Shown here piece after piece: positions 1-64,000 of a DNA stretch of 64,000 bases. The position numbers and the translations under genes were made by a program. Position 1 is the first letter of the stretch. Each line of letters starts with the position of its first letter. The stretch is from Candidatus Multivoradales bacterium (GTDB lineage Bacteria; Acidobacteriota; Thermoanaerobaculia; Multivoradales; JAHEKO01), in assembly GCA_965248055.1 (NCBI GenBank), contig CBDFIJ010000004.1, positions 1,756,299 through 1,820,298 on the forward strand, written 5' to 3'. The notes under the pieces are model-generated. The model made no database searches, was not told where the DNA came from, and worked only from the letters and a program-made list of their open reading frames with translations.

Positions 1-1010
1 TCGCTGCGAGCGAGTCGTTCGTGGTCCGGATGCGGATGCCCGATAAACCGATCGTGGTCCACGACTTAGTGCGTGGCGATGTCGAGTTTCCTCCCGAGGC
101 GGTCGACGACTTCATCCTGTTGCGCTCCGATGGCACCCCGACCTACCACTTGTCGGTGGTCAGCGATGACATCGACATGGGCGTGACGTTGGTCATGCGC
201 GGCGAAGATCATCTCTCCAACACCCCCAAGCACATCGCCCTGTTTCAAGGTCTGGGAGCGGAGTTGCCGCAGTTTGGTCACCTACCTCTCATCTTGGGGC
301 CCAACAAAAAGCGCCTCTCCAAACGTACCGGTGCCACCTCGGTCGAGGAATTTCGCGATCAGGGCATCTTGCCCCAAGCGCTTTACAACCACCTGGCGCT
401 ACTCGGTTGGTCCCCCGGCGACGACCGCGAAGTGATGACCCAGGAAGAGATGGTCGCCGCCTTCACCGTCGAGCGCCTCAACGACTCGGCAGCCGTCTTT
501 GACTACGAAAAACTCGCCTGGATCAATGGCAGAACGATCTCTTCTCTCGAATATGCAGATCTGCTCCCGCACCTCCAACCATTCTTGGAAGCGGCCGGGC
601 TGGCTGATGTCGACCCAACCAGACTGCAAGCAGTGGTCGACCTACAACGCACCCGGGCCTCCACCTTGGTCGAACTCGCTGAGCGCTCCGTTCCCTACTT
701 TATCGACCAACTCGACTACAACCCGGAAGCCTGCGCCAAATTCTGGAACGACCCAGAACTGAAATCTGAACTCGAGCAACTGACCGAACGCCTCGCCGCC
801 TTGCACCCCTGGACCGAAGAATCCATCGAGGCCACCCTGCGCACCTGCGCCGACGAGCTCGAAGTCAAAGCCGGCCGCCTCATCCACCCCGTGCGCATGG
901 CCTTAACCGAAGCCAAAGCCGGCCCGTCATTGTTCGCGTTGGTGGAGGTTATGGGGAAAGACGCCAGTCTCAAACACCTGCGTAACTTCTTAGCCGGCTG
1001 CGTCGGCTAG
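1..1010 (+). CDS. gltX: Glutamyl-tRNA synthetase, C-terminal part; the 5' end lies before the window
   Basis: The continuous ORF ends at 1010. It carries the class-I 'KLSKR' (KMSKS-type) motif in '...PNKKRLSKRTGAT...' and the GluRS-like segment 'HLSNTPKHIALFQGLG', followed by an anticodon-binding-like C-terminus. Confidence 0.8.
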   Translation, partial: AASESFVVRMRMPDKPIVVHDLVRGDVEFPPEAVDDFILLRSDGTPTYHLSVVSDDIDMGVTLVMRGEDHLSNTPKHIALFQGLGAELPQFGHLPLILGPNKKRLSKRTGATSVEEFRDQGILPQALYNHLALLGWSPGDDREVMTQEEMVAAFTVERLNDSAAVFDYEKLAWINGRTISSLEYADLLPHLQPFLEAAGLADVDPTRLQAVVDLQRTRASTLVELAERSVPYFIDQLDYNPEACAKFWNDPELKSELEQLTERLAALHPWTEESIEATLRTCADELEVKAGRLIHPVRMALTEAKAGPSLFALVEVMGKDASLKHLRNFLAGCVG

Positions 1011-1297
1011 GAATCAAAGAAAGTAAGCTGCACCGCCAAGCCATCTCAAAATAAGCGGGATCACAAAACACCCTTCAACTGACGATAGAAGTGGTCGTTT
1101 CGTTTGTGAAAGAGTTCCCTAAGCTCAGAAAGTTCCTCGGGAGTGTGCAACAGACCCCATAATTCCCAAGAGTCAGCAATGACTGTTGTAGAAAGCCTCG
1201 GTACTACTTTGTGCCTAAGATCCCACTCATCCAACCGACGCTCCGCATCTACCGCAACCCGCGTGGCTATGAATAATAGCGAGCTACAACGAATGAG

Positions 1298-1372
1298 TCG
1301 GCCGGAGGCAGGGATTAATGCACTAATTCGACAGGTCAGAGCTGTGTGTTCTACCACTGAATGACCTTCCAA
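1298..1372 (-). pseudogene. Degenerate tRNA-Gln-like remnant, about 78% identical to the tRNA-Gln at 5363..5437
   Basis: Direct alignment to the intact tRNA. The D-arm and the anticodon arm are retained, with the same CTCTGAC loop and compensatory stem changes. The T-arm (GTTCGAATC becomes an ATTAATCC-like sequence) and the acceptor stem no longer pair. Confidence 0.6.
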
Positions 1373-1828
1373 GCGCCGCGCGGACGAACCCGGACCGCGA
1401 ATACTCAGCAGCAACAAGAAAAGTGCCAAATGACCCGTTCCTCCCTCCGCACCTCAACCGTGTGGGTTCCAAGACTTCTAGCTCTAGCCCATATGTGCCC
1501 TTAGAACCTTCGTTGATTTGGCGCACATACGGATCGGCACTTCACCTTCTAGGGCGGGAGGTCAGCGCTGGCGCACAAGTTCGTCTATTCTTCTGGGGCC
1601 ACCAATCTTAACTTCTTGTGTTTCTTTCCAACATATGGATCGACCAACTCTGGGCATGCAACCGGGGGAGCACCCGCCCCATCAGGCCTCCGCCTAATGG
1701 GGCCTCTCAGGGGTACTGGACAAATACAACCTCTTGGCAGTACACCTTTCGTCGTGATGTTGTGATAAGATTTTTGACTACTAGGAAAACTAGTCGCCCA
1801 GGGGGCGCCGACCAAAAGGAGGGGTTTT

Positions 1829-2605
1829 ATGCGACTTTGTCTGGCCGGGCTGTTAACCATCGTGTTGATTGTGATGGTGCCGCACTTGGGCGCTTCCGCT
1901 CAAGAGGTTCCAATGGAGATTGATGCTCCTGCGGCCTCCGCGCAACGCTTGGGGGTCGTAGGCTACACGGGGTATCAACGCGATGGCACCAACTTTGTTA
2001 TCGAAGTTGAGACTAAGGCTGGCTTCTTTGACGTTGTGCTTTCGTATCTTGAAAACGGATCGACCGCTGTAAAAATAACCGATGGCCGAGACGTGTTAAT
2101 AATCGAATTCAACGGCCCGGAAGGTACCTTCTCGGTTGAGCATATCGGTTCGATGCGAGCCTATAAAAAGACCCTCGACAAGACAAGTAAGAAGTGGCGA
2201 GAACACCCTGGAAGCGACAAGGGCCTACTTCGTCGATTTGATAAGCTAATCAAGGTTGGTGCTGAAACGGCGGCTGCTGTTCAGAACAGCCTGCTCGTCG
2301 ACTTAGATGAGCGCTCGACCGCCGACAAAGAGAGTCGCGGCGTGAATACCACTTCGTCATTGTCGCAGGGCGGATGCTACATTCCATGCAACGGTCCATG
2401 GGTGCGGGGTAGCGCGTCCATTTATTGGACCCGCTCTGCGTGTTGTGCTTCAGCTTTACAAGATGCCCACAATCAATGTTGGACGCAGTACTGTATCGGC
2501 TGCTGCGAGTTGCGCTCATGTGATGCAGCCTGCGGCTTTGATGACTACTTTTGTGCGACCTGTGGGGTCTCCGGTAGAAATTGTGGATTGTTGTGTTGCA
2601 CCTAG
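1829..2605 (+). CDS. Secreted protein with a C-terminal domain very rich in cysteine
   Basis: Signal-peptide-like N-terminus (MRLCLAGLLTIVLIVMVPHLGASA) and an RBS 'aaggagg' 7 nt upstream. The last roughly 80 residues contain about 16 Cys, including CC, CxxC and CxxCC clusters. Confidence 0.65.
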   Translation: MRLCLAGLLTIVLIVMVPHLGASAQEVPMEIDAPAASAQRLGVVGYTGYQRDGTNFVIEVETKAGFFDVVLSYLENGSTAVKITDGRDVLIIEFNGPEGTFSVEHIGSMRAYKKTLDKTSKKWREHPGSDKGLLRRFDKLIKVGAETAAAVQNSLLVDLDERSTADKESRGVNTTSSLSQGGCYIPCNGPWVRGSASIYWTRSACCASALQDAHNQCWTQYCIGCCELRSCDAACGFDDYFCATCGVSGRNCGLLCCT

Positions 2606-2827
2606 TCAGGTGAATTTCGTTTTTCGCGGATTGTTGTGTTAGCTGCTGATATTGGTTTTACCGAAGTTGTCCTCGTGGTCTCGCTTGCGGTAGCGAAGCT
2701 GGGCTTATTTGCGGCCGTAGCGCTGTGGGTGGTCAGGGTGTTGAGAAAGAGAGGTTCGAGCCGAGAAAACCCTTGAGGCAAAGCGGTTTTTGCTGGGGTT
2801 CCTTCATTTGGCGCCGCTTGGGCCACC

Positions 2828-3196
2828 CTATATTTTTATTTTTCGGCGCCGATTTTCTTCGCGGCGCTTCTGTCTCTCCGGTGTATCTTCAAGCCGTTTT
2901 TCAAGGTGGTCGGCTAGTTCGCCGAAGACGTCATCAACTTTCTCAAATGGTATTTTTTTGATGAGAAGCTGCTTGCGAACCGCAGGGGGCGACAGGACCC
3001 AGGTGATTACTTGTTGGTCGTTCATGTTGGTCAAGCGAGTCAGGTCTTCACCCGAAAGGCCTTCGACCGCTTTTTCGTAGGCACCCTTAAACTCAGGGTC
3101 TTCAAGTTTCTCCAGAAGCTGTTTTGCTCCTTCGCGATTCTTTACTAGTTCGGCTGTTGTCGCTCCTGCTTCCTTCCATCCTCTACCTTGACTCAT
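2828..3196 (-). CDS. Hypothetical charged helical protein
   Basis: Clean 122-aa ORF with plausible coding composition. I did not recognise it. Confidence 0.45.
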   Translation of the reverse strand: MSQGRGWKEAGATTAELVKNREGAKQLLEKLEDPEFKGAYEKAVEGLSGEDLTRLTNMNDQQVITWVLSPPAVRKQLLIKKIPFEKVDDVFGELADHLEKRLEDTPERQKRREENRRRKIKI

Positions 3197-3296
3197 TTTT
3201 CACTACCTCTTCTTCCTGGGTTTCCCTGGGCCTAGGAGCTTGCTGAAAAACCCCACCACCGGACCATAACGATTCTATAATTGGGAATAGGAGATT

Positions 3297-4367
3297 TTGA
3301 TGCGTGGATCGGATCAAGGTCAGGGATCAATGTTCAGCTACGTTGACCTGGAACGGCGAATTCCTCGGTCTCATCCGTTGCGGCGGATCCGAAGTTTGAT
3401 GGACGAAGCTCTTGTAGAGCTATCGGAGCGTTTTGAGACGGTCTACGCTTCGAGTGGTCGTCCTTCGATTCCCCCCGAGCGTCTGCTCCGAGCATTGCTG
3501 CTTCAAGTGCTCTTCAGCGTGCGTAGTGAACGCCAGCTGATGGAGCAACTTGAGTACAACCTTCTATTTCGCTGGTTTGTCGGTCTTGGTATCGACGAGC
3601 GGGTGTGGGACGCGACGACGTTTTGCAAGAACCGAGAGCGCTTGCTCGAAGGTTCGATCGCGGAAGAACTGTTTGCAGCGGTGCTGTCTCAAGCCGAGGA
3701 CCGTGATCTGCTGTCACCGGATCACTTCAGCGTTGATGGCACACTGATCGAGGCTTGGGCTTCGCACAAGAGCTTTCGGCCAAAGGACGAAGAGGTTAAA
3801 CCTCTGGACGGTGGAGCGGACTTCCGAGGCCAGAAGCGGTTGAACCAAACGCACGCTTCGACGACCGACCCCGAGTCTCGGCTGTCGCGAAAAGGCCGTG
3901 GTAAGGAAGCAAAACTAAGCTACCGGGGCAACATTCTGGTCGAGAACCGGCACGGGATGATTGTCAACACCGAGGTCAACATCGTCACCGGCAACGGTGA
4001 GACAACAGCGGCTCTGGCCATGCTGGAGCAGCGGGCTAGCAATCATCGCGTCACGGTGGGTGCTGACAAGGGCTATGACAACCGAGCGTTTGTAGAGAAT
4101 GCGAGGAAGCTGAATGCGACACCTCACGTAGCGCAAAGCACCAAGAATCGCCGCAGCCGGATTGACCGACGCACCACTCGCCACGCAGGTTACGAGATCA
4201 GCTTGGCGAGACGACCCAGAGTCGAGGCACCCTTCGGCTGGCTCAAACAGTACGGACTGCAACGCAGACCGATGTTTCGAGGCGTAGCCCGCATCGGTTG
4301 GTCTTTCACTTTTGCGGCAACAGCGTTTAACTTGCTCCGAATAGCCAATCTGAGCGCGCCAACATGA
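3297..4367 (+). CDS. IS5/IS1182-type DDE transposase
   Basis: N-terminal 'LLRALLLQVLFSVRSERQLMEQLEYNLLFRWFVGL' and the typical IS5-family DDE organisation. I could not define terminal inverted repeats. Confidence 0.75.
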   Translation: MMRGSDQGQGSMFSYVDLERRIPRSHPLRRIRSLMDEALVELSERFETVYASSGRPSIPPERLLRALLLQVLFSVRSERQLMEQLEYNLLFRWFVGLGIDERVWDATTFCKNRERLLEGSIAEELFAAVLSQAEDRDLLSPDHFSVDGTLIEAWASHKSFRPKDEEVKPLDGGADFRGQKRLNQTHASTTDPESRLSRKGRGKEAKLSYRGNILVENRHGMIVNTEVNIVTGNGETTAALAMLEQRASNHRVTVGADKGYDNRAFVENARKLNATPHVAQSTKNRRSRIDRRTTRHAGYEISLARRPRVEAPFGWLKQYGLQRRPMFRGVARIGWSFTFAATAFNLLRIANLSAPT

Positions 4368-4648
4368 CGAATTTCTATCCCAAGTGCTCCTCAAATCGCT
4401 CGAATCACCCGGTAGGGCGAATCGAAGAGCTGACCCAAGGGGTCACCAACACCCTCAACTCGCCAGCCACCTTGATTCGTCTCCACATTCAAAGTACTTC
4501 GACCGTTATGACCACTGAAATTAGCTCCGTTGCCCTTTTTTCAGCAGGCTGCTAGGGCACCGCAGCTCGACCTCGGGCCTGGTTCATCCCGCTGTTACTG
4601 TACCCCTCAGCCCTCCACCACGACAACCTGGGGCGGTAGAATCTAGTA

Positions 4649-4888
4649 ATGACCAAGGCTGAACTGAGCAAGGCGGCGATGAACCTCTCCCCTGCCGAGC
4701 GGTTTGAACTGGCACAGAGACTTTGGGAAAGCCTAGAGCCAAACAAAGAAGACGGTGCGATTCCATTCTATGAATGGCAGCGAGAAGCGATCGATCTGGC
4801 GCTTACCAACTACGAGGCCAACCCCGACTCTGCCGTTCCCGCTGAAGAAGCCGAAGCCGAGATTCGAACTCGACTCGGCCTCGAATGA
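4649..4888 (+). CDS. Type II antitoxin of the 'putative addiction module component' family
   Basis: 'MNLSPAERFELAQRLWESL' signature. Its stop overlaps the start of the downstream toxin ORF (ATGA). Confidence 0.7.
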   Translation: MTKAELSKAAMNLSPAERFELAQRLWESLEPNKEDGAIPFYEWQREAIDLALTNYEANPDSAVPAEEAEAEIRTRLGLE

Positions 4889-5184
4889 ATTCACTCTTTG
4901 CCCAAGAAGCACTCGACGATATCGAACGCGCGGCAACCTATTATCTTGAGAGCGCCAGCAAGGCCGTCGCCTCTGCTTTCTTTCGTGGCCTAACCGAAGC
5001 GCGATCGTTTGTGGAGGACCATCCACTCGGCGCTCCTCTGCTCTTTCTCCAAGTTCGCCGCAAGCGGCTCACCAAGTTTCCTTTTCTGCTGTTCTACGTC
5101 GCTGAACCGGACCGCGTGGTCATCCTGCGAGTTCTCCACTCCGCCCAAGATCCTGCACGCTGGCCGATCACGGATCGAAAATGA
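4885..5184 (+). CDS. RelE/ParE-family toxin
   Basis: 99 aa and translationally coupled to the antitoxin, with a ParE/RelE-like C-terminus 'VVILRVLHSAQD'. Confidence 0.65.
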   Translation: MNSLFAQEALDDIERAATYYLESASKAVASAFFRGLTEARSFVEDHPLGAPLLFLQVRRKRLTKFPFLLFYVAEPDRVVILRVLHSAQDPARWPITDRK

Positions 5185-5288
5185 GTCGTCGCAAAAACTA
5201 CTAAATCGATTACCCGATCTGGGATTGAGTTACACGAGCTGCTAGTTGAGCTCCCTAAAGACTTTTGAGAATCAGGGATTCGCTCCAA

Positions 5289-5307
5289 GCCGGTCCGCCG
5301 CTGGCGG
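5289..5307 (-). terminator. GC-rich hairpin (8-bp stem GGTCCGCC/GGCGGACC) downstream of tRNA-Gln, with no U-tract
   Basis: A perfect inverted repeat is visible in the sequence. Calling it a terminator is tentative. Confidence 0.25.
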
Positions 5308-5362
5308 ACCGAGCACGACCGAACCCTGGCTACCAGCAACGACTGAGCTGAAAGCGAAGGAA

Positions 5363-5437
5363 TGGCTGGGAGGCAGGGATTCGAACCCCGATTCTACGGG
5401 TCAGAGCCGTATGTCCTACCATTGAACGACCTCCCAA
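5363..5437 (-). tRNA. tRNA-Gln, anticodon CTG
   Basis: The reverse complement folds as a cloverleaf: acceptor UGGGAGG/CCUCCCA plus G and CCA, D-arm AGUGGUAG-like, anticodon stem UACGG/CCGUA with loop CUCUGAC, and T-loop GGTTCGAATCC. It matches bacterial tRNA-Gln, which starts UGGGG and ends CCCCAGCCA. Confidence 0.9.
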
Positions 5438-5446
5438 CACCGGTTG

Positions 5447-5482
5447 GTGAAGCTAGCAGATGGGGAGAAAGAGGGTCAATTA
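5447..5482 (-). promoter_or_regulatory. Putative sigma70-type promoter for tRNA-Gln: TTGACC, then 18 nt, then TAGCTT, with an upstream A/T tract
   Basis: Read on the minus strand just 5' of the mature tRNA end. This is by eye only. Confidence 0.3.
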
Positions 5483-5812
5483 AAAAATGTTGACTCAGCT
5501 CGTCGAGCACTTCAATGGCTTTGATTCACTCGGGCAGTTCTCGTTCCCTTTGGTTAATACTTCTTACCCCCCAGCAAAAATTCGTTCCTACCGTCACAAC
5601 TGGGTGTACGTCAGATTTGTGAGATGAGCGTTGGGTGTGGCGATTGCTAGGCGGATTTGCGCGCTGGCGATGAGGGGTTCCAGAAGCGGTCGAACGCCAG
5701 CTCAATGCCGATCTCTCGGATCACTTGGGTGCGACGACGCCCTGCGGCGGTGGAAAGTCGGCTCGTTATGCGGGACGTCGCTCCAAACACTTCCAGACCG
5801 CCTCGGGGCCAA

Positions 5813-6226
5813 TCAGCTCGTCGACTTCTGCTGTGACCTCGGTCTCGAGGATCGTCTGGAGCCCTTTTTTTTCTCCGCGTTTGTGCTTTCAAACTCGGGG
5901 TCGGTCAGCTCTGCATCGGCCAATTGCTCACAAGCCTGCCAATAAGCCTCCAGGTGCTGGCGAAACTTTCGACCTACGGCGATCTGTTGGCTTACTCTTT
6001 CGGCCTGTTGCGCCGTCAGACGCCGCGATTGTGTCCGGCCCCCCACCGCGCGAGTGAGGCTGAAGTAGGGACCGTGGCGGGCTTCTTCACTGCTGGCGCA
6101 CTTACAGTTTGACTTGCCACACTTGAGAAAGCGCTCTCCGAGCGAGCCTCGTCGCATCGGCTTGGGGTGGCTGAAGCTCTCGACCACCTTTCGGACTGTT
6201 TCGGGGATCATTTTGGGTTTCGCCAT
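5813..6226 (-). CDS. Small basic zinc-ribbon protein (Cys-x4-Cys and 'HGPYFSLTR' motif), function unknown
   Basis: The start at MAKPK has an RBS 'aggagg' 7 nt upstream. The motif is 'CGKSNCKC...HGPYF'. Confidence 0.55.
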   Translation of the reverse strand: MAKPKMIPETVRKVVESFSHPKPMRRGSLGERFLKCGKSNCKCASSEEARHGPYFSLTRAVGGRTQSRRLTAQQAERVSQQIAVGRKFRQHLEAYWQACEQLADAELTDPEFESTNAEKKKGSRRSSRPRSQQKSTS

Positions 6227-6496
6227 GGCGTCCTCCTGTCGGCTATAATAGCCGACAGATAGATCCCCATGCAACCCAAGTCGCTTGAACATTCTCAGCT
6301 TCTCACACTGATGTCGTACACCCGTCACAACTTTGCGCCTTCACGAGATAGCTTTTTTCAAGTACGCTTTATCTCTGCATTCGTTGACTGAGCGGTGTCA
6401 ACCTAGGTTGTCGCTAATGTAGGGGCAACCTCCGATACGAATGATCCCGTAGCGAAAATATCGCTGCTTAGACCGTTCTAAAAGGAACTCTCCATC

Positions 6497-7213
6497 GTGC
6501 CCAAAGACACTCCTAACCCAAAAGCCAGTCAGGCTGTCACCGCTCTCGACTCCCGTTGTGACAGCGATGATAGTCGTTCTAATTGTTCGGCACCAACAGG
6601 TTCTCTCCATAGAGAAACACGTTGCTTAACTTGTTGCACACTTATTGAGCCCGGAGCAACAAAGTGCATCCACTGCAACAGCTACCAAAACTACAAAAGA
6701 TACTTTTCAATTGGGCTACCCTTCTTGTCGCTTCTGGTTGCTCTAGCTTCAGTTTTCACCGTTATGATTTCCGAAGTTAGCAAGCTTCCGAGGTCTGAAG
6801 TTCAGATTCGGGTAGTCAAAGTGGAAGTTCGAGACTTTCCCGAGAACTCTCGAAGCACATACGTCCGCCTTTGGATGCAGAACCGCGGAAATCGGCCAGC
6901 AACTGTTCGCAGTATTCACGTTGCTTGGAAGAGCGCTGAGCAGAAAAATAACACCCTGCGCAATCCTGACTACTTCAACGTAGAGACTGCTACCCATCCA
7001 TATCCAGATGGTGGCCGCGCTATTCCGATTGTGCTCTTGTCCGGTGTGACGGGCGTCTTTGAGGTAGTCTGGGAAAGTCATGAAGAGATAATAGAAACCA
7101 CCCCTTGTAGAGTCAGACTTCAAGTACTCAACTGGCGTGGTCAAGCGGAAAAGATGGAACTAGATTGCTGGTCTTGGGGTCACGATGTGGATTCCGATGT
7201 CTGGTCAAGCTAG
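6497..7213 (+). CDS. Low-GC hypothetical protein: a cytoplasmic Zn-ribbon (CLTCC...CIHC), one transmembrane helix and an extracytoplasmic domain
   Basis: GTG start. The composition is well below the window average. The domain order was read directly from the translation. Confidence 0.5.
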   Translation: MPKDTPNPKASQAVTALDSRCDSDDSRSNCSAPTGSLHRETRCLTCCTLIEPGATKCIHCNSYQNYKRYFSIGLPFLSLLVALASVFTVMISEVSKLPRSEVQIRVVKVEVRDFPENSRSTYVRLWMQNRGNRPATVRSIHVAWKSAEQKNNTLRNPDYFNVETATHPYPDGGRAIPIVLLSGVTGVFEVVWESHEEIIETTPCRVRLQVLNWRGQAEKMELDCWSWGHDVDSDVWSS

Positions 7214-7405
7214 AGTGAAATCGTCCTGTGTTCGCAGTTAGGCCACTGTTGTGGAGGCAGAGCCCGGGGCGAAGCTCCAAGATTTTGGGCGTTTGTTTTC
7301 TTGACCCCATCAGGCGGTGGAAAAACCAAGGAAGGAGGCCCTATCTGCCAACGTAGCTGAGACACTTGGCCCCCTGATAATTAGAGGGCGGAAGGAGGTT
7401 TCAGT

Positions 7406-7885
7406 ATGTTTCAGAATCAGCCCATATTGCCCGTCTCGCCGAAGGCGACCGAGGAGCGTAGCGACGAGGGATCCGGAGGGGAGACGGCGCAGTTGTCCTC
7501 GACCCCCGAATCGGTACCCGACCCTGAGATCGAGGCTCGACCCGCCAGACGGCGGTTTACGGCAAAGTACAAGCTGGCGATCTTGGAGCAGGCCGACGCT
7601 TGCTCCAGCCGAGAGGAGGTCGGGTCCCTGTTGCGCCGGGAGGGTCTCTACTCATCTCATCTATCTAACTGGCGCCTAGCTCGGCGACGGGGATCGCTTG
7701 CCGCGCTAGGCAAGAGGCGCGGACGCAAACCCAAAAGGCACCCGTTGGAAAGCAAGGTTGCTCGACTAGAGCGGGAGAAGACTCGGCTTGAGAACGAATT
7801 GCACAGGGCACAGCTGATCATCGATGTGCAAAGAAAAGTAGCCGGGCTGCTGGGTATCCCCTCAGAGGGCGAGAAGAACTCGTGA
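7406..7885 (+). CDS. IS3-family transposase OrfA, with a helix-turn-helix and a leucine zipper
   Basis: 'RRFTAKYKLAILEQAD...' is a typical IS3 OrfA. Its stop overlaps the orfB start. Confidence 0.75.
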   Translation: MFQNQPILPVSPKATEERSDEGSGGETAQLSSTPESVPDPEIEARPARRRFTAKYKLAILEQADACSSREEVGSLLRREGLYSSHLSNWRLARRRGSLAALGKRRGRKPKRHPLESKVARLEREKTRLENELHRAQLIIDVQRKVAGLLGIPSEGEKNS

Positions 7886-8895
7886 AAGCGGCCAGGACGC
7901 TGGCTCCGTGGGTCGGTATCGCACCGGCCTGCCGGAGCCTGAGCGTCAGTCGTGCAACGTTCTATCGTCGGCTTCGGCCGAGATCAACCGAGCCTCAGCA
8001 GCCTCGACCGACTCCAGCTCGGGCACTGACAGTCAGCGAAAAACAACAGGTCCTTGACCTACTCAACGGGCCGCGCTTTGTCGACGCTGCACCGGCGGCC
8101 GTGGTGGCCACCCTTCTCGACGAAGAACGCTATCTGTGCTCGGAGCGCACCATGTACCGACTCCTGGCAGCTGAGAAGACGTTGCAGGAGAGACGGCGCC
8201 AACGCCGCCATCCGGTCTATACCAAGCCAGAGCTACTCGCCACAGCGGCAAACCAAGTCTGGAGCTGGGATATCACCCGGCTGCGAGGTCCGCAGCCGGG
8301 ATGGTGGTTCTATCTCTACGTTGTCCTCGATATCTTCAGCCGCTATGTGGTCGGCTGGATGCTCGCCGAGCACGAACGCGAGGCCTTAGCCCAAAGGCTT
8401 CTCAAGGAGACCTCAACCAAGCAAGGCATTCCCAAGAATCAGCTAACCCTACACAGTGATCGGGGCTCGCCGATGACCGCCAAGGACACCGGACGACTCC
8501 TCGTACGGCTTGGTATCTCTCAGTCGTTCTCGCGGCCTCGCATCTCCAACGATAATCCCTTCTCCGAAGCCCAATTCAAGACCCTCAAGTATCACCCGAG
8601 CTTTCCCGATCGGTTCGGCTCGATCGAGGACGCTATCGCCTTTTGCAGGTCGTTCATTATCTGGTACAACACCCAGCACCGTCACGCCGGCATCGCCATG
8701 CTGACACCCGAAGATGTCCACTACGGCAAGGCCGACCACAAGCTCAAGATCCGTCAACTAGCCCTCGATGAAGCCTGGCGAAACAACCCGCAGCGCTTTG
8801 TCCGAGGAAGACCGACCATTCAGCTACTACCCAGAGCCGTATGGATCAATCCACCCGAACGTCAACATGCCAAGGAGGTCGTCCCGATACACTAA
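7882..8895 (+). CDS. IS3-family transposase OrfB, with a DDE integrase core
   Basis: 'WSWDITRLRG...YLYVVLDIFSRYVVGW...HSDRGSPMTA...YNTQHRHAGI' is an rve-type catalytic core. Confidence 0.85.
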   Translation: MKAARTLAPWVGIAPACRSLSVSRATFYRRLRPRSTEPQQPRPTPARALTVSEKQQVLDLLNGPRFVDAAPAAVVATLLDEERYLCSERTMYRLLAAEKTLQERRRQRRHPVYTKPELLATAANQVWSWDITRLRGPQPGWWFYLYVVLDIFSRYVVGWMLAEHEREALAQRLLKETSTKQGIPKNQLTLHSDRGSPMTAKDTGRLLVRLGISQSFSRPRISNDNPFSEAQFKTLKYHPSFPDRFGSIEDAIAFCRSFIIWYNTQHRHAGIAMLTPEDVHYGKADHKLKIRQLALDEAWRNNPQRFVRGRPTIQLLPRAVWINPPERQHAKEVVPIH

Positions 8896-9120
8896 TTAAT
8901 TCTGCCAACTGTCTCAAAGTTGTTGACAGGTTCCGAGGAGCCAAGAGGCAATCTAGAATCAAACCGCCAGGGAAACGCTTCCAGCGTTAATACTGTGTTT
9001 GTACACGCAGCCGAAAAAGAATTTGGCGTTGGACGAATTGCTATCGGCGCAAAGGTTCAGACACTGAATGGCCGCTGGAATGAGTGCTTTGATAATTTCT
9101 CAGCGTCCGTCAGGTAAGCA

Positions 9121-9990
9121 CTAACTCGGATGCCACCCTTGCCAGATTTCTAGATAAACAACAATGCTACTTTGCGCTATATCTTCTTCAAATCGCCATT
9201 CGCGTTGATAAAGCATCCCGACATCAAAGTATCCTGCTACAAACTTGCTACGATAAAACTTTAATCCCAAGCCCAAGACGGCCCGATTGTTCCAAGAGAA
9301 TCCCTCTGAGTCGACACTACTGTAGACCTTTCCGACGGCTCGAAATGAGCCGGCTTCGGTTACCTTCAAGGTAATTGCCTGCTGGACATCCAATCCCACC
9401 GTAGCGTTACCTGGTTCTGTTGGATATTGATTGCCTCCACCAATCCAGAAACTTCCTGAGGTCCGCCCTGGAATGTCAGCCTCATCTCTTGCTTCAGCAC
9501 CCCAACGCTTCCAGGCTTCAAAGAAAAAAAGAAGTTGGTCTTCCTGTATTCCGTTTTGGAATCGGTGCTCGGACACATATCCAACTCCAGTCTCCAAATA
9601 ATGGTTGGCGCGAGATCTCCGTAATTCGAAACCAGTTTTGAGAATAGCTCGATTGTTCCAATCAAAATTCTGTCGGTCCCCACTAACACTCAGTGACGCA
9701 AACGGCTCGAAGCACAGCTTGCCGAGACTCCACCGTGGCCATCTCTTCTTAATCAACGCACTGCCGATGACATTGTTTTCCTCGGTTGGAAAAGGGTTGC
9801 CCACTCGACTCCATAGCGTTAGCGCATATCCTTCACCGCATGCATTTTTTTCTGTCGCAGCAAATACATTTACAGGAAAGAATAGGCACACAGAAATTAC
9901 TATGACTAGAACCAAACCGAACGACCAGGGAACAGCAGTTCTTCTCGGTCTGTGCTCTTCGTGAAAGAGAGTATTGAGAGCTTTCTTCAT
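9121..9990 (-). CDS. Low-GC secreted protein, probably a beta-rich outer-membrane protein; function unknown
   Basis: N-terminal hydrophobic segment followed by alternating amphipathic beta-strand-like runs. It has no canonical C-terminal Phe. Confidence 0.45.
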   Translation of the reverse strand: MKKALNTLFHEEHRPRRTAVPWSFGLVLVIVISVCLFFPVNVFAATEKNACGEGYALTLWSRVGNPFPTEENNVIGSALIKKRWPRWSLGKLCFEPFASLSVSGDRQNFDWNNRAILKTGFELRRSRANHYLETGVGYVSEHRFQNGIQEDQLLFFFEAWKRWGAEARDEADIPGRTSGSFWIGGGNQYPTEPGNATVGLDVQQAITLKVTEAGSFRAVGKVYSSVDSEGFSWNNRAVLGLGLKFYRSKFVAGYFDVGMLYQREWRFEEDIAQSSIVVYLEIWQGWHPS

Positions 9991-10034
9991 AGCAAATCAC
10001 CGCCAATGCCGCTGCTCCTGGAGCTCGATGCAAA

Positions 10035-10064
10035 CTATTCAATATCTTAATGACTATTGAATAG
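10035..10064. promoter_or_regulatory. Perfect 10-bp inverted repeat CTATTCAATA, 10-nt spacer, TATTGAATAG, in the divergent intergenic region
   Basis: Read directly from the sequence. It is AT-rich in a GC-rich background and lies between divergently oriented genes. Confidence 0.35.
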
Positions 10065-10143
10065 TAGCACAAAGGGACCTCCTGAAGCGGGCCATCGAAA
10101 CCCATAAGGACGATGTATCCTTGAGAACTTCGCGCTTAGCAGG

Positions 10144-11031
10144 ATGTACATGAAGCGATCTCAGGCCCACTCGCTCCTCTTGCTCGCCGCCGCGATCTGG
10201 GGCTTCTCGTTTGTCGGTCAAGAACGGGCGATGGAGCACCTCAGCCCCTTGGCGTTCAACGCCGTACGTTTTGCAATTGGCGGTTTGGTACTGCTGCACT
10301 GGGCAGGGAAGATCGCGCTGCGACGTGACCTGCTATCGACGCTCAGAGCGGGGTCGGTGCTGGGGGTGATTCTGTTTGCCGGCTCATGGCTGCAACAGGC
10401 CGGCATCCAAGACGTGGATACCGGCGCCGGCGATGCTGGATTTATCACCGGCCTCTATGTGGTTTTGGTACCTATCTTGGGGCTGGCGTTCGGGCGCAAG
10501 ACCACTCGTTGGATTTGGGTAGGGGTGGTGTTCGCCTTCGTCGGGCTGTATTTCTTGAGTGTCCGCGACGGCTTGACCATGAGCCGCGGCGATCTGCTGG
10601 TGCTGCTGGGAGCCTTCTGTTGGACCTTTCACATTTTGCTGATCGACAAATACACCCGGCATCATCAACCGTTGCATCTAGCTGCTGTGCAGTTTCTGGT
10701 TTGCTCGGCTTTGAACGGAGTCTTCATGGTTGCGCTTGGGGAGTCGATCGCTTGGCAAGCTGCCACAGCGGCTTGGTTGCCGATCCTTTACTGCGGTTTA
10801 TTTGCCACGGCGATTGGGTTCACCCTGCAAATTGTTGCTCAAGAGCACGCCCATCCGTCGACCGCCGGAATCTTGCTCTCCGGCGAAATGATCTTCGCCG
10901 CAATCGGCGGCTGGCTACTCCTTGGCGAGAGGATGGACGCACGTGCAGCGCTCGGGGCGGCGTTGATGATGATCGGAATCTTGCTAGCCCAGCTGCCGTG
11001 GCGATCTACCGTTTCGGTCTCGGATAGTTAA
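10144..11031 (+). CDS. EamA/DMT-family transporter with 10 transmembrane helices
   Basis: Two repeated EamA-like halves, hydrophobic throughout. Confidence 0.75.
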   Translation: MYMKRSQAHSLLLLAAAIWGFSFVGQERAMEHLSPLAFNAVRFAIGGLVLLHWAGKIALRRDLLSTLRAGSVLGVILFAGSWLQQAGIQDVDTGAGDAGFITGLYVVLVPILGLAFGRKTTRWIWVGVVFAFVGLYFLSVRDGLTMSRGDLLVLLGAFCWTFHILLIDKYTRHHQPLHLAAVQFLVCSALNGVFMVALGESIAWQAATAAWLPILYCGLFATAIGFTLQIVAQEHAHPSTAGILLSGEMIFAAIGGWLLLGERMDARAALGAALMMIGILLAQLPWRSTVSVSDS

Positions 11032-11128
11032 CCTATCTTTCTGGGAACCAGCCGGACGCGGTCTCAGACCTGTACTGAGGGGTACAATCCGCCAGCAGTC
11101 GGACCACCAAAAACCGGGACGCTAAACC

Positions 11129-12145
11129 ATGAGACTCGCACCTCTTTGCACCGTTATCGTTCTTGCCCTCGCCGCTTGCGGCGATGGTCGAACCCCTTTG
11201 TTGGTCTATTCGCCGCACGGCAAGGAGATTCTGCTTCCGGTGGAGCAGCGATTTGAACAACTGCACCCCGATATCGACCTGCGTTGGTTGGATATGGGAT
11301 CGCAAGAAGTTCTGGATCGCATCCGCTCGGAGCGCGCCAACCCACAAGCTGATGTTTGGTACGGCGGACCACACACAATCTTCGAGCAGGGGATCGAGAT
11401 CGATTTATTGGCGCCTTATCGACCAGCATGGGCAGATCAGTTGCCCGCAGGAACGGCACAGGCCGATGATCTCTATTTCGCCATCTACCGTGCGACACCG
11501 GTCCTGGTCTACAACCAAGACCTAGTGACCGAGGAAGAGGCCCCGGCAACCTGGGATGACCTGCTCGACCCCAAGTGGAATCAGAAAGTGGTTCTGCGCG
11601 AGCCCCCAGCGAGTGGCACCATGCGCACATTGTTCGGCATGGTGCTTTCTGACTCGGTGCGCAATACCGGTGACGAAAAACAGGGCTTTGAGTGGCTGCT
11701 CGCTTTGGACCGTCAAACCAAGGAGTACGTGCCCAACCCAACCCTGCTGTTTGAGAAATTGGCGCGCGGTGAAGGACTCGTGTCGATGTGGGAGATCACC
11801 GATATCTTGGCGTTAGCCAAGAAAGGCTCGCCGCTCGCCTACAAGCTTTCCGCCAGCGGTACTCCGTTCATCTTGGATGCGGTCGGCATCGTCAATGGCG
11901 CCCCCCACCCCGAGGCGGCAAAGCGTTTTCTGGATTGGGTGGGTACCGACGAAGCTCTGTTGCTGGTGCTGGATAATGGCTACCGTTTGCCTGCCCGCAG
12001 CGACCTCGACAGCGACGACCTGCCGGACTGGGCGCGAGAAGCGTTGACCGCGGCAACCCCTGCCGAGATCGATTGGGATCTGGTCACCGAGCGCGGTAAC
12101 CAGTGGATGGTGCACTGGGATCGTGAGATCCGTGGTCGCGGATAG
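11129..12145 (+). CDS. ABC transporter periplasmic substrate-binding protein, Fe(III)/FbpA-like
   Basis: Lipoprotein-type signal (LALAACG). It has a family-1 solute-binding fold and is followed by the ATPase and the fused permease. Confidence 0.65.
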   Translation: MRLAPLCTVIVLALAACGDGRTPLLVYSPHGKEILLPVEQRFEQLHPDIDLRWLDMGSQEVLDRIRSERANPQADVWYGGPHTIFEQGIEIDLLAPYRPAWADQLPAGTAQADDLYFAIYRATPVLVYNQDLVTEEEAPATWDDLLDPKWNQKVVLREPPASGTMRTLFGMVLSDSVRNTGDEKQGFEWLLALDRQTKEYVPNPTLLFEKLARGEGLVSMWEITDILALAKKGSPLAYKLSASGTPFILDAVGIVNGAPHPEAAKRFLDWVGTDEALLLVLDNGYRLPARSDLDSDDLPDWAREALTAATPAEIDWDLVTERGNQWMVHWDREIRGRG

Positions 12146-12161
12146 TTCGTAAGGATCCAGC

Positions 12162-13220
12162 GTGGCCTATCTATCGATACAAAACGTATCCAAGCACTTC
12201 GACCAACCGGTCTTGCAAGATGTTTCTCTGGAGATCGAAAAAGGGGAAGTCGTTGCTCTCTTAGGACCCAGCGGCAGCGGTAAGACCACGTTATTGAGAA
12301 TTGTCGCTGGCTTTGAGACCCCGGACCAGGGCTCGATCATCGTCGATAACCAGGACATCACCGCCCAGACTCCAGCCAGTCGTCGCTGTGGCATGGTGTT
12401 TCAGCACTACGCGCTGTTCCCGCATCTAAGCGTCGGCGAGAACGTCGCTTTTGGTTTGGCCGGCAGATCCCGCTCAGAAGTCGACACCCGGGTCGAAGAG
12501 ATGCTTCAGGTGGTCGGACTGGATGGCCTTGCGGCGCGTGGGGTCGACCAGATCTCGGGAGGTCAACAGCAGAGAGTGGCGCTAGCTCGTGCCTTGGCGC
12601 CCTCGCCGCGAGTGCTACTACTGGATGAGCCGCTCTCCAACTTGGACCCTGAGCTGCGCGAACGAACCCGTAGACAACTGCGCGAGATCGTACGCGCCAC
12701 CGGAATCACCACCCTGATCGTGACCCACGAACAGGAGGAGGCATTCCATATTGCCGATCGCACAGCGGTGCTCGGCACCGGTCGATTGCGGCAGATCGGT
12801 CGCGCCGAAGAGCTTTACTACCAGCCTGCTGACCGCTTTGTCGCCCGATTCGTTGGCCGTGGATCGGAAGTGCCTGCTACGCCGGACAAAAACTCACCGA
12901 GTGGTTGGGCTCTGGGCTGGCAGCCATCGGTGATGCCGACCACGGTGCGCATCCTCGATGCACAGACACCAAACCGAGCCTGGATTCGACCTGAGTCTTT
13001 GGCGATAGGTCCGATAGGCGCAAAGGGCTGGGGAGGCATGGTGGTTGAGATCCGTTGGCACCCCAGGTCTACGGTAGTCACCGTCGAGTTGAGCACGGGC
13101 GCTGAAATAGAAGCGGCCGCTGAATCTCGCTTGGCCGAAAGCTTGTCGCTGGGCGACAAAGTCAGCGTCAATTGGCGGGCACAAGGCCCCGAGGCGCTGC
13201 TGTTCGAGGTCGATTCTTGA
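12162..13220 (+). CDS. ABC transporter ATP-binding protein with a C-terminal TOBE domain (FbpC/PotA-like)
   Basis: Walker A 'GPSGSGKTT', signature 'LSGGQQQRVALARAL' and Walker B 'LLLDEP', plus a regulatory C-terminal domain of about 120 aa. Confidence 0.9.
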   Translation: MAYLSIQNVSKHFDQPVLQDVSLEIEKGEVVALLGPSGSGKTTLLRIVAGFETPDQGSIIVDNQDITAQTPASRRCGMVFQHYALFPHLSVGENVAFGLAGRSRSEVDTRVEEMLQVVGLDGLAARGVDQISGGQQQRVALARALAPSPRVLLLDEPLSNLDPELRERTRRQLREIVRATGITTLIVTHEQEEAFHIADRTAVLGTGRLRQIGRAEELYYQPADRFVARFVGRGSEVPATPDKNSPSGWALGWQPSVMPTTVRILDAQTPNRAWIRPESLAIGPIGAKGWGGMVVEIRWHPRSTVVTVELSTGAEIEAAAESRLAESLSLGDKVSVNWRAQGPEALLFEVDS

Positions 13221-14890
13221 TCGCACCCCTGCGTCGTGTCCCATGGCCAGGGCTGTTGTTGGCCGGATTCCTGTTGTGGCTGGTCGGTTATCCAATCCTG
13301 GTCACGCTAGGAGAGGCGCTCGGTTGGGGTGGCGGTAGTTCGGGAAGGTTTAGCGAATTCCTGCATCGACCCGACGAGCGTTTGGCGCTTTGGCGAAGTC
13401 TTTGGATTGCTGGAGCCAGCGTCGGGCTGTCAGCGGTGGTTGGTATCCCGTTGGCATTTCTCTTCACCCGGGCGTCCTTTCCCGGACGCACCTGGTTGGC
13501 GGGATTGGTGCCTTTGCCGATCGCTCTGCCTCCACTGGTGGGCACGGTGGCGCTGTACTTCTTGTGCGGAGAGAGCGGAATCGTCGCCAACTGGATTCGA
13601 TCCCTAGCGGGAATGACCCACGCACCATGGACATTTGAGGGCCCGAGGGCCATTTTGTTGGTCCATACGTATTCCATGTTCGTGTACTTCTATCTCTTTG
13701 TCCGCTCAGCGTTGTTGGGCATGGATCCGTCTCAAGAAGAAGCCGCTGCAAGCCTAGGCGCCGGTCGGGTGCGGACTTGGCTGCGGGTGGTGTTGCCACA
13801 ACTGGCGGCTCCGATCGGGGCCGCAGCCTTGTTGACCTTTATGACTTCCCTGGCGTCCTTTTCCGCCCCCTACCTTTTTGGCGGCACCTTTCGCGTCATG
13901 ACCACACAGATCGTCACCTCGAAGCTCAACGGGGATCTGCAGATGGCACAGGTGGAAACCGCAGTCTTGGCGATGCTGGCGCTGGCTGGCTTGATTTTGT
14001 CGTTGCGGTGGACCGCGCGATCGGTGTCCTCGGGGCACGGCGTAGCCCCTCGACGGGTGAGGACTTCCAGCGGATGGAAACGTTGGGGGTTGGCATTCGT
14101 AGGTTGGGGAGTGACTTTGCTGCTGCTTACCCCTCACTTGACCCTGTTGCGCATCGCCCTATCCGGCAATGGCCCTTCGTTGCAGCCCGGTTGGTCGCTG
14201 CAGAACCTGGTTCGCTTGGCCAGCGGTGGCGAGATCTTGCGACCGATGAGCAACTCGCTGTGGATGGCAACGGTGGCGACGATCTTCGCAGTGTTGATTG
14301 GGTTCACTACCGCACGGGTCGCCCTCGCACACAACCAGAAACGCCCACACCAATCGACGATCTTGGGCAAGGCTCTGGAGTTTCTAATTTCGGTACCTTG
14401 GGCAATCCCCGGCACGGTGCTGGCCCTGGCGTTGATTACCACTTTCAGCGTCGATCGGCCGTTGGCAGGGCGAGCGGTGTTGGTGGGAACCGCCGTAATT
14501 CTGCCTTTGGCCTACCTGCTGCGCGGGCTACCTTTGGTTGGGCAAGCGGTCTTCGCCGGCCTCAAGCAGATGGACCCAGCACTTGAAGAAGCGGCAGCGA
14601 GTCTCGGTGCTGGTCGCTTTCGGCGTCTATGGGCGGTGGTGGTGCCGATCGTTCGCCCCTCTCTGTTGGCCGGTGCAGCGTTGGCTTTCTTAACTGCGCT
14701 GGGAGATTTCGTCACTTCGATCGTGCTCTACACCTATTCCACCCGTCCCACTGCGGTCGAGATCTGGTCAGCGTTGCGCACCAAAGATGTCGGCTTGGCA
14801 GCTGCTTACGGTGTCGTGCTGATGGTCATCTCGATAGTAGTCTTCATGTTCTGGGGACGTGAGCGGCACAGCGTTCGGGAGACCGCCTGA
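13172..14890 (+). CDS. ABC transporter permease, a fused double transmembrane domain (FbpB-like). The true start is probably TTG at 13217.
   Basis: Two EAA-loop repeats ('EEAAASLGAGRVRTWLRVVLP' and 'EEAAASLGAGRFRRLWAVVVP'). The ORF-track start overlaps the ATPase. Confidence 0.8.
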   Translation: MAGTRPRGAAVRGRFLIAPLRRVPWPGLLLAGFLLWLVGYPILVTLGEALGWGGGSSGRFSEFLHRPDERLALWRSLWIAGASVGLSAVVGIPLAFLFTRASFPGRTWLAGLVPLPIALPPLVGTVALYFLCGESGIVANWIRSLAGMTHAPWTFEGPRAILLVHTYSMFVYFYLFVRSALLGMDPSQEEAAASLGAGRVRTWLRVVLPQLAAPIGAAALLTFMTSLASFSAPYLFGGTFRVMTTQIVTSKLNGDLQMAQVETAVLAMLALAGLILSLRWTARSVSSGHGVAPRRVRTSSGWKRWGLAFVGWGVTLLLLTPHLTLLRIALSGNGPSLQPGWSLQNLVRLASGGEILRPMSNSLWMATVATIFAVLIGFTTARVALAHNQKRPHQSTILGKALEFLISVPWAIPGTVLALALITTFSVDRPLAGRAVLVGTAVILPLAYLLRGLPLVGQAVFAGLKQMDPALEEAAASLGAGRFRRLWAVVVPIVRPSLLAGAALAFLTALGDFVTSIVLYTYSTRPTAVEIWSALRTKDVGLAAAYGVVLMVISIVVFMFWGRERHSVRETA

Positions 14891-16092
14891 TGACGCGCGC
14901 CGAACGCCGCAGCCTAGCGGCGCTGATGCCGATCAGCTTTGTCGACATGATCGGATTCTCGATGTTGCTGCCGTTGATCCCGTTCTATGCCGAAGAATTC
15001 GGCGCTAGCTATTGGTTGATCGGTGTCTTGGTCGCCACCTACGCCTTGGCTGAACTCCTCACTGCTCCGTTCTGGGGTCGGGCCTCCGATCGCTTGGGGC
15101 GACGAAGACTCATCTTGATCGGAATTTCGGTCTCGGCCGCATCCTACGTGCTGTTCGGTTTGGCCAGCTCGGTGGTGGTGTTGTTTGTTTCGCGATTTGT
15201 TCAAGGAGTCGGGGGAGGAAAGGTCTCAGCGGTTCAAGCTTATGTCGCCGATTCGGTGCGCCCCGAGGTGCGAGCCCAAGCACTCGGCTGGCACACTGCT
15301 GCCACCAGCGCGGGAGTGATCATCGGTCCGGCTGTGGGGTCGTGGATGGCGAGTTACGATCGCTCGGCACCGGGCTTATTTGCAGCCGCACTGTGTCTAA
15401 CGAATCTGTGGGCAGCCTGGAAGTGGCTACCGGAATCCAAACAAACGCGGTCGTCCAAGAAAAATGCGGTCTTGCCAGCCTGTATGCGGGTGCTGACTCA
15501 TCCTCTGCACCCAGTGTGTACTCCGATCATCGTCTACGCGCTCGGGATGATGGCATTCATGGCCATGAACACCATGTTCGCTCTCTACTTGGGGCAACGG
15601 TTCGGAGTCACCAAAATCACCATTTGGCCCTTCTACACCTACGTAGCCTCGATCACCATGCTCTGCCGGCTGTTCGTTATCGGGCCGATCGTTCGACGCT
15701 TTGGTGAAATTCGCACCCTTCGGCTCGGAGCGGGGTTCTTGGCCCTCGGGTACCTGTTGATTCCATTATCTTTTGACGTTTGGTCTTTTGCTCTTGCCAT
15801 CTTGTGGATCCCCGTCGGCACCGCTCTGTTGTTTCCCACCACCACCGCCTTGGTCAGTCGGCGGGTTGAGGAGCATGAGTTGGGAGCTACTCTGGGGGTG
15901 CAGCAAGCCTATGGCGGGGTCGCACGCTTGATTGGCCCGCTATGGTCTGGCCTGGCCTTTCAACAGCTTGGTGTGGATGCCCCGATGTGGATCGCCGGCG
16001 CGGTCATGTTGGTTGCTTTCGCTGTCTCTTTCACCATTCACCGGGGCGAGGGTCAGAACTCGATCCTCAACCCGATCCCTACCAGTAATTGA
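14890..16092 (+). CDS. MFS transporter
   Basis: 12 transmembrane helices, with the 'GRASDRLGRRRLIL' MFS loop motif. Its ATGA overlaps the permease stop. Confidence 0.8.
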   Translation: MTRAERRSLAALMPISFVDMIGFSMLLPLIPFYAEEFGASYWLIGVLVATYALAELLTAPFWGRASDRLGRRRLILIGISVSAASYVLFGLASSVVVLFVSRFVQGVGGGKVSAVQAYVADSVRPEVRAQALGWHTAATSAGVIIGPAVGSWMASYDRSAPGLFAAALCLTNLWAAWKWLPESKQTRSSKKNAVLPACMRVLTHPLHPVCTPIIVYALGMMAFMAMNTMFALYLGQRFGVTKITIWPFYTYVASITMLCRLFVIGPIVRRFGEIRTLRLGAGFLALGYLLIPLSFDVWSFALAILWIPVGTALLFPTTTALVSRRVEEHELGATLGVQQAYGGVARLIGPLWSGLAFQQLGVDAPMWIAGAVMLVAFAVSFTIHRGEGQNSILNPIPTSN

Positions 16093-16169
16093 TCTAACAC
16101 TGCGATTTTGCCTCTCCAGAAGAGGTTTGCCTTGTGCTATATAAGTATTTATATATAATAACTGACACT

Positions 16170-16742
16170 ATGGCGCTCGAACACATCCTGCTCGGCCTAC
16201 TCCGCCAGCCTGCCAGTGGCTATGATCTGAAGAAAACCTTCGACGGCAGCGTTCGCCACTTCTGGCCAGCGAACCTGAGCCAGATCTACCCAACCTTGAA
16301 ACGCCTTGAGGCCGAGGGGTTGCTAACCAGCCGCATGGGGCCCTCAGAACGAGGCCCACAACGCAAGATCTACGCACTAACTCCGTCTGGACGAGAAAGG
16401 CTGCATCAGTGGCTGCTGTCCGGGCCGGAGGTGGGTACCGAAAGGTTTGGTTATCTAGCCCAGTTGTTCGTCATGGACGACCTCGCCGACGAGCAACAAA
16501 CGCTCGACTTCATGCGGCAACTGCAACGCCACATGGTGCAGTGGTTACAGCACTTAGAGCAGCAAGAAAAAAAGGCTGGCGCCAAAGGAACCTGGCTCAA
16601 TGCACCCAGCAAGTCGTTCCACCGATATGCCGGGCTGCGCATGGGAGTTCACTCTTTGCGCGCCAAGGTTGCGTGGTGCAACGAAACCGTCGACCGCCTA
16701 GAGCAACGCCTAGCTCTGATCGCCGAGGAGGCAACAAAATGA
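16170..16742 (+). CDS. PadR-family transcriptional regulator
   Basis: 'MALEHILLGLLRQPASGYDLKK...LTSRMG' is a winged helix-turn-helix of PadR type. The start was chosen at MALEH. The upstream AT-rich tract is probably a promoter or operator. Confidence 0.8.
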   Translation: MALEHILLGLLRQPASGYDLKKTFDGSVRHFWPANLSQIYPTLKRLEAEGLLTSRMGPSERGPQRKIYALTPSGRERLHQWLLSGPEVGTERFGYLAQLFVMDDLADEQQTLDFMRQLQRHMVQWLQHLEQQEKKAGAKGTWLNAPSKSFHRYAGLRMGVHSLRAKVAWCNETVDRLEQRLALIAEEATK

Positions 16743-17491
16743 TGGATATCCTTCATACTGCAATTCGCTTCATCCATATCGGACTTGGATTCGTCGGGTT
16801 GGTGGTCTTCTGGTTTCCGGTGATCGCCAAAAAGGGCGGCAAGTTTCACGTGTCGGCTGGCAAAGTATTCGTGGTCTGCGCCTACGGAGTCACTGTTTCG
16901 GCGTTCTTTTCCAGCATCTACTACTTAGCCGATCTGATCTCTCACGGGGTCGCGGTCAGCGACGACCCCAACTACTCCTTTCTGGTCTTTCTCGCCTACT
17001 TGTCGATCGTCACCTTCACTTCGGTGCGCCACGGGGTTGTGGTCTCCCAGACCAAAAAAGACCGGAGTAAGGCAAATACCGTGTTTCACCGTACTCTTGC
17101 TTGGCTATCGTTTCTAGGGAGCGCCACCGTGATTCTGTTCGCCGTCGTTTTCTGGAACTCTTTGTCAATTATTCTTCTGGCTTTGAGCCCCATCGGGCTC
17201 GGCAATGGTCGGGGCATTTTGCGCTATCTCAGTACTCGCCCGATGATCAGGAGAGCTTGGTTCTATGAACACATGAGCGCGATGATCGGATCAGGGATCG
17301 CTTTCCACACGGCGTTTTTCGTCTTTGGTGGTCGTAATTTGTTCGGCGTCCACTCGACCGGAATTTGGGGCATGGTGCCCTGGGTGCTGCCGGCGGCAAT
17401 CGGTATCCCAGCGTCCATCCTGTGGGACCGCTACTACCGCAAGGAGTTCGGCGATCCAAAGCGGTCGGATCAAGTCCCCGCTATTACTTGA
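16739..17491 (+). CDS. Integral membrane protein, function unknown
   Basis: The ATG overlaps the PadR stop. It has about six hydrophobic helices. The longer ORF-track version (from 16409) runs back through padR and is an artefact. Confidence 0.55.
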   Translation: MMDILHTAIRFIHIGLGFVGLVVFWFPVIAKKGGKFHVSAGKVFVVCAYGVTVSAFFSSIYYLADLISHGVAVSDDPNYSFLVFLAYLSIVTFTSVRHGVVVSQTKKDRSKANTVFHRTLAWLSFLGSATVILFAVVFWNSLSIILLALSPIGLGNGRGILRYLSTRPMIRRAWFYEHMSAMIGSGIAFHTAFFVFGGRNLFGVHSTGIWGMVPWVLPAAIGIPASILWDRYYRKEFGDPKRSDQVPAIT

Positions 17492-17536
17492 GTAAGTAGC
17501 AGCTAGCAGGCGGTCAACTGATGGAGAGACAAGACG

Positions 17537-18373
17537 ATGAGAATTAGCAAGACCACAGCGGTCGTAACGGGAGCTTCTGCGGGGATTGGTCGTGCGGTGG
17601 CTCTTTGCCTCGCAAAGCGAGGGGCAAAGGTTGCACTTGTCGCTAGACGAGAGCCTGTCCTACAGGAACTTGTCGGGCAGATCGAGGAGCAAGGCGGCAA
17701 AGCCCTCGCTGTTGCGTGTGATGTTGCGGCTGCGGAGCAAGTCAAAGGCGCATACCAGGTAATTCGAGACACCTTTGGTCCACCGGACATCTTGGTCAAT
17801 GCTGCGGGGGTTGGGATCTGGAAGCCGTTCGCAGACGTTTCCGAAGCCGAGCATCAGGAAATGATGGCCGTCAACTATTGGGGTACATTCCATTGGATAC
17901 GCCAAGCCTTGCCGGATATGCGTTCCCAACAACGAGGGCGAATTGTGAATATCGCCGCTGGTTCAGGGCTCTTCGCATTGGCTGTCACCAGTGGCTACAG
18001 TGCCTCCAAGTTTGCTGTCGTCGGCTTGTCCCAGGCGCTCCACCGTGAGCTCATCGGCACCGGAGTCGGCGTCTCAGTGGTTTGCCCAGGATCGGTCAAA
18101 ACTCCATTCTGGAACGAGCGGGACACCCCAACGAAACTAATACCGCCCTTGGTCCGCTATTCGCCAAAATTGTCGCCTGCTTCTGTGGCTCGAACTGTTC
18201 TCGGATGCATTTGGCTTGGGTTTCCGGTCCGCACCGTGCCGATCTTCGTGAACCTTCTCGCCAAGCTCAACGGACTCTGGTTTCGTCTTGGTGATCTCTT
18301 CCTCTGGCGATGGTTCGTCCCTACTTTGTTAGCGCTGATCCTAATTCGGGTCCTCGCCGGATTGTGGAGTTAG
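17537..18373 (+). CDS. SDR-family oxidoreductase
   Basis: 'TGASAGIGRA' Rossmann motif, a catalytic 'YSASK' and 'NAAG'. Confidence 0.85.
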   Translation: MRISKTTAVVTGASAGIGRAVALCLAKRGAKVALVARREPVLQELVGQIEEQGGKALAVACDVAAAEQVKGAYQVIRDTFGPPDILVNAAGVGIWKPFADVSEAEHQEMMAVNYWGTFHWIRQALPDMRSQQRGRIVNIAAGSGLFALAVTSGYSASKFAVVGLSQALHRELIGTGVGVSVVCPGSVKTPFWNERDTPTKLIPPLVRYSPKLSPASVARTVLGCIWLGFPVRTVPIFVNLLAKLNGLWFRLGDLFLWRWFVPTLLALILIRVLAGLWS

Positions 18374-18379
18374 ATAGCC

Positions 18380-18856
18380 GTGGCATACAAAATTTGGCTG
18401 TTCACCCATATCGTAGGAGTCATCGCCTTTCTGGGAACTTTCCTGTTGGCGTTTGTCGCCAAGGCGACGGCCGAGCGCTCAGGCCAACCTGTACTTATCG
18501 CCTTCGCCTTCAAGATGATGAACTGGAGCGACCGTAGAATCATGCCATGGACCGTTGTTCTTATTGTGACAAGCGGTGTGAAACTGGCAATGATGGCTGG
18601 GCTACCGATGCTACGAACCGGCTGGATATTCTGGGCGATTGTGGCGTTCAGTGCGTCTGGATTGCTGTTTCTTTTGGTAGCACCTCTCCAGAATCGAATC
18701 GAGCACCATGCCCAGTCGCATTCAGCTGAATCGTTTAATTGGAGCAGCTATTGGTCACAAGCTTACCGATGGAATCTGTGGGCTGCGCTCGCACTTTGTG
18801 CAACTCTAGGGGCTCTTGCTTTGATGGTTTTCAAGCCAGCACTATCTAGCTTATAG
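18380..18856 (+). CDS. Small integral membrane protein with four transmembrane helices
   Basis: Hydrophobic profile only. Confidence 0.5.
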   Translation: MAYKIWLFTHIVGVIAFLGTFLLAFVAKATAERSGQPVLIAFAFKMMNWSDRRIMPWTVVLIVTSGVKLAMMAGLPMLRTGWIFWAIVAFSASGLLFLLVAPLQNRIEHHAQSHSAESFNWSSYWSQAYRWNLWAALALCATLGALALMVFKPALSSL

Positions 18857-18871
18857 TTGACAAATTCTCGT

Positions 18872-18893
18872 ATTAATCTGACGGCAGATTAAT
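18872..18893. promoter_or_regulatory. Inverted repeat ATTAATCTG, 4-nt spacer, CAGATTAAT, in the leader region upstream of acnA, next to TTGACA at 18858
   Basis: The two 9-bp arms are a perfect palindrome. It is an AT-rich island 200 bp upstream of the aconitase start. Confidence 0.4.
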
Positions 18894-19088
18894 AATTCCT
18901 CGAACCTGAGTTGTTGAAGCGCGTGGGATCGTCGAGAACACATCAACGCGACAAAATCCGATCTTGCCGAAAGGTCACCTCGCGGAGACCTAAAATATCT
19001 ACTCCCTCCGGTGCGATAGGCTCAGCCAGACGTGCCTAAGACTGGCAGCAATTATCGGTCGGGGCCGCTTTTCTGATCAGGGGGTTTC

Positions 19089-21788
19089 ATGGATTCGTTT
19101 GATAGTCACAGCACACTCCAAGCCGGCGGACAGAGCGTCCGCATTGCCCGATTGTCCGCACTCGCCGCAGCCGGACATGACCTCGACCGACTGCCGTTCA
19201 GTCTGAAGATTCTGCTGGAAAATTTACTACGACGAGAAGACGGCAAGATCGTTCCCGCAGCCGATATCGAGGCTCTCTTGGCCTGGGATTCCAAGGCCGA
19301 ACCGGCCACCGAAATTGCTTTCATGCCAGCACGCGTGTTGCTGCAAGACTTTACCGGGGTTCCGGCAATCGTCGACCTCGCTGCGCTACGCGACGCGATG
19401 CACGAACTGGGTGGTGACCCCAAAAAGATCAACCCTCTACAGCCGGCAGAGCTGGTGATCGACCACTCAGTACAGGTAGACGAGTACGGTTCTGACGCGG
19501 CCTTCCTGCTCAACGTCGAGCGGGAATTCCAACGCAATGGCGAGCGCTACGCGTTCTTACGTTGGGGGCAATCTTCGTTTGACAACTTCAGAGTGGTACC
19601 TCCCGGCACCGGGATTGTTCACCAGATCAATATTGAATACCTAGCGCGGGTGATCATGACCGGAGAGGGTGACACCCCGTGGGCCTATCCCGACACCCTA
19701 GTCGGCACTGACTCCCACACCACCATGGTCAATGGCTTGGGAGTGCTGGGTTGGGGAGTTGGTGGCATTGAGGCCGAAGCCGCAATGTTGGGCCAACCGG
19801 TGAGCATGCTAATTCCCCAAGTGGTCGGTTTTCGCTTGGTCGGGGAGCTGGCCGAAGGAGCCACCGCTACCGACCTAGTATTGACGGTTACCGAGATGCT
19901 GCGCGCCCACGGGGTGGTTGGCAAGTTCGTCGAGTATTTTGGGCCTGGCTTGGCCGGACTGCCACTTGCGGATCGGGCCACCATCGCCAACATGGCGCCC
20001 GAATACGGCGCAACCTGCGGCATCTTCCCGATCGACAACGCGACCTTGGACTACCTCCGGCTTACCGGCCGCAGTCAATGCCAAATCGAGTTGGTCGAGG
20101 CCTACGCTCGGGAGCAGGGCATGTTTCACACTGCAGACACTCCCGAAGCGGAGTACTCCGACACTATGGAGCTGGATCTATCCACGGTACAACCCAGCTT
20201 GGCGGGGCCCAAACGGCCACAAGATCGGATCGCTCTGGGAGACGTCAAAGACTCGTTCCTGGCTGGCATCGACAAGCTAGTCCCTCCGGGTCGCGACGTT
20301 CAGGTGGACGACATCTCCGCCTCTCTCGATGGTCAGGATTTCTCTCTCAACGACGGCTCGTTGGTGATCGCAGCCATCACCAGTTGCACCAACACCTCCA
20401 ATCCTTCAGTGATGGTAGGCGCCGGCCTCTTGGCCAAGAACGCCGTCGCCCGCGGTTTGACCCGCAAACCCTGGGTCAAGACTTCCTTGGCACCAGGATC
20501 TAAGGTGGTGACTCGCTATCTGGAGCGCGCCGGGTTGATGGAGCCGCTGGAGGCTTTGGGCTTTCATCTGGTTGGCTACGGTTGCACCACTTGTATCGGC
20601 AACAGCGGCCCGCTGCCCGAGCCGATTCGTGAAGCGATCCATCAAGGCGATTTGGTCACCGCCGCGATTCTCTCGGGCAATCGCAATTTCGAAGGCCGCA
20701 TCAGCCCAGATATTCGCGCCAACTATCTGGCTTCGCCGCCTCTTGTGGTGGCGTTCGCTCTTGCTGGCCGTATCGATGTCGACGTTTACAACGAACCCTT
20801 GGAAGTCGGCTCCGATGGTCAAGATGTCTACCTGCGAGACATTTGGCCCAGCCAATCCGAGATCGCCGCCACCGTCGCCGACGCAGTCCGCGGCGAAATG
20901 TTCAGCGAAGAGTACGCCGGAGTGTTCGACGGTGACGAGCAGTGGAACTCGCTGGAGATTCCTTCCGGGGACACCTATTCCTGGGCGCCAGACTCCACTT
21001 ACATCAAACTGCCACCGTTCTTTCAAGGTATCGGCTTGGACCTGGAACCAACAGTCGATATCGAGGGCGCACGGTGCTTAGCGTTGCTCGGCAACTCGGT
21101 AACCACCGATCACATTTCCCCGGCGGGGGCGATCAAGGTGGACAGCCCAGCGGGGCACTACCTGACCGAGCATGGTGTGAGTCCTCGCGACTTCAACTCC
21201 TACGGCTCGCGGCGAGGTAACCATGAGGTGATGATGCGCGGCACCTTTGGCAATGTCCGACTGCGCAACCTACTAGTGCCTGGAGTTGAGGGCGGCTTCA
21301 CTCGTTATCTGCCAACCAACGAATCGACCTCGATCTATGACGCAGCCATGCGCTATCAAGAAGATGGCACTCCGCTGGTGGTAATCGCTGGGACCGAATA
21401 CGGCACCGGGTCGTCGCGCGATTGGGCAGCCAAAGGATCGGCATTGCTTGGCATCAAGGCGGTAATCACCGCGAGTTACGAACGCATCCATCGCTCCAAC
21501 CTCATCGGCATGGGGGTCTTACCCCTCGAGTTCTTGGCCGGAGAGTCTGCGACCACCCACGGACTCACCGGAGAAGAGACGTTTGCCATTCAAGGTTTGG
21601 CGGCGATGATGAATCAAGAGTTTAAGAAAGGCACGCAGGTAACGGTCAGCGCCACCAACGCCGACGGTGAGACCAAAAGCTTTCCGGTCCAGGTTCGACT
21701 CGACACCCCTCAGGAGGCCGAGTACTACCGCCACGGAGGCATCCTGACCTATGTGTTGCGCCATCTGGCTGCGGGTGAGCGGAGCTAA
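19089..21788 (+). CDS. acnA: Aconitate hydratase A
   Basis: 899 aa. It has the aconitase 4Fe-4S ligand region 'SCTNTSNP' and '[11 protein letters not shown]', and a swivel domain of AcnA/IRP type. Confidence 0.95.
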
Positions 21789-21927
21789 GACAAGCTGTGA
21801 GCAGGTCAGGCGCCAAGCGTGGGGCAGATTCGGCCCAGCCGCAAGCCGCGACCGAACTAGGCGTACTGGTTTGTACGTCGCAGGTCGGGAGCGGTGAGGA
21901 CAGGCCGAGATTGCGTGCGATCGGCGT

Positions 21928-22920
21928 ATGAAGATCTTTCTCACCGGTGGTACCGGCTACATCGGCGGCTTGCTCGCCAAGCGGCTCCACGCGGACCAAC
22001 ACCAGCTCTCATGTCTGGTGCGCGCCACCAGTCGACCCGAGACAGTCGCCGCACTTCGCGATCTAGGAGCTGAGATCCATATCGGAGACCTGGATGACCG
22101 CGAGTCGTTGCGGCCCGGCATGCGAGAGGCTGATTGGGTGGTTCACGCTGGAGCAGAGCTCAACCGCGACGGAGATATGGACCGAGCCAACGTCAACGGC
22201 TCCACTCATATCGCTTCACTGGCCGTCGAACTGGCAATCCCCCGCTTTTTCTCGGTCTCGTCGATAGCCTTTTGGGGTGGAAGCCCAGCGGATGGATCCC
22301 CAGGAAATGAAGACTCACCGGTTCAAGACTTTCCCACCGCCTATAGCGCGACCAAGAATGCCGGAGAGCTAGCGATTCGCGCCCACCAAGAGCGAGGACT
22401 CAACGTGGTCAGCGTGCACCCAAGTCTGGTTTACGGGCCCCCGGGCAAGAAAAACGGCGCCAACTTTTTTCTCTACCAAATCGTCCACCAGAAACTCCCG
22501 GCGCTGATGGCCGCAGATCGCATCGTCAGTTGGATCTATATCGATGATGTGGTCGAAGCCATAGTGCGCATCATCGACCTAGACCTCACCGAGGGTCGCT
22601 ACCTACTCGCCGGCGAAGGCATCACACTCGCCGACACGGCAGCAAAACTCGGAGAGTTGGCCGGATCTAAAGTCCCCAAGGTTCATCTTTCGGTACCTAC
22701 CGCAAAAGCCCTACTCCACATTGCCTCGCCCTTTTTTCGCCTAGCCGGCAAACGACTCCCTGTCGAACCCGTGCGACTCGACTACCTAGCCAAGCATTGG
22801 CACTTCTCCGACGCCAAAGCTCAGCGAGACCTCAGCTGGTATCCCCGGGGGTTGGATCAAGGACTGCCGCCGACGGTGGAAATGTTGATGGCAAACGATC
22901 CCCGATTCGAGACTGTCTAG
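21928..22920 (+). CDS. NAD-dependent epimerase/dehydratase-family protein
   Basis: 'MKIFLTGGTGYIGG' Rossmann motif and 'YSATK' catalytic motif. Confidence 0.8.
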   Translation: MKIFLTGGTGYIGGLLAKRLHADQHQLSCLVRATSRPETVAALRDLGAEIHIGDLDDRESLRPGMREADWVVHAGAELNRDGDMDRANVNGSTHIASLAVELAIPRFFSVSSIAFWGGSPADGSPGNEDSPVQDFPTAYSATKNAGELAIRAHQERGLNVVSVHPSLVYGPPGKKNGANFFLYQIVHQKLPALMAADRIVSWIYIDDVVEAIVRIIDLDLTEGRYLLAGEGITLADTAAKLGELAGSKVPKVHLSVPTAKALLHIASPFFRLAGKRLPVEPVRLDYLAKHWHFSDAKAQRDLSWYPRGLDQGLPPTVEMLMANDPRFETV

Positions 22921-25900
22921 CTAGTCCGAGTTATATATATCTTGAGATGTAGCGTCCCTACTGACAGGTCGACACTTCACCTGCTTTCCAGTGACAGGAT
23001 CCACATCGCATTCAATGGTACGGGCAAAGTCTTGCCCTTCGTCTTCAAATAGAAATAGCATTCCCTCATCCGTACCTGGCTCGACTTGGCCCTCGACAAA
23101 ATCAAGGACATCTTGATCGGGGAATTCTTCCCCCATCGCAGCTTTCACCAGACCCAAATGGTGTTGAGCTGACTTGTAATCGTTTCGACCTGCGGCCAAT
23201 AAACCCAAACCCCGATGTGCCAACATATCGGTACCATCTTGCTTCAGTGCTTGCTCTAAAGCACGTTTGCTCTCCGGTCTCCGATCCAAGTGGAAAAGCA
23301 GCGTCCCCAAATGAGAAAGCGCAGACGGATACTCTGAATTCTTGTCGACGAGTTGCTGCAAAATTTCCACTGAAGATTCCAGCCCCTCAGAGGCTTCCGC
23401 AACGCCAGATAGAGCCAAAGTAGCGAGCCCTGGATGCGCTGTCTCCTGAACAGTCTCGCTAAATCCAGTAAGCGTCATCGCACCATCTGTAGCCTGTTGC
23501 CATGCTGCGTTGCGCACAATGTGGGTGACGTATGTGTACGCTTCTACCGCTGGTTCGAGGGCTGCGAGTGCCCTTTCCCATTGATCGTGTTCTATGTAGA
23601 TACGAAATATAGTTATTCGATCATCGACATCGTCTGCATCAATGTCCAGATGGGTATCGAAGCTATCCCAAGCCGCATCGAGCCGGCCAAGCTCGACAAG
23701 AACCAGCCCTCGATTCAAATGTGCCCATTGATCGCGACTAGAAATCTCAATCTGACGGTCGAGCTGAACTAACGCTTCCTCAAAACGTCCGAGCTGCTTC
23801 AACGCTCGACCGTAGTTGTTGAAAGCCGCTTTATGTTCTGGCTCGATTTCAACCACATGTTCAAACAGCGGGAGCGACTCCTCCGCAAAGCCATTTTCTA
23901 GAAGGGAGTACCCCGCTCGGTGAAGCTCCCAATCATCGTTCGACATCGAGTTCAGGCGGGACAGGACCTCCTTTGCACGCCCGTCACGCTCTAAAGAAAA
24001 GGCACATTCCCCTATCCGCAACCACGCTCGTGTGTCATCTGGGTCAACCGCAATAGCTCGCTCCAGGAACTGGGTCGCCTCGCCGCAACGATCTTCCTCC
24101 GTATGAATCCTGCCGATTTCAGCAAGGGCGTAGTCGTCTAAAGGAAAGAACTTCAAGTGGTCCAAATAGGCTTCGATTGCTTCGTCATTGCGATCGGACT
24201 CCGAAAAAGCCCAGCCGATGTACTTGCGGGCTTTGTCATCGTAGGGCTTGACCTCCAAGTGCTTTCTCATCGTTTCGATGCTGTCTTCGAAGCGACCCAT
24301 CTCGCTGTAACAACGACCTAGGTAGTACCAAGCAGAGTCGTGTTCTGGCGATTGCTCAGTGATCCTTTGATACAAGTCCACGGCGGTCGCATAGTTATCT
24401 GATCTCCACGCGGCCATCGCAGCGTTCTCCAAAGTCTCAAGGCTAGCTTCCGAGGCTCTGGCCTCCGCATCCCCAGTGAAGCGAGCCGAAACTGTTTGTT
24501 TCGCGTCGGCGAGCGCTGCACTACGTAGTACGCCAAAGGCTCCAGGGTCGGAAGGTAGCGTATCGACAACCAGATGGCGGGTGGCTCTGAGTGTCCCGTT
24601 ATCGAACGAATACTCCGAAGAATAATTGCCGAACTCCCACGTCGAGTCGACCGGTAGAGGAAGCCTCACCTCGACACCTTCTGATATCTGAAGTTCCATC
24701 GTGAACTTCTGCGAGTTAGTTGTCCAGCGCCGCCGAAGCCATTCTTTTTCAAAAACCTCGTCAGAGATCACGGTTGGGCGACGCAGCGGGAACCGAACGG
24801 ACTGCTCACTGGTTAGAGGGTTAAGAAAATTCTTGAGGGTTAGATCGTATTCAATACGCAGCGGTTGGTCCGTATTGGTGGGTTCCCCGACAGTCAGGTT
24901 TGAGATGTCTCCTTCGGTGGGTTCCAGTCCATCAAAAACCATCTTCGTCCAGTTCGCTTTTGGTACGAACATAAAAGCCTGCCTCAACTCGAACTCGTCG
25001 TCCCCCCGCAATTCGAACACCACACGTGCGGTCAAGGTTCCGTTTTCGTCAACTTCGCCCTCCAGCTTTTGTTCCAATACCTCCGACACCAAGGAGCGCT
25101 CCGGGGTTCGAACAATGCGACTGTCCTCTCCGTCGATCACCAAAGCGTTTTTGTCGATTAACGCTTGAGATAAATACTGGTAAGGGGTCACCTGAGACGT
25201 ACTGTCCAGCCACACCGACCCCTTCTCCGTCGGCACCATCGTGATCATGTGGTTGAATTGCCCTGGTGAGGGCACTTCCGGTTCAATGGCGGTAGACGAA
25301 CCAATCAACACCGCCTTTGACTCGAACCCAGCGGTCAAGAGCATCGCGGCTAGAAGAGAGTGTTTATCTTTGCAATCGCCATATCCATTGGAAAGCACTT
25401 CCGACGCGAAATGAGGTTGGTAGCGACCTACGCCGTAGCTGATGCTCAAATAACGAAATTCACGGGCGACAAAATTGTAGATACGTTCGATTTTTTCCGC
25501 TGGTGATCCCGCGTCTGCGATCAGCTCCCGCACCCTATTCTCAATCGTTGGATCTGGAACTCCTCTTCCTTGTAACAAATCAGATGCCCAGCTCCCAACT
25601 TCGCTCCACGACAAGAAACTAGACAACTGCACATCTGGCTGCTGCGTTTCATAAGGTGATAATCCCTCGTCTTCTTCTTTTTCTTCACCTTTTGAAGTGT
25701 GCGTCCAACGATAGACCTGTTGAGGGCCAGCCTCCGTCACTTCTGGTTCAGTGACAGACTTGAAACGTACCTCTCGTTTCTTGGGAAAGCTAACAGTCAG
25801 CGATTCGCTGATAACGGGAAACAAGGTAGTGAACGCATGAGTCATCCAAAACTGGCCCGGTGCTTCTGGCTCCAGAATTTCAGTGCTGGTCTGCACTTCC

Positions 25901-26337
25901 AGGATGTTCCCACGCGCCAACGGTGGAGCCGTGGCATGAACGATGTGAAGGTCAGTGTAGGACGGAAATTGGGTAGTAACCGGCGCCGGAAGATCTTTGA
26001 TCTCAGAAGCGCTCTCATGGAGAAGACTCCCCTCTGAATCAAAAACAGCGATTCGATCCACAGAGAATGACTCCCGACCTTTTAGGTAGGGAAAAAGGAG
26101 TTGCCCGAATTCTTGCGCTGCGCCATCCGATTGCAAACGAACCTTCAGCAAGTTCGTCTTCTTTCCAGTGCCATCGTTGTTAAAAGAGTACGAGATGTCG
26201 ATCGACTCAAAGACCAAAGGCTCGCTGTCCAAATCCTCTTCTGCGTACATTGCTGTCGACGCAGCACTTGCCGCTAGAACAATCACACCAGCCCATCGAA
26301 ACAAGAACCCTAGTTGCACGGTAATTCCCCCAATCAA
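22921..26337 (-). CDS. Large secreted protein with an N-terminal DUF3857/transglutaminase-like cysteine-protease core and a long C-terminal TPR array
   Basis: 'GYGDCKDKHSLLAAMLLTAGFESKAVL' is a transglutaminase-like core. There are multiple TPR repeats and a signal peptide. Confidence 0.8.
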   Translation of the reverse strand: MIGGITVQLGFLFRWAGVIVLAASAASTAMYAEEDLDSEPLVFESIDISYSFNNDGTGKKTNLLKVRLQSDGAAQEFGQLLFPYLKGRESFSVDRIAVFDSEGSLLHESASEIKDLPAPVTTQFPSYTDLHIVHATAPPLARGNILEVQTSTEILEPEAPGQFWMTHAFTTLFPVISESLTVSFPKKREVRFKSVTEPEVTEAGPQQVYRWTHTSKGEEKEEDEGLSPYETQQPDVQLSSFLSWSEVGSWASDLLQGRGVPDPTIENRVRELIADAGSPAEKIERIYNFVAREFRYLSISYGVGRYQPHFASEVLSNGYGDCKDKHSLLAAMLLTAGFESKAVLIGSSTAIEPEVPSPGQFNHMITMVPTEKGSVWLDSTSQVTPYQYLSQALIDKNALVIDGEDSRIVRTPERSLVSEVLEQKLEGEVDENGTLTARVVFELRGDDEFELRQAFMFVPKANWTKMVFDGLEPTEGDISNLTVGEPTNTDQPLRIEYDLTLKNFLNPLTSEQSVRFPLRRPTVISDEVFEKEWLRRRWTTNSQKFTMELQISEGVEVRLPLPVDSTWEFGNYSSEYSFDNGTLRATRHLVVDTLPSDPGAFGVLRSAALADAKQTVSARFTGDAEARASEASLETLENAAMAAWRSDNYATAVDLYQRITEQSPEHDSAWYYLGRCYSEMGRFEDSIETMRKHLEVKPYDDKARKYIGWAFSESDRNDEAIEAYLDHLKFFPLDDYALAEIGRIHTEEDRCGEATQFLERAIAVDPDDTRAWLRIGECAFSLERDGRAKEVLSRLNSMSNDDWELHRAGYSLLENGFAEESLPLFEHVVEIEPEHKAAFNNYGRALKQLGRFEEALVQLDRQIEISSRDQWAHLNRGLVLVELGRLDAAWDSFDTHLDIDADDVDDRITIFRIYIEHDQWERALAALEPAVEAYTYVTHIVRNAAWQQATDGAMTLTGFSETVQETAHPGLATLALSGVAEASEGLESSVEILQQLVDKNSEYPSALSHLGTLLFHLDRRPESKRALEQALKQDGTDMLAHRGLGLLAAGRNDYKSAQHHLGLVKAAMGEEFPDQDVLDFVEGQVEPGTDEGMLFLFEDEGQDFARTIECDVDPVTGKQVKCRPVSRDATSQDIYNSD

Positions 26338-26555
26338 TCAACTTCTGCCCAGCCACCAGATTATAGCGACGCCGAAATAGCTCGTTGATCAGGATGACCA
26401 AAACTAGAACCAACAACGACGACGACACACCGTAAACGCCTCGCGGAAGCCAGAGTTTGAAGCGGTTGAAATGGTAACCAGTTAGAGTCGGCCCACATTC
26501 AACCGCTTGCAGGTATGCTTAATCTCACTTTTGGTTTCCGCAAAGGAGCATTGTC

Positions 26556-27074
26556 ATGCGCATTTTGATCTGTTGTTTGCTGCTCGCTCTCATCATTCCC
26601 CAGGCAGCTCTTGCGGTAGTCAGCTTTACCCAACTCGACGAAGACACTTTTGTTGTTAGTCACCGCATCAAGGGCATCGGACTGCGCGGAAAGGCCATCA
26701 AGCTGGTCTATACCAAGGCGGCATCGCTGTGTATTGCAGCGGGATACTCCCACATGCGGATCGTCAACGAGGAGTCGGAAAGCGGGCAATCCGATGACAC
26801 TGCCAACGCCAGCATGCGGGTACAGTTCTATTTTCAAGATGGAGAGGATCGCCTCGACTGCGACCGGCAATCGGATCCAGAGTACATCCTTCAAGCTCGA
26901 GAGAAACTGGCGAAGCGTGGTTACCAGTGGCCAGAGGAACCGTCGCAAGAAATGCTCACGACCGAAGCAGAGGGCGAGGGTGGTGACACCGGCTCCTGCT
27001 CGATCCCCCAAATCGCCGCGATGGCCCGTACCGGCCTCAACGATGAACAGATCATCGCCGCTTGCGGGGGTTGA
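26556..27074 (+). CDS. Secreted hypothetical protein
   Basis: Signal peptide 'MRILICCLLLALIIPQAALA'. I did not recognise it. Confidence 0.5.
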   Translation: MRILICCLLLALIIPQAALAVVSFTQLDEDTFVVSHRIKGIGLRGKAIKLVYTKAASLCIAAGYSHMRIVNEESESGQSDDTANASMRVQFYFQDGEDRLDCDRQSDPEYILQAREKLAKRGYQWPEEPSQEMLTTEAEGEGGDTGSCSIPQIAAMARTGLNDEQIIAACGG

Positions 27075-27135
27075 TATCGATACAAGAAATCCCAATGACC
27101 GGAGGAGTCGCTAGAAAACTATTCTTGACCTAGAA

Positions 27136-27831
27136 TTGAGAAGTCCTAACGAACGATGGCACCAATTGCATCCATCGAGAGAGGTTTTTTTGTTCAAGAA
27201 GGCGGGAAAAACCAACAATTGCGTCCCCGTCTCAAGGGTTCAAACGCCGACTCAACACGTCACTTTCGAACGGTTCATCTCAACACCGGCAAGAATCCTG
27301 GCTGGGTCTCCCAGTCAATATCAGCGCTGCGAAGCGCTCATACTTCTATATATCAAGACCGAAGAACAACTTCGAAAGCTCTTTTGTTTCCTGGCCAGAA
27401 CAGAACCGCATTGCGTGGATTGGGCGCATATCGCTAGGTACGTGTCTGAGCACAAAGATTGGCAACCATCAAAGTGGATCAATTCGATCGATCGTCTCCA
27501 CTCAAAGGGGTTTTTTCACCGTGCTGTTTCTGCTGTGGACGAGGACTTTCGGGCTATGCGAAAAGAGCTGGAGGGCTATAAGCCTCATCGAGATAGGTTG
27601 TTTCACGGCGTCACCGTGAATAAAACTTTCTACCGTTGGCTAGAAAACAGAAATCGCTGTGGGTTCCTAATTCATTGGCTGGAAACGGTCGGCGCAGCGA
27701 TGACTAAATCCATCAACTACGATGGAATCCAGATGATCAGTGCGTTGAAGCGTAAACCGTTGTGCAAGTTCCCCCGCTCGACGGATTACCTTGAAGTCAA
27801 GGAATACCTCAACGAGTATCGCTACGATTGA
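27136..27831 (+). CDS. Low-GC orphan hypothetical protein
   Basis: Long ORF with atypical composition and no recognisable motifs. It could be shorter than called. Confidence 0.35.
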   Translation: MRSPNERWHQLHPSREVFLFKKAGKTNNCVPVSRVQTPTQHVTFERFISTPARILAGSPSQYQRCEALILLYIKTEEQLRKLFCFLARTEPHCVDWAHIARYVSEHKDWQPSKWINSIDRLHSKGFFHRAVSAVDEDFRAMRKELEGYKPHRDRLFHGVTVNKTFYRWLENRNRCGFLIHWLETVGAAMTKSINYDGIQMISALKRKPLCKFPRSTDYLEVKEYLNEYRYD

Positions 27832-27912
27832 CGAGCACTAGCGTAGATCTACTCAAGAGAAAACGAGCCTCTCGCCAGAGTGGCTCTCCGTTATTGGTCG
27901 ATGACCTCGGCG

Positions 27913-28524
27913 CTAGGCGTCGTACTTCACCGAGCAACCGTAGGGACGTGTGGTCGCTGGATCAGCAGCACTGTCCATCGCCAGCGCCGTCAGCGCCCCA
28001 TCGACATAGTTGTCGCGCTCGTAGGAGCTAAGGCGGCCTCGGGGGTCGTCGTCGATTGCACCGTTGTAGAGAATCGTACCCTCGCCATTGATGACATACA
28101 TGTGTGGTGTGGTCTTGGCATTGTAAGCGTGGCCGACTTCGCCCGAAGCATCATAGAGCACCGCATAGTCGACGCCGTTCTTTTGATTGAACGCTAAGTG
28201 CTCGGCGGGCTGCAAATAGTCGCTGTGATCAGCGGCGGTGCTGTTGATCGCCAGCCAGGCGACATCGCCGTACTTGGCCGTTAAATCCACCATGGTTTGT
28301 TCTCGAGTGTGGCGTAAGGAATATGGGCAGTTGGGGTTAATCCACTCCAGGACCACCACCTGTCCAGCATAGTCCGACAAGGTGTGGACACTGCCATCGG
28401 CTGCGGTAAGGGTGAAATCCGGGGCGGCGGTACCAACCGCACCACTTGCCGCCAACGGAGCAACCGCAAAGAGGGCAACCAAAGCCCATAGCAAGCGGGT
28501 CCGGACAAAGTCATTCTGAGTCAT
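27913..28524 (-). CDS. Periplasmic thioredoxin-fold protein (redoxin/TlpA-like) with a monothiol CPYS motif
   Basis: Signal peptide, then 'VLEWINPNCPYSLRH'. The start was chosen at MTQNDF. Confidence 0.65.
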   Translation of the reverse strand: MTQNDFVRTRLLWALVALFAVAPLAASGAVGTAAPDFTLTAADGSVHTLSDYAGQVVVLEWINPNCPYSLRHTREQTMVDLTAKYGDVAWLAINSTAADHSDYLQPAEHLAFNQKNGVDYAVLYDASGEVGHAYNAKTTPHMYVINGEGTILYNGAIDDDPRGRLSSYERDNYVDGALTALAMDSAADPATTRPYGCSVKYDA

Positions 28525-28686
28525 TGTTCTCTCCAGGGTAGATGTCAGTTTCGAGATAGCTTGTTCTCGACACAACTGCAATACGGATTCTTGAGACTCG
28601 TGGTTCAACCGTCGGCAGACCGCAGTAATACGAAGCGTCATGAGTCTGGCCCGCGCACCAAGAATGCAGGCCGGTAAGACACATAG

Positions 28687-30219
28687 CTAGACAACAAAGT
28701 ACAGCACCCCGACCGCCCCAGCCAACGCGAGTAACCAGCCCAAGGTCTTCGCGAAGTTTCCTCGTGCTCTCACCGCCATCCAAGCGCCAGCGACCGAAAC
28801 CAAGAGGGCCAATTGAACTCCCGCCAAAGGGGTGGGGGCGATCAATCCGCCGAGCAAGTAGAACCTCGCGACCACCGCGACCAGAGCGAGGAAGCCGGCG
28901 ATTCCCAGCGCCAGTCGAGACGGAGCTTCTCGATTGGAGCGGGTTGCGATCACGGCGAGAACCAACAACCCAGTACCGACCCAGCCGATCCCGGGGGCTG
29001 CGGGAAGTAAGGAAACGGTAAACCCGGCCGCGGCAACCGCCAGTGGAGTCGTTCCGCTGAATTTCCTGCCAGCGAAAGCGACAGCGGCCCCGACCAACAG
29101 CAGCCAAGCTCCGATCGCGATCACCGGCGGCGAAATTTCCTGGGTTCCAGAACCAACCCAGAACCAGATCAATCCGATTGCCGCAATCCCAGCAATCCAC
29201 GCGGTGCGCAAGACCCCAGAGCGAGCGGTCAACGCACCAGAGCCCAGGTAGAAAAAAGCGGCCAAGACCACTGGAAGCCAGTACCACCATAAACCCGGAG
29301 AAGCGGTTGGCGTCATGGCTTTCGAAGGCACTGCCTCCGACGCCGCTACGTCCAGATCAGTCGTCGGCTCGGTTTGCCACTCTGTGGGAACCGAAACCGC
29401 CAAGCTCGCGGCCAATGCGTCCGTTCCAGGTTCAGCAACCCCCGTCGCGGTCCAGGTTAGATCCAACGTCCCAGGCAGCACTTGGGTCAGGTCGAGTCTA
29501 GAAACTGGAATCTCAACCCGAGACTGGGAGGCAGCACCGGCAGCTGTGGTGTCGATTGTTGGCACGCCCATGCCCAGCGCTTCGACCACCTCAAAGAATA
29601 AGTCCTGAACTGAAAAAGGAAGATCGATCACCAATCGACCCTCTTGTGAATCGACCCTTTCAATTCGACCCTCCAGATTGGGCCCGAGTGCAGGAACCAG
29701 ACCCCGCCAAGAAGCCAAACGTGTTTGCTGGGTCGAGTCGAACTGGATCTCCCCCAGGGCTTGAGTCAGTTCTAGATCATGTCGATAGGGGATGCACTCG
29801 GCTTCACAAACTACGTAGTCAACATTGACCAGTAGCTCAAGAGACAACCCTTCAGCTTGAATCTTCGATCGGACCGGGTAGATCACCTGGTCGCTGTAGC
29901 CAAACGCGACCAGACCTCCAGCCAAGTTGTAACGATGCGGTGCAGGAAACAGCAACTCAGCTTGGGTTACTTCTGCGGTTGCCGATAGATCAAGAGCGGG
30001 GGGGTAACCCGCATCGCCGGCGTTTTTCCAGTAAACGTGCCACCCCGGAGCCAGCTCAAACTCAACCCCGAACCAGTATTCACCCTCCGGGCTGGCGACC
30101 TCATACGGTGTGACCAAGCGCAAGGAAGACTGCTCATTGCGTTGCCATGGCCCTTCCGCGGCAAGAACCGGCGCAGCCAGAAACAGGACCGCCATGCAAA
30201 ATAGAATCATCTTCATCAA
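28687..30219 (-). CDS. Protein with a DsbD N-terminal (alpha) domain fused to a cysteine-free polytopic membrane domain
   Basis: 'GWHVYWKNAGDAGYPP' DsbD-alpha signature and a 'CEAEC' pair. The C-terminal roughly 200 aa form a Gly/Ala-rich transmembrane bundle with no Cys. Confidence 0.65.
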   Translation of the reverse strand: MMKMILFCMAVLFLAAPVLAAEGPWQRNEQSSLRLVTPYEVASPEGEYWFGVEFELAPGWHVYWKNAGDAGYPPALDLSATAEVTQAELLFPAPHRYNLAGGLVAFGYSDQVIYPVRSKIQAEGLSLELLVNVDYVVCEAECIPYRHDLELTQALGEIQFDSTQQTRLASWRGLVPALGPNLEGRIERVDSQEGRLVIDLPFSVQDLFFEVVEALGMGVPTIDTTAAGAASQSRVEIPVSRLDLTQVLPGTLDLTWTATGVAEPGTDALAASLAVSVPTEWQTEPTTDLDVAASEAVPSKAMTPTASPGLWWYWLPVVLAAFFYLGSGALTARSGVLRTAWIAGIAAIGLIWFWVGSGTQEISPPVIAIGAWLLLVGAAVAFAGRKFSGTTPLAVAAAGFTVSLLPAAPGIGWVGTGLLVLAVIATRSNREAPSRLALGIAGFLALVAVVARFYLLGGLIAPTPLAGVQLALLVSVAGAWMAVRARGNFAKTLGWLLALAGAVGVLYFVV

Positions 30220-30270
30220 CTCCTGACGTTATCAGTGTCGTTAGTCATAAGATCATCGACGGAGGTACGC

Positions 30271-31512
30271 ATGAAGAAAGTTTCCAGTCTGCTCGTTGCA
30301 ACGATCTTGGTCGCACCCATGTGGGCCGGTGAGTCAGCCAAACTGAAAGATGCCCTACTCGGAGAGACCCCCTTCGAACAAGACCTGCGTCATCTGACCG
30401 ACTCGATCGGGGGACGACCCACCGGCTCTCTGGAGAACCTTGCTTCTGTGGATTGGGCTCTAAATCGGCTTCGTGGAGCCGGGGTTGAAGCCTGGAAAGA
30501 GGGCTTCACGATGTCCGAATTGTGGTTGGAAAGCAGTGCCACCGGCACCATCACCGGCGAAGTCGGCTTCCCGGTACGGTCCCGGCCGGAAGACGTCCTC
30601 CATCGTCACAATGCCTCCCTAGGAATCGATAACGAACACCTGTTATTGATCATGGACCGCGTTTCGGCCAAGCGAGCCATGCGACTGCTCCGTCAAGACA
30701 ATGCCCTATCCCTTGAAGTAGTAGTTGATATCGTCTCCTCTGGACCCTATGAGAGTTTCAATGTTCTGGCTGAGATTCCTGGAAGCGACTTGGCAAAAGA
30801 GGTCGTCTTGATCGGGGCCCACCTGGACTCCTGGGGACTTGGAACCGGCGCGCTCGACAACGGCTGCAACGTGGCGATGTTGATTGATATCGCTCGGCAG
30901 ATGAGACGACTCGATTTGAAGCCTCGCCGGACGATCCGCTTTGCGTTGTGGAATGGCGAAGAACAAGGTCTCCAGGGTTCCTGGGGGTACGTCCAACGAC
31001 ATGCTGGCGAGTTAGACCACCACTTGATGGCATCGTCCTACGACATCGGAGCCGGTCGCATCAGCGGTTTTTTCACCGGTGGACGACCGGACACCGCCGC
31101 TGCGGTTGAATCCTCTGTGGCAAGATTGGATGACCCCGAGTCTTTTTCTGTGCTCGATGTACCGGTCGTTGGTACCGACAACTACGACTTCATGCTTGAG
31201 GGCATCGCCAACTTAGTCGCCAATCAAGAGTCCTCCAATTACGGGCCGCACTACCATGCATCCACCGACACCTTTGACAAAGTAGATTTGGAGCAGGTCA
31301 AACGCAACGCTGTGATCGCCGCCACGGTCACCTGGGCTTTCGCCAATCAAGATTTCGATTTGCCGCGTCAAAGTCGCACGGAGGTCGAGGAATTGGTCAA
31401 GAACACCAGCTTGGGCGAGCAAATGCGAACGTTTCATATGTACCACCAATGGCAGCAAGGGAAACGGGGTCGAAGCTCCATTACCCTGCAGCCCGTCACC
31501 GCCCGAGACTGA
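30271..31512 (+). CDS. M28-family zinc peptidase (aminopeptidase)
   Basis: 'GAHLDSW...DNGCN' and 'WNGEEQGLQGS' are M28 metal-ligand motifs. It has a signal peptide. Confidence 0.85.
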   Translation: MKKVSSLLVATILVAPMWAGESAKLKDALLGETPFEQDLRHLTDSIGGRPTGSLENLASVDWALNRLRGAGVEAWKEGFTMSELWLESSATGTITGEVGFPVRSRPEDVLHRHNASLGIDNEHLLLIMDRVSAKRAMRLLRQDNALSLEVVVDIVSSGPYESFNVLAEIPGSDLAKEVVLIGAHLDSWGLGTGALDNGCNVAMLIDIARQMRRLDLKPRRTIRFALWNGEEQGLQGSWGYVQRHAGELDHHLMASSYDIGAGRISGFFTGGRPDTAAAVESSVARLDDPESFSVLDVPVVGTDNYDFMLEGIANLVANQESSNYGPHYHASTDTFDKVDLEQVKRNAVIAATVTWAFANQDFDLPRQSRTEVEELVKNTSLGEQMRTFHMYHQWQQGKRGRSSITLQPVTARD

Positions 31513-31513
31513 C

Positions 31514-31894
31514 GTGTATCGCATCTGTAAGGACTTCACTTTCGCCGCTGCCCACTCGATCCGCGGACACACCGGTGGCTGCGAGCGTCTGCACGGACAC
31601 AACTACCGAGTGCGTATTCACCTCGCTTCACGGGAGCTGAATGAGCTGGGAATGGTGATGGACTTTGCCGATCTCAAGCAGATCGCCGAGGAGGTCCTCG
31701 GCCCATTTGACCACCAAGTGATCAACGACATACCGCCCTTCACCGAGCGTAATACCACCGCTGAGTTGTTCGCTCAGTATATTTTCGAGCAAGTAAACCA
31801 TCGACTCGCAAGGGAGCAGGCAGAGGTGGTCCAGGTCGAGATGTGGGAAAACGAACGATCTGGAGCCAGCTACCAGCCGGAGGCCAAACCCTGA
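31514..31894 (+). CDS. queD: 6-carboxy-5,6,7,8-tetrahydropterin synthase
   Basis: 'CERLHGHNY' Cys-x3-His-Gly-His zinc motif, about 126 aa. Confidence 0.9.
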   Translation: MYRICKDFTFAAAHSIRGHTGGCERLHGHNYRVRIHLASRELNELGMVMDFADLKQIAEEVLGPFDHQVINDIPPFTERNTTAELFAQYIFEQVNHRLAREQAEVVQVEMWENERSGASYQPEAKP

Positions 31895-32598
31895 CCCCTC
31901 CAGTCGGCGAGACTAGGCCCGCCGACCCGCATCTCCGGCTACCTGCCCAAGAGCGGCTGCGGATCAACGAAATCTTTTTCTCGATCCAGGGCGAGTCAAC
32001 CCAAGTGGGCCGGCCTTGCATCTTTGTCCGCCTGACTGGCTGTCAGATGCGTTGCATCTGGTGCGACAGCGAACACTCCTTCTACCAAGGCGACTGGTTG
32101 AGCATCGACGAAACTCTCGACCGCTTGAAGGACTTTGACTGCGACTTGGTGGAAGTGACCGGCGGCGAGCCGTTGTTGCAACCCAGTGCCTTGACGCTCA
32201 TGAAACGACTGTGCGATCAGGGCTACGAAGTGATGCTGGAAACCGGGGGTGGCGTTCCTATTGACCCGGTCGACTCGAGGGTACGGCGAATCGTCGATGT
32301 CAAATGCCCTGGCAGTGGCGAGTCGGAAAACAACTGCTGGCCTAACTTGAGTCAACTCACCGACCGTGACGAATTGAAGTTCGTGATCGCCGACCGAAGG
32401 GATTTTGTGTGGGCGGTAGGCGTGGTTCAGGAGTACCACCTAGTGGACCTTTGCTCGGTATTGTTCTCACCGGTAGAAGTCGGGAGCGCTGCCTTCAATC
32501 CAACCGTGCTCGCCGAATGGATCCTCAAATCTTCGCTGCCGATTCGCATGCAACTTCAATTGCACAAGTCCCTTTGGAGAGGCGCGCGCGGCACATAG
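31843..32598 (+). CDS. queE: 7-carboxy-7-deazaguanine synthase (radical SAM). The true start is uncertain, probably a non-ATG start near 31930 to 31960.
   Basis: 'FFSIQGES...GRPCIFVRLTGCQMRCIWCDS' is the QueE cluster motif. The ORF-track start overlaps queD in another frame. Confidence 0.85.
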   Translation: MGKRTIWSQLPAGGQTLTPPVGETRPADPHLRLPAQERLRINEIFFSIQGESTQVGRPCIFVRLTGCQMRCIWCDSEHSFYQGDWLSIDETLDRLKDFDCDLVEVTGGEPLLQPSALTLMKRLCDQGYEVMLETGGGVPIDPVDSRVRRIVDVKCPGSGESENNCWPNLSQLTDRDELKFVIADRRDFVWAVGVVQEYHLVDLCSVLFSPVEVGSAAFNPTVLAEWILKSSLPIRMQLQLHKSLWRGARGT

Positions 32599-32735
32599 TC
32601 GAAATTCTGAGCTCGATTCACACAATCAGCTTGCATTAGGATCACGTTTCATGCTTTCGCACCGATTATAATTTCTCCCGGTGGCGAAGTTTATTAGGTT
32701 GCGGCTTCGCGATCGTTTGGATCAAAAAGGGCAAA

Positions 32736-33245
32736 TTGATGGGAGCTGCATTTCCTCCAGTCAAAACGGTTGAGATCGCCGACAGTGGTGCGCTGCTGGC
32801 GGTCGCGGTGATCTTGGCTGGCCTGCTGGCGACATTTCTGCTTCTCTGGTTGCGAGAACGGAAGCTTCGCGCCTTGCGAGCAAGAACATCACTGCGCTCT
32901 CGATACTTTTCGCAAACTCAAACCGAAGGCGCAGTCAAGGTTCTCGACCCGGTAACGGTCGAAATTGCCGAGGAATCCCGGCAAGTAGCCCATAGATTCG
33001 TCCGCGGTGGTGATCTCTCAGTTGAACTAGCCGTCAACCAACAAGATTCTGGCTCCACGGAGTATCAAGTTTGGGGGGTCTGGACCGAGCGCGACGGCGC
33101 ATGGACCGATCAACTTGGCCACTTGTCCAGTTCGACGGCTGGCAACCTTCTCCGCAAAGCAAATCACGGCGAAATCTCAGCCACCCTGGTGTCGGTCATA
33201 CCCTCTGATCCACCGGTGATCAAGCTCGCACTGTGGTCTAAGTAA
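32736..33245 (+). CDS. Membrane-anchored hypothetical protein
   Basis: One N-terminal transmembrane helix. I did not recognise it. Confidence 0.45.
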   Translation: MMGAAFPPVKTVEIADSGALLAVAVILAGLLATFLLLWLRERKLRALRARTSLRSRYFSQTQTEGAVKVLDPVTVEIAEESRQVAHRFVRGGDLSVELAVNQQDSGSTEYQVWGVWTERDGAWTDQLGHLSSSTAGNLLRKANHGEISATLVSVIPSDPPVIKLALWSK

Positions 33246-33388
33246 GGATCGCGATCACAGGCTACGGAGAAATGCGCCTCACGGCTATTGTCGTTGAGGT
33301 TTGCCACGCTAGAATCAGTGGGCCACTCGGTCTGTCTTTTGGACAATCTTGAGCGGACAAGACGCTACTACTGAAATAGAGGGCATCA

Positions 33389-34642
33389 ATGTCTACAGCA
33401 AAGTTACTCTTCAACGAACAAGAAGTTGACCTTCCGATCGAAGTCGGATCCGAAGGGGAAGTTGGTCTGAGCATCGGCCAGCTGCGCAAACAGACTGGCG
33501 TGATTACGCTGGATTCCGGGTACGGGAATACCGGCTCGTGCAAGTCCGCGATCACCTTTATCGACGGCGAGAAAGGGATCCTGCGCTACCGCGGTTACCC
33601 AATCGAAGATCTCGCCACCAAAGCGCGGTTCGTTGAGGTTTGTTACTTGTTGATCTACGGCGAATGGCCGTCAACTGAAGAACTTGGGCAGTTCAAGCGG
33701 AGCTTGACCCAACACACGTTATTGCACGAAGACATGAAGAAATTCTTCGAAAGCTACTCTCCGAGTGCTCATCCGATGACCATTCTTTCGTCGATGATCG
33801 CCTCCTTGTCGGCCTACTACCCAGACGGCGATAGCGCGGTCGACGACAACATTGTCCGCTTGTTGGCGAAGGCCAAAACCATCGCCGCTTTCTCGTACAA
33901 GAAATCGATTGGCCAGCCGTTCATCTACCCGCGCAACGAACTGAGCTACACCCAGAATTTTCTGCACATGATGTTCGCGGTTCCGGCTGAATCGTATGAA
34001 GTTCCGGAAGTGATCGACGAGTCTCTCAACATGCTGCTGATCCTGCACGCCGACCACGAGCAAAACTGCTCAACCTCTACGGTGCGCATGGTCGGTTCTT
34101 CGGAAGCGAACCTGTTCGCCTCTATCTCGGCGGGGATCAGCGCTTTGTCGGGGCCACTCCACGGCGGCGCCAACCAAAAAGTTATCGAAATGCTAAAGAT
34201 GATCCGCAATGACGACAGCAACTACAAGAAATATGTCGACCTGGCGAAAGATCGAGACAGTGGCTTTCGGCTTATGGGGTTCGGGCACCGGGTGTACAAA
34301 AACTTTGACCCGAGGGCGATTCTGCTACGCAAGGCTGCTGCCCGGGTCCTCGACGAACTGGGTGCTAACGACCCACTGCTCGATATCGCCCAAAATCTTG
34401 CCGAGGTTGCTCTCAAGGATGACTACTTCATCGAACGCAAGCTCTATCCCAATGTCGACTTTTACAGCGGCATCATTTACCGAGCAATGGGAATTCCAAC
34501 CAACATGTTCACGGTGATGTTCGCTCTGGGGCGGCTACCCGGTTGGATCGCCCATTGGCGCGAGATGCGCAGCGATCCCTCCACCCGAATCAACCGCCCG
34601 CGCCAGATCTATACCGGCTCCGGCGAACGTCACTTAGCCTAA
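33389..34642 (+). CDS. gltA: Citrate synthase
   Basis: 'GFGHRVYKNFDPRA' citrate-synthase signature, 417 aa. Confidence 0.95.
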   Translation: MSTAKLLFNEQEVDLPIEVGSEGEVGLSIGQLRKQTGVITLDSGYGNTGSCKSAITFIDGEKGILRYRGYPIEDLATKARFVEVCYLLIYGEWPSTEELGQFKRSLTQHTLLHEDMKKFFESYSPSAHPMTILSSMIASLSAYYPDGDSAVDDNIVRLLAKAKTIAAFSYKKSIGQPFIYPRNELSYTQNFLHMMFAVPAESYEVPEVIDESLNMLLILHADHEQNCSTSTVRMVGSSEANLFASISAGISALSGPLHGGANQKVIEMLKMIRNDDSNYKKYVDLAKDRDSGFRLMGFGHRVYKNFDPRAILLRKAAARVLDELGANDPLLDIAQNLAEVALKDDYFIERKLYPNVDFYSGIIYRAMGIPTNMFTVMFALGRLPGWIAHWREMRSDPSTRINRPRQIYTGSGERHLA

Positions 34643-34663
34643 TTGTCGTTGCTCACAAGCTGT

Positions 34664-35101
34664 TCACCCCCGGGAAACCCAGGAGTGAATCTTGGCCCGC
34701 AGACGTTCGACCCGAGCAAGAACTCCCGGCCAGCGGCTGAGCGCCCGAAGAATAATTCGGTAGACCAACTCGCTGGCCAGAGAAAGAACCGCCGCTCCGG
34801 CAACAATAGTCAAAATCCCCTGGATACCTGGGAGAACTAGGCCGGCGATTCCAATCAGTAGCAACAACCAGCCGACGATCAGCAAGAGCACCCTGGTGAC
34901 CGTCGACAGCGGAGACAGCTTGCGATCCCCATCCGGCTTCACCGCCAGCTCCAAGGGAGAGTCCTCTGGATTCCCTCCAAAACTATTTTCCGGTACGGAC
35001 GGATCAGAGGTACCCAATTGGGTATCAGGGGACTCTTCGGTGCCATGGGCTGAAGAGGGCTGGGTTGCTGGCGGCCGGGTTGTTGGGGGTTGGCTCATTT
35101 G
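34664..35101 (-). CDS. PGPGW-type small transmembrane protein
   Basis: 'LVLPGIQGILTIVAGAAVL' is a PGPGW-family motif. The start was chosen at MSQPP. Confidence 0.5.
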   Translation of the reverse strand, partial: QMSQPPTTRPPATQPSSAHGTEESPDTQLGTSDPSVPENSFGGNPEDSPLELAVKPDGDRKLSPLSTVTRVLLLIVGWLLLLIGIAGLVLPGIQGILTIVAGAAVLSLASELVYRIILRALSRWPGVLARVERLRAKIHSWVSRG

Positions 35102-35235
35102 CAGTTTGCATCCTACGCACGAAATTCCATTCATCCAAGCGAAACCAACCTAATCGACGTCAGCTATTTTCCTCGCTTGGTTCCATCAACTTGTCTGTTG
35201 ACATCCTTTTTAGAAGTCGAAAGAATGTGTCAGGA

Positions 35236-35260
35236 CTTATTGAGATTGTTTCTCAATAAG
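35236..35260. promoter_or_regulatory. Perfect 10-bp inverted repeat CTTATTGAGA, 5-nt spacer, TCTCAATAAG, 14 bp upstream of the Fur-family gene
   Basis: Read directly from the sequence. Its position and dyad symmetry fit an operator for autoregulation by a metalloregulator. Confidence 0.45.
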
Positions 35261-35273
35261 CAAATAACGGCAA

Positions 35274-35741
35274 ATGCACACTACCCGCGAACGACAACAG
35301 TTCATCCGAGGACTGCAGCAAAGGGGACACCGGGTCACTCCAGAGCGACTGGCTGTCTTCGACGCTGTCTTCGCTTTGCACGGCCATCTGGAGGTAGACC
35401 AGATCTATCAAAGGATGCAGCTGCACAACCATGGTGTCTCGCGCGCAACCTTGTATCGCAATCTTGAGGTACTGGAGCGTCTGGGTTTGGTGCGCAAGAT
35501 TCAAGCTGGCAACCGTCGGGTGCTCTACGAGCATCTACACGCTGGTCAAGATCATGGTCATTTGATCTGCCGCGAGTGTTCCCAAGTGATCGAATTCTTG
35601 AGTCCGGATGTCACACAAGCACTGGCTGCTCTTTGTCGCGAGCATGGCTTTGAAGAAAATGAAAACCAAGTCACCGTCCAGGGGTTGTGCGGAATCTGCG
35701 CAAGCTGGAGCGGTGAGACAAATCGAGCAGCTAGCGCCTAA
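35274..35741 (+). CDS. Fur-family metalloregulator (Fur, Zur or PerR type)
   Basis: 'HAGQDHGHLICRECSQVIEF' and C-terminal 'CGICAS' are Fur-family metal-site motifs. Confidence 0.8.
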   Translation: MHTTRERQQFIRGLQQRGHRVTPERLAVFDAVFALHGHLEVDQIYQRMQLHNHGVSRATLYRNLEVLERLGLVRKIQAGNRRVLYEHLHAGQDHGHLICRECSQVIEFLSPDVTQALAALCREHGFEENENQVTVQGLCGICASWSGETNRAASA

Positions 35742-35771
35742 CTCGACCCTGAAATCTGAGGAAGAGGAAGA

Positions 35772-37970
35772 ATGGATCTCGCAACTTGGGCATTGTTGAC
35801 CGCACTCGCGGCGAGCTCTGGCGCCACAGGAGAAGCCCCAGAGGCTCCCGTCGAGGAATCGATCGGAGAGGTACACGCTGTCTTTGACAACTTGACGGTG
35901 GTCGGCAGTGCCGAGACAGCGGGCGGCTCCGCCCATGTCATCGGGCAAGCCCAGTTGGAGGTACACAACTACAACGACGTTCACCGAGTGCTGCGGCAGG
36001 TTCCTGGAGTCAACATTCAAGAAGAAGATGGATTTGGTCTTCGACCCAACATTGGTATTCGAGGAACCGGCGTCGAACGGTCGCAAAAAATCACGTTGAT
36101 GGAGGACGGTGTCCTGATCGCCCCGGCGCCCTATGCAGCACCGGCCGCTTACTACTCTCCGACGGTCGGGCGGATGGAGAGCCTCGAGGTACGCAAAGGC
36201 ACCAGCGCCGTGCGGCAGGGTCCACACACAACCGGGGGGGTGATCAATTATCGTTCGACCAGTATCCCGGAGTCGTTTTCTGGAAAAGCGGAGCTAGCAC
36301 TCGGAACCGATGGTCTGCTCCGAACCCACGCCTATGCGGGCGACAGCAACCAGCGGCTTGGCTGGCTGGTCGAGGGATATCAACTATCCAGCGATGGCTT
36401 CAAGCAGCTCGATACCGCCGACAGTACCGGGTTTGACCTGACCGATCTGGTTGCCAAGTTTCGTCTCTCTTCTCGATCCGATGCCAAGATCTATCAAGCG
36501 GCTGAACTCAAGCTGGGCTGGAATCAGCAAGACGGAGCCGAGACCTATCTCGGTCTTACCGCCGAAGACTTTGAACGCACTCCGTATCGGCGTTACGCCG
36601 GTTCGTCGGCCGATCGCATCGACACGGAACACAATCAGTTTCAGCTATCGTATTTCGCTCAGCTCTCGCCTCGTTTCGACCTAACCGCGGTCGTCTATAA
36701 CAATGAATTTTCGCGCAACTGGCACAAGTTGCAGTCGGTAAATGGACTTGGATTGAATGCCGTCTTGAACGATCCGCAGAACCACTCGGCGGAGATTTCC
36801 GTTCTTCGTGGAGATCTCAACGCGGTCGACAGTCTCTCGGTACGCAACAACCGGCGCGACTACTTCTCGCGCGGCGTGAGCGCATCGCTAGGAGCACACG
36901 TTGACGGACGGATTCGCCACGACCTGGAAGTTGGCGTACGAGTGCATCGCGATGAAGAGGATCGTTTTCAAGAGGAAGACCTCTACAACATGAGCTTTGG
37001 ACAACCCTTGTTGTCTTCACTGGGGGCCCCCGGGAGTCAGTCCAACCGAGTTGCCTCCGCCAACGCAATCGCGGTTTTTTTTGAAGATAGCTTTTCTTTT
37101 GGAAAATGGACCGTAACGCCAGGAGCCCGCTACGAGGTCATCGATCTGGAGCGCCAGGACTATGGACGATCCGATCCCGTTAGAGGAAGTGAGCCAAGGT
37201 CGACGACCAATCGGGTCCGCCAACTGGTTCCCGGAGTCCGGGTGCAACACGTAGTCAATGAACGCAATTTGTGGTTCGCCGGCCTCTACCAAGGTTTCTC
37301 TCCGCCAACCCCGGGATCGAACGAACGGGTCGAGCCCGAGGAAAGCGACAACATTGAAATCGGCTGGCGCTATTCCGGACGCAAGCTAGCGGCCGAAGTC
37401 ACCGGTTTCTACTCAAACTATGGCAACCTGCTTGGCACCGACACGCTCTCAAGCGGTGGTGATGGCACCGGCAACCAGTTCAACGGCGGCAGTGCCTTGG
37501 TGCAAGGACTGGAAGCCGCCGCGACGTGGGAACTGCGACCTTCCCAGTCGGCGCAAGTGCCTCTTCGCTTGGTCTATACCTACACCGACACGGAGTTTCT
37601 CTCCAGTTTTGAAACCAACTTTGCCGACTGGGCGCCTCAAGTGGAACGTGGAGACGAACTCCCGTATGTGCCCAAGCATCAACTGACCCTGGGGGCTACC
37701 TGGAATAGCCCACGTTGGTCGGTTGGCATCGACGGTAACTTGAACGGGGCGATGCGTACCCTTGCTGGCGCTGGCGCAATCCCGTCTGACAGTGGGATCC
37801 CCAGTCGTTGGACCTGGGATCTGGCGATCGAGCGCGACCTGAGCTCTTACCGTCTGTTTCTCCAGGTGCGCAACCTAACCGATAACACCTATTTGGTGGC
37901 GCGGCGACCCGCCGGACTCCGCCCGGGGATGCCAAGAACCGTGGTGGTCGGAGTAAAGGTCGACTTCTAG
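35772..37970 (+). CDS. TonB-dependent outer-membrane receptor
   Basis: Plug domain and a 22-strand barrel with a C-terminal '...VVVGVKVDF' aromatic terminus. The start lies 30 bp after the Fur-family gene. Confidence 0.9.
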   Translation: MDLATWALLTALAASSGATGEAPEAPVEESIGEVHAVFDNLTVVGSAETAGGSAHVIGQAQLEVHNYNDVHRVLRQVPGVNIQEEDGFGLRPNIGIRGTGVERSQKITLMEDGVLIAPAPYAAPAAYYSPTVGRMESLEVRKGTSAVRQGPHTTGGVINYRSTSIPESFSGKAELALGTDGLLRTHAYAGDSNQRLGWLVEGYQLSSDGFKQLDTADSTGFDLTDLVAKFRLSSRSDAKIYQAAELKLGWNQQDGAETYLGLTAEDFERTPYRRYAGSSADRIDTEHNQFQLSYFAQLSPRFDLTAVVYNNEFSRNWHKLQSVNGLGLNAVLNDPQNHSAEISVLRGDLNAVDSLSVRNNRRDYFSRGVSASLGAHVDGRIRHDLEVGVRVHRDEEDRFQEEDLYNMSFGQPLLSSLGAPGSQSNRVASANAIAVFFEDSFSFGKWTVTPGARYEVIDLERQDYGRSDPVRGSEPRSTTNRVRQLVPGVRVQHVVNERNLWFAGLYQGFSPPTPGSNERVEPEESDNIEIGWRYSGRKLAAEVTGFYSNYGNLLGTDTLSSGGDGTGNQFNGGSALVQGLEAAATWELRPSQSAQVPLRLVYTYTDTEFLSSFETNFADWAPQVERGDELPYVPKHQLTLGATWNSPRWSVGIDGNLNGAMRTLAGAGAIPSDSGIPSRWTWDLAIERDLSSYRLFLQVRNLTDNTYLVARRPAGLRPGMPRTVVVGVKVDF

Positions 37971-38077
37971 CGCCGCTCCCCACTTGTCCTGGGACGCCGG
38001 CTCAAGCTGGTTGTGGCAAGATGCCAATTCTTCAGCAACCGGCTTGAAGAGACTGCCGATTCCTCGGGATCGCGATT

Positions 38078-39688
38078 ATGACGAAGAGTCCATCAAAACC
38101 CCGCAAGAGAGCCCCCTATTGGTTGGCAGTGTTCGGCCTGGCGCCAATCTTATTTGCGCCCGTTCCAGCTTTTTTGCGATACCACGGCTGGTCTGTCCTC
38201 ACCATAGATGGACTTGTCCTGGGTCTCATCTGTTTCGCAACTGCCGCATTTTTGTTTCTTATACCTGGCACTCGACGACGCCTATCGTTGAGCGGTGTTT
38301 ACGCTCTCGCGACTCTCTTTTTTTTCGACTTCCAGTTTCAAGCTCTTACCGGTTGGATCACTCTTGCCGGAGCCTTCGGCCTTGTTTTCACAGTCTGTTT
38401 CGGGCTGTTTGAAAAACTTCCGCAATTGACCACCTTTGTCTTCGGCTTGATGAGTCTTTTGGCTTTGTTCTCAGTTCCTAATAGTGACCATCGCGCTGTC
38501 GCTGGGGACCCAAACCTGCCACCGATCGTTTACTTGATCGTCGATGAGCACCTCGGAGTTGGCGGAATTCCAGCACTGGGTCGAGGTCCGGAAATCCAAG
38601 AAATGTTGCGCGATGCGTACATCCAACGGGGATTTAGGATCTACGAAAATGCATACTCTCTCCACGATATGACCCAACACTCCATTGCCTCCATCCTCAA
38701 CGGCTCGGACCGATCCGACGGGTTGGTTGAACCGGGACAGACCTCGAAGTGGAAGGTGACGAAGTCCCGTTTATTGAAACGTTGGGCCGACCAGGGTTAC
38801 CGGATCAATGTCTACCAATCAGACGCGCTCAACCTTTGCGATCTGCGAGAGGTAGAAATCGATTCCTGCTACACCTACAGCGTTTGGAGCCTGACCGGAA
38901 TCCTGGAAGGCTTGCCGTGGTATTCCCGGGAGCGGACCACTAGTGTCCTGTTGGCGATGGCGAACAGATCGCAGATCTTCTCCAAAGCGCGTAGTCAATA
39001 TAACAAGTTCGCGGAGCGTTCTCCGTCACTACCCGAGTGGCCCATTCGTGCTCGACCCCCAGGACCTCTGGCGATTCTTTCAGCCACCAAGGCCCTCCGC
39101 CAAGACTTGGCAAGGCAACCTAGGGGCCATGTCTTTCTTGCTCACTTGCTCCATCCACACTTTCCTTATGTCTACAACCAAGACTGCAGTGTTAAGCCAA
39201 AAGACGAATGGACTGCGCCGAAATGGAACAGGAAGGGCCGGATGCGTGACATGCGCAAAATTAGAGAAGATAACTACCCTGCTTACTTCGATCAGTTGGA
39301 GTGCGCCACGGTGATGGTAAACAAGTTGATTGATGAGATCGGAGAGCAGCCGGAGTTCCACGACGCAACGTTGATCGTTCATGGCGACCATGGCTCCCGT
39401 ATTTGGGTCAAAAAACCACTCACCTATAACAGACCAAGCGAACAAGACCTTATCGATAGCTTTTCCACCCACTTGGCGATCCGGGGCCCAGGCGTTACGC
39501 CTGGCGCCAACCTTCAGCCGGTGTCTGTCAACCAGGCAATCGCCAAGCACTGGGGTCTTCCTCTAAGACTTGAAGATAAGCCCGGGCTGTACGCAAGGCC
39601 GAACCGGAACCAGTTTCCAAGACCCAAGCTTGCTCTACCAGAAATCTGGCGTGACTCAATCACCGATACAATGGATCAGCCAGACTAA
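38078..39688 (+). CDS. Membrane enzyme paralog A: five transmembrane helices plus an alkaline-phosphatase-superfamily (LtaS/EptA/sulfatase-like) catalytic domain
   Basis: Five N-terminal transmembrane helices. Then 'PIVYLIVDEH' (metal-site acidic residue), 'YENAYSLHDMTQHS' (candidate Thr nucleophile about 45 residues later), 'LLHPHFPY' and 'IVHGDHGSR' (Asp-His metal site). Confidence 0.7.
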   Translation: MTKSPSKPRKRAPYWLAVFGLAPILFAPVPAFLRYHGWSVLTIDGLVLGLICFATAAFLFLIPGTRRRLSLSGVYALATLFFFDFQFQALTGWITLAGAFGLVFTVCFGLFEKLPQLTTFVFGLMSLLALFSVPNSDHRAVAGDPNLPPIVYLIVDEHLGVGGIPALGRGPEIQEMLRDAYIQRGFRIYENAYSLHDMTQHSIASILNGSDRSDGLVEPGQTSKWKVTKSRLLKRWADQGYRINVYQSDALNLCDLREVEIDSCYTYSVWSLTGILEGLPWYSRERTTSVLLAMANRSQIFSKARSQYNKFAERSPSLPEWPIRARPPGPLAILSATKALRQDLARQPRGHVFLAHLLHPHFPYVYNQDCSVKPKDEWTAPKWNRKGRMRDMRKIREDNYPAYFDQLECATVMVNKLIDEIGEQPEFHDATLIVHGDHGSRIWVKKPLTYNRPSEQDLIDSFSTHLAIRGPGVTPGANLQPVSVNQAIAKHWGLPLRLEDKPGLYARPNRNQFPRPKLALPEIWRDSITDTMDQPD

Positions 39689-39745
39689 GACGCCGCGTCG
39701 GCTGGACGCTAACGCACTCCAAAGAAACTCCCGACTAAGAGAATC

Positions 39746-39943
39746 ATGATGAGATTCGACACCTCAAGAAACACTGCGTTTGTGATCGCAGCAGTGCTGA
39801 CCATCTGCTTGTTAATTCCGACGCCAAGCTACGCATATCTAGGCCCTGGCACCGGAGGTAGGACCTGGGATCTGGCGATCGAGCGCGACCTGAGCTCTTA
39901 CCGTCTATTTCTCCAGGTGCGCAACCTAACCGATAACACCTAG
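39746..39943 (+). pseudogene. Truncated mini-gene: signal peptide and YLGPGTGG, then fused in-frame to a duplicated copy of the TonB-receptor 3' end
   Basis: The first 38 codons parallel the intact mini-gene at 41769. After 'GTGG' the sequence becomes the copy of 37810..37970 and reads '...RTWDLAIERDL...'. Confidence 0.6.
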
Positions 39944-40021
39944 TTGGTAGCGCGGCGACCCGCCGGACTCTGCCCTGGGATGCCAAGAACCGTGGTGGCC
40001 GGAGCAAAGGTCGACTTCTAG
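39861..40021 (+). repeat. 161-bp duplicate of the 3' end of the TonB-receptor gene (37810..37970), 154 of 161 nt identical
   Basis: Direct nucleotide comparison shows 7 mismatches, one of which creates a premature stop (tatttgg to tagttgg). Confidence 0.9.
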
Positions 40022-40121
40022 ACGCCTGCAAGCGATTGTCGCGAAGCGATCCGTATCTGTGGCAAAATCGAGCGGTTCGGATATTTTGAATAGGGACGCC
40101 CCCGTCCTTGGGATCGCGATT

Positions 40122-41750
40122 ATGACGAAAATGCCATCAATGGCCATAAGGCAGGCACCCTTTAGGTTGGCAGTCGTTGGCCTAGCGCTGATTCTCTTTG
40201 CCCCGATTCCAGCCTTTCTGAGGCATCAAGAGTGGTCCGCGATCAATATCGACGGGGCCATCCTAGGACTACTTTGTCTCGCGATAGCCACACTGGTATT
40301 TCTTATCCCTGGAAGTCGGGGGCGAATCGGATTGAGCACTATCTATGCTCTAGCCATTCTCTGGTTCGTAGATTTTCAATTCCAAATGTTTTCGAGTTGG
40401 ATAGCCTTCGCTGCAGGGTCTGTCGTTGCTTTCGCAGTCTGCGTTGCCCTGTTTGAAAAGCTATCGGAACTAGCAACATTCGTCTTCGGCTTGATGATTC
40501 TTCTGTCATTGATTCCTGTGCGCAGCCGTGACCGCGAGGTAGGCGTAAGCGATCAACGGCTCCCACCGATTGTCTATTTAATCCTTGACGAACACATTGG
40601 GGTTGCAGGTGTTCCCGCTATCGAGCGTGGCCCCGAGATTCAAGAATTATTGCGTCGCGAGTACCTCCAGCGCGGGTTTCGAATCTACGAGAACGCGTAT
40701 TCACTACACGACTTCACTCACCATTCGCTCGCTTCGGTTCTCAACGCCAGTGACCGCAGCGATGGTTTCCTTCTGCCAGGAAAAAAAACCTGGCAGTGGG
40801 GAGTCCGCAAATCTAGTGTGTTGAGACACTGGGTAGATCAAGGATACCGCCTCCGAATCTATCAATCAGACTGGCTGGATCTATGTAACTTGGAGGGAAT
40901 CAAAGTGGAATCTTGCTTCACCTACAGTGCCTGGAGTATTAGCAATCTGGTGGAATATCCGTGGAATTCGGTTGAACGAACTAGTGGGATTCTTGTCGTC
41001 ATAGCGAATCGCTCACAAATTCTTCTTAAGATTCGCGGTTGGTATGACAGCCTTTCCAAGCAGGGTTTTGGAGGCTTGAACCTTCCAATGTGGCCGGTAC
41101 GAGCTAGCCGACCGGGTGCCTTGGTCGTCCGTTCCGCGACCAAGGTATTGCAACACGATCTTGAGTCCAATCCGCGGGGAACCGTTTTTCTCGCTCACCT
41201 GCTACATCCTCATTCTCCTTATGTATATGACGCCAACTGTGGGGTAAAGCCCAAAGGTGATTGGGCGGCACCATCGCTAGATCGAAAAGGTAAGGTAAGG
41301 GCTCTGCGGGAGAGCCGGACGACTCACTATCGTGATTACTTCGATCAGCTCGAGTGTCTAACCACCCAGATAGGAGAGCTAATTGATGCGATTGGTGAAA
41401 GTACCGAGTTGAGAGATGCGACTGTTCTAATCCACGGTGATCATGGGTCTCGTCTTTGGGTCAAACCACCGCGTACCTACAACAAGCCTACTGAAAGAGA
41501 CTTGTTGGATACTTTCTCAACTTTTCTTGCTGTTCGCGGCCCAATGATCCAGCCCGAACTCAATATTGAACCTGTACCCGTAAATCAAATTGTCGCCGAA
41601 CTCGCGGAGGTTCCGTTTGTTCTTCATGACGGTCCCGCGCCATACTCACGACCGAACTACTATGATCCTCCTCGTCACAAGTTGCCCCTTCCGTCGATCT
41701 GGCGGACATCGAACAACACACCTAAGGTCCGTCCGAAAACCCTCAACTAG
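40122..41750 (+). CDS. Membrane enzyme paralog B, same architecture as A (about 55 to 60% identical)
   Basis: Same motifs: 'PIVYLILDEH', 'YENAYSLHDFTHHS', 'LLHPHSPY' and 'LIHGDHGSR'. The start was chosen at MTKMPS, because the sequence gggatcgcgattATGACGAA is conserved with paralog A. Confidence 0.7.
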   Translation: MTKMPSMAIRQAPFRLAVVGLALILFAPIPAFLRHQEWSAINIDGAILGLLCLAIATLVFLIPGSRGRIGLSTIYALAILWFVDFQFQMFSSWIAFAAGSVVAFAVCVALFEKLSELATFVFGLMILLSLIPVRSRDREVGVSDQRLPPIVYLILDEHIGVAGVPAIERGPEIQELLRREYLQRGFRIYENAYSLHDFTHHSLASVLNASDRSDGFLLPGKKTWQWGVRKSSVLRHWVDQGYRLRIYQSDWLDLCNLEGIKVESCFTYSAWSISNLVEYPWNSVERTSGILVVIANRSQILLKIRGWYDSLSKQGFGGLNLPMWPVRASRPGALVVRSATKVLQHDLESNPRGTVFLAHLLHPHSPYVYDANCGVKPKGDWAAPSLDRKGKVRALRESRTTHYRDYFDQLECLTTQIGELIDAIGESTELRDATVLIHGDHGSRLWVKPPRTYNKPTERDLLDTFSTFLAVRGPMIQPELNIEPVPVNQIVAELAEVPFVLHDGPAPYSRPNYYDPPRHKLPLPSIWRTSNNTPKVRPKTLN

Positions 41751-41768
41751 CAATCGCAGGAGAATAAA

Positions 41769-42014
41769 ATGACGTCCTTCAGCTCAAGGAATATGACAGC
41801 CCCAACCTTGGTAGCAGTTGCCCTGTGTCTACTACTATCCCCTACCCCTGGGCATGCATATCTAGACCCTGGCACCGGAGGTATGGCGATTCAGGCGTTG
41901 ATCGCCATCCTCGCCGGAACCTGGCTCGCCATCCGGCTTTTTTGGTCGAGAATCGTTAGATTTTTCAAGCCAAAAGGATCTGATTCGGCATCGCCAGATT
42001 CAGAATCATCGTAG
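41769..42014 (+). CDS. Mini-protein: signal peptide, Y-L-D-P-G-T-G-G, one transmembrane helix, then a basic and acidic tail
   Basis: 81 aa. 'MTAPTLVAVALCLLLSPTPGHA' followed by 'YLDPGTGGMAIQALIAILAGTWLAIRLFWSRIVRFFKPK'. There is a paralogous truncated copy after paralog A. Confidence 0.55.
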   Translation: MTSFSSRNMTAPTLVAVALCLLLSPTPGHAYLDPGTGGMAIQALIAILAGTWLAIRLFWSRIVRFFKPKGSDSASPDSESS

Positions 42015-42057
42015 CGGAAGACTCTGGTTTTCAAGCCTTTCTTGATTCTCTTCCTCA

Positions 42058-43455
42058 ATGTATAACCCTGTGGAAACTGGCCTCCCTGAAGCTGAAGGGG
42101 GATCGTTTCGCGACCCTCGCGGCCACGTTCATATTGCCAACGGGCGGGTTTTTCGCACCATCTCTCCAGCCGCTTTGGACGACTTCCGTATGGTTGTCGA
42201 ATCCGGAGTGGTCGCCAAGCTCGAAGAGTCTGGCGATCTGGTACCGACCTGGGAGACGGATCAAGCAACCCCGAACACTACCGGTGACGCCAGTGTGGTC
42301 GTTGAGCATCCCTGCTTACCACTCATCAGCTACCCCTACGAATGGCCTTTTCAGCTGCTCAAACGAGCCGCATTGTTTCATCTCGACTTTCATCTCAAGT
42401 GCTTGGAGCACCGGGTGACCCTGACCGATGCGACGGCCTACAACGTCCAGTTTGTCGGGGTACGACCCGTTTTCATCGATCGCTTAGCTCTCAAACCCTA
42501 TTTCGAGGGCGAGTACTGGGCTGGGTATCGTCAGTTTTGCGAGCAGTTTCTCAATCCGCTGCTCCTGTCGTCTTTTCACGGAATCCCAATCCATCAGTGG
42601 TATCGGGGCTCGATTGAGGGAATCTCTGCTCGTGATACCGCCACCCTACTTCCACTGAAACGACGACTATCTCCTCGAGCTTGGATGCACGTGACACTTC
42701 AGGCCCGCCTCAATCGCGAACAGACTGCCCAAGTCTCCGACCGGGTCATCAAGCAACGCCCCTTGCCGCTCCCCGCTCTTCAGAGCATGCTACGGAGCTT
42801 CCACAAGTGGATCTCCCGATTGCAACCTCCTCAACGACCCACCGTTTGGGCAGACTACGACTCCACCCACGGATATACCGATACCGAGCAAGAGAAGAAA
42901 GCTAAAGCGATCGCGCGGTTTATCGAGGGCCACAAGCCAACAACCGTTTGGGACCTGGGTTGCAATACCGGGTTTTACTCGCAGATCGCATTGCAGCACG
43001 GAACGTCCTCAGTGATCGGACTGGACCTGGATGAAGGGGCCTTGGGAGGGGCTTTTGATCGCGCTCAATCCGAAAACCTAACCCTGACACCTTTGTTGTT
43101 CGACGCCGCCAACCCAACCCCGGCACAAGGATGGCGTCTGCGGGAGCGCAGCAGACTCGCTGAACGCTCAACCCCGGATGGCATTCTTGCCTTGGCAGTC
43201 CTGCACCATATGGTCTTAGGCCGCAATATCCCGCTACCGGAGGCGATCAAGTGGCTGGTGGGTCAAGCGAAGTGTGGCGTCATCGAGGCGGTACCCCGCA
43301 CCGACCCACAAGTGAAGCGGATGATGGTCTTTCGAGACCATCATCATGAATATGGGGTTGAAGAGATACGCCAGGAGCTGGCAAGGCAAGCCACCGTCAC
43401 AGAAACCGTCGTGGTATCGGAGTCAGGTCGAGAGTTGTTGTTTTTCAAGCGCTAG
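42058..43455 (+). CDS. Uncharacterised 465-aa protein with a C-terminal class-I SAM-dependent methyltransferase fold
   Basis: 'VWDLGCNTGFYS' is motif I, followed by 'VIGLDLDE'. The N-terminal roughly 270 aa are unrecognised. Confidence 0.6.
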   Translation: MYNPVETGLPEAEGGSFRDPRGHVHIANGRVFRTISPAALDDFRMVVESGVVAKLEESGDLVPTWETDQATPNTTGDASVVVEHPCLPLISYPYEWPFQLLKRAALFHLDFHLKCLEHRVTLTDATAYNVQFVGVRPVFIDRLALKPYFEGEYWAGYRQFCEQFLNPLLLSSFHGIPIHQWYRGSIEGISARDTATLLPLKRRLSPRAWMHVTLQARLNREQTAQVSDRVIKQRPLPLPALQSMLRSFHKWISRLQPPQRPTVWADYDSTHGYTDTEQEKKAKAIARFIEGHKPTTVWDLGCNTGFYSQIALQHGTSSVIGLDLDEGALGGAFDRAQSENLTLTPLLFDAANPTPAQGWRLRERSRLAERSTPDGILALAVLHHMVLGRNIPLPEAIKWLVGQAKCGVIEAVPRTDPQVKRMMVFRDHHHEYGVEEIRQELARQATVTETVVVSESGRELLFFKR

Positions 43456-44681
43456 AATGCGGAGTCCACGACCACTTTGACAAATCGCCTCTTGCCCACC
43501 TTGACCACATAACCGGAGAGATTGTCTGGCAATTCAACCCGAGGGTCTTGGGCTCTTTCACCGTCGATCGACACCGCGCCCTGCTGAACCAACCGTTGAG
43601 CCTCTTTGTTGGAGGACGCCAGCCCCGCGAAGGTAAGTGCTTTAAACAGTTGCATCGGAACGATCGAGACCTGTGGAATGTCTTCCGGAATGCCTCCGTC
43701 GGAAAACACTTCGCCAAACTCTCGGGCCGCTTGGTCCGCCACCGAATCGCCATGCAGATCTGCAGTTAGCGTCTGCGCCAATTGACGCTTGGCGTCCATC
43801 GGATGGAGATCGCCCTCGGAGACTCGATCCTTCAAGGCTTCAATCTCCACCTCTTGTAGATCGGTCAATAATAGCCACCAATCCCACATCTGCTGATCGG
43901 AGATCGACATCGTCTTGCCATAGACCTCCGCCGGCGGGTCGGTCAACCCGATCGCATTGCCGAGACTCTTGGACATTTTGTCGACGCCGTCAGTGCCTAC
44001 CAACAGCGGCACAGTCAAGACCACTTGAGGTTCCATGCCTTCCTCTTTCATCAACTGACGACCTACCAGTAGATTGAAGATCTGGTCGTGACCGCCCAAC
44101 TCAACGTCTGCTTTCATGGCAATCGAGTCGTAGCCTTGAACCAAGGGATAGAGCAACTCGTGGATACTGATCGGCTGGTTTGCCGCGAAACGAGTACGAA
44201 AGTCGTCACGCTCCATCATCCGCGCCAAGGTGTAGCGACCAGCGAGCCGAATCAGCCCTTCTGACCCCAACTCGTCGAGCCACCTGGAGTTGTAGTCAAT
44301 CGTGGTTTGCTCTCGATCCAGAATGCGCACCACTTGCTCTTCATAGGTGCGGGCGTTGGTTAGCACCTCTTGGGCAGTGAGTTGAGGCCGGGTGGCCTTC
44401 TTGCCCGTCGGGTCGCCTATTCGTGCAGTGAAGTCGCCAACCAGAAAGACCACTGAGTGTCCTAAATCTTGGAAGTGCTTCATCTTGCGCAGCAAGACGG
44501 TGTGCCCGAGATGAAGATCAGCCGTTGAAGGATCAAAGCCAGCCTTGATCGTCAGCGGCTGGCCAGACTTGCGCGACGCCTCCAGCTTGCGCGCAAACTG
44601 CTCGGAATTAATCAGGTCAACCGAACCCCGACTGAGCAGGGCTAGCTGCTGCTCAACTGGAAGAAACTCCGAATTAGACAC
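43452..44681 (-). CDS. tyrS: Tyrosyl-tRNA synthetase
   Basis: 'HLGH' and 'KMSKSLGN' class-I motifs, with a C-terminal S4-like domain. 409 aa. Confidence 0.9.
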   Translation of the reverse strand: MSNSEFLPVEQQLALLSRGSVDLINSEQFARKLEASRKSGQPLTIKAGFDPSTADLHLGHTVLLRKMKHFQDLGHSVVFLVGDFTARIGDPTGKKATRPQLTAQEVLTNARTYEEQVVRILDREQTTIDYNSRWLDELGSEGLIRLAGRYTLARMMERDDFRTRFAANQPISIHELLYPLVQGYDSIAMKADVELGGHDQIFNLLVGRQLMKEEGMEPQVVLTVPLLVGTDGVDKMSKSLGNAIGLTDPPAEVYGKTMSISDQQMWDWWLLLTDLQEVEIEALKDRVSEGDLHPMDAKRQLAQTLTADLHGDSVADQAAREFGEVFSDGGIPEDIPQVSIVPMQLFKALTFAGLASSNKEAQRLVQQGAVSIDGERAQDPRVELPDNLSGYVVKVGKRRFVKVVVDSAF

Positions 44682-44901
44682 CGCAGGAGCTTAGCATCGG
44701 CCAAGCAAATCACTACCAAGAGGAACAGATACGTCGGCTACAGGTACGTGAACACCATTGGGATGTCGAGCCTAGATCCAGAGCCTGAGGTGCTGGGTCT
44801 ACGACGACTGTCGAGTGTGCTGACGATATTACCAAGCGAAGAGTCGGGACCGTTCGCGGGGACATTGATTAGCAGCGATAGCTCCTGAGGCAGAGGCAAC
44901 G

Positions 44902-46270
44902 GAGTTATTGTCAAAAGTTGTGTATTGAGCCATCAGGCGGCGATCTGTTTTTGTTTTTCTCCGTCCACGAACTGGAGACCTTCAACGACTTCGGCAATGC
45001 GCCTGTAGCCCTGTAGCCTCCGCCATCGTTTTTCTGCGCTTTGGCACAGCTTGAAGACCATCGAGAGCATGGTTTCTCGCGACAGACAGCCCCGGGTTTT
45101 GGAGGTTCTCAAGCGTACGGTAGCAAAAGTTGATGCGATTGGGTTGGTGGTCCTCAAATGCACCCAGTGCTCAGCCGGGAAATCGTAGAAAGCGAGTAGC
45201 TGGACGCGATCTTTGACCAAGCACTGGACTGCTTTCGGATATTTAGCTTGGTAGATTGCCTGGAATGCATCAAAAGCCCTCTCGGCATCGTGACGTGTCT
45301 GCGCCATCCAGATTTGGTGGATTGCCTGCTTGGCCTTGGGCTGGATCGCCTTGGGGAGCTTATTCAAGACGTTGGCCGTCTTGTGGACCCAGCAGCGCTG
45401 GGTCTTGGTATTTCCCCACACCTGAGCCAGAGCCTTCCAGAAACCCAGATTGCCGTCACCGATTGCGATCTTAGGCTCGAATGTAAGGCCTCTTGCTTCC
45501 AGGCCTCGCAACAGCTCCAGCCATGACGCCTCACTCTCCCGGTAACCGTCTTCAACAGCGATCAGTTCTTTGTTGCCGTCCGCAGTGGCACCAATTAACA
45601 CCAGCAAGCAGAGCTTGGCGTTATCCAGGCGAGCCTTGCAGTAAATGCCGTCAGCCCATACATAGACGTAGCGCTTGGACGAAAGATCGCGCTGCCGCCA
45701 TTCGCTGTACTCCTGGCCCCAGACGCGTTTGAGGCGGCTCACCGTCGAAGACGAAAGACCTGGCGCTTCAGGGCCCACCAAAGCTTCCAGAGCTCGTGAG
45801 AAGTCCCCGGTAGAAATCCCCCGTAAGTATAGCCAGGGCAAGAGATCCGCGATGCTCTTGGACCGGCGCAGATACGGTGGCACTAGATTGGAGCGAAAAT
45901 GAAGCTCACCCTGGCGATCCCGCACCCGTGGCACTTTGACCGAAATGCCGCCGATTCCGGTCTGGATCTCCCGCTCTGGCATGTAGCCGTTTCTCACCAA
46001 CCGCCGGTGACCGACCGCCGTACGTTGATCTTGGTACTCAACCAAAAAACTCTCCACCTCTGCCTCGATTGCTTCGCAAAGAAGCAACCGTGAACCTCGG
46101 CGCAAGACCTCGGTCAGAGCGTCCTCAGGACGCTCTACTTGATCGATTGAAACTACGTTACTCTTGCTCAACGGCGTGTCCTCCTTTTGGGATGATTGAA
46201 CCCAGCTTTGAAAACCGGGCTCAGGATACGCCGCCTTCAAACTCTCATACACAACTTTTGGTTATATCTC
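44902..46270 (-). mobile_element. IS256-family insertion sequence, intact, flanked by a 9-bp direct repeat GAGGCAACG (44893..44901 and 46271..46279)
   Basis: Terminal inverted repeats GAGtTATtgtCAAAAGTTGTGTAT and ATACACAACTTTTGgttATAtCTC. A perfect 9-bp flanking duplication is visible in the sequence. Confidence 0.85.
44933..46252 (-). CDS. IS256-family (mutator-type) transposase
   Basis: 439 aa, with an '...WADGIYCKAR...' DDE region and an IS256-like N-terminus. Confidence 0.85.
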   Translation of the reverse strand: MYESLKAAYPEPGFQSWVQSSQKEDTPLSKSNVVSIDQVERPEDALTEVLRRGSRLLLCEAIEAEVESFLVEYQDQRTAVGHRRLVRNGYMPEREIQTGIGGISVKVPRVRDRQGELHFRSNLVPPYLRRSKSIADLLPWLYLRGISTGDFSRALEALVGPEAPGLSSSTVSRLKRVWGQEYSEWRQRDLSSKRYVYVWADGIYCKARLDNAKLCLLVLIGATADGNKELIAVEDGYRESEASWLELLRGLEARGLTFEPKIAIGDGNLGFWKALAQVWGNTKTQRCWVHKTANVLNKLPKAIQPKAKQAIHQIWMAQTRHDAERAFDAFQAIYQAKYPKAVQCLVKDRVQLLAFYDFPAEHWVHLRTTNPIASTFATVRLRTSKTRGCLSRETMLSMVFKLCQSAEKRWRRLQGYRRIAEVVEGLQFVDGEKQKQIAA

Positions 46271-46496
46271 GAGGCAACGTGGTTGACCCCACATGCACAA
46301 CATCTCTTAACTATCGTTGCATTCCGCGGCACCACGGTTACATCTCGGTACAATTAATCAAGGATCTGGCAATATGTGTAGTGGACCTGCATGAAAACCA
46401 ATCGCCGGTTCGCCCGTCTTCGTCCGTTGCAGACATTCCAAGTGCGAGCACTAATAAGGTTCTTCGTCTTGATGCCAAGGTCTCCTAGGAGTCCCG

Positions 46497-48068
46497 TTGA
46501 CTGACAGCAAACGTAGCTCCACTTCACCGAAGATCTCCTTCTGGACAGCTGTTCTCGCGCTAGCCCTGATTCTTTTCGCTGTCTTCCCACCGTTTTTTCG
46601 TCACCATGGCTTGTCGTTTCTAAGCCTGGAGCTTGTCGCTTTCGCCTTGATCTGCGGTTTTTTATCTAGCGTACTTCACCTCATCCCCGCGACTAGAACG
46701 CGGTGGTTTTCAAGCACAATCTTGGGTGCTGCCTTGACTCTGCTTATCGACATTCAATTCGGTTCGATCTCAAGCGAGCTTTCTCTGATCGGACATCTCT
46801 TCGTCACAACGGGTGTTTGCGTACTTTTGTTTCCCCATGCTCATCGAGTGCTCACGGCGTTCGCTGGAGTTCTTATCCTGCTTTCTCCAACCGTGGCCAC
46901 CAAAAGCACCAGCACTCCCAGTCACCACCAGATCGAACGAGACACTTCGTTGCCGCCGATTGTCTATCTGATTCTCGATGAACACATCGGCATAGGAGGT
47001 ATCTCCAATCAGTTTGTACAAGAGCGCACCAAGATTCTCGGTGAATACATACAACGGGGATTCCTAGTCTACGAAAACGCTTACTCACTGCACGACATGA
47101 CTCTTGCATCCATGGGATCTCTTCTTAATGCCCGCCCGACAGTTGAGCATGCGATCGAAGGCAATCGTCAAGAAGGCTTCTCTTTATCGAAATCTGTACT
47201 CTTTCGGTATTGGGCAGATCTAGGATATCGCTTCTCTATCTATCAATCTGAGTATCTTGATTACTGCTCTGCAGCAAAACCGGCGGTCGACCTCTGCATA
47301 ACCTACGATCAATACATTGGGCTCGACGTTCTGAAACCTCTTGAGACCATCGACTACACGGTCACCGCACTATTCTCAAGATCCGAGATTGCTATGAAAG
47401 GAAGGGTCCGTTACAACTTTCTACGTAACAAGGTACCCCAGTCGATACGGCCGCCACGATTGCCTCCGCCGCCAACCGGCTCTTGGGCGGCAAGATCTCG
47501 TGTCGCATTGGATGAGATGCGCAAACAGGCGCTTGTCGACCCAGAAGGAAGAGTATTCTTTGCACACCTACTCCATCCGCACAAACCGCACATCTATGAC
47601 CAGGAGTGCCGCCCAAGGAGGTCGACGAGGTCGTCGATCCTTTCGTCTTCGCATTACATGGACCAAGTGTTGTGCATTACAAAGCAGCTCGGCGAAACCC
47701 TTGACGAATTGCTCTCGCTCCCTTCATTCAAAGATGCTGTGGTAGTTGTCCACGGAGATCACGGTCCTAGGCTTATGGGGGATCTTGCGCTCAATGGTGA
47801 CAAGGAGATCCCACAGGAATTCATCATTGATAGGTTTTCAACATTCCTTGCGATAAAGACACCTGAAGTTGCTTCTGGTATAACTCGGTTTCCCACTTCG
47901 ATCAACTCAGAAATTCCTGCAATTTGGTCTATACCCAACTCCGTACCCCACAAACCTATGCTTCAATTGACCCAAAACCTTATGACGGTTGAGTCACTGA
48001 CAGATCGGAAAGTGCAGGCCATCAACCTTCCGGATTTTTGGGGTTTATCGGTGTCCATGAAGCCTTGA
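46497..48068 (+). CDS. Membrane enzyme paralog C (about 35 to 40% identical to A and B), TTG start
   Basis: 'PIVYLILDEHIGIGG', 'YENAYSLHDMT', 'LLHPHKPH' and 'VVHGDHGPR'. RBS 'aggag' 8 nt before the TTG. Confidence 0.65.
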   Translation: MTDSKRSSTSPKISFWTAVLALALILFAVFPPFFRHHGLSFLSLELVAFALICGFLSSVLHLIPATRTRWFSSTILGAALTLLIDIQFGSISSELSLIGHLFVTTGVCVLLFPHAHRVLTAFAGVLILLSPTVATKSTSTPSHHQIERDTSLPPIVYLILDEHIGIGGISNQFVQERTKILGEYIQRGFLVYENAYSLHDMTLASMGSLLNARPTVEHAIEGNRQEGFSLSKSVLFRYWADLGYRFSIYQSEYLDYCSAAKPAVDLCITYDQYIGLDVLKPLETIDYTVTALFSRSEIAMKGRVRYNFLRNKVPQSIRPPRLPPPPTGSWAARSRVALDEMRKQALVDPEGRVFFAHLLHPHKPHIYDQECRPRRSTRSSILSSSHYMDQVLCITKQLGETLDELLSLPSFKDAVVVVHGDHGPRLMGDLALNGDKEIPQEFIIDRFSTFLAIKTPEVASGITRFPTSINSEIPAIWSIPNSVPHKPMLQLTQNLMTVESLTDRKVQAINLPDFWGLSVSMKP

Positions 48069-48111
48069 ATACTCGTGTTGCTGCCCAAAGCCACTTCGTT
48101 ACCTTAGTTCG

Positions 48112-48888
48112 CTAGTTGCAAATCTCACCCTGCGCCAATAACCGAGCATCGCCTCGCAGGTACGCCTGGCCATCGGCAAACTCGGCAATCAGTTCAAAGC
48201 CGGCCGCTGTCACCACAGTGAAGGGCTCGGAACCGCTGGCAAGGCACCAAGCGGTGGCAATGACTCCAGTTCCAGAGGCTAAAGTCTCGTCTTCGACCCC
48301 CCGCTCAAAGCTACGCATGTCCACCACGCTCTTCAACCGCTCCTGGACAAATGCGACGTTGGCTCCTTCAGGCTTCAAGTCTTGATGGCCACGGATTGCC
48401 GCGCCCAAGTGAACTACCGGGACTTCCTGCAGTGGACCCTCCCAGGGCAGTACCGCGTAGGGTACGCCGACATCCACTAGGTGGACGGTGAATTCGCCAT
48501 CCTCCACGGCGAGGGGCCTGACCTCAATCTGTGGTGATTGCCATTCCCAGTTGAGGGCCACGGTCTCAGGGTCCAATACCTGGCCGCTCACCGGACCACT
48601 GTCTGTGGCAATCGTCAGAGAATCACCCCAATCTAGCTCTGAGGCCAATCGCACAGCGCAACGGACACCGTTGAGGCACAGCTCAGCCCGCCCTCCATCA
48701 GCGTTGAAATGGACCATCCGCACCTGGATATCTTGACGCCTGAGAACGAACACCCCGTCTGCTCCCAGTGAGACGCCTCTGCGGCATACCTGCTGGACCC
48801 ACCGTGCATCCGGGTCTTCTTTTGGCTCGACCAGGACGATGAAGTCGTTGCCCGCACCAGAAAGCTTGTAAAACGGTGTCCGCGCCAT
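48112..48888 (-). CDS. dapF: Diaminopimelate epimerase
   Basis: 'KLSGAGNDFIVL' N-terminal motif and a second 'G.G' active-site half. 258 aa. Confidence 0.85.
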   Translation of the reverse strand: MARTPFYKLSGAGNDFIVLVEPKEDPDARWVQQVCRRGVSLGADGVFVLRRQDIQVRMVHFNADGGRAELCLNGVRCAVRLASELDWGDSLTIATDSGPVSGQVLDPETVALNWEWQSPQIEVRPLAVEDGEFTVHLVDVGVPYAVLPWEGPLQEVPVVHLGAAIRGHQDLKPEGANVAFVQERLKSVVDMRSFERGVEDETLASGTGVIATAWCLASGSEPFTVVTAAGFELIAEFADGQAYLRGDARLLAQGEICN

Positions 48889-48901
48889 CGCGTTCTTTAG
48901 A

Positions 48902-50107
48902 TCACGGCGCCAATACGTCGACCAACTCGCTCGGATCGCTGGCGTTTCCTGATCGATCCACTGCTGTTACTTGGTAGCTGTACTGCTGGCCCGATGACGC
49001 CGTTTGGTCGGTGAACTCGAGGCTAGAAACCAGCGTCTCGTTCAAAGTTTGAGAGAGCCCACCCTGCGATCGAATCACCGCATAGCCGTCGTGGTCACTG
49101 GGTGGTTGATGGCGCCAGAGCAAGCGGATGCCGGTTGAATCTGGAATCGCTACCAAGGCCGTGGGGGCGTCGGGTGGAAAAACGTCACGATAGAAAACCT
49201 CCCGTTGGCTACCCCAGGCGCTCTCAACCCCTCGGGGCCCAACGGCGGTAACCGCGTACACCCAACGCTGACCCATTTCGGCCGTAGTGTCGAGCAACGA
49301 CGGTGCTTCGGAAGCGGCGACCGCTTGAAAAGGCGCTCCAAATTGAGGATTCTCGGCCCCTCGGCGGTAGATCTTGTAGCCGGTGACCGACTCGTCAGCC
49401 AAGAGATCCCAAGAAATCCGTATTCCCTCGGCGGTTGCCTCGGCCCGCAAACTGACGATCGACTCTGGCGGGGCAATCGGATGGACAGACGTGATATTGG
49501 AAGTTGCCGAATTTCGGTCGTTGGCTTTGACCACCACAGCATACGAATAGATCCACGGGTCCTGTGGAAGCGCCTCGTCGCGCATGCGAATCACGATCTG
49601 GTCGCCGTCAATCAAACGCCCGACATCACTTTGACCATATTCTTTGATGGTCCCGGCAAAACTCTCAAACATACGCTGGTCGACCCCAGGTAATTCGATC
49701 ACCTCTTCACCATCCAGGTCGTTCTCAGCCGACTCCAAGGTCGCAGCGGCATCATCTTCAGCAGGTTCGATTTCAGACGCTGATTCCTCTTCGCCGGCCG
49801 CCTCTAGGGTTTCCTCAGTGAGTTCCCCAGAATCTAGCGCAGCCGACTCCAACAGCTCGGGGGCTTCCTGGTCAAAGCGCAAAATGTTGATTCCTTGCAC
49901 CTCGGTGATCGGCAAACCGCTTTCGGTGACCGACGGATAGCTGAACCGCAGCACGATCTCTGGGCCCTGTTGACTCGCCTGAAGATCGTGAACCGCTGCC
50001 GGAGCCAGCGATGGCGGTGGGACCGGATTGCCTTTGCGACCACAACTCGCTGCCATCAACAGTAAGGCGGAAGCCCAAAGTACTGATTTTGAATACTTAA
50101 AGAACAT
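48902..50107 (-). CDS. Lipoprotein with an acidic linker and fibronectin-III-like repeats
   Basis: Lipobox 'LLMAASC', and repeated 'Y.Y.V.AV...G.ES' beta-sandwich-like segments. Confidence 0.6.
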
Positions 50108-51488
50108 AACGGCTCAAATCTTGGTCGTGAACGATATCGCTGAGCGCCTTGCGCACCGCGGCACCGTCGAGGTTGAGTTCTACTCCGTCCATATCGGGAG
50201 CCTCGAAGGACACTTCTTCCAGTAGCTTTTCCATCAATGTTGCCAGTCTGCGGGCGCCAATATTTTCTGTCGAGTCATTGACCGCAACCGCCAGTTGCGC
50301 CAACTCACGAACCGCATCGTCGCCAAAGGTAACGGTCAATCCTTCGGTCGCCAGCAGCGCCTGATATTGCCGGGTGAGCGCGTTCTCGGGTTCGGTGAGG
50401 ATGCGGAAAAACTCCTCCTCACCCAGCGCCGACAACTCGACTCGGATCGGAAAGCGACCTTGCATTTCGGGAATCAGGTCCGATGGCCGCGCGACGTGGA
50501 ACGCCCCTGCAGCGATAAACAAAATGTGATCGGTGCGTACTGGTCCATACTTGGTGGAAACCGTCGAGCCCTCCACGATCGGTAGCAGGTCGCGCTGCAC
50601 CCCTTCTCTGGAAACATCCGGGCCGCGGCCGTCTTCTCGGGTCGCAATCTTGTCGATCTCATCCAGGAAAACGATCCCGGTTTGTTCCACCCGGTGTCGA
50701 GCTTCGCGCTGAATCTGGTTGCGGTCGATGATGGCGTCCGATTCCTGCTGCAAGAGGACTTCTCTGGCTTGCGAAACCGGCATCGAGGTCTTGCGTCGTC
50801 GGGAGAACAAGTTCGGCATCATGTCCTTGAGACCGGAGCCGATATCTTCGCCACCCCCGGGACCGAAAATCTGAAATGCAGAGCCGGTATCTTCTTCAAC
50901 TTCAATATCGACCTGGGTGTCGTCCAGGCGACCGTCGCGCAAACGCTTACGGTACTTTTCCCGGGTCGAAGAAAGGTCTTGTGGAGCCGCGCCCGGTGGC
51001 GGGTGGGTTGGCGGGGGCGGGCCGGGCACCAAGATCTCCAACAATCGCTCCTCCGCTCGACGTTCGGCTTCTTCCGCCACTTCAGAGCGCATCTCTTCTT
51101 TGACCATCGCCACCGCGATCTCCACCAAGTCGCGAACAATCGACTCGACGTCACGGCCAACATAACCAACCTCGGTAAATTTGCTCGCCTCTACCTTCAA
51201 GAATGGCGCTCTGGCCAGACGCGACAGTCGGCGCGCGATCTCCGTCTTGCCCACTCCGGTGGGGCCAATCATCAAGATATTCTTGGGAACGATCTCGTCG
51301 GCCAAAGACCCTTCGACTCGCTGTCGACGCCAGCGGTTGCGCAAGGCGATCGCCACAGCCCGCTTAGCAGCCGCTTGGCCAATAACATACTTATCCAACT
51401 CCTCGACCGTCTGGCGTGGCGTCAGATCTTCGATCTTCAGAGGTCGCTGGTCGCGACTGGTCAGAGTGTCGACCGGTGCGTCAGTCAT
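50097..51488 (-). CDS. hslU: ATP-dependent protease ATPase subunit HslU
   Basis: '[19 protein letters not shown]' Walker A, and '[15 protein letters not shown]'. The start was chosen at MTDAPV. Confidence 0.95.
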
Positions 51489-52020
51489 CTGCTGAGAGCA
51501 CCTCAATGGTGAGCTGGTCGTTGGTGTAGACACAAATCGAAGCGGCAATCGTCAGAGCTTCGACCGCGATCTCTTGGGCCGATAAATCGGTGTGTTTGAT
51601 CAATGCGCGGGCGGCCCCCAGTGCAATGTTGGAGCCGGAACCGATCGACAGCAGGCCATCTTCATCCGGCGCCATCAGGTCGCCGTTTCCCGAAACCAAG
51701 AAACTCTGACCGGCGTCGGTGACGATCATTTGCGCCTGCAGTTGGCGCAGAGCGCGATCGGTCCGCCAATCTTTGGCCAATTCTACCGATGCTCTCTCCA
51801 GGTTTCCTTGATACTCCTGGAGCTTGCCTTCAAACCGGGAAAACAAGGCCAATCCGTCCGCCGCTCCACCAGCAAACCCCACCAAAGCCTCGTCATTTTG
51901 GGTTCGTAACACCTTGCGTGCACCCGACTTAACAACCGTGTCATTCATCGTCACCTGGCCGTCTCCCGCCAGGCACACCTCACCCTTACGGCGAACCAGC
52001 AAGATGGTGGTCGATCTCAA
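51481..52020 (-). CDS. hslV: ATP-dependent protease subunit HslV. The N-terminus is uncertain, and it may have a propeptide.
   Basis: '[21 protein letters not shown]...GFAGGAADG...GSGS' matches HslV over its full length. No ATG lies directly before Thr-Thr. The candidates are TTG at 52020 or an in-frame ATG about 30 codons upstream. Confidence 0.85.
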
Positions 52021-52246
52021 GCGTGGGGGATCTGGATTTCCGAAGTGGGCGTTTCCCGAGTCAGCGTTGCCAAAGTTAGGGTTTCCAAGAGTACTGTTCA
52101 TAGACTGAAGTTCATTTGATTGGGCATTTCTCTCACCGCTCGGGATACCAGCGTCAAGCGCGAACTGCGATTGATCACTGTAACCGGTACGGGCGCCGGA
52201 TTGTAACAACCCTTGGCTTCCCGTGGCCGCTCAAAGCTCCCGGAGA

Positions 52247-52783
52247 TTACGCGACCGGTGCATGGTGCGCTTGTACCAAATCTACCAATCCCTGCGCATC
52301 ATCGGGCGTAACTACTACTCCTTCTTCTTGCCAGCCCAGCAACACCGGTCGATCCAAATTGCTGGTGTAGAGCTCAATTTCCCCCAACAGCCGTGAGTCA
52401 TAGCCCCCGGTGGCCACTTGAAATCCAGACCATCGAGTCAACCTGCGCAGATGCTCTGCTTCTTCGTCGGTCAGGTGCCGTGCGAAGTCAGGAAACGGTC
52501 GACGCAGTCGACGGTGGCGCAACTGCAGTGTCACCTCTTCGCCCTCTTTGCCTTTGGACTCCAGCTCGATCCACATCAGATCCAGATCCCGAGACATGCG
52601 AGCGGCATACGCAGTGAGTAAACCAACCAGAGTCATGATCACCGCTGAACCGTACACTCCTTTAATTAACAGCAGAATCGCCACAGCAAGAACCACGATC
52701 GACAGTAGGGTCAAACCTCGACCGAGTCGCCGACGATTGGTCTCTACTGAACCTCTGGGACTGCAGACAAACTTCTTGGCCAT
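52247..52783 (-). CDS. Membrane protein with two transmembrane helices, function unknown
   Basis: Hydrophobic N-terminus. I did not recognise it. Confidence 0.45.
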   Translation of the reverse strand: MAKKFVCSPRGSVETNRRRLGRGLTLLSIVVLAVAILLLIKGVYGSAVIMTLVGLLTAYAARMSRDLDLMWIELESKGKEGEEVTLQLRHRRLRRPFPDFARHLTDEEAEHLRRLTRWSGFQVATGGYDSRLLGEIELYTSNLDRPVLLGWQEEGVVVTPDDAQGLVDLVQAHHAPVA

Positions 52784-53758
52784 CTAACTTTCCTTCACCG
52801 TCATGGTTTCCGCTATCGAATTCACGGTGGGTTCCGGTTCAATCTTGGCGCGCGGATGACTCTTGCGATACACGTGTAGCAGCCGGTCGATATCGACATG
52901 GGTGTAGCGTTGCGTGGTGCTCAAGGAGGCGTGGCCCAACAACTCTTGAATGGTGCGCAAATCCGCGCCTGCTTCCAGCAAGTGAGTGGCAAAACTATGG
53001 CGCATGGTGTGAGGGTGGACTCCCCCAGCTAGCGACGAGGACTCCACATACTGATCGAGAATGCGCCGTACCGAGCGCGCTGTCAACCGCCCACCACGTT
53101 GATTGACGAAGACGCATTGATCATCGTCCCAAGGTCGGCCGGCTAGCACCTGCCATGCTTCCTGCCATTGGCGCAGAGTTTGCGCAGCCGGTTTGCCATA
53201 GGGGACCATGCGTTCCTTGCCACCTTTCCCCACCACCCGCAACGTCCTGCCTCCGGGCTCAAGATCTTTCCAGTTGAGGGAAACCAATTCGCCAACGCGT
53301 AGACCGGTGGCATAGAGCAACTCCAACATAGCTCGATCGCGCCGCGAAACAGGCAGATCCCCCTCGGGAGCCTCGAGCAGCACATTCATCTCAGCGGGTC
53401 GCAAATGGCGTGGCAACTTGCGTTCGCTACGTGGCGTCTTGATGGCTTCGGCTGGACTGGCCTCAAGCACCCCTTCGCGACAGGCAAAGCGAAACACCCC
53501 CTTGAGCGCTGACAAGGTCCGGCCCTGGCTGCTGCGAGCGTTTCCGGAAAGGGCCAAATGAGCCAGAAATGCCCGCAGCGCCATCGCGTCGACTTCCACC
53601 ACCTTGATCTCGGTCAGCTTCTTCTCAAAGTAGTCCCGAGATAGAAATTTCGACAATCGGCGCAGATCACCTTCGTAGGCACGAATGGTGTTTTCTGCCA
53701 GGCGGCGTTCTCCTGCCAAATAATCCAAATAGCGAAATACCAACCGGGGAAGATTCAT
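52784..53758 (-). CDS. xerC: Tyrosine site-specific recombinase XerC/XerD
   Basis: '...RRDRAMLELLYATGLRVGEL...HTMRHSFATHLLEAGADLRTIQELLGHASLSTTQRYTHV' carries the R-H-R-Y catalytic residues. The start was chosen at MNLPRL. Confidence 0.9.
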   Translation of the reverse strand: MNLPRLVFRYLDYLAGERRLAENTIRAYEGDLRRLSKFLSRDYFEKKLTEIKVVEVDAMALRAFLAHLALSGNARSSQGRTLSALKGVFRFACREGVLEASPAEAIKTPRSERKLPRHLRPAEMNVLLEAPEGDLPVSRRDRAMLELLYATGLRVGELVSLNWKDLEPGGRTLRVVGKGGKERMVPYGKPAAQTLRQWQEAWQVLAGRPWDDDQCVFVNQRGGRLTARSVRRILDQYVESSSLAGGVHPHTMRHSFATHLLEAGADLRTIQELLGHASLSTTQRYTHVDIDRLLHVYRKSHPRAKIEPEPTVNSIAETMTVKES

Positions 53759-55137
53759 GTTTGGACCGCTCGCACAGGTTGCTCGACAGCACTGTCCGTC
53801 TCCACCGCAAAATGGTAGGGCAGGCCGTTGGTCGCAGCCCACTGCGCCAGGTGCTGTCGGGCGCGGGCGGCATATGCCGGCCTTCGATCTCGCTTGCGCA
53901 ATCGCTGATTGAGCGCGGGAAACAGACCGAAGTTGATATTGGACGGCTGGTATCTCTGCGGTGAAGAAAGGGTCAGATGCCGCGCTAGAGCCCCGAGTGC
54001 GGTCTCATCAGGAATCAAAGGCAACCGCGTCCCGGCAAGCTCGGCTGCCAGATACAGGCCGACCGCCAGCCCGGTGGCGGACGATTCCAGATAGCCCTCG
54101 ACACCGGTGATCTGTCCGGCAAAGCGGATCTGTGGTTGCGCCTGCAGAGCATACCTGGGGCCAAGATGACGCGGTGCGTTGATGTAGGTGTTGCGATGCA
54201 CCTGCCCCATGCGCACAAACTCCGCCGACTCCAGCCCAGGGATCATCCGTAGCACGCGTTTCTGATCCCCCCACTTGATGCGGGTCTGAAACCCCACTAG
54301 GTTGAACTGGGTTCGGGCGACATCCTCGCGCCGCAACTGAACCACCGCGTAGGGCTTGGACTCACTATCCCAAACATCGTCCGGTGGCTCCAGTCCCACC
54401 GGTTTCATCGGGCCAAAACACAGCGTCTGCACTCCCCGGCGAGCGATCTCTTCCAGCGGCAAGCAACCCTCAAAAAAGAGCTTGGCCTCAAAGTTATGAA
54501 GTTCCGCAGTTTCAGCTCGTAATACAGCGTCAACAAACCGCTGGTAAAGATCCTGGTCCATCGGGCTATTCAGGTAGTCATCACCGTTGCCTTTACCGTA
54601 GCGCGAGCCCCAAAACATCTTCGACAGATCTAAAGACTCGGCGCTGACGATCGGCGCGATCGCGTCATAGAAATAGAGCGACTGCTCGCCCAGAAGCTCC
54701 CGCAATTGGCTGCTCAACGCTTCGCTGGTCAGTGGTCCGGTGGCGATCACCACCGGCCCGTCAGGAATCTCGGTCAGCTCTTCACGCCGCAGCGTGATCC
54801 GAGGATGATTATCGATCGCTGCAGTGACCTTCGCGGAAAATTGGTAGCGGTCCACCGCCAACGCCCCACCAGCTGCCACCGCTGATTGACGCGCCGTCGG
54901 AATCACCAGCGACCCCAACGCCTCCATCTCTCGCTTCAACAGCCCAGCAGGGTGGTTGGGATCATCTGAGCGCAGTGAATTCGAACACACCAACTCCGCC
55001 AAATCCCCGGTCTTGTGTGCTGGCGTCGACCGCTCGGGTCGCATCTCCCACAGATCCACCTCAAACCCGCGCTCAGCAACCTGAAACGCGCACTCCGTCC
55101 CGGCCAACCCGCCGCCGATAATAGTGAGATCAGGCAT
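53755..55137 (-). CDS. trmFO: Methylenetetrahydrofolate-tRNA-(uracil54-C5)-methyltransferase TrmFO
   Basis: 'LTIIGGGLAGTECA' FAD motif and the GidA-related TrmFO core. About 460 aa. Confidence 0.85.
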   Translation of the reverse strand: MPDLTIIGGGLAGTECAFQVAERGFEVDLWEMRPERSTPAHKTGDLAELVCSNSLRSDDPNHPAGLLKREMEALGSLVIPTARQSAVAAGGALAVDRYQFSAKVTAAIDNHPRITLRREELTEIPDGPVVIATGPLTSEALSSQLRELLGEQSLYFYDAIAPIVSAESLDLSKMFWGSRYGKGNGDDYLNSPMDQDLYQRFVDAVLRAETAELHNFEAKLFFEGCLPLEEIARRGVQTLCFGPMKPVGLEPPDDVWDSESKPYAVVQLRREDVARTQFNLVGFQTRIKWGDQKRVLRMIPGLESAEFVRMGQVHRNTYINAPRHLGPRYALQAQPQIRFAGQITGVEGYLESSATGLAVGLYLAAELAGTRLPLIPDETALGALARHLTLSSPQRYQPSNINFGLFPALNQRLRKRDRRPAYAARARQHLAQWAATNGLPYHFAVETDSAVEQPVRAVQT

Positions 55138-55194
55138 ATCGGGATTATGCCACCCGAGTGACTTACCCCTTGACACCAGAGACTGTAGGTATTG

Positions 55195-57774
55195 CTACCG
55201 CTTGCGCGCTTTGCGCTTCGGGGCCTTACCGCGTTCGGCGAGAATCGCCACCGCTTGTTCTTTGGTCATGGTCTCAGCGTCATCGCCTTTGCGCAGCGAT
55301 GCGTTGACCTCACCGTTGGTTAGGTAGGGGCCGAAACGACCGTCGAGCAGGCGCACGGAAAGCTTGTCGTGCTCACCGAAGTCGTTGAGCACTTTGGCTG
55401 TTGCCCGGCCGCGGGTCTTGGGTTGAGCCAGGATGACCAGAGCACGGTCGAGTTCGACAGTGTAGATGTCGTCTTCGACAGACAACGAGCGAGTTTCTTT
55501 GCCAGCTTTGAGATAGGGACCGTAGCGGCCTGAGGCCGCCACCACTTCTTCTTCTGTTTCCGGGTGGACTCCCAGGGTCCGGGGTAGCGAAAGCCACAGC
55601 AACGCATCGTCTAGGGTCACGCTGTCTTCGGTGCGGCCCTTGGGTAGGGATGCGCGCTTGGGCTTGGGTTCCTTAGTTCCTTTTTCTGGTGTTTCGCCCA
55701 ATTGCACGTAGGGCCCGAAACGACCGGTCGCCAGGTAAATCGGTTCTCCGTCCTGGTGCCCTAAGATCTGCGGCCCATCGCTCTGGGTTTCCAGAATCTC
55801 GCGCGCCATCTCGAGTGTCAGATCCGCCGGAGCAAGGCCATCGGGCAACGAAGCGCTTTGCTTGCCGTCACCTTCCCCACGCTGCAAGAACGGTCCGTAT
55901 CGACCAATTCTGACTACCACCGCTCGACCTTCTTCGTCTTCGCCCAGCTCCATGGCTGGGTAGTTGATGAGGTCGGTTTCTTTCTCCAGTCGAGCCTTCA
56001 AGCCCGGGTCGTTGGCGCCACCGAAGTAGAACCCATGTAAGTGATCCAGCCACGGGATCTGACCACTGGCAACATCGTCCAGGGACTGCTCCATAGTGGC
56101 GGTAAAACCCGTGTCAACGTAGTCTCGGAAATGCTTTTCCAACAACAAGGTTACGGCGTGAGCAGTGAAGGTCGGGACCAGGGCGTTGCCTTGTTTTTCG
56201 ACATAACCGCGCCGTTGGATGGTCTCGATAATCGGTGCATAGGTGGACGGTCGGCCGATCCCGAGTTCTTCCAGCAGTTTGACCAAGGTCGCCTCGGTGT
56301 AGCGGGCCGGCGGTTTGGTTTGCTTACCCACCGCGTCGACCAATTGCGGATCGATCGAGCCACCAATGGTCAACGAGGGCAGCAGGGATTCGTCATCTTC
56401 TGTGGAGCGTCCATAGGCGGCCATCCAGCCTGGAAAGTCAATCACCTGACCAGTGGCTTGAAAGACCGCTTCTTTGCCACCGGATTGAACCATTGGGTGC
56501 AAGGTCACTGCGGTCCGCGAGAGCTTGGCGTCGCTCATCTGGCTCGCCATCGTCCGGCGCCAAATCAAGTCGTAGAGTTTGAGTTCGTCATCCTGTAGGT
56601 GGGCTTTGAGGCTGTCTGGAGTGCGCTCCAAACTAGTGGGTCGAATCGCTTCATGGGCCTCTTGAGCGCCTTTGGATTTGGTCTTGTAGCGCCGCTCGCC
56701 AGTAGCGTAGTCCTTGCCGAAGTGACTACCGATGACCTTCTGTGCCTCAGCCAGGGCGCGCTCGGATAGAGTCATGGAGTCGGTTCGCATATAGGTAATG
56801 AGACCTTCATGTCCGCTGCCTAAATCGATCCCTTCATACAGCCTCTGAGCCGCCCGCATGGTGCGCGAAGCACCAAACCCCAGACGCCCGTTGGCTGCCT
56901 GCTGCAGGGAAGAGGTGGTAAACGGAGGCGATGGACGGCGGGTTACCGGCTTGGTTTCGACGTTGGCGACGGTCCAGGGCGTCGACCAGCCGAGCAACAA
57001 CTCGAGAGCTTCTCCCTCTTGCTTGAGCCACAAACGTTTCTCAGGGTTCTTGAGCTCGCCGGACTCGGGATCAAAATCACGACCGGTTGCTAGCGGCTCA
57101 CCAGCCACCGACTTCATCTGCGCCTGAAACGAAATTCCGTCCTTTTCGAGGGTGGCCTCCAAGGACCAGTATCCGGCAGTCATAAATCGGTGGCGATCAC
57201 GCTCGCGTAAAACGCAAAGCCGTACCGCCACACTTTGTACCCGACCCGCCGACAATCCGCGCTGTACTTTCTTCCACAAGACCGGCGAGAGCTCGTAGCC
57301 ATACAACCGATCAATGATGCGCCGATTCTCTTGCGCCCGGATCAGTTGGTAGTCGAGTTCTCGCGGGTTCTCCAGCGCCTCACGCACCGCGTCTTCGGTG
57401 ATCTCGTGAAAAGCAATGCGCTTGACCGGAACTTTGGGCTTGAGCACTTCGACAATATGCCAGCCAATCGATTCGCCTTCGCGATCTTCATCAGTCGCCA
57501 GAATCAATTCGTCGGCGCCAACTAATGCCTTCTTGAGCGTTTGGATGTGTTTCTTGCGATCCGCAGAGATGACATAGATCGGATCAAACTTGTGGTCGAC
57601 GTTGACCCCGAGTCGAGCCCATGGCTCGCCTTTGTGGCGTGCAGGAATCTGGCTGGCACTACCCGGAAGGTCCCGAATATGGCCATAGCTGGCTTCGACC
57701 CGGTATTCGGATCCCAGAAACCGGGCGAGAGTCTTGGCTTTGGCTGGTGATTCAACAACAACAAGTGACGGCAT
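55195..57774 (-). CDS. topA: DNA topoisomerase I
   Basis: Toprim 'LVVVESPAKAKT', catalytic Tyr region 'GLITYMRTDS', and a C-terminal Lys-rich tail. Confidence 0.95.
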   Translation of the reverse strand: MPSLVVVESPAKAKTLARFLGSEYRVEASYGHIRDLPGSASQIPARHKGEPWARLGVNVDHKFDPIYVISADRKKHIQTLKKALVGADELILATDEDREGESIGWHIVEVLKPKVPVKRIAFHEITEDAVREALENPRELDYQLIRAQENRRIIDRLYGYELSPVLWKKVQRGLSAGRVQSVAVRLCVLRERDRHRFMTAGYWSLEATLEKDGISFQAQMKSVAGEPLATGRDFDPESGELKNPEKRLWLKQEGEALELLLGWSTPWTVANVETKPVTRRPSPPFTTSSLQQAANGRLGFGASRTMRAAQRLYEGIDLGSGHEGLITYMRTDSMTLSERALAEAQKVIGSHFGKDYATGERRYKTKSKGAQEAHEAIRPTSLERTPDSLKAHLQDDELKLYDLIWRRTMASQMSDAKLSRTAVTLHPMVQSGGKEAVFQATGQVIDFPGWMAAYGRSTEDDESLLPSLTIGGSIDPQLVDAVGKQTKPPARYTEATLVKLLEELGIGRPSTYAPIIETIQRRGYVEKQGNALVPTFTAHAVTLLLEKHFRDYVDTGFTATMEQSLDDVASGQIPWLDHLHGFYFGGANDPGLKARLEKETDLINYPAMELGEDEEGRAVVVRIGRYGPFLQRGEGDGKQSASLPDGLAPADLTLEMAREILETQSDGPQILGHQDGEPIYLATGRFGPYVQLGETPEKGTKEPKPKRASLPKGRTEDSVTLDDALLWLSLPRTLGVHPETEEEVVAASGRYGPYLKAGKETRSLSVEDDIYTVELDRALVILAQPKTRGRATAKVLNDFGEHDKLSVRLLDGRFGPYLTNGEVNASLRKGDDAETMTKEQAVAILAERGKAPKRKARKR

Positions 57775-57894
57775 AAGTCGAGTAGCTCCACGGAGAGTAG
57801 ATTGGCAAAGCAGTGGTGATGGGCGAATAACAACGCATCGGCGCGGAACTCTCGGGGAAATCATCGCGTTCGTCAACCCATGGCACTCTCCGCG

Positions 57895-59013
57895 CTATCG
57901 CACCAAGCGCCCAAAACGATCTCCTGGTTGCCGACTGATCAAGCCCAATAGCTCCAACTTAGACAACTCCACCAGGAGTTCTTCTATGCGCCGCTCTAGG
58001 GCCTTAGAGAGTTGCTCCACAGATATCGATTCACCCAATGGCGGCAACGCTTCCCACAGTTTTCGGTCGACCTCTTTGGGGATCGCTGAGGAGGCGTCTT
58101 CGGGGAGCTGCAAGCCAGGGATAAAGTCGATCAGGTCCCGGGGTCGATGGGCCACGCCAGCTCCGTCTGAGATCAAGGCATGACAACCCTGAGATCTAAC
58201 ATCAAATATCGACCCGGGGACAGCAAAGACGTCTCGACCGAGATCGAGTGCGAGCCGGGCCGTGATCAGAGATCCAGAGCGAAAGGTCGCTCGCACGACC
58301 AGCACGCTTCGAGCTAGAGCAGAGATCAGATGGTTACGAATCGGGAAGTTGCGAGCCAGGGGTGGTGTTGCGATCGGAAACTGGCTGATCACCGCTCCTT
58401 GACCGGCAATCTGATCGGCCAAGGATCGATGGTGGCGCGGATAAGCGACATCGATACCGCACCCCAAGACCGCGACCGTCTTGCCAGAGGTTTCGAGGGC
58501 TCCTCGGTGCGCCGCACCATCAACTCCGGTCGCCATGCCCGACACCACGGTGGCTCCCGCAGAAGCGAGGCGACGTCCAAATCGCTTTGCTGCTTGGCGT
58601 CCATAGTCGCCGCACCGGCGTGAGCCGACGATCGCGATCGCTAACGTTGGATTCTGCAGACAGGTCGGTGGAAGGCTTCCTCTGACGTACAGCACCGGCG
58701 GAGGAAGCTCAAGGTCAAAAAAAATTGGAGGATAGCCACGGTCATTCCAGGTCAAGATCACGGCCTTGGCGCGATCCGCACCCACTCGTTGTTGTTTGGC
58801 GAGCGAGGCGGCTTTGTCTAAAGCCTGCTCTACTTGCGACCTGCCTTTGAATTGGTTCCAGGCATCGGAACGGAGAAGTTCCGGATCGGCGGCGATTTGG
58901 TAGATGCGATCCAGCGAGATCGACCTCAGGGTGTTGATCGCGATCAATTGATCATCGGACAGCGAGGCATTGGCCAGTAGGTCATCGGACTGCGGTTTAT
59001 CGGAATAATGCAT
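57895..59013 (-). CDS. dprA: DNA-processing protein DprA/Smf
   Basis: 'AIVGSRRCGDYG...VVSGMATGVDGAAHRGAL' is a Rossmann-like DprA core. Confidence 0.85.
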   Translation of the reverse strand: MHYSDKPQSDDLLANASLSDDQLIAINTLRSISLDRIYQIAADPELLRSDAWNQFKGRSQVEQALDKAASLAKQQRVGADRAKAVILTWNDRGYPPIFFDLELPPPVLYVRGSLPPTCLQNPTLAIAIVGSRRCGDYGRQAAKRFGRRLASAGATVVSGMATGVDGAAHRGALETSGKTVAVLGCGIDVAYPRHHRSLADQIAGQGAVISQFPIATPPLARNFPIRNHLISALARSVLVVRATFRSGSLITARLALDLGRDVFAVPGSIFDVRSQGCHALISDGAGVAHRPRDLIDFIPGLQLPEDASSAIPKEVDRKLWEALPPLGESISVEQLSKALERRIEELLVELSKLELLGLISRQPGDRFGRLVR

Positions 59014-59356
59014 CTTTCAAGGTTGGTCAGCGAGGGAGTCGTCCACACTAGGAGACGACCGCCTCTTAAGATGAGACGAAAAGCTCTACCGTGACCTTGC
59101 CGGCGGCGCAATATCAATAACCACAAGCGAAAACTTGAGGCACTGGGTGGCGTATTCAAGGTACGGCACCGCCCTTGCAGCCCCTCGGCCTGCCGACCGA
59201 GCGCTGGGGTTCCGGTTGGCTCAAACTAGATCTACGACAGTGATTGAAACAAGCCCATTGTCAAATTCGGCAGATTCACTGAACCATTTTCGTGTGATGC
59301 GCCCGTATATACTGCCGATGGGTAGTCTTTCGTCACGCACCTGGAGATTTTTTTCC

Positions 59357-59878
59357 ATGGGTAATTACCAATCTTGGCTCTTGGTCCGCAGGCTGGGAGC
59401 GCTTTTCGTTGTTGCGTTCTTAGCACTGCCGATCGGGATCCAAGCAAAACCGGTCGGTCAACTTGGGTTCGGCGCACAGATGGCGTCGCGCGGGCTGTGG
59501 AGCGAAGCCTTGTTTCGTTTTCGTCAGGCGGAAAAAAGCGACCCGGACAACCCGCGCATCCTCAACAACATCGCAGTCTCGCTTGAAGCTCTCGGCCTCT
59601 ACGATGAAGCCCTGGAGCAATATCGCAAAGCGGTCGAGGTAGCGCCCAATTTGGATCACGCCAAGAAAAACTACGCTCGTTTCGTCGACTTCTATCAAGC
59701 CTTCAAAGGCGGTGAGGTCGAGTTATCCGACGACGAAAACGCCGGTGCGCTAGCGGAAGCTGATCCGGAGGCGGCCCAAACAGCCGCGAGTGCTCAGGAA
59801 AGCGGCGAACCTACAGATGGCCAACAGGACGCTGAAGGCAAGCCGGGCAATCTATCGTTGGATGGGGACTTATCATGA
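59357..59878 (+). CDS. Secreted TPR-repeat protein
   Basis: The signal peptide begins at MGNYQSW. There are TPR motifs ('ALFRFRQAEKSDPDNPRILNNIAVSLEALGLYDEALEQYRKAVEVAP'). The 3' end overlaps the next gene. Confidence 0.6.
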   Translation: MGNYQSWLLVRRLGALFVVAFLALPIGIQAKPVGQLGFGAQMASRGLWSEALFRFRQAEKSDPDNPRILNNIAVSLEALGLYDEALEQYRKAVEVAPNLDHAKKNYARFVDFYQAFKGGEVELSDDENAGALAEADPEAAQTAASAQESGEPTDGQQDAEGKPGNLSLDGDLS

Positions 59879-60588
59879 CCATTCGCAGACCAGGTCGGAA
59901 CCGCTCGCTGTTGTTGGGGACGCTTGCGCTCATTGTAGGAAGTATGGATTTTCCACTGGCAGCCTCGGAAGTTGAAGTCCATATCGTGCTACCCGTGCGG
60001 GCGCGCATTGCCCTGGAGAACCGAGGCACGGTGACCCTTGCACCCTGTTTGATCTTTGATGAAGAAGGCGAAGAGAACGCCTACGATATTGATCTGGTCA
60101 AAGAGTTCGAACGCTACTTCAGTCGCTTGCTCGGACGTAAGACCGACCTCAAGTTCATCGAATCGGGACCAATCGACTACCCATCTTTTGATTTGGGACA
60201 ACTGGGCAATGACTCTGATTTTTGGGCCTTCGTGGGTTCACAGACACAAGCTGACTTGGTGCTCGCTTGTAGCTTGGATTTTGATGTTCAAGAGCGAAGC
60301 GGATACCGTTCTCAACCTTACGTCTCTCCTTACGACGGACGAACCTACGAGCGTCAAGTCTTGATTGAAAACACCGGATTTGAATTCGATATTGTGCTCC
60401 AGGTTTATGAAGGCGCCACTGGCGAACAGCTCTATACCGAGAACTTCAAAGATTTTCGAGAGTTTCCCACTGACAGCGCCGACCCCATCACCGGAATGTT
60501 CGCCAATTTGCAGGCGTTAGAAGATCGCATCGCTGGAATTTTTGTCCAGCGAGAGGTTCCCGCCAGCCGCACCCTCTACACTGAATGA
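59875..60588 (+). CDS. Secreted hypothetical protein
   Basis: Signal-like N-terminus. It is translationally coupled on both sides (ATGA overlaps). Confidence 0.55.
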   Translation: MTIRRPGRNRSLLLGTLALIVGSMDFPLAASEVEVHIVLPVRARIALENRGTVTLAPCLIFDEEGEENAYDIDLVKEFERYFSRLLGRKTDLKFIESGPIDYPSFDLGQLGNDSDFWAFVGSQTQADLVLACSLDFDVQERSGYRSQPYVSPYDGRTYERQVLIENTGFEFDIVLQVYEGATGEQLYTENFKDFREFPTDSADPITGMFANLQALEDRIAGIFVQREVPASRTLYTE

Positions 60589-63557
60589 CAGCTCCCCTCT
60601 CGATCGAAAAAGGAGTCACCGTGACTAAGAACCTTCGCTTGATGAACCTTCGTTTGCCTCTGGCCTGCGCGCTCTTGGCGCTGATGGCGGTTTCTCCAGT
60701 TACTGCCCAATTCGGCAAGAACTCGAAGATCCAATATCGAGATTTCAACTGGAAGATCTACCATGCCACCCATTTCGATGTTTATTACTACGAGGACGAG
60801 AAACACCTTCTCGACCGGGTGGTGTCGTTCGCAGAATCAGCCTACGACCATCTGTCGCGCGAGTTCGACTACCAGATCCCAAAACCGACGCCGCTGATCT
60901 TTTACCGCACCCACAATGAATTCCAACAGAACAACATCATCCTCAACTACATTCCGGAAGGACTGGGTGCATTCGCCAGTTCGGTGCGTAATCGCATGGT
61001 GCTACCGGTGGACATGCCGGATGACCAGCTGCTCAACCTCATCCTTCACGAACTGACCCACATTTTTCAGTACCACATCCTCTATGGAGGTAGCGCCGGG
61101 AAAGGCATTACCTCTTCCGCGCCCCAGTACATCAACGAAGGCATGGCGAGCTACTACGCCGCCGACGAAGACGCCCGCGACAAGATGTATCTGCGCGATG
61201 CAGTGGTCAACGACAACATTCCCGAGATCGGTGGTGATTCTCAGCCGCAAGGGTTCTTCGCCTATCGCTACGGCCACGCCTTTTTTGACTACGTAGAAGA
61301 AACCTACGGCAAAGAAGGTGTACTCGCTTTCTTACTAGAACTACGCACCACGCTCGGCTCGCGCGTTGGGCCCGCCATTGAACGTGCTTTTACCGAGAAG
61401 CCTGAGGATTTTTCCGCCGACTTTCGTCGCTGGTTGCGGCGTAAGTACTTGCCAGAGTTAGTGGTCACCGGTGAGCCCGGCGACTTTGGTCGCCGTTTTC
61501 GTCAAGAAAAGGGCAAGGCTCCGGTCAACGCGGCTTCACCGATCGCCTCTCCTTCCGGAGACCTGATCGCGACCTTTGTCCGGGATCGTGGCGAAGTCGA
61601 CATCGTGCTCTACGACACTAAGACCCGCGAGAAGGTCAAGAACCTCACCAAGGGGTTTACCACCGACGTTCAGTACTTCATCGCCCAAGAGATCGGCGAA
61701 GTGCCGCGTAAGATGGGTCGAGACTTGGCTTTTTCGCCGGACGGCAATCAGTTGGCAGCCTTTGTGCGCAAGGAAGACTCGCGCAAACTAGCCTTCGTCG
61801 ACGTACTGCGCGGTGGCGTGCGCCGGCTTATCGACGTAGGCGTTGACCAAGCGTTGAATCCTGCTTGGTCTCCAGACGGAACCAAGATCGCTTTCGCCGG
61901 TCATCGCGATGGTCAGTTCGACATCTTCGAGTACGACTTGAATGCCGACGTAGTCACCAATTTGACCAACGACAAGGTCTACGACGGCGCGCCATCTTAC
62001 AGCCCCGACGGTTCGTCGTTGGTGTTTTCCTCCGCAGCAGGCGACACCATTCGCATCTACCGCATTGATCGCAGCGACCCATCGGTGCGTTATCCGCTCA
62101 CCGACGGAGAGGACAATGCCACCGATCCAATTTACTCGCCCGACGGCAGCCGACTGTATTTCACCTCCGACTACACCGGCGCCAACAACATCTTTTCCAA
62201 AGACTTGGCGACCGGAGAGACGGTACAGCACACCAACTCGGTCACCGGCAGCTATATGCCGGTTCCGTTGTCCAATCCAGCCGGGGATGACCGTCTGGTG
62301 TTCACCGCTTTCTGGCGTGGTCGGCATGATCTTTACCTGCTGGATGAGGCGAAGCCTATCTCTGACCCCATCATCATCGTCGAACCGGATCAGCAAGCTC
62401 CCGAGGGAGCTGGTCTCCGGCTCACCGAGCTACCGGAATTTGAACCGACCATTGAGGCCGCGCTAGACGACGCCAATATTGGTCCCTACAAGCGCAAGTT
62501 CTTTATCGAAGGCTTCTCAGGAACGTCGATCGCGGTAACCGACGACCAACGCTATATCGGTACCGTCGCCGTCTCGCTGTCCGACTTTCTTGGCGACCAT
62601 CGCATTTTGGCCCAATTTCAAACCGTGGATTCGTTCCGGAATTTCAACATCGTCTACGCGGACCTCAAGAAGAGACTGCAAAAGCAAGTGAACCTGTTTG
62701 ACAACCGGACTTTTCGAGTCGTTGGTCGCGATCAGTTTGGCGGTCGCGCGATCCAACAAGAAGTTCGCTACGAAACCTTGGGGCTGTTTGGCTCGTTGGT
62801 CTATCCGTTGGACTTCAACCATCGAATCGAGGGCGGAGTTGGATATATCCAACGGAAATTCGAACTGGCGCTGTCGGAATTTGAAAGAAATCCGTTCGGC
62901 TTACCAGGGGAGACGCTGGATACCCTCACACTCTTCGAGGATGATTTCCCTTTCGTTCAAACCAAGTTTGTCGGGGATAGCTCGGTTTGGAGCGGTTTTG
63001 GTCCGATCAGTGGTCGTCGTTACTCGCTACAAGCAACTTACGCTTCCGACACTGGAGGCAGCGGTGACTTGTTCACCACCTTCGAAGCTGATTTCCGCCA
63101 GTACGTCCCCCTGGGACGTCGGGGGTCCTTTGCTATTCGTGGCTACGGCTTCACAAGTGATGGCAACCAACCCGGCATCACCTACTTTGGGGGTCTGGAT
63201 ACCGTGCGTGGGTTCAACTTTCGCAGTATCTCGGGCGACAACGGTTTTTATACCAACTTCGAGCTGCGCTTTCCGTTTATCGATTACTTGATTACTCCCT
63301 CTAGGGCTTTGTCTTTCCAGGGAATCCAAGGAGTCGTCTTTCTAGATATGGGCGGTGCTTGGTTTGATGGCGTTCAGGATTTCAACTTCTACGACTCCGA
63401 GAACAGTCGACTTGACGACGGAGTTGCCTCTTATGGGTTTGGACTTTCGACCCGAGTCTTCGGCTATCCCGTCAACTGGAATTTCGCCAAGCAATGGAAT
63501 TTCGACACTTCCGCCGATGGCTACGAAACTTCCTTCTGGATCGGTTTCCGCTTTTAG
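60585..63557 (+). CDS. 990-aa outer-membrane fusion protein: gluzincin-type metallopeptidase, TolB-like beta-propeller and an Omp85/surface-antigen-like C-terminal barrel
   Basis: Signal peptide, then 'HELTHIFQYH...NEGMASYY' (HExxH plus a downstream Glu). There are at least four 'SPDG(S/T/N)' propeller-blade repeats, and the C-terminus ends '...SFWIGFRF'. Confidence 0.75.
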   Translation: MTAPLSIEKGVTVTKNLRLMNLRLPLACALLALMAVSPVTAQFGKNSKIQYRDFNWKIYHATHFDVYYYEDEKHLLDRVVSFAESAYDHLSREFDYQIPKPTPLIFYRTHNEFQQNNIILNYIPEGLGAFASSVRNRMVLPVDMPDDQLLNLILHELTHIFQYHILYGGSAGKGITSSAPQYINEGMASYYAADEDARDKMYLRDAVVNDNIPEIGGDSQPQGFFAYRYGHAFFDYVEETYGKEGVLAFLLELRTTLGSRVGPAIERAFTEKPEDFSADFRRWLRRKYLPELVVTGEPGDFGRRFRQEKGKAPVNAASPIASPSGDLIATFVRDRGEVDIVLYDTKTREKVKNLTKGFTTDVQYFIAQEIGEVPRKMGRDLAFSPDGNQLAAFVRKEDSRKLAFVDVLRGGVRRLIDVGVDQALNPAWSPDGTKIAFAGHRDGQFDIFEYDLNADVVTNLTNDKVYDGAPSYSPDGSSLVFSSAAGDTIRIYRIDRSDPSVRYPLTDGEDNATDPIYSPDGSRLYFTSDYTGANNIFSKDLATGETVQHTNSVTGSYMPVPLSNPAGDDRLVFTAFWRGRHDLYLLDEAKPISDPIIIVEPDQQAPEGAGLRLTELPEFEPTIEAALDDANIGPYKRKFFIEGFSGTSIAVTDDQRYIGTVAVSLSDFLGDHRILAQFQTVDSFRNFNIVYADLKKRLQKQVNLFDNRTFRVVGRDQFGGRAIQQEVRYETLGLFGSLVYPLDFNHRIEGGVGYIQRKFELALSEFERNPFGLPGETLDTLTLFEDDFPFVQTKFVGDSSVWSGFGPISGRRYSLQATYASDTGGSGDLFTTFEADFRQYVPLGRRGSFAIRGYGFTSDGNQPGITYFGGLDTVRGFNFRSISGDNGFYTNFELRFPFIDYLITPSRALSFQGIQGVVFLDMGGAWFDGVQDFNFYDSENSRLDDGVASYGFGLSTRVFGYPVNWNFAKQWNFDTSADGYETSFWIGFRF

Positions 63558-63568
63558 CTGGAGCGTCA

Positions 63569-64000
63569 TTGAAGATTGAGGTTTTAGGCGCCTATGGAGG
63601 AGTCGGCCCAGGTATGCGACCGACTTCTTTGTTGATTGAAGACAGAGTCGTGTTGGACGCTGGGTCGATTGCCAGAAGTATCGATTTCGATCGCCAACAG
63701 AGAATCGAAGCGGTAGTTCTCACCCATGCTCACGCCGATCACATCTGCGAACTACCTTTTTTCCTAGAGAACATTGCCTCCGCTCTACGTCCTCCGGTAC
63801 GCATCTACGGCTCGGTCGCAACCTTGTATGCCGTCCGCCGTCATTTGATCAACAATCACATCTGGCCCGATCTAGACGCCTCAACCATCCGACCCAGGAT
63901 GATGGAGTTTGTTGAAATAGAAACCGAGCAGCCCTTCGTCGCTGGCGGCGTGCAATGGACGCCTTTCGCGGTCGATCACACGGTACCCACTTTCGGTTAC
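63569..64000 (+). CDS. MBL-fold metallo-hydrolase; the 3' end lies beyond the window
   Basis: TTG start 'LKIEVLGAYGG', then 'VVLTHAHADHICELPF' (HxHxDH motif). The ORF runs off the window end. Confidence 0.7.
   Translation, partial: MKIEVLGAYGGVGPGMRPTSLLIEDRVVLDAGSIARSIDFDRQQRIEAVVLTHAHADHICELPFFLENIASALRPPVRIYGSVATLYAVRRHLINNHIWPDLDASTIRPRMMEFVEIETEQPFVAGGVQWTPFAVDHTVPTFGY

Follow-up and report, generated by a model that had tools for sequence, protein, structure and literature searches.

The host-range nodulation genes noeA and noeB have been on record since 1995; we are unaware of any biochemical function established for either of them since then. Here we describe a very short gene (hereafter mini) found beside their homologues and compare its product with the closest described systems. 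The first of these is BcsF from the phosphoethanolamine-cellulose module BcsEFG of E. coli, a peptide of about 60-80 aa that crosses the inner membrane once. The bcsEFG operon further encodes the cytosolic BcsE (about 500 aa) and BcsG, a membrane-bound pEtN transferase of about 550 aa with an alkaline-phosphatase fold. The helix of BcsF kinks into an amphipathic extension followed by a tail that recruits the cytosolic BcsE (PMC11470070). The mini-protein is similar in size, location and operon context, and its AlphaFold2 model has the layout of BcsF (helix, kink, amphipathic helix, tail), the two being compared by layout and not by sequence. The cytosolic partners are unrelated: BcsE is a c-di-GMP sensor, whereas NoeA is a kinase-methyltransferase. 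To our knowledge, BcsF has neither a signal peptide nor a conserved extracytoplasmic motif.

The second system is DltX, the acyl shuttle of the dlt pathway for teichoic acid D-alanylation, which is also a membrane micro-protein from an operon of envelope-modifying enzymes and also has an invariant Tyr in a short conserved extracytoplasmic juxtamembrane motif; it bridges cytoplasm-facing and outward-facing enzymes (PMC12148441). The DltX motif, FXYXXF, is C-terminal and acyl-carrying, and the partners are MBOAT and SGNH enzymes. The motif of the mini-protein, in contrast, is N-terminal after the predicted cleavage, and the enzymes it partners are a kinase/methyltransferase and one with an alkaline-phosphatase fold; with NoeA, NoeB or TagF-like neighbours in place of DltB and DltD, the mini-protein falls outside DltX. 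Finally, the PEP-CTERM and GlyGly-CTERM sorting signals form the C-termini of large secreted proteins until dedicated sortase-like enzymes cleave them off, whereas the mini-protein has no passenger.

Cassettes similar to noeA/noeB occur in Legionella too; the published analysis describes NoeA homologues as an atypical-kinase-fold domain joined to a methyltransferase and reports a small hypothetical protein, Lani_1193, next to them in 65% of 816 neighbourhoods (PMC9758233).

The locus and its partial duplicate

The window, i.e., the whole analysed stretch of 64 kb, contains the following features relevant to the problem.

35772..37970, + strand: TonB-dependent receptor gene, the source of the duplicated last 164 nt
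37807..37970, + strand: 3' end of the TonB-dependent receptor gene in its original place, where the first repeat unit starts
38078..39688, + strand: NoeB-like paralog A, 536 aa; N-terminal transmembrane part and alkaline-phosphatase/sulfatase-fold domain (Pfam PF00884, 2e-9)
39746..39943, + strand: relic ORF of 65 aa, a chimera in which a mini-gene head runs in frame into a copied TonB-receptor C-terminus and a premature TAG
39858..40021, + strand: copy of the TonB-dependent receptor gene 3' end, 164 nt, 95% identical; start of the second repeat unit
40122..41750, + strand: NoeB-like paralog B, 542 aa; the start matches paralog A and database protein P0002
41758..41762, + strand: Shine-Dalgarno AGGAG, 6 nt ahead of the mini-gene ATG, read directly from the sequence
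41769..42014, + strand: intact mini gene, 81 aa and a stop, ORF read from the sequence
42058..43455, + strand: NoeA homologue, 465 aa; N-terminal domain (about 270 aa) not matched by Pfam, and class I SAM methyltransferase domain
46497..48068, + strand: NoeB-like again, the third paralog, 523 aa; its identity with A and B is about 34%

Paralogs A and B are 56% identical to each other, and B is 27% identical to the S. medicae noeB region over 381 aa. The longest ORF of paralog B begins at 40059. Its AlphaFold2 model (pLDDT 88.6) has five helices at the N-terminus and then an alpha/beta domain. D156, H359, H364, D440 and H441 are invariant in the enzyme family and T199 is nearly so; the latter lies about 43 residues past D156, which makes the nucleophile position Thr-type rather than Cys/formylglycine-type, and an HGDHG metal motif is present too. 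We take this pattern to be that of phosphotransferases such as EptA and LtaS. Foldseek related the enzyme to sulfatases with probability 1.0, yet the TM-scores were only 0.35-0.39; PDB sequence and fold searches yielded nothing beyond generic matches to sulfatases, LtaS and choline-sulfatase, and EptA was absent from the top list. A published HHpred comparison ties the Legionella NoeB homologue to EptA (3e-27) and YejM. The paralogs initially called sulfatase-like are NoeB homologues and, with this membrane domain, fold, set of metal ligands and Thr position, predicted membrane transferases of the alkaline-phosphatase superfamily. The third of them has neither a mini gene nor noeA beside it.

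The protein encoded downstream of mini is 41% identical to the annotated Sinorhizobium "nodulation protein NoeA" over 98% of its length (residues 10-465). Its methyltransferase Pfam matches and motifs fall within residues 287-385; in a PDB profile search it matched only the SAM-binding motif of assorted methyltransferases, and the N-terminal domain had no match there. By its full-length similarity and two-domain composition it is a NoeA homologue. The initial annotation had overlooked this neighbour of mini.

The 81-aa mini-protein consists, in succession, of MTSFSSRNMTAPTLVAVALCLLLSPTPGHA, YLDPGTGG, MAIQALIAILAGTWLAIRLFW, SRIVRFFKPKG and SDSASPDSESS. Residues 1-30 are signal-peptide-like and end in P-G-H-A; YLDPGTGG occupies residues 31-38 (nt 41859-41882); the transmembrane helix, residues 36-57, has an invariant Gln at position 42; and the basic amphipathic helix, residues 59-66, is followed by an acidic/Ser-rich tail. 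AlphaFold2, run on a 67-sequence alignment, gives helices at 11-22 (the core of the signal peptide), 36-57 (transmembrane, pLDDT about 90) and 59-66 (short, amphipathic), with a disordered tail after residue 66; only about five residues are placed outside the transmembrane helix. The layout proposed in the initial annotation (signal peptide, motif, one transmembrane helix, basic segment) is therefore borne out for 41769..42014 by the sequence and the model.

Where the family has A-x-A, then Y-L-D-P-G-T-G-(S/A/G) and a Gln four residues on, the window protein has G-H-A/YLDPGTGG/MAIQ; its position -3 is Gly instead of Ala (Gly in 3 of 119 members), and motif position 8 is Gly (2/119). The segment after the helix, (K/R)-L-(Y/F)-W-x-(R/K) with a basic amphipathic stretch, is represented by R-L-F-W-S-R-I-V-R-F-F-K-P-K; 25 of the 119 members likewise have Phe at the Tyr position of LYW. 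The genes are closely adjacent: paralog B ends at 41750, mini extends from 41769 to 42014, and the noeA-like gene starts at 42058.

The degenerate DNA pattern for Y-x-(G/D)-P-G-(T/A)-G has exactly two matches in the 64-kb window, in the ORFs beginning at 41769 and 39746, against 0 expected (100 shuffles). Both ORFs are directly 3' of a sulfatase-like paralog (B and A, respectively), and a pairing conserved across two paralogous units was initially proposed on these grounds. The head of the upstream ORF, 39746-39857, reads MMRFDTSRNTAFVIAAVLTICLLIPTPSYA followed by YLGPGTGG, i.e., a signal peptide and the motif with the invariant Asp replaced by Gly; after the GG it changes abruptly into the TonB-receptor tail and hence has no helix, Gln or LYW segment. 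It is terminated by a TAT>TAG change, and the family HMM matches it weakly and in the head only (E=1.3e-5). As it runs into the copy of the TonB-receptor 3' end and stops at TAT>TAG, the 39746 copy is the junction fragment of a tandem duplication of about 2.05 kb, a non-functional scar rather than a second intact mini gene or a member of the family. The initial annotation already called it "truncated". The two pairs are not independent evidence, the upstream one having arisen with the broken end of a single tandem duplication; as conserved pairs, they are an artefact of the duplication. The third paralog has no mini at all. The sliding identity along the repeat is 96% and then about 60%, which a single simple tandem duplication as the full account leaves unexplained.

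A large family linked to noeA and noeB

Relatives of mini were found by a motif scan of enzyme-seeded loci. The family comprises at least 11,882 clusters at 50% identity (this many representatives in the profile search at E<=1e-3, and 4,404 at E<=1e-10), all of them stand-alone proteins of about 60-136 aa (62-136 aa for the best 150 matches). A word-indexed search gave at least 7,950 family clusters at 90% identity, with no Pfam domain or informative name; when the single 81-aa sequence was used in such a protein search, the sole match was itself. No Pfam or NCBIfam model matches the family. A Pfam hit to DUF3188 at E=0.065 was treated as noise due to generic transmembrane-helix similarity; the same kind of similarity was presumed for TIGR03165 (N-ATPase small subunit; E=0.004 in 4 of 36 members) and for the label "ATP synthase subunit a" on one family member (JGI record).

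The family profile matches the window protein along residues 1-81 (hmmsearch E=1.4e-24, 85 bits), a value that is partly circular because this protein is among the 36 sequences making up the profile; independent support comes from tblastn with the window protein alone, which matched small ORFs in 53 of 80 loci. It is 25-40% identical to the 35 other members and is an ordinary one, with nothing setting it apart.

Residues A30, Y31, L32, D33, P34, G35, G37, Q42, L57 and W59 are invariant. The motif Tyr and Asp are found in all 36 enzyme-seeded members and 67 database homologues, as well as in 119 of 119 sequences of a set that had been restricted beforehand to Y/F/W/H and D/E/N at these two sites. 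The hydroxyl position of the motif is occupied in these 119 by Thr (114), Ser (3) or Ala (2); two loci read QYLDPGASS, with Ala in place of the Thr. Ala is found at position -3 in 102/119 and at position -1 in 112/119, in this set partly selected by the motif itself. The pairwise identity is 15% in the signal h-region, 57% in A-x-A, 85% in the motif, 40% in the helix, 44% in the juxtamembrane segment and 13% in the tail; the family net charge beyond the helix is +4.5. A similar module, YIGPGAG with a transmembrane helix, is C-terminal in some proteins of the nucleotide-pyrophosphatase family.

The linkage of mini to the membrane enzyme, claimed initially from this locus, was put to a conservation test. 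Mini is present, by the family profile, in 58 of 80 enzyme-seeded loci: together with NoeA and the enzyme in 52 and with the enzyme in 6; NoeA and the enzyme occur without mini in 2 loci, and the enzyme is alone in 20. One of these two loci is on a contig of merely 1.8 kb, and in the other noeA is 3.5 kb off. The loci with mini span Pseudomonadota, Acidobacteriota, Myxococcota, Gemmatimonadota, Nitrospirota and others. The commonest order is mini>noeA>noeB; the order enzyme>mini>noeA, as in the window, was found in nine further loci. The gaps between mini and noeA are estimated at 2-105 nt, with called ORFs overlapping by 4 nt in several loci, and this spacing, often close enough, suggests translational coupling.

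Counting from the side of mini, 36 metagenome loci with enough flank contain NoeA and the enzyme (28), a TagF-like gene and the enzyme (5), NoeA only (2) or a TagF-like gene only (1). A NoeB-like enzyme is thus the most constant partner here (33/36), and a TagF-like gene replaces NoeA in 6/36. Some TagF-type loci contain an ABC exporter. In three more contigs, fetched by exact mini sequences, mini is followed by a protein of about 465 aa and then by one of 517-570 aa, with unrelated flanks. Clustering of neighbouring ORFs revealed no widely shared family besides NoeA, NoeB and TagF-like, most flanking genes being unannotated. In many phyla, mini directly adjoins noeA, in most cases on its upstream side, and has a noeB-like gene as another neighbour. 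The conserved unit is a three-gene cassette, the most constant immediate neighbour of mini being the downstream gene for the 465-aa NoeA homologue, and such cassettes are spread over many phyla of mostly uncultured bacteria.

The classical Sinorhizobium nodL-noeA-noeB operon also includes a mini gene. On S. medicae pSymA, a 71-aa "hypothetical protein", U8C40_26645 (WQO68017.1), is encoded between nodL and noeA and reads ...VPAHAYLDPGTGSMLVQ...; it is similar to the window protein in size and in the signature AHAYLDPGTGS...Q...YW, and its ORF overlaps the noeA start. In a Legionellales MAG, a mini gene with the GYLDGNSGS variant is directly upstream of a noeA homologue. Lani_1193 of Legionella anisa (KTC72969.1) is about 65 aa long and has no CDD hit; its SignalP calls are borderline and put the cleavage at residues 19-28. 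Judging by these properties and its place next to NoeA homologues, it is very probably equivalent to the mini-protein. The SignalP 6 probabilities published for the Legionella neighbours are 0.08-0.73; being borderline, they leave the signal-peptide cleavage less than certain.

The cassette thus has an obligatory-looking third component without a name, Pfam/NCBIfam model or annotation: a micro-protein that is about 50 aa long when mature and whose eight-residue motif, at the membrane surface, is near-invariant. Knock-outs of noeA/noeB and reconstitutions omitting it may fail.

Possible roles of the mini-protein

A small membrane subunit and an acceptor peptide were both raised in the initial annotation, and they are still the two leading hypotheses. 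At somewhat less than even confidence, we favour the former: the mini-protein would be a bitopic inner-membrane micro-protein, the third and so far unnamed component of the noeA-noeB cassette, acting as a stoichiometric transmembrane adaptor similar to BcsF. Its unconserved hydrophobic N-terminus ending in the conserved A-x-A would be a Sec signal peptide; once this is cleaved off, about 51 aa would remain as the mature protein, whose first residue, the invariant Tyr of YLDPGTG(S/G), would be at the periplasmic membrane surface. The helix would present the invariant Gln and a Gly/Ala-rich face (GGxAG), while the amphipathic helix (K/R)-L-Y-W-x-(R/K)-x-K-x-F-F (about +4.5) and the variable charged tail would be cytoplasmic. 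The latter two may dock soluble NoeA (kinase-like and methyltransferase) at the membrane, a TagF-like glycerophosphotransferase standing in for it in some cassettes; the transmembrane helix and the ecto-motif may pack against the five-helix membrane domain of NoeB and its periplasmic alkaline-phosphatase-fold domain. The building of a phospho-group in the cytoplasm would thereby be coupled to phospho-group transfer in the periplasm onto an envelope or secreted glycolipid, and in this genome as many as three noeB paralogs would share one mini gene and one noeA.

The precedent for such an adaptor is BcsF in its operon with an alkaline-phosphatase-fold pEtN transferase (PMC11470070); however, BcsF makes no contact with the transferase BcsG. 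A plain tether needs neither a signal peptide nor a near-invariant extracytoplasmic motif, and the best-conserved segment is just this motif, beyond the reach of NoeA. The uncertain cleavage also counts against the adaptor. None of 146 mini genes was found naturally fused to NoeA or NoeB, which leaves the adaptor without Rosetta-stone support. The replacement of NoeA by a TagF-like protein with mini and NoeB kept points to a general design: a cytoplasmic phospho-builder, a micro-protein and a periplasmic alkaline-phosphatase-fold transferase.

The main rival reading, which we consider rather unlikely though worth weighing, is a covalent acceptor or shuttle similar to DltX. The high conservation of the extracytoplasmic motif, with Tyr and Asp in every aligned sequence and Thr in 114/119, speaks for it. 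The N-terminal Tyr or the motif Thr/Ser would take a phosphoryl-type group (e.g., phosphoglycerol, phosphoethanolamine or methyl-phosphate) from the Thr-nucleophile site of NoeB or pass it there, the mini-protein being a final substrate or a covalent relay. This agrees with NoeB as the most constant partner of mini while the cytoplasmic one is interchangeable (NoeA or TagF-like), and with its Thr-type nucleophile position, HGDHG motif and the EptA link of the Legionella homologue. The few residues modelled outside the helix are near the membrane plane; EptA-like active sites are expected to work close to it. There is also the precedent of DltX, in which D-Ala travels between DltB and DltD on an invariant extracellular Tyr (PMC12148441). 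The chemistry is nevertheless different (phosphoryl vs acyl), as are the motif position and the partners; the motif Thr is Ala in two loci; and a purely periplasmic role leaves unexplained why the cytoplasmic KLYWxRxKxFF helix is conserved and why mini lies so close to the gene for NoeA, a cytoplasmic protein. It is tempting to propose a more specific version, a phosphoryl counterpart of DltX in which Tyr31 or Thr36 carries the substituent to or from the NoeB active site; we regard this covalent phospho-group carrier as unlikely. If true, it would be the missing link between the cytoplasmic NoeA/TagF-like chemistry and the periplasmic transfer and would explain the role of the noeA/noeB host-range genes.

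The swap between NoeA and TagF-like with NoeB kept also suggests a shared lipid-linked phospho-intermediate crossing the membrane. Proteins commonly bind phosphate with a Gly-rich loop and Ser/Thr at the N-terminus of a helix, and the Gly-rich T-G-S cap together with the intramembrane Gln might bind, or help to flip, the phosphate headgroup of an intermediate that NoeA or the TagF-like enzyme makes in the cytoplasm and that NoeB receives in the periplasm. Gln42, invariant and one turn into the helix, and the small-residue face conform to this idea. It is entirely inferential, however; a single helix is a weak flippase candidate, and the ABC exporter of some TagF-type loci could do the flipping. 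We therefore find such a headgroup helper quite improbable.

The resemblance to PEP-CTERM and GlyGly-CTERM signals, suggested in the initial annotation, is one of layout only (short motif, transmembrane helix, basic cluster). A sorting signal forming nearly the whole protein and recognised by an exosortase- or rhombosortase-like enzyme has this layout alone in its favour and seems to us highly improbable: the motif is N-terminal in the mature protein, which has no passenger domain (the best listed matches are 62-136 aa, with no fusion in the 146 genes); the window protein has zero NCBIfam/TIGR families at E<=1; and the CTERM sorting-signal models matched none of the 36 relatives. The clustering of neighbouring ORFs, most of them unannotated, yielded NoeA, NoeB and TagF-like as the widely shared families and leaves no sortase-like gene conserved beside mini, and no exosortase or rhombosortase was found among the conserved neighbours or the scanned genes of the window, the latter being housekeeping genes or a transposase.

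A chance ORF or untranslated spacer at 41769..42014, favoured by nothing but the small size and absent annotation, is already refuted by the cross-phylum conservation at the protein level despite variable DNA, the thousands of homologues, the strong ribosome-binding site and the fixed synteny. The ORF is a real gene, and the family of tiny membrane proteins to which it belongs is very large and unnamed; its product, an ordinary representative in this window, lends itself readily to mass spectrometry and mutagenesis.

The mini gene and its conserved neighbours

The initial annotation correctly described short ORFs with a shared motif following membrane-enzyme paralogs: the DNA pattern of this motif is confined to two sites in 64 kb, both in mini-like ORFs, and none is expected by chance. 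The features concerned are:

38078..39688, paralog A, a NoeB-like, sulfatase-like membrane enzyme
39746..39943, upstream mini-like ORF (the relic) after paralog A, with a signal-peptide-like start and AYLGPGTGG
40122..41750, paralog B, a membrane protein of 542 aa with a weak Pfam Sulfatase match
41769..42014, + strand, the mini gene, 81 aa, MTSFSSRNMTAPTLVAVALCLLLSPTPGHAYLDPGTGGMAIQALIAILAGTWLAIRLFWSRIVRFFKPKGSDSASPDSESS
42058..43455, the 465-aa gene, a NoeA homologue, starting 43 nt 3' of the mini gene
44933-46252, - strand, Mutator-family (IS256-like) transposase (Pfam PF00872, 2e-63)
46497..48068, + strand, third NoeB-like paralog, 523 aa, about 34% identical to A and B

An AGGAG Shine-Dalgarno sequence can be read 6 nt 5' of the mini-gene ATG, and the spacing from paralog B is 18 nt. 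The longest ORF of paralog B begins at a GTG (40059); its ATG at 40122 (MTKMPSMA…), the start also taken in the database protein P0002, lines up with the beginning of paralog A (MTKSPSKP…).

Since a word-indexed database search with the single mini sequence returned no match besides itself, 80 reference-genome loci were fetched via the enzyme family, and mini ORFs were located in them by a motif scan and then by a profile HMM. A small ORF of the same design is present in 58 of them, which bears out the proposed conservation beside relatives of the enzyme, and a homologue of the 465-aa gene in 54. These loci come from Alpha-, Gamma- and "Delta"-proteobacteria, Acidobacteriota, Myxococcota, Gemmatimonadota, Nitrospirota, Binatia and Legionellales MAGs. 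A further 80 metagenome loci were fetched with the mini profile and chosen by the canonical motif; 36 had enough flank.

Table. Gene content of enzyme-seeded loci (HMM-based tally) and of mini-seeded loci
Enzyme-seeded, mini + 465-aa gene + enzyme: 52/80
Enzyme-seeded, mini + enzyme only: 6/80
Enzyme-seeded, 465-aa gene + enzyme, without mini: 2/80 (one a 1.8-kb contig, one with the gene 3.5 kb away)
Enzyme-seeded, enzyme alone, like the third paralog of the window: 20/80
Mini-seeded, NoeA + NoeB-like enzyme: 28/36
Mini-seeded, TagF-like glycerophosphotransferase gene (PF04464) replacing NoeA, + NoeB-like enzyme: 5/36
Mini-seeded, NoeA only: 2/36
Mini-seeded, TagF-like only: 1/36

The commonest order in the enzyme-seeded loci is mini, 465-aa gene, enzyme, with an estimated gap of 2-105 nt between the first two (in several loci the two ORFs as called share 4 nt). 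The order of the window (enzyme, mini, 465-aa gene) recurs in nine further loci, and in nine others the 465-aa gene is divergent and the mini gene lies directly 5' of the enzyme. Clustering of ORFs of at least 90 aa revealed no other widely shared family in the flanks of these loci, and three more contigs, fetched by exact mini sequences, carry the same trio among unrelated neighbours. The mini gene is shown to be a real and widespread gene in fixed synteny with noeA and noeB.

Mini and the NoeB-like enzyme form a near-constant pair (33 of the 36 mini-seeded loci), and the cytoplasmic phospho-group enzyme can be exchanged in this set, NoeA for a TagF-like protein. The variant cassette, with the TagF-like gene (Glyphos_transf, PF04464) directly 3' of mini, was found in L092 (1194-6345), L115 (1606-6595), L091, L099, L083 and L129; the NoeB-like enzyme comes next in five of these six. 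Just 5' of the cassette, L092 and L115 carry an ABC exporter (ABC_membrane + ABC_tran). Two further ORFs conserved in the variant loci (about 417 and 350 aa) match no Pfam family; the latter, on the opposite strand and overlapping other called ORFs, is possibly a shadow ORF. Among 146 genes, mini is never fused in frame to either partner.

Anatomy of the family and its partners

The mini gene of the window is an ordinary member of a family held in databases as "hypothetical protein". A word-indexed search with a 36-sequence alignment gave at least 7,950 clusters at 90% identity; the matches listed are about 67-118 aa long, lack a Pfam domain and are called "hypothetical" at best. When 1.84 billion representatives were searched exhaustively with a profile, 11,882 matched at E<=1e-3, of which 4,404 reached E<=1e-10; the best 150 of the 11,882 are 62-136 aa long. 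No Pfam-A or NCBIfam model matches the family.

Mean pairwise identity, computed on 56 non-redundant family members of the enzyme-seeded loci, is 15% in the N-terminal hydrophobic region, 57% in the three residues before the motif (A-x-A), 85% in YLDPGTGS, 40% in the transmembrane helix, 44% in the next 11 residues and 13% in the tail. A30, Y31, L32, D33, P34, G35, T36, G37, Q42, G46, G47, G50, K56, L57, Y58 and W59 are invariant or nearly so. Considering the variants YLDPATGS, YLDGATGS, YLDGNSGS and QYLDPGASS, the hard core of the motif appears to be Y-L-D, then T/S-G-S, then Gln. The AF2 model places helices at residues 11-22, 36-57 and 59-66, and the net charge just past the transmembrane helix is +4.5. 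We read the N-terminus as a poorly conserved Sec signal peptide, presumably cleaved after A-x-A. The mature protein would then have about 51 aa and begin with the invariant Tyr, with some five residues outside the helix on the periplasmic side; the single helix would bear a polar Gln and a small-residue face, and the basic amphipathic helix and disordered tail would be cytoplasmic.

In the model of paralog B (pLDDT 88.6), five N-terminal helices precede an alpha/beta domain whose resemblance to sulfatase-fold structures is only loose. D156, H359, H364, D440 and H441 are invariant in the enzyme family alignment and T199 nearly so, a pattern that we take to be the Thr nucleophile and metal ligands of EptA, LtaS and similar phosphotransferases rather than the Cys/formylglycine type of sulfatases.

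Along its full length, the 465-aa protein shares 41% identity with what is annotated as "nodulation protein NoeA" on symbiotic plasmids of Sinorhizobium and Ensifer. Between nodL and noeA of S. medicae pSymA lies an unnamed 71-aa "hypothetical protein" (MPIIMSVLGFLILSIVPAHAYLDPGTGSMLVQGLIGALAIGGAAVSGYWNKIRW...), which belongs to the mini family. The region 3' of noeA encodes a homologue of the window enzymes (27% identity over 381 aa) and corresponds to noeB. The plasmid gene table has no CDS at this expected place (L081, 6386-9162); the longest ORF there (6689-8053, TTG start, 454 aa) is a homologue of the window enzymes in which a portion of the N-terminal membrane domain seems to be missing. 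Either the table omits the gene or the noeB of this strain is a pseudogene.

According to Krysińska et al. 2022 (PMC9758233), NoeA homologues (Lani_1194 in Legionella) join an atypical kinase-like domain to a class I methyltransferase in one protein, an organisation likened to that of WbdD, and NoeB homologues (Lani_1195) have an alkaline-phosphatase fold (HHpred EptA 3e-27, also a YejM match). The small hypothetical neighbour Lani_1193 (about 65 aa, no CDD hit, SignalP 6 borderline with cleavage at residues 18-28) is present in 65% of 816 neighbourhoods and a NoeB homologue in 38% (PMC9758233). A Legionellales MAG of the enzyme-seeded set has a mini gene directly 5' of the noeA homologue, and we take Lani_1193, by inference rather than from its sequence, to belong to the mini family. 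The linkage of mini to NoeA was noted once, in passing, in 2022 (PMC9758233); in the literature searched we found no prior description of the sequence signature, the presence in a classical nod operon, the constant pairing with the NoeB-like enzyme or the exchange of NoeA for a TagF-like protein. The family offers a concrete and testable way into NoeA/NoeB biochemistry.

Possible role of the mini-protein

Our confirmation concerns the observation made in the initial annotation; its interpretation is supported in part. We tentatively prefer to regard the mini-protein as a transmembrane adaptor subunit, which would use its basic amphipathic helix and tail for docking the soluble enzyme of the cytoplasm and its helix and ecto-motif for contact with NoeB. 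The closest working analogue is BcsF of the BcsEFG phosphoethanolamine-cellulose module, which shares its layout (helix, kink, amphipathic helix, tail) and recruits cytosolic BcsE (PMC11470070). The weak point of the adaptor is that the best-conserved part of mini is extracytoplasmic, and a simple tether has no need of it.

The main rival, second to the adaptor and rather unlikely in our estimate, is a covalent acceptor or shuttle in which a phosphoryl-type group would be borne on Tyr31 or Thr36 at the active site of NoeB; it is essentially the acceptor peptide proposed initially. A precedent is DltX, a group-shuttling micro-protein that has an invariant extracellular Tyr (PMC12148441). A helper in handling or flipping a lipid-linked phospho-intermediate seems improbable. 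The reading as a sorting signal of the PEP-CTERM/GlyGly-CTERM type is rejected, because the profile check gave no NCBIfam match, there is no passenger domain, and the conserved neighbours include no sortase-like gene.

The upstream relic and multiplied cassette parts

From 39858 on, the relic is a 164-nt copy (95% identical) of the 3'-terminal codons of the gene for the TonB-dependent receptor (37807-37970), and its ORF is closed by a TAT>TAG change. Throughout the repeat, the period is about 2,051 nt. The doubled layout, receptor tail, enzyme and mini head twice over and then the remainder of the mini gene, is characteristic of a tandem duplication of 37807..39857. The relic has no transmembrane helix and carries Gly in place of the family-invariant Asp. 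It is a duplication scar and no second functional unit, and the supposed pairing across two paralogous units lends no independent support.

Repeat identity (37807-41883) is 96% over roughly the first 100 nt, which are the 3' end of the TonB-receptor gene, and about 50-68% over the other 1.9 kb; paralogs A and B are just 56% identical as proteins. A single duplication accounts for the architecture but not for this uneven divergence, which needs gene conversion or a second event. The simplest idea is conversion of the dead tail copy by the live receptor gene.

The third paralog is located past tyrS and the transposase, with no mini gene or noeA adjacent to it. The transposase separates it from tyrS and the noeB-noeB-mini-noeA cluster and may have had a role in parting or relocating the NoeB-like paralogs.

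Multiplication of cassette parts is common outside the window: L042 (5568-11193) and L005 (2750-4502) have two intact mini genes apiece, L068 (953-7800) carries four NoeB-like genes in tandem and, on the other strand, a mini gene, and L163-L165 each carry a tandem pair of NoeB-like genes (9780-13271 in L163). In a Vicinamibacteria MAG (L019, 5503-5878), a frameshift inside the motif splits the mini gene (…AYLRPWHR / …DPGTGSMALQ…), which is either a sequencing error or a pseudogene.

Follow-up and report, generated by a model that had tools for sequence, protein, structure and literature searches.

A POTRA-less peptidase-propeller-Omp85 protein encoded at the end of a conserved three-gene cassette in Thermoanaerobaculia

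A conserved three-gene cassette

Three closely packed genes lie on the forward strand of the window, the whole 64,000-nucleotide stretch of DNA that was analyzed. Gene 1 (59357..59878, +) encodes a TPR protein of 173 amino acids from the ATG at 59357, within an open reading frame spanning 59135..59878. It is followed by gene 2 (59875..60588, +), an open reading frame for a secreted protein of 237 amino acids, and by gene 3 (60585..63557, +), a 990 amino acid open reading frame that combines a peptidase, a propeller, and an Omp85 barrel. A preliminary description of the locus held these genes to be a translationally coupled operon. The annotated open reading frames overlap in an ATGA at both the gene 1/gene 2 and gene 2/gene 3 junctions, but at the second of these the overlap depends on where gene 3 begins. 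A GTG at 60621, five bases downstream of AAGGAG, is likelier than 60585 to be the real start. It yields a protein of 978 amino acids with a 29-residue signal peptide, a length typical among homologues, and separates genes 2 and 3 by 32 nt without overlap, which is a caveat on the claimed coupling.

The operon itself finds firmer support in comparative data. The best 80 related loci all belong to Thermoanaerobaculia/Acidobacteriota. A gene 2 homologue adjoins the gene 3 orthologue in 79/80 of these loci, the single miss being a contig end, and a gene 1 homologue occupies the matching position and strand in 74/80, the six misses again being contig ends. The three-gene order is thus kept in every locus of this set for which upstream DNA was retrieved, and the same cassette also surrounds a gene 3 relative of 41% identity. 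Because the order is so strictly conserved, genes 1-3 are most likely co-transcribed, as had been proposed. Gene 3 is the last core gene of this cassette, and across the best 80 loci its family behaves like a syntenic core gene, adjoining dprA/topA.

A possible fourth gene (63569..64000, +), partial where it leaves the window, begins 11 nt past the gene 3 stop codon (TAG, 63555-63557). Its profile matches (Lactamase_B_2, 1.3e-10; PDEase_II, 1.7e-9) indicate a metallo-beta-lactamase-fold or class-II phosphodiesterase-like product. Among the 75 loci with downstream sequence, a homologue lies within 400 nt on the same strand in 34 and one gene farther off in approximately 17 more, and it is absent from a more distant group of loci. 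This possible fourth gene is tied to the cassette more loosely than genes 1-3 are to each other. Elsewhere in the window are genes for a TonB-dependent receptor and for secreted hydrolase-like products.

Gene 1 encodes a small, probably secreted protein with an N-terminal hydrophobic signal, two to three TPR repeats (TPR_11, TPR_2, and TPR_1, E 5e-10 to 2e-8), and an acidic low-complexity tail. A lipoprotein-type cysteine follows the signal sequence in 53-57 of 74 gene 1 homologues, a count that combines a permissive script pattern with four sequences judged by reading. Some three quarters of relatives are thus predicted lipoproteins; the window copy lacks this cysteine. Gene 2 has no assigned Pfam family, and a lipoprotein cysteine is missing from the window copy and most homologues. 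Its product models as an alpha/beta fold like that of LptE, PelC, CsgG, and the TolB N-terminal domain, with LpoB likewise similar, at only 8-18% sequence identity to these proteins. LptE, PelC, and CsgG are lipoproteins that partner with barrels.

Domain architecture of the gene 3 protein

We found more than 120 full-length gene 3 homologues at 50-79% identity. Residue conservation was assessed in a close set of 41 relatives and a distant set of 78 full-length representatives that are 24-47% identical to the window protein. The domain order is signal peptide, clan-MA peptidase, propeller, a linker of about 40 amino acids, and barrel. The AF2 model (pLDDT 81, pTM 0.77) contains 16 barrel strands and a propeller of six four-stranded blades, and profile searches with the N-terminal and the C-terminal third gave no significant PDB match. 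The signal peptide (60585..60707, +; predicted cleavage ...SPVTA / Q42) has low pLDDT in the model. All homologues carry hydrophobic N-termini of 20-45 amino acids, in most cases with an AxA-Q end. All four motifs quoted in the preliminary description, HELTH, NEGMASYY, SPDG, and WIGFRF, are located in the 990 amino acid protein.

The first domain is a gluzincin-type, clan-MA metallopeptidase (60717..61499, +; aa ~45-305), identified by family matches and by the model, in which residues 56-294 form an alpha/beta plus helical domain. Peptidase_MA_2 matched the window protein at 22.5-25.6 bits, under the 32.4 cutoff. Among 13 gene 3 family members, this profile was found in 13/13 (best 7e-9), BSP in 12/13, DUF6782 in 11/13, and Peptidase_M9 in 10/13. 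HELTH (61047..61061, +) provides the HExxH zinc-binding and catalytic motif, and its residues H155, E156, and H159 are invariant in 41/41 close and 78/78 distant relatives. NEGMASYY (61134..61157, +) starts at residue 184 and contains E185, a candidate third zinc ligand 26 residues past H159; E185 and G186 are identical in 78/78 distant relatives. In the model, HELTH lies inside helix 146-167 and NEGMASYY on helix 181-192, the next but one, with a short helix (171-176) between them. These observations agree with the gluzincin active site read earlier from the motifs, and because the catalytic residues are invariant, the peptidase is most likely active.

The second domain is a six-bladed, TolB-like (PD40) beta-propeller (61527..62381, +; aa ~315-599), as expected from the preliminary description. 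PD40 matches it at E 1.6e-20 and the propeller model of TolB at 1.8e-35; with TIGR02800 the protein scores 122.7 against a cutoff of 343. Blade motifs recur with a period of about 45 amino acids, as SPSG at residue 322 and SPDG at residues 384, 429, 473, and 518. TolB is the best match and closest solved relative, and TolB-Pal complexes are among the structural matches. The region also matches Pfam Tricorn_N, Tricorn_2nd, and DPPIV_N.

The last ~350 amino acids model as 16 long strands and form an Omp85/BamA-like outer-membrane barrel (62499..63554, +; aa ~639-990), in keeping with the earlier suggestion of an Omp85-like C-terminus. The top Foldseek matches are BamA at probability 1.0 (8sqa_A, E 7e-12), and barrel-only BamA chains align with TM 0.63 (7r1v_A) and 0.60 (5or1). 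Among sequence profiles, ShlB gave 25.2 bits (cutoff 22.7), Omp85_fam (3.9e-5) and TIGR03303 (8e-4) fell under their curated cutoffs, and PF01103 is recorded for many homologues. Two Omp85 signature motifs, both of the lid-lock, are present, each identified by conservation and by alignment to BamA. GGLDTVRGF (63189..63215, +) corresponds to the loop-6 'lid-lock' motif, defined as (V/L/I)RG(F/Y) (PMC11358297). It lies in the long loop that joins strands 11 and 12 (aa 860-885) and aligns to the LRG of a BamA chain, with R875 kept in 78/78 and G876 in 71/78 distant relatives. FLDMGG (63339..63356, +) corresponds to the strand-13 FxDxG motif and aligns to FADYGG of BamA; F919, D921, and G923 are kept in 72, 71, and 69 of the 78 distant relatives, respectively. 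The protein ends in WIGFRF (63537..63554, +; aa 985-990), a conserved aromatic terminus of the beta-signal type. F990 is kept in 41/41 close relatives. Of the 78 distant ones, 74 end in F, Y, or W and 66 keep G987.

Relation to described proteins

Neither family searches nor the AF2 model revealed a POTRA domain, and the gene 3 product belongs with the outer-membrane proteins of 'WD40/peptidase-Omp85' type, which are POTRA-less. The preliminary description took known Omp85 proteins to carry POTRA domains and hence considered this design unusual. That view does not hold, as a POTRA-less 'WD40-Omp85' ('WD40-like') subfamily of the Omp85/TpsB superfamily was defined by Heinz & Lithgow in 2014 (PMC4104836). 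Its members resemble gene 3 in placing PD40/WD40 repeats ahead of an Omp85 barrel. The Phyre2 matches listed for them pair the barrel with BamA/TamA and the propeller with TolB, and in the supplementary table M1 aminopeptidases, collagenase, or tricorn stand under 'best aminopeptidase hit'; the likeness to the three-part design of gene 3 is drawn from these matches. The main text of that paper discusses WD40-Omp85 only as a BamA-BamB-like fusion, with no protease, and 'divergent WD40 and peptidase domains' are mentioned for some Omp85 subfamilies in a 2024 paper (PMC11358297). The peptidase-propeller-Omp85 architecture is thus not new: it is widespread and was catalogued in 2014. What our analysis adds to PMC4104836 is the cassette with a TPR protein and an LptE-like protein and the linkage to tamB/tamAB, neither of which is described there.

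With BamA and TamA the gene 3 protein shares the 16-strand barrel, the loop-6 motif, the strand-13 FxDxG, and the aromatic C-terminus. Unlike them it lacks POTRA domains, its N-terminal part being an enzyme and a propeller, and it scores far under the BamA and Omp85 equivalog cutoffs. Unlike that of TolB, its propeller shares one chain with a peptidase and a membrane barrel, and the TolB N-terminal domain is not on the polypeptide, although gene 2 upstream encodes a related fold. PlpD, to our knowledge the only enzyme-Omp85 fusion studied, likewise has a hydrolytic enzyme domain at its N-terminus and an Omp85 barrel at its C-terminus. PlpD is a homodimer with lipase and POTRA domains, whereas gene 3 has a metallopeptidase, a propeller, and no POTRA. 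The enzyme domain of PlpD is exclusively periplasmic, and the protein is an instance of the Omp85 scaffold being reused for non-insertase functions (Hanson et al. 2024, PMC11116518).

The Tricorn_N, Tricorn_2nd, and DPPIV_N matches are shared with propeller-gated peptidases. In tricorn protease, DPP-IV, and prolyl oligopeptidase, the propeller controls substrate access; these enzymes differ from gene 3 in being serine peptidases and not membrane barrels. BepA is a periplasmic HExxH metalloprotease of family M48 with TPR repeats that acts at the BAM complex and degrades stalled outer-membrane proteins. It offers an analogy, and only that, for the role proposed below, in that an HExxH protease and a TPR module are coupled to an Omp85 machine; it differs from gene 3 in family, in being soluble and not barrel-fused, and in lacking a propeller.

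Proposed role and alternatives

The surroundings of gene 3 orthologues differ between clades. In Krumholzibacteriota/Latescibacterota, the orthologue immediately follows tamB in 5/5 loci examined, with gaps down to 6-33 nt, and tamA is also present in 4/5. In one lineage, a distant orthologue sits among cell-wall genes (SLT, BacA, and two M23 peptidase genes), and in another lineage examined there were no obvious partner genes. No partner system is universal, which counts against the role proposed below. Because of the tamB/tamAB linkage, a role of the family in outer-membrane biogenesis is nevertheless plausible. The preliminary description had guessed at a machine for processing or quality control, perhaps of surface proteins.

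We propose, at about an even chance, that gene 3 encodes a periplasm-facing, outer-membrane-anchored, propeller-gated zinc peptidase linked to outer-membrane biogenesis or quality control. Omp85 barrels have both ends on the periplasmic side. For this reason, and because the PlpD enzyme domain is periplasmic, the peptidase and propeller are most likely held on the inner side of the outer membrane. The propeller probably limits access to unfolded chains or peptides, as in enzymes of the tricorn, DPP-IV, and prolyl oligopeptidase type, or else binds a partner. The products of genes 1 and 2 probably join the barrel protein in a complex at the outer membrane. The peptidase may act on what outer-membrane assembly handles or leaves behind, for example beta-barrel proteins or lipoproteins that have stalled or misfolded. 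If this speculation is correct, gene 3 would be analogous to the BAM-BepA arrangement in fused form, and the orthologue of the FCB-group phyla would act beside TamA/TamB.

The Omp85 barrel could instead act like an autotransporter and display the peptidase and propeller on the cell surface, where they would serve nutrition from external proteins or the remodelling of surface proteins. Heinz & Lithgow raised surface display for 'Metallo' Omp85-enzyme fusions on the original PlpD model (PMC4104836), some homologues are annotated 'collagenase' and Peptidase_M9 matches most of the family members searched, and the window's genes for a TonB-dependent receptor and secreted hydrolase-like products fit a scavenging lifestyle. 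We nevertheless regard this as unlikely: the PlpD passenger has since been found to be periplasmic (PMC11116518), gene 3 has neither POTRA nor a linker as in type V-d proteins, propellers of the TolB type and partners like LptE/PelC belong to the periplasm, tamB/tamAB linkage favours envelope biogenesis, and the family, syntenic beside dprA/topA, behaves more like a core gene than like a variable secreted-enzyme gene.

Also improbable is a variant beta-barrel insertase, the 'BamA-BamB fusion' interpretation published in PMC4104836, in which the barrel would assemble or translocate outer-membrane proteins, the propeller would be a BamB-like scaffold, and the peptidase would be secondary, as a chaperone-like module or maturation step. 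The barrel keeps the lid-lock motifs, the aromatic end, and a glycine four residues from the C-terminus, the TPR lipoprotein partner resembles BamD, and the FCB phyla have the gene behind tamB, preceded by tamA in four of the five loci. Against this, the propeller is six-bladed and TolB-like while that of BamB is eight-bladed (PMC11358297). The POTRA domain, which handles substrate in BamA, TamA, and TpsB, is missing, and the absolute conservation of HExxH and the glutamate argues that proteolysis is central.

Unlikely too, finally, is a remodeller of tethers between outer membrane and cell wall, whose propeller would dock on Pal-/OmpA-like proteins or peptidoglycan peptides for the peptidase to trim during growth or division, with the barrel as anchor only. 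In its favour, TolB, the closest solved relative of the propeller, binds Pal, the gene 2 product is similar to LpoB and the N-terminal domain of TolB, and one distant orthologue has cell-wall neighbors. Against it, that neighborhood was seen in one lineage only, family searches detected no peptidoglycan-binding domain, and the barrel keeps functional motifs of Omp85 that would be superfluous in a passive anchor.

The three-gene cassette and its neighborhood

Three consecutive genes lie on the forward strand of the window, as the preliminary description had proposed. Their ORFs (59135..59878, 59875..60588 and 60585..63557) encode, in order, a TPR protein (gene 1), a secreted protein of 237 aa (gene 2) and a protein of 990 aa (gene 3). 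For gene 1, the sensible start is ATG 59357, giving a 173-aa product with a hydrophobic signal sequence at its N-terminus. The genes had also been described as translationally coupled, and with the ORF ends as annotated both junctions are ATGA overlaps. This holds for the first junction but is doubtful for the second. Within the gene 3 ORF, AAGGAG occurs 5 bases before GTG 60621 (60610-60623), and starting there yields a 29-aa signal peptide, a length in keeping with the homologues. We think that this AAGGAG is probably the ribosome-binding site that gene 3 really uses, which makes GTG 60621 a likelier start than ATG 60585 and the product 978 aa long. The junction of genes 2 and 3 would then be a 32-nt spacer with no overlap, and ATG 60585, which overlaps the upstream stop, may be unused. 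Residue numbers below count from ATG 60585. A scan for promoters and terminators returned sites no more commonly than shuffled sequence did, so operon boundaries were drawn from spacing and synteny.

The cassette is conserved. A genome scan recovered at least 592 related stretches, and the best 80 loci, all from Thermoanaerobaculia/Acidobacteriota MAGs, were searched with the window proteins by tblastn. A gene 2 homologue directly precedes the gene 3 match, in the same orientation, in 79/80 loci and a gene 1 homologue lies upstream in 74/80, with every miss of either gene falling at a contig end. Ahead of the cassette, the trmFO-topA-dprA block (53755-59013, reverse strand) is divergent from the operon. 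The divergent position of dprA is kept in 70 of the 80 Thermoanaerobaculia loci, which places the cassette within a stable core-genome neighborhood. Downstream, a gene of the metallo-beta-lactamase fold, resembling class-II cAMP phosphodiesterases and carrying THAHADH, starts 11 nt past the gene 3 stop codon and runs off the window (63569-64000, forward strand). Because it is adjacent (within 400 nt) in just 34/75 loci, with one other gene in between in about 17 more, we regard it as a looser neighbor.

The two upstream products are probably subunits acting with the gene 3 protein. The gene 2 family has 328 members, and the product from the window matches nothing in Pfam or NCBIfam. Its structural model (pLDDT 78) has the characteristic LptE/PelC-like alpha/beta fold, and weak FlgT_M matches in 31 of 38 family members are consistent with that model. 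No lipobox Cys is conserved across the gene 2 family, whose signal peptides end in AxA-type sites. Among gene 1 relatives, a lipoprotein-type Cys occurs in approximately 53-57 of 74, as counted with a lenient script pattern plus four sequences read by eye. Thus about three quarters appear to be lipoproteins, while the window protein, which has a plain signal peptide, and those of about 17 other loci are plain secreted forms. This mixture indicates that membrane attachment is not fixed across the class.

Domain architecture and family membership of the gene 3 product

Family searches, an AlphaFold2 model built with 41 homologues (mean pLDDT 81.4, pTM 0.77) and Foldseek comparisons all support the structural description given earlier, in which a metallopeptidase, a TolB-like propeller and an Omp85-like barrel share one chain. 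The motifs that had been quoted are all present: HELTH at aa 155, NEGMASYY at aa 184, SPSG/SPDG at aa 322, 384, 429, 473 and 518, and WIGFRF at aa 985-990.

The N-terminal domain is weakly matched over aa 90-265 by the clan-MA peptidase families Peptidase_MA_2, BSP and DUF6782, the first scoring 22.5-25.6 bits against a cutoff of 32.4. Peptidase_MA_2 also matches the N-terminal domains of 13/13 relatives scanned (best 7e-9) and is on record as a strong match in distant relatives; Peptidase_M9 matches 10 of the same 13. When the peptidase third was run as an HMM profile against PDB sequences, nothing significant emerged, the best relevant match being a cold-active aminopeptidase (E 0.25). In the AlphaFold2 model, aa 56-294 form an alpha/beta plus helical domain, in which helix 146-167 carries H155-E-x-x-H159 and helix 181-192 carries E185. 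The model thus predicts the hallmark of clan MA, HExxH on one helix and a candidate Glu zinc ligand on a later one.

A peptidase-domain profile was run against 1.84 billion cluster representatives. At E <= 1e-3 it matched 4387 proteins, and at E <= 1e-30 it matched 730 (clusters at 50% identity). Among the top 150 matches, 77 were at least 900 aa long, and in nearly all of these the peptidase domain directly follows the signal peptide. When these 77 distant relatives were aligned with the window protein (n=78; 24-47% identity to it), the predicted catalytic and zinc-binding residues H155, E156, H159 and E185 were kept in 78/78. This invariance of HExxH and the Glu suggests that the domain is an active zinc peptidase.

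The middle of the protein is a six-bladed PD40 propeller, as in TolB. PD40 repeats score above cutoff (E 1.6e-20), the TolB propeller model matches at 1.8e-35 over aa 393-587, and in the AlphaFold2 model aa 315-599 contain 24 strands, four to each of six blades. A short linker of about 40 aa then leads to strand 1 of the barrel. The preliminary description had proposed a structure prediction for the C-terminus, and the model gives 16 long predicted strands over aa 639-986, among which aa 860-885 form a long loop. BamA barrels and TolB rank top in Foldseek against the PDB (8sqa_A, E 7e-12), the BamA barrels with probability 1.0 and TM scores of 0.60-0.63 as normalised to barrel-only chains.

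At the sequence level, Omp85-type families match over aa 729-990: ShlB (PF03865) with 25.2 bits (cutoff 22.7), Omp85_fam at 3.9e-5 (23.3 against a cutoff of 200) and BamA TIGR03303 at 8e-4 (17.9 against a cutoff of 297). PF01103 is on record for many homologues and does not match the window protein. The "lid-lock" signatures of Omp85 proteins are (V/L/I/M)RG(F/Y/W) in loop 6 and FxDxG in strand 13 (PMC11358297). Both are present here, as GGLDTVRGF in the long loop (VRGF, aa 874-877) and FLDMGG in strand 13 (FLDMG, aa 919-923). The barrel third, run as an HMM profile, found no significant match among PDB sequences; its weak BamA match (E 0.41), fit for motif alignment only, aligns just these two lid-lock segments. 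Across the alignment of 78, the loop-6 Arg is kept in every sequence, the FxDxG Asp in 71/78 and the terminal aromatic residue in 74/78. In 41 close homologues, H155, E156, H159, E185, G186, R875, G876, F919, D921, G987 and F990 are all invariant. Because this conservation is so complete, it argues that protease chemistry and the Omp85-specific features of the barrel are both under selection. The family as a whole, large and spread over several phyla, retains both Omp85 functional motifs together with a fully conserved predicted protease active site.

Omp85 proteins are central machines of outer-membrane biogenesis, and to our knowledge almost everything learned about them comes from members that bear POTRA domains. 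No POTRA family matches the window protein, and its model has only the linker of about 40 aa ahead of the barrel. The design had been called unusual, but the architecture is not new. Heinz & Lithgow 2014 recognised ten bacterial subfamilies in the Omp85/TpsB superfamily, and WD40-Omp85 among them combines PF01103 with PF07676 repeats and lacks POTRA (PMC4104836). In their Table S3, Phyre2 matched the barrels of its members to BamA/TamA and the propellers to TolB, while the entries under "best aminopeptidase hit" are M1 aminopeptidases, a collagenase or tricorn; the main text reads the subfamily as a BamA-BamB-like fusion and nothing else (PMC4104836). By 2024 it was summarised as having "divergent WD40 and peptidase domains" (PMC11358297). 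With PD40 repeats before an Omp85 barrel and an aminopeptidase-like N-terminal domain, the gene 3 product is a member of this catalogued subfamily, as assigned by domain architecture against the published description. We found no experimental study of any WD40-Omp85 member in the literature. The only studied enzyme-Omp85 fusion is PlpD, whose enzyme domain, though long assumed to be secreted, is exclusively periplasmic (PMC11116518). What is new here is how strictly the partner genes are conserved, the folds of their products, the linkage to tamB/tamAB in other phyla and a catalytic site that does not vary across the family.

Other identities were rejected. A TolB orthologue does not fit, with no TolB N-terminal domain in the same chain and a TIGR02800 (TolB) score of 122.7 against 343, from a match confined to the propeller. 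BamA, TamA and TpsB proper carry N-terminal POTRA domains, whereas the gene 3 product has none detectable, so it is not a BamA/TamA orthologue. A type V-d autotransporter (PlpD/FplA) was dismissed in the absence of both patatin and POTRA matches, and a mobile or defense element because the neighbors are syntenic housekeeping genes.

Distribution beyond Acidobacteriota and proposed function

A representative 30% identical to the window protein (P0352) belongs to a clade named Candidatus Krumholzibacteriota and Latescibacterota at NCBI, as a homologue search showed. In 5/5 loci examined from this clade (L081, L083, L086, L087 and L088), the three-domain orthologue, beginning at 5001 or 6001, immediately follows tamB in the same orientation, with gaps as small as 6-33 nt. 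tamA precedes tamB in 4/5 of these loci, and a UvrD/PcrA-type helicase gene follows the orthologue in all five. Here the three-domain gene is possibly the third gene of a TAM operon. A 41%-identical relative (locus L082) retains the cassette of TPR and 237-aa proteins. After its barrel gene come two more same-strand genes encoding 765 aa and 211 aa (8179-11108, forward strand), separated by a 4-nt gap and then an overlap. Neither matches Pfam, and they may be extra lineage-specific operon members. In one further lineage the orthologue sits among SLT, BacA and M23 cell-wall genes beside yajC, and in another that was examined no obvious partner gene surrounds it. Two testable handles on the family are now available: a three-gene cassette of fixed make-up, in which the barrel protein is accompanied by a TPR lipoprotein and an LptE/PelC-like partner, and a conserved place immediately behind tamB in other phyla.

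The signal peptide and C-terminal aromatic signal suggest that the gene 3 product would be exported by Sec and inserted with the help of BAM. Both termini of a 16-strand barrel lie on the periplasmic side. This rule, together with the example of PlpD, would put the peptidase and propeller on the periplasmic side, and the same reasoning bears on one rival, a surface-displayed nutritional protease, in which the enzyme would be outside. Like the propellers of tricorn, DPP-IV and POP-type enzymes, this one probably gates substrate access, or else it binds a partner, as that of TolB does. A second rival, a true insertase variant, would share the lid-lock motifs; the same proteins carry the invariant predicted protease site and lack POTRA. 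A Tol-Pal or cell-wall tether peptidase would suit the TolB-like propeller and the one lineage with cell-wall neighbors. The reading that we prefer, a propeller-gated zinc peptidase anchored in the outer membrane, facing the periplasm and tied to outer-membrane biogenesis or quality control, seems to us about equally apt to prove right or wrong; each of the three rivals has a smaller chance.

More speculatively, intermediates or failures of outer-membrane assembly may be the substrates, a suggestion whose only contextual evidence is the tamB/tamAB linkage, and in that case the protein might be a fused analogue of BAM-BepA. In the most elaborate form, the three gene products would constitute a self-contained quality-control machine for the outer membrane. 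Barrel proteins that had stalled or misassembled, or TAM clients, would be caught by their beta-signal at the lateral seam of the BamA-like barrel and handed on by way of the propeller to the fused zinc peptidase, with the TPR lipoprotein and LptE-like protein serving as regulatory or docking subunits. In Krumholzibacteriota/Latescibacterota the orthologue would make up a third part of the TamA-TamB module that had so far gone unrecognised. That all of these steps hold together is unlikely. [quoted passage not shown] The recent PlpD finding, that the Omp85 scaffold has been reused for periplasmic enzymes, would be extended as well.

Other features of the window

Rfam and tRNA scans had no match in the cassette region; their only match in the 64-kb window is a tRNA-Gln (CTG) at 5363-5436 on the reverse strand. 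A reverse-strand gene at 22921-26337 encodes a protein of 1138 aa in which DUF3857 and a transglutaminase-like core are joined to numerous TPR repeats. Three paralogues of the sulfatase family (38078-39688, 40059-41750 and 46497-48068) come after a gene for a TonB-dependent receptor (35772-37970), and this region (35772-48068) is possibly a cluster for substrate uptake or degradation.
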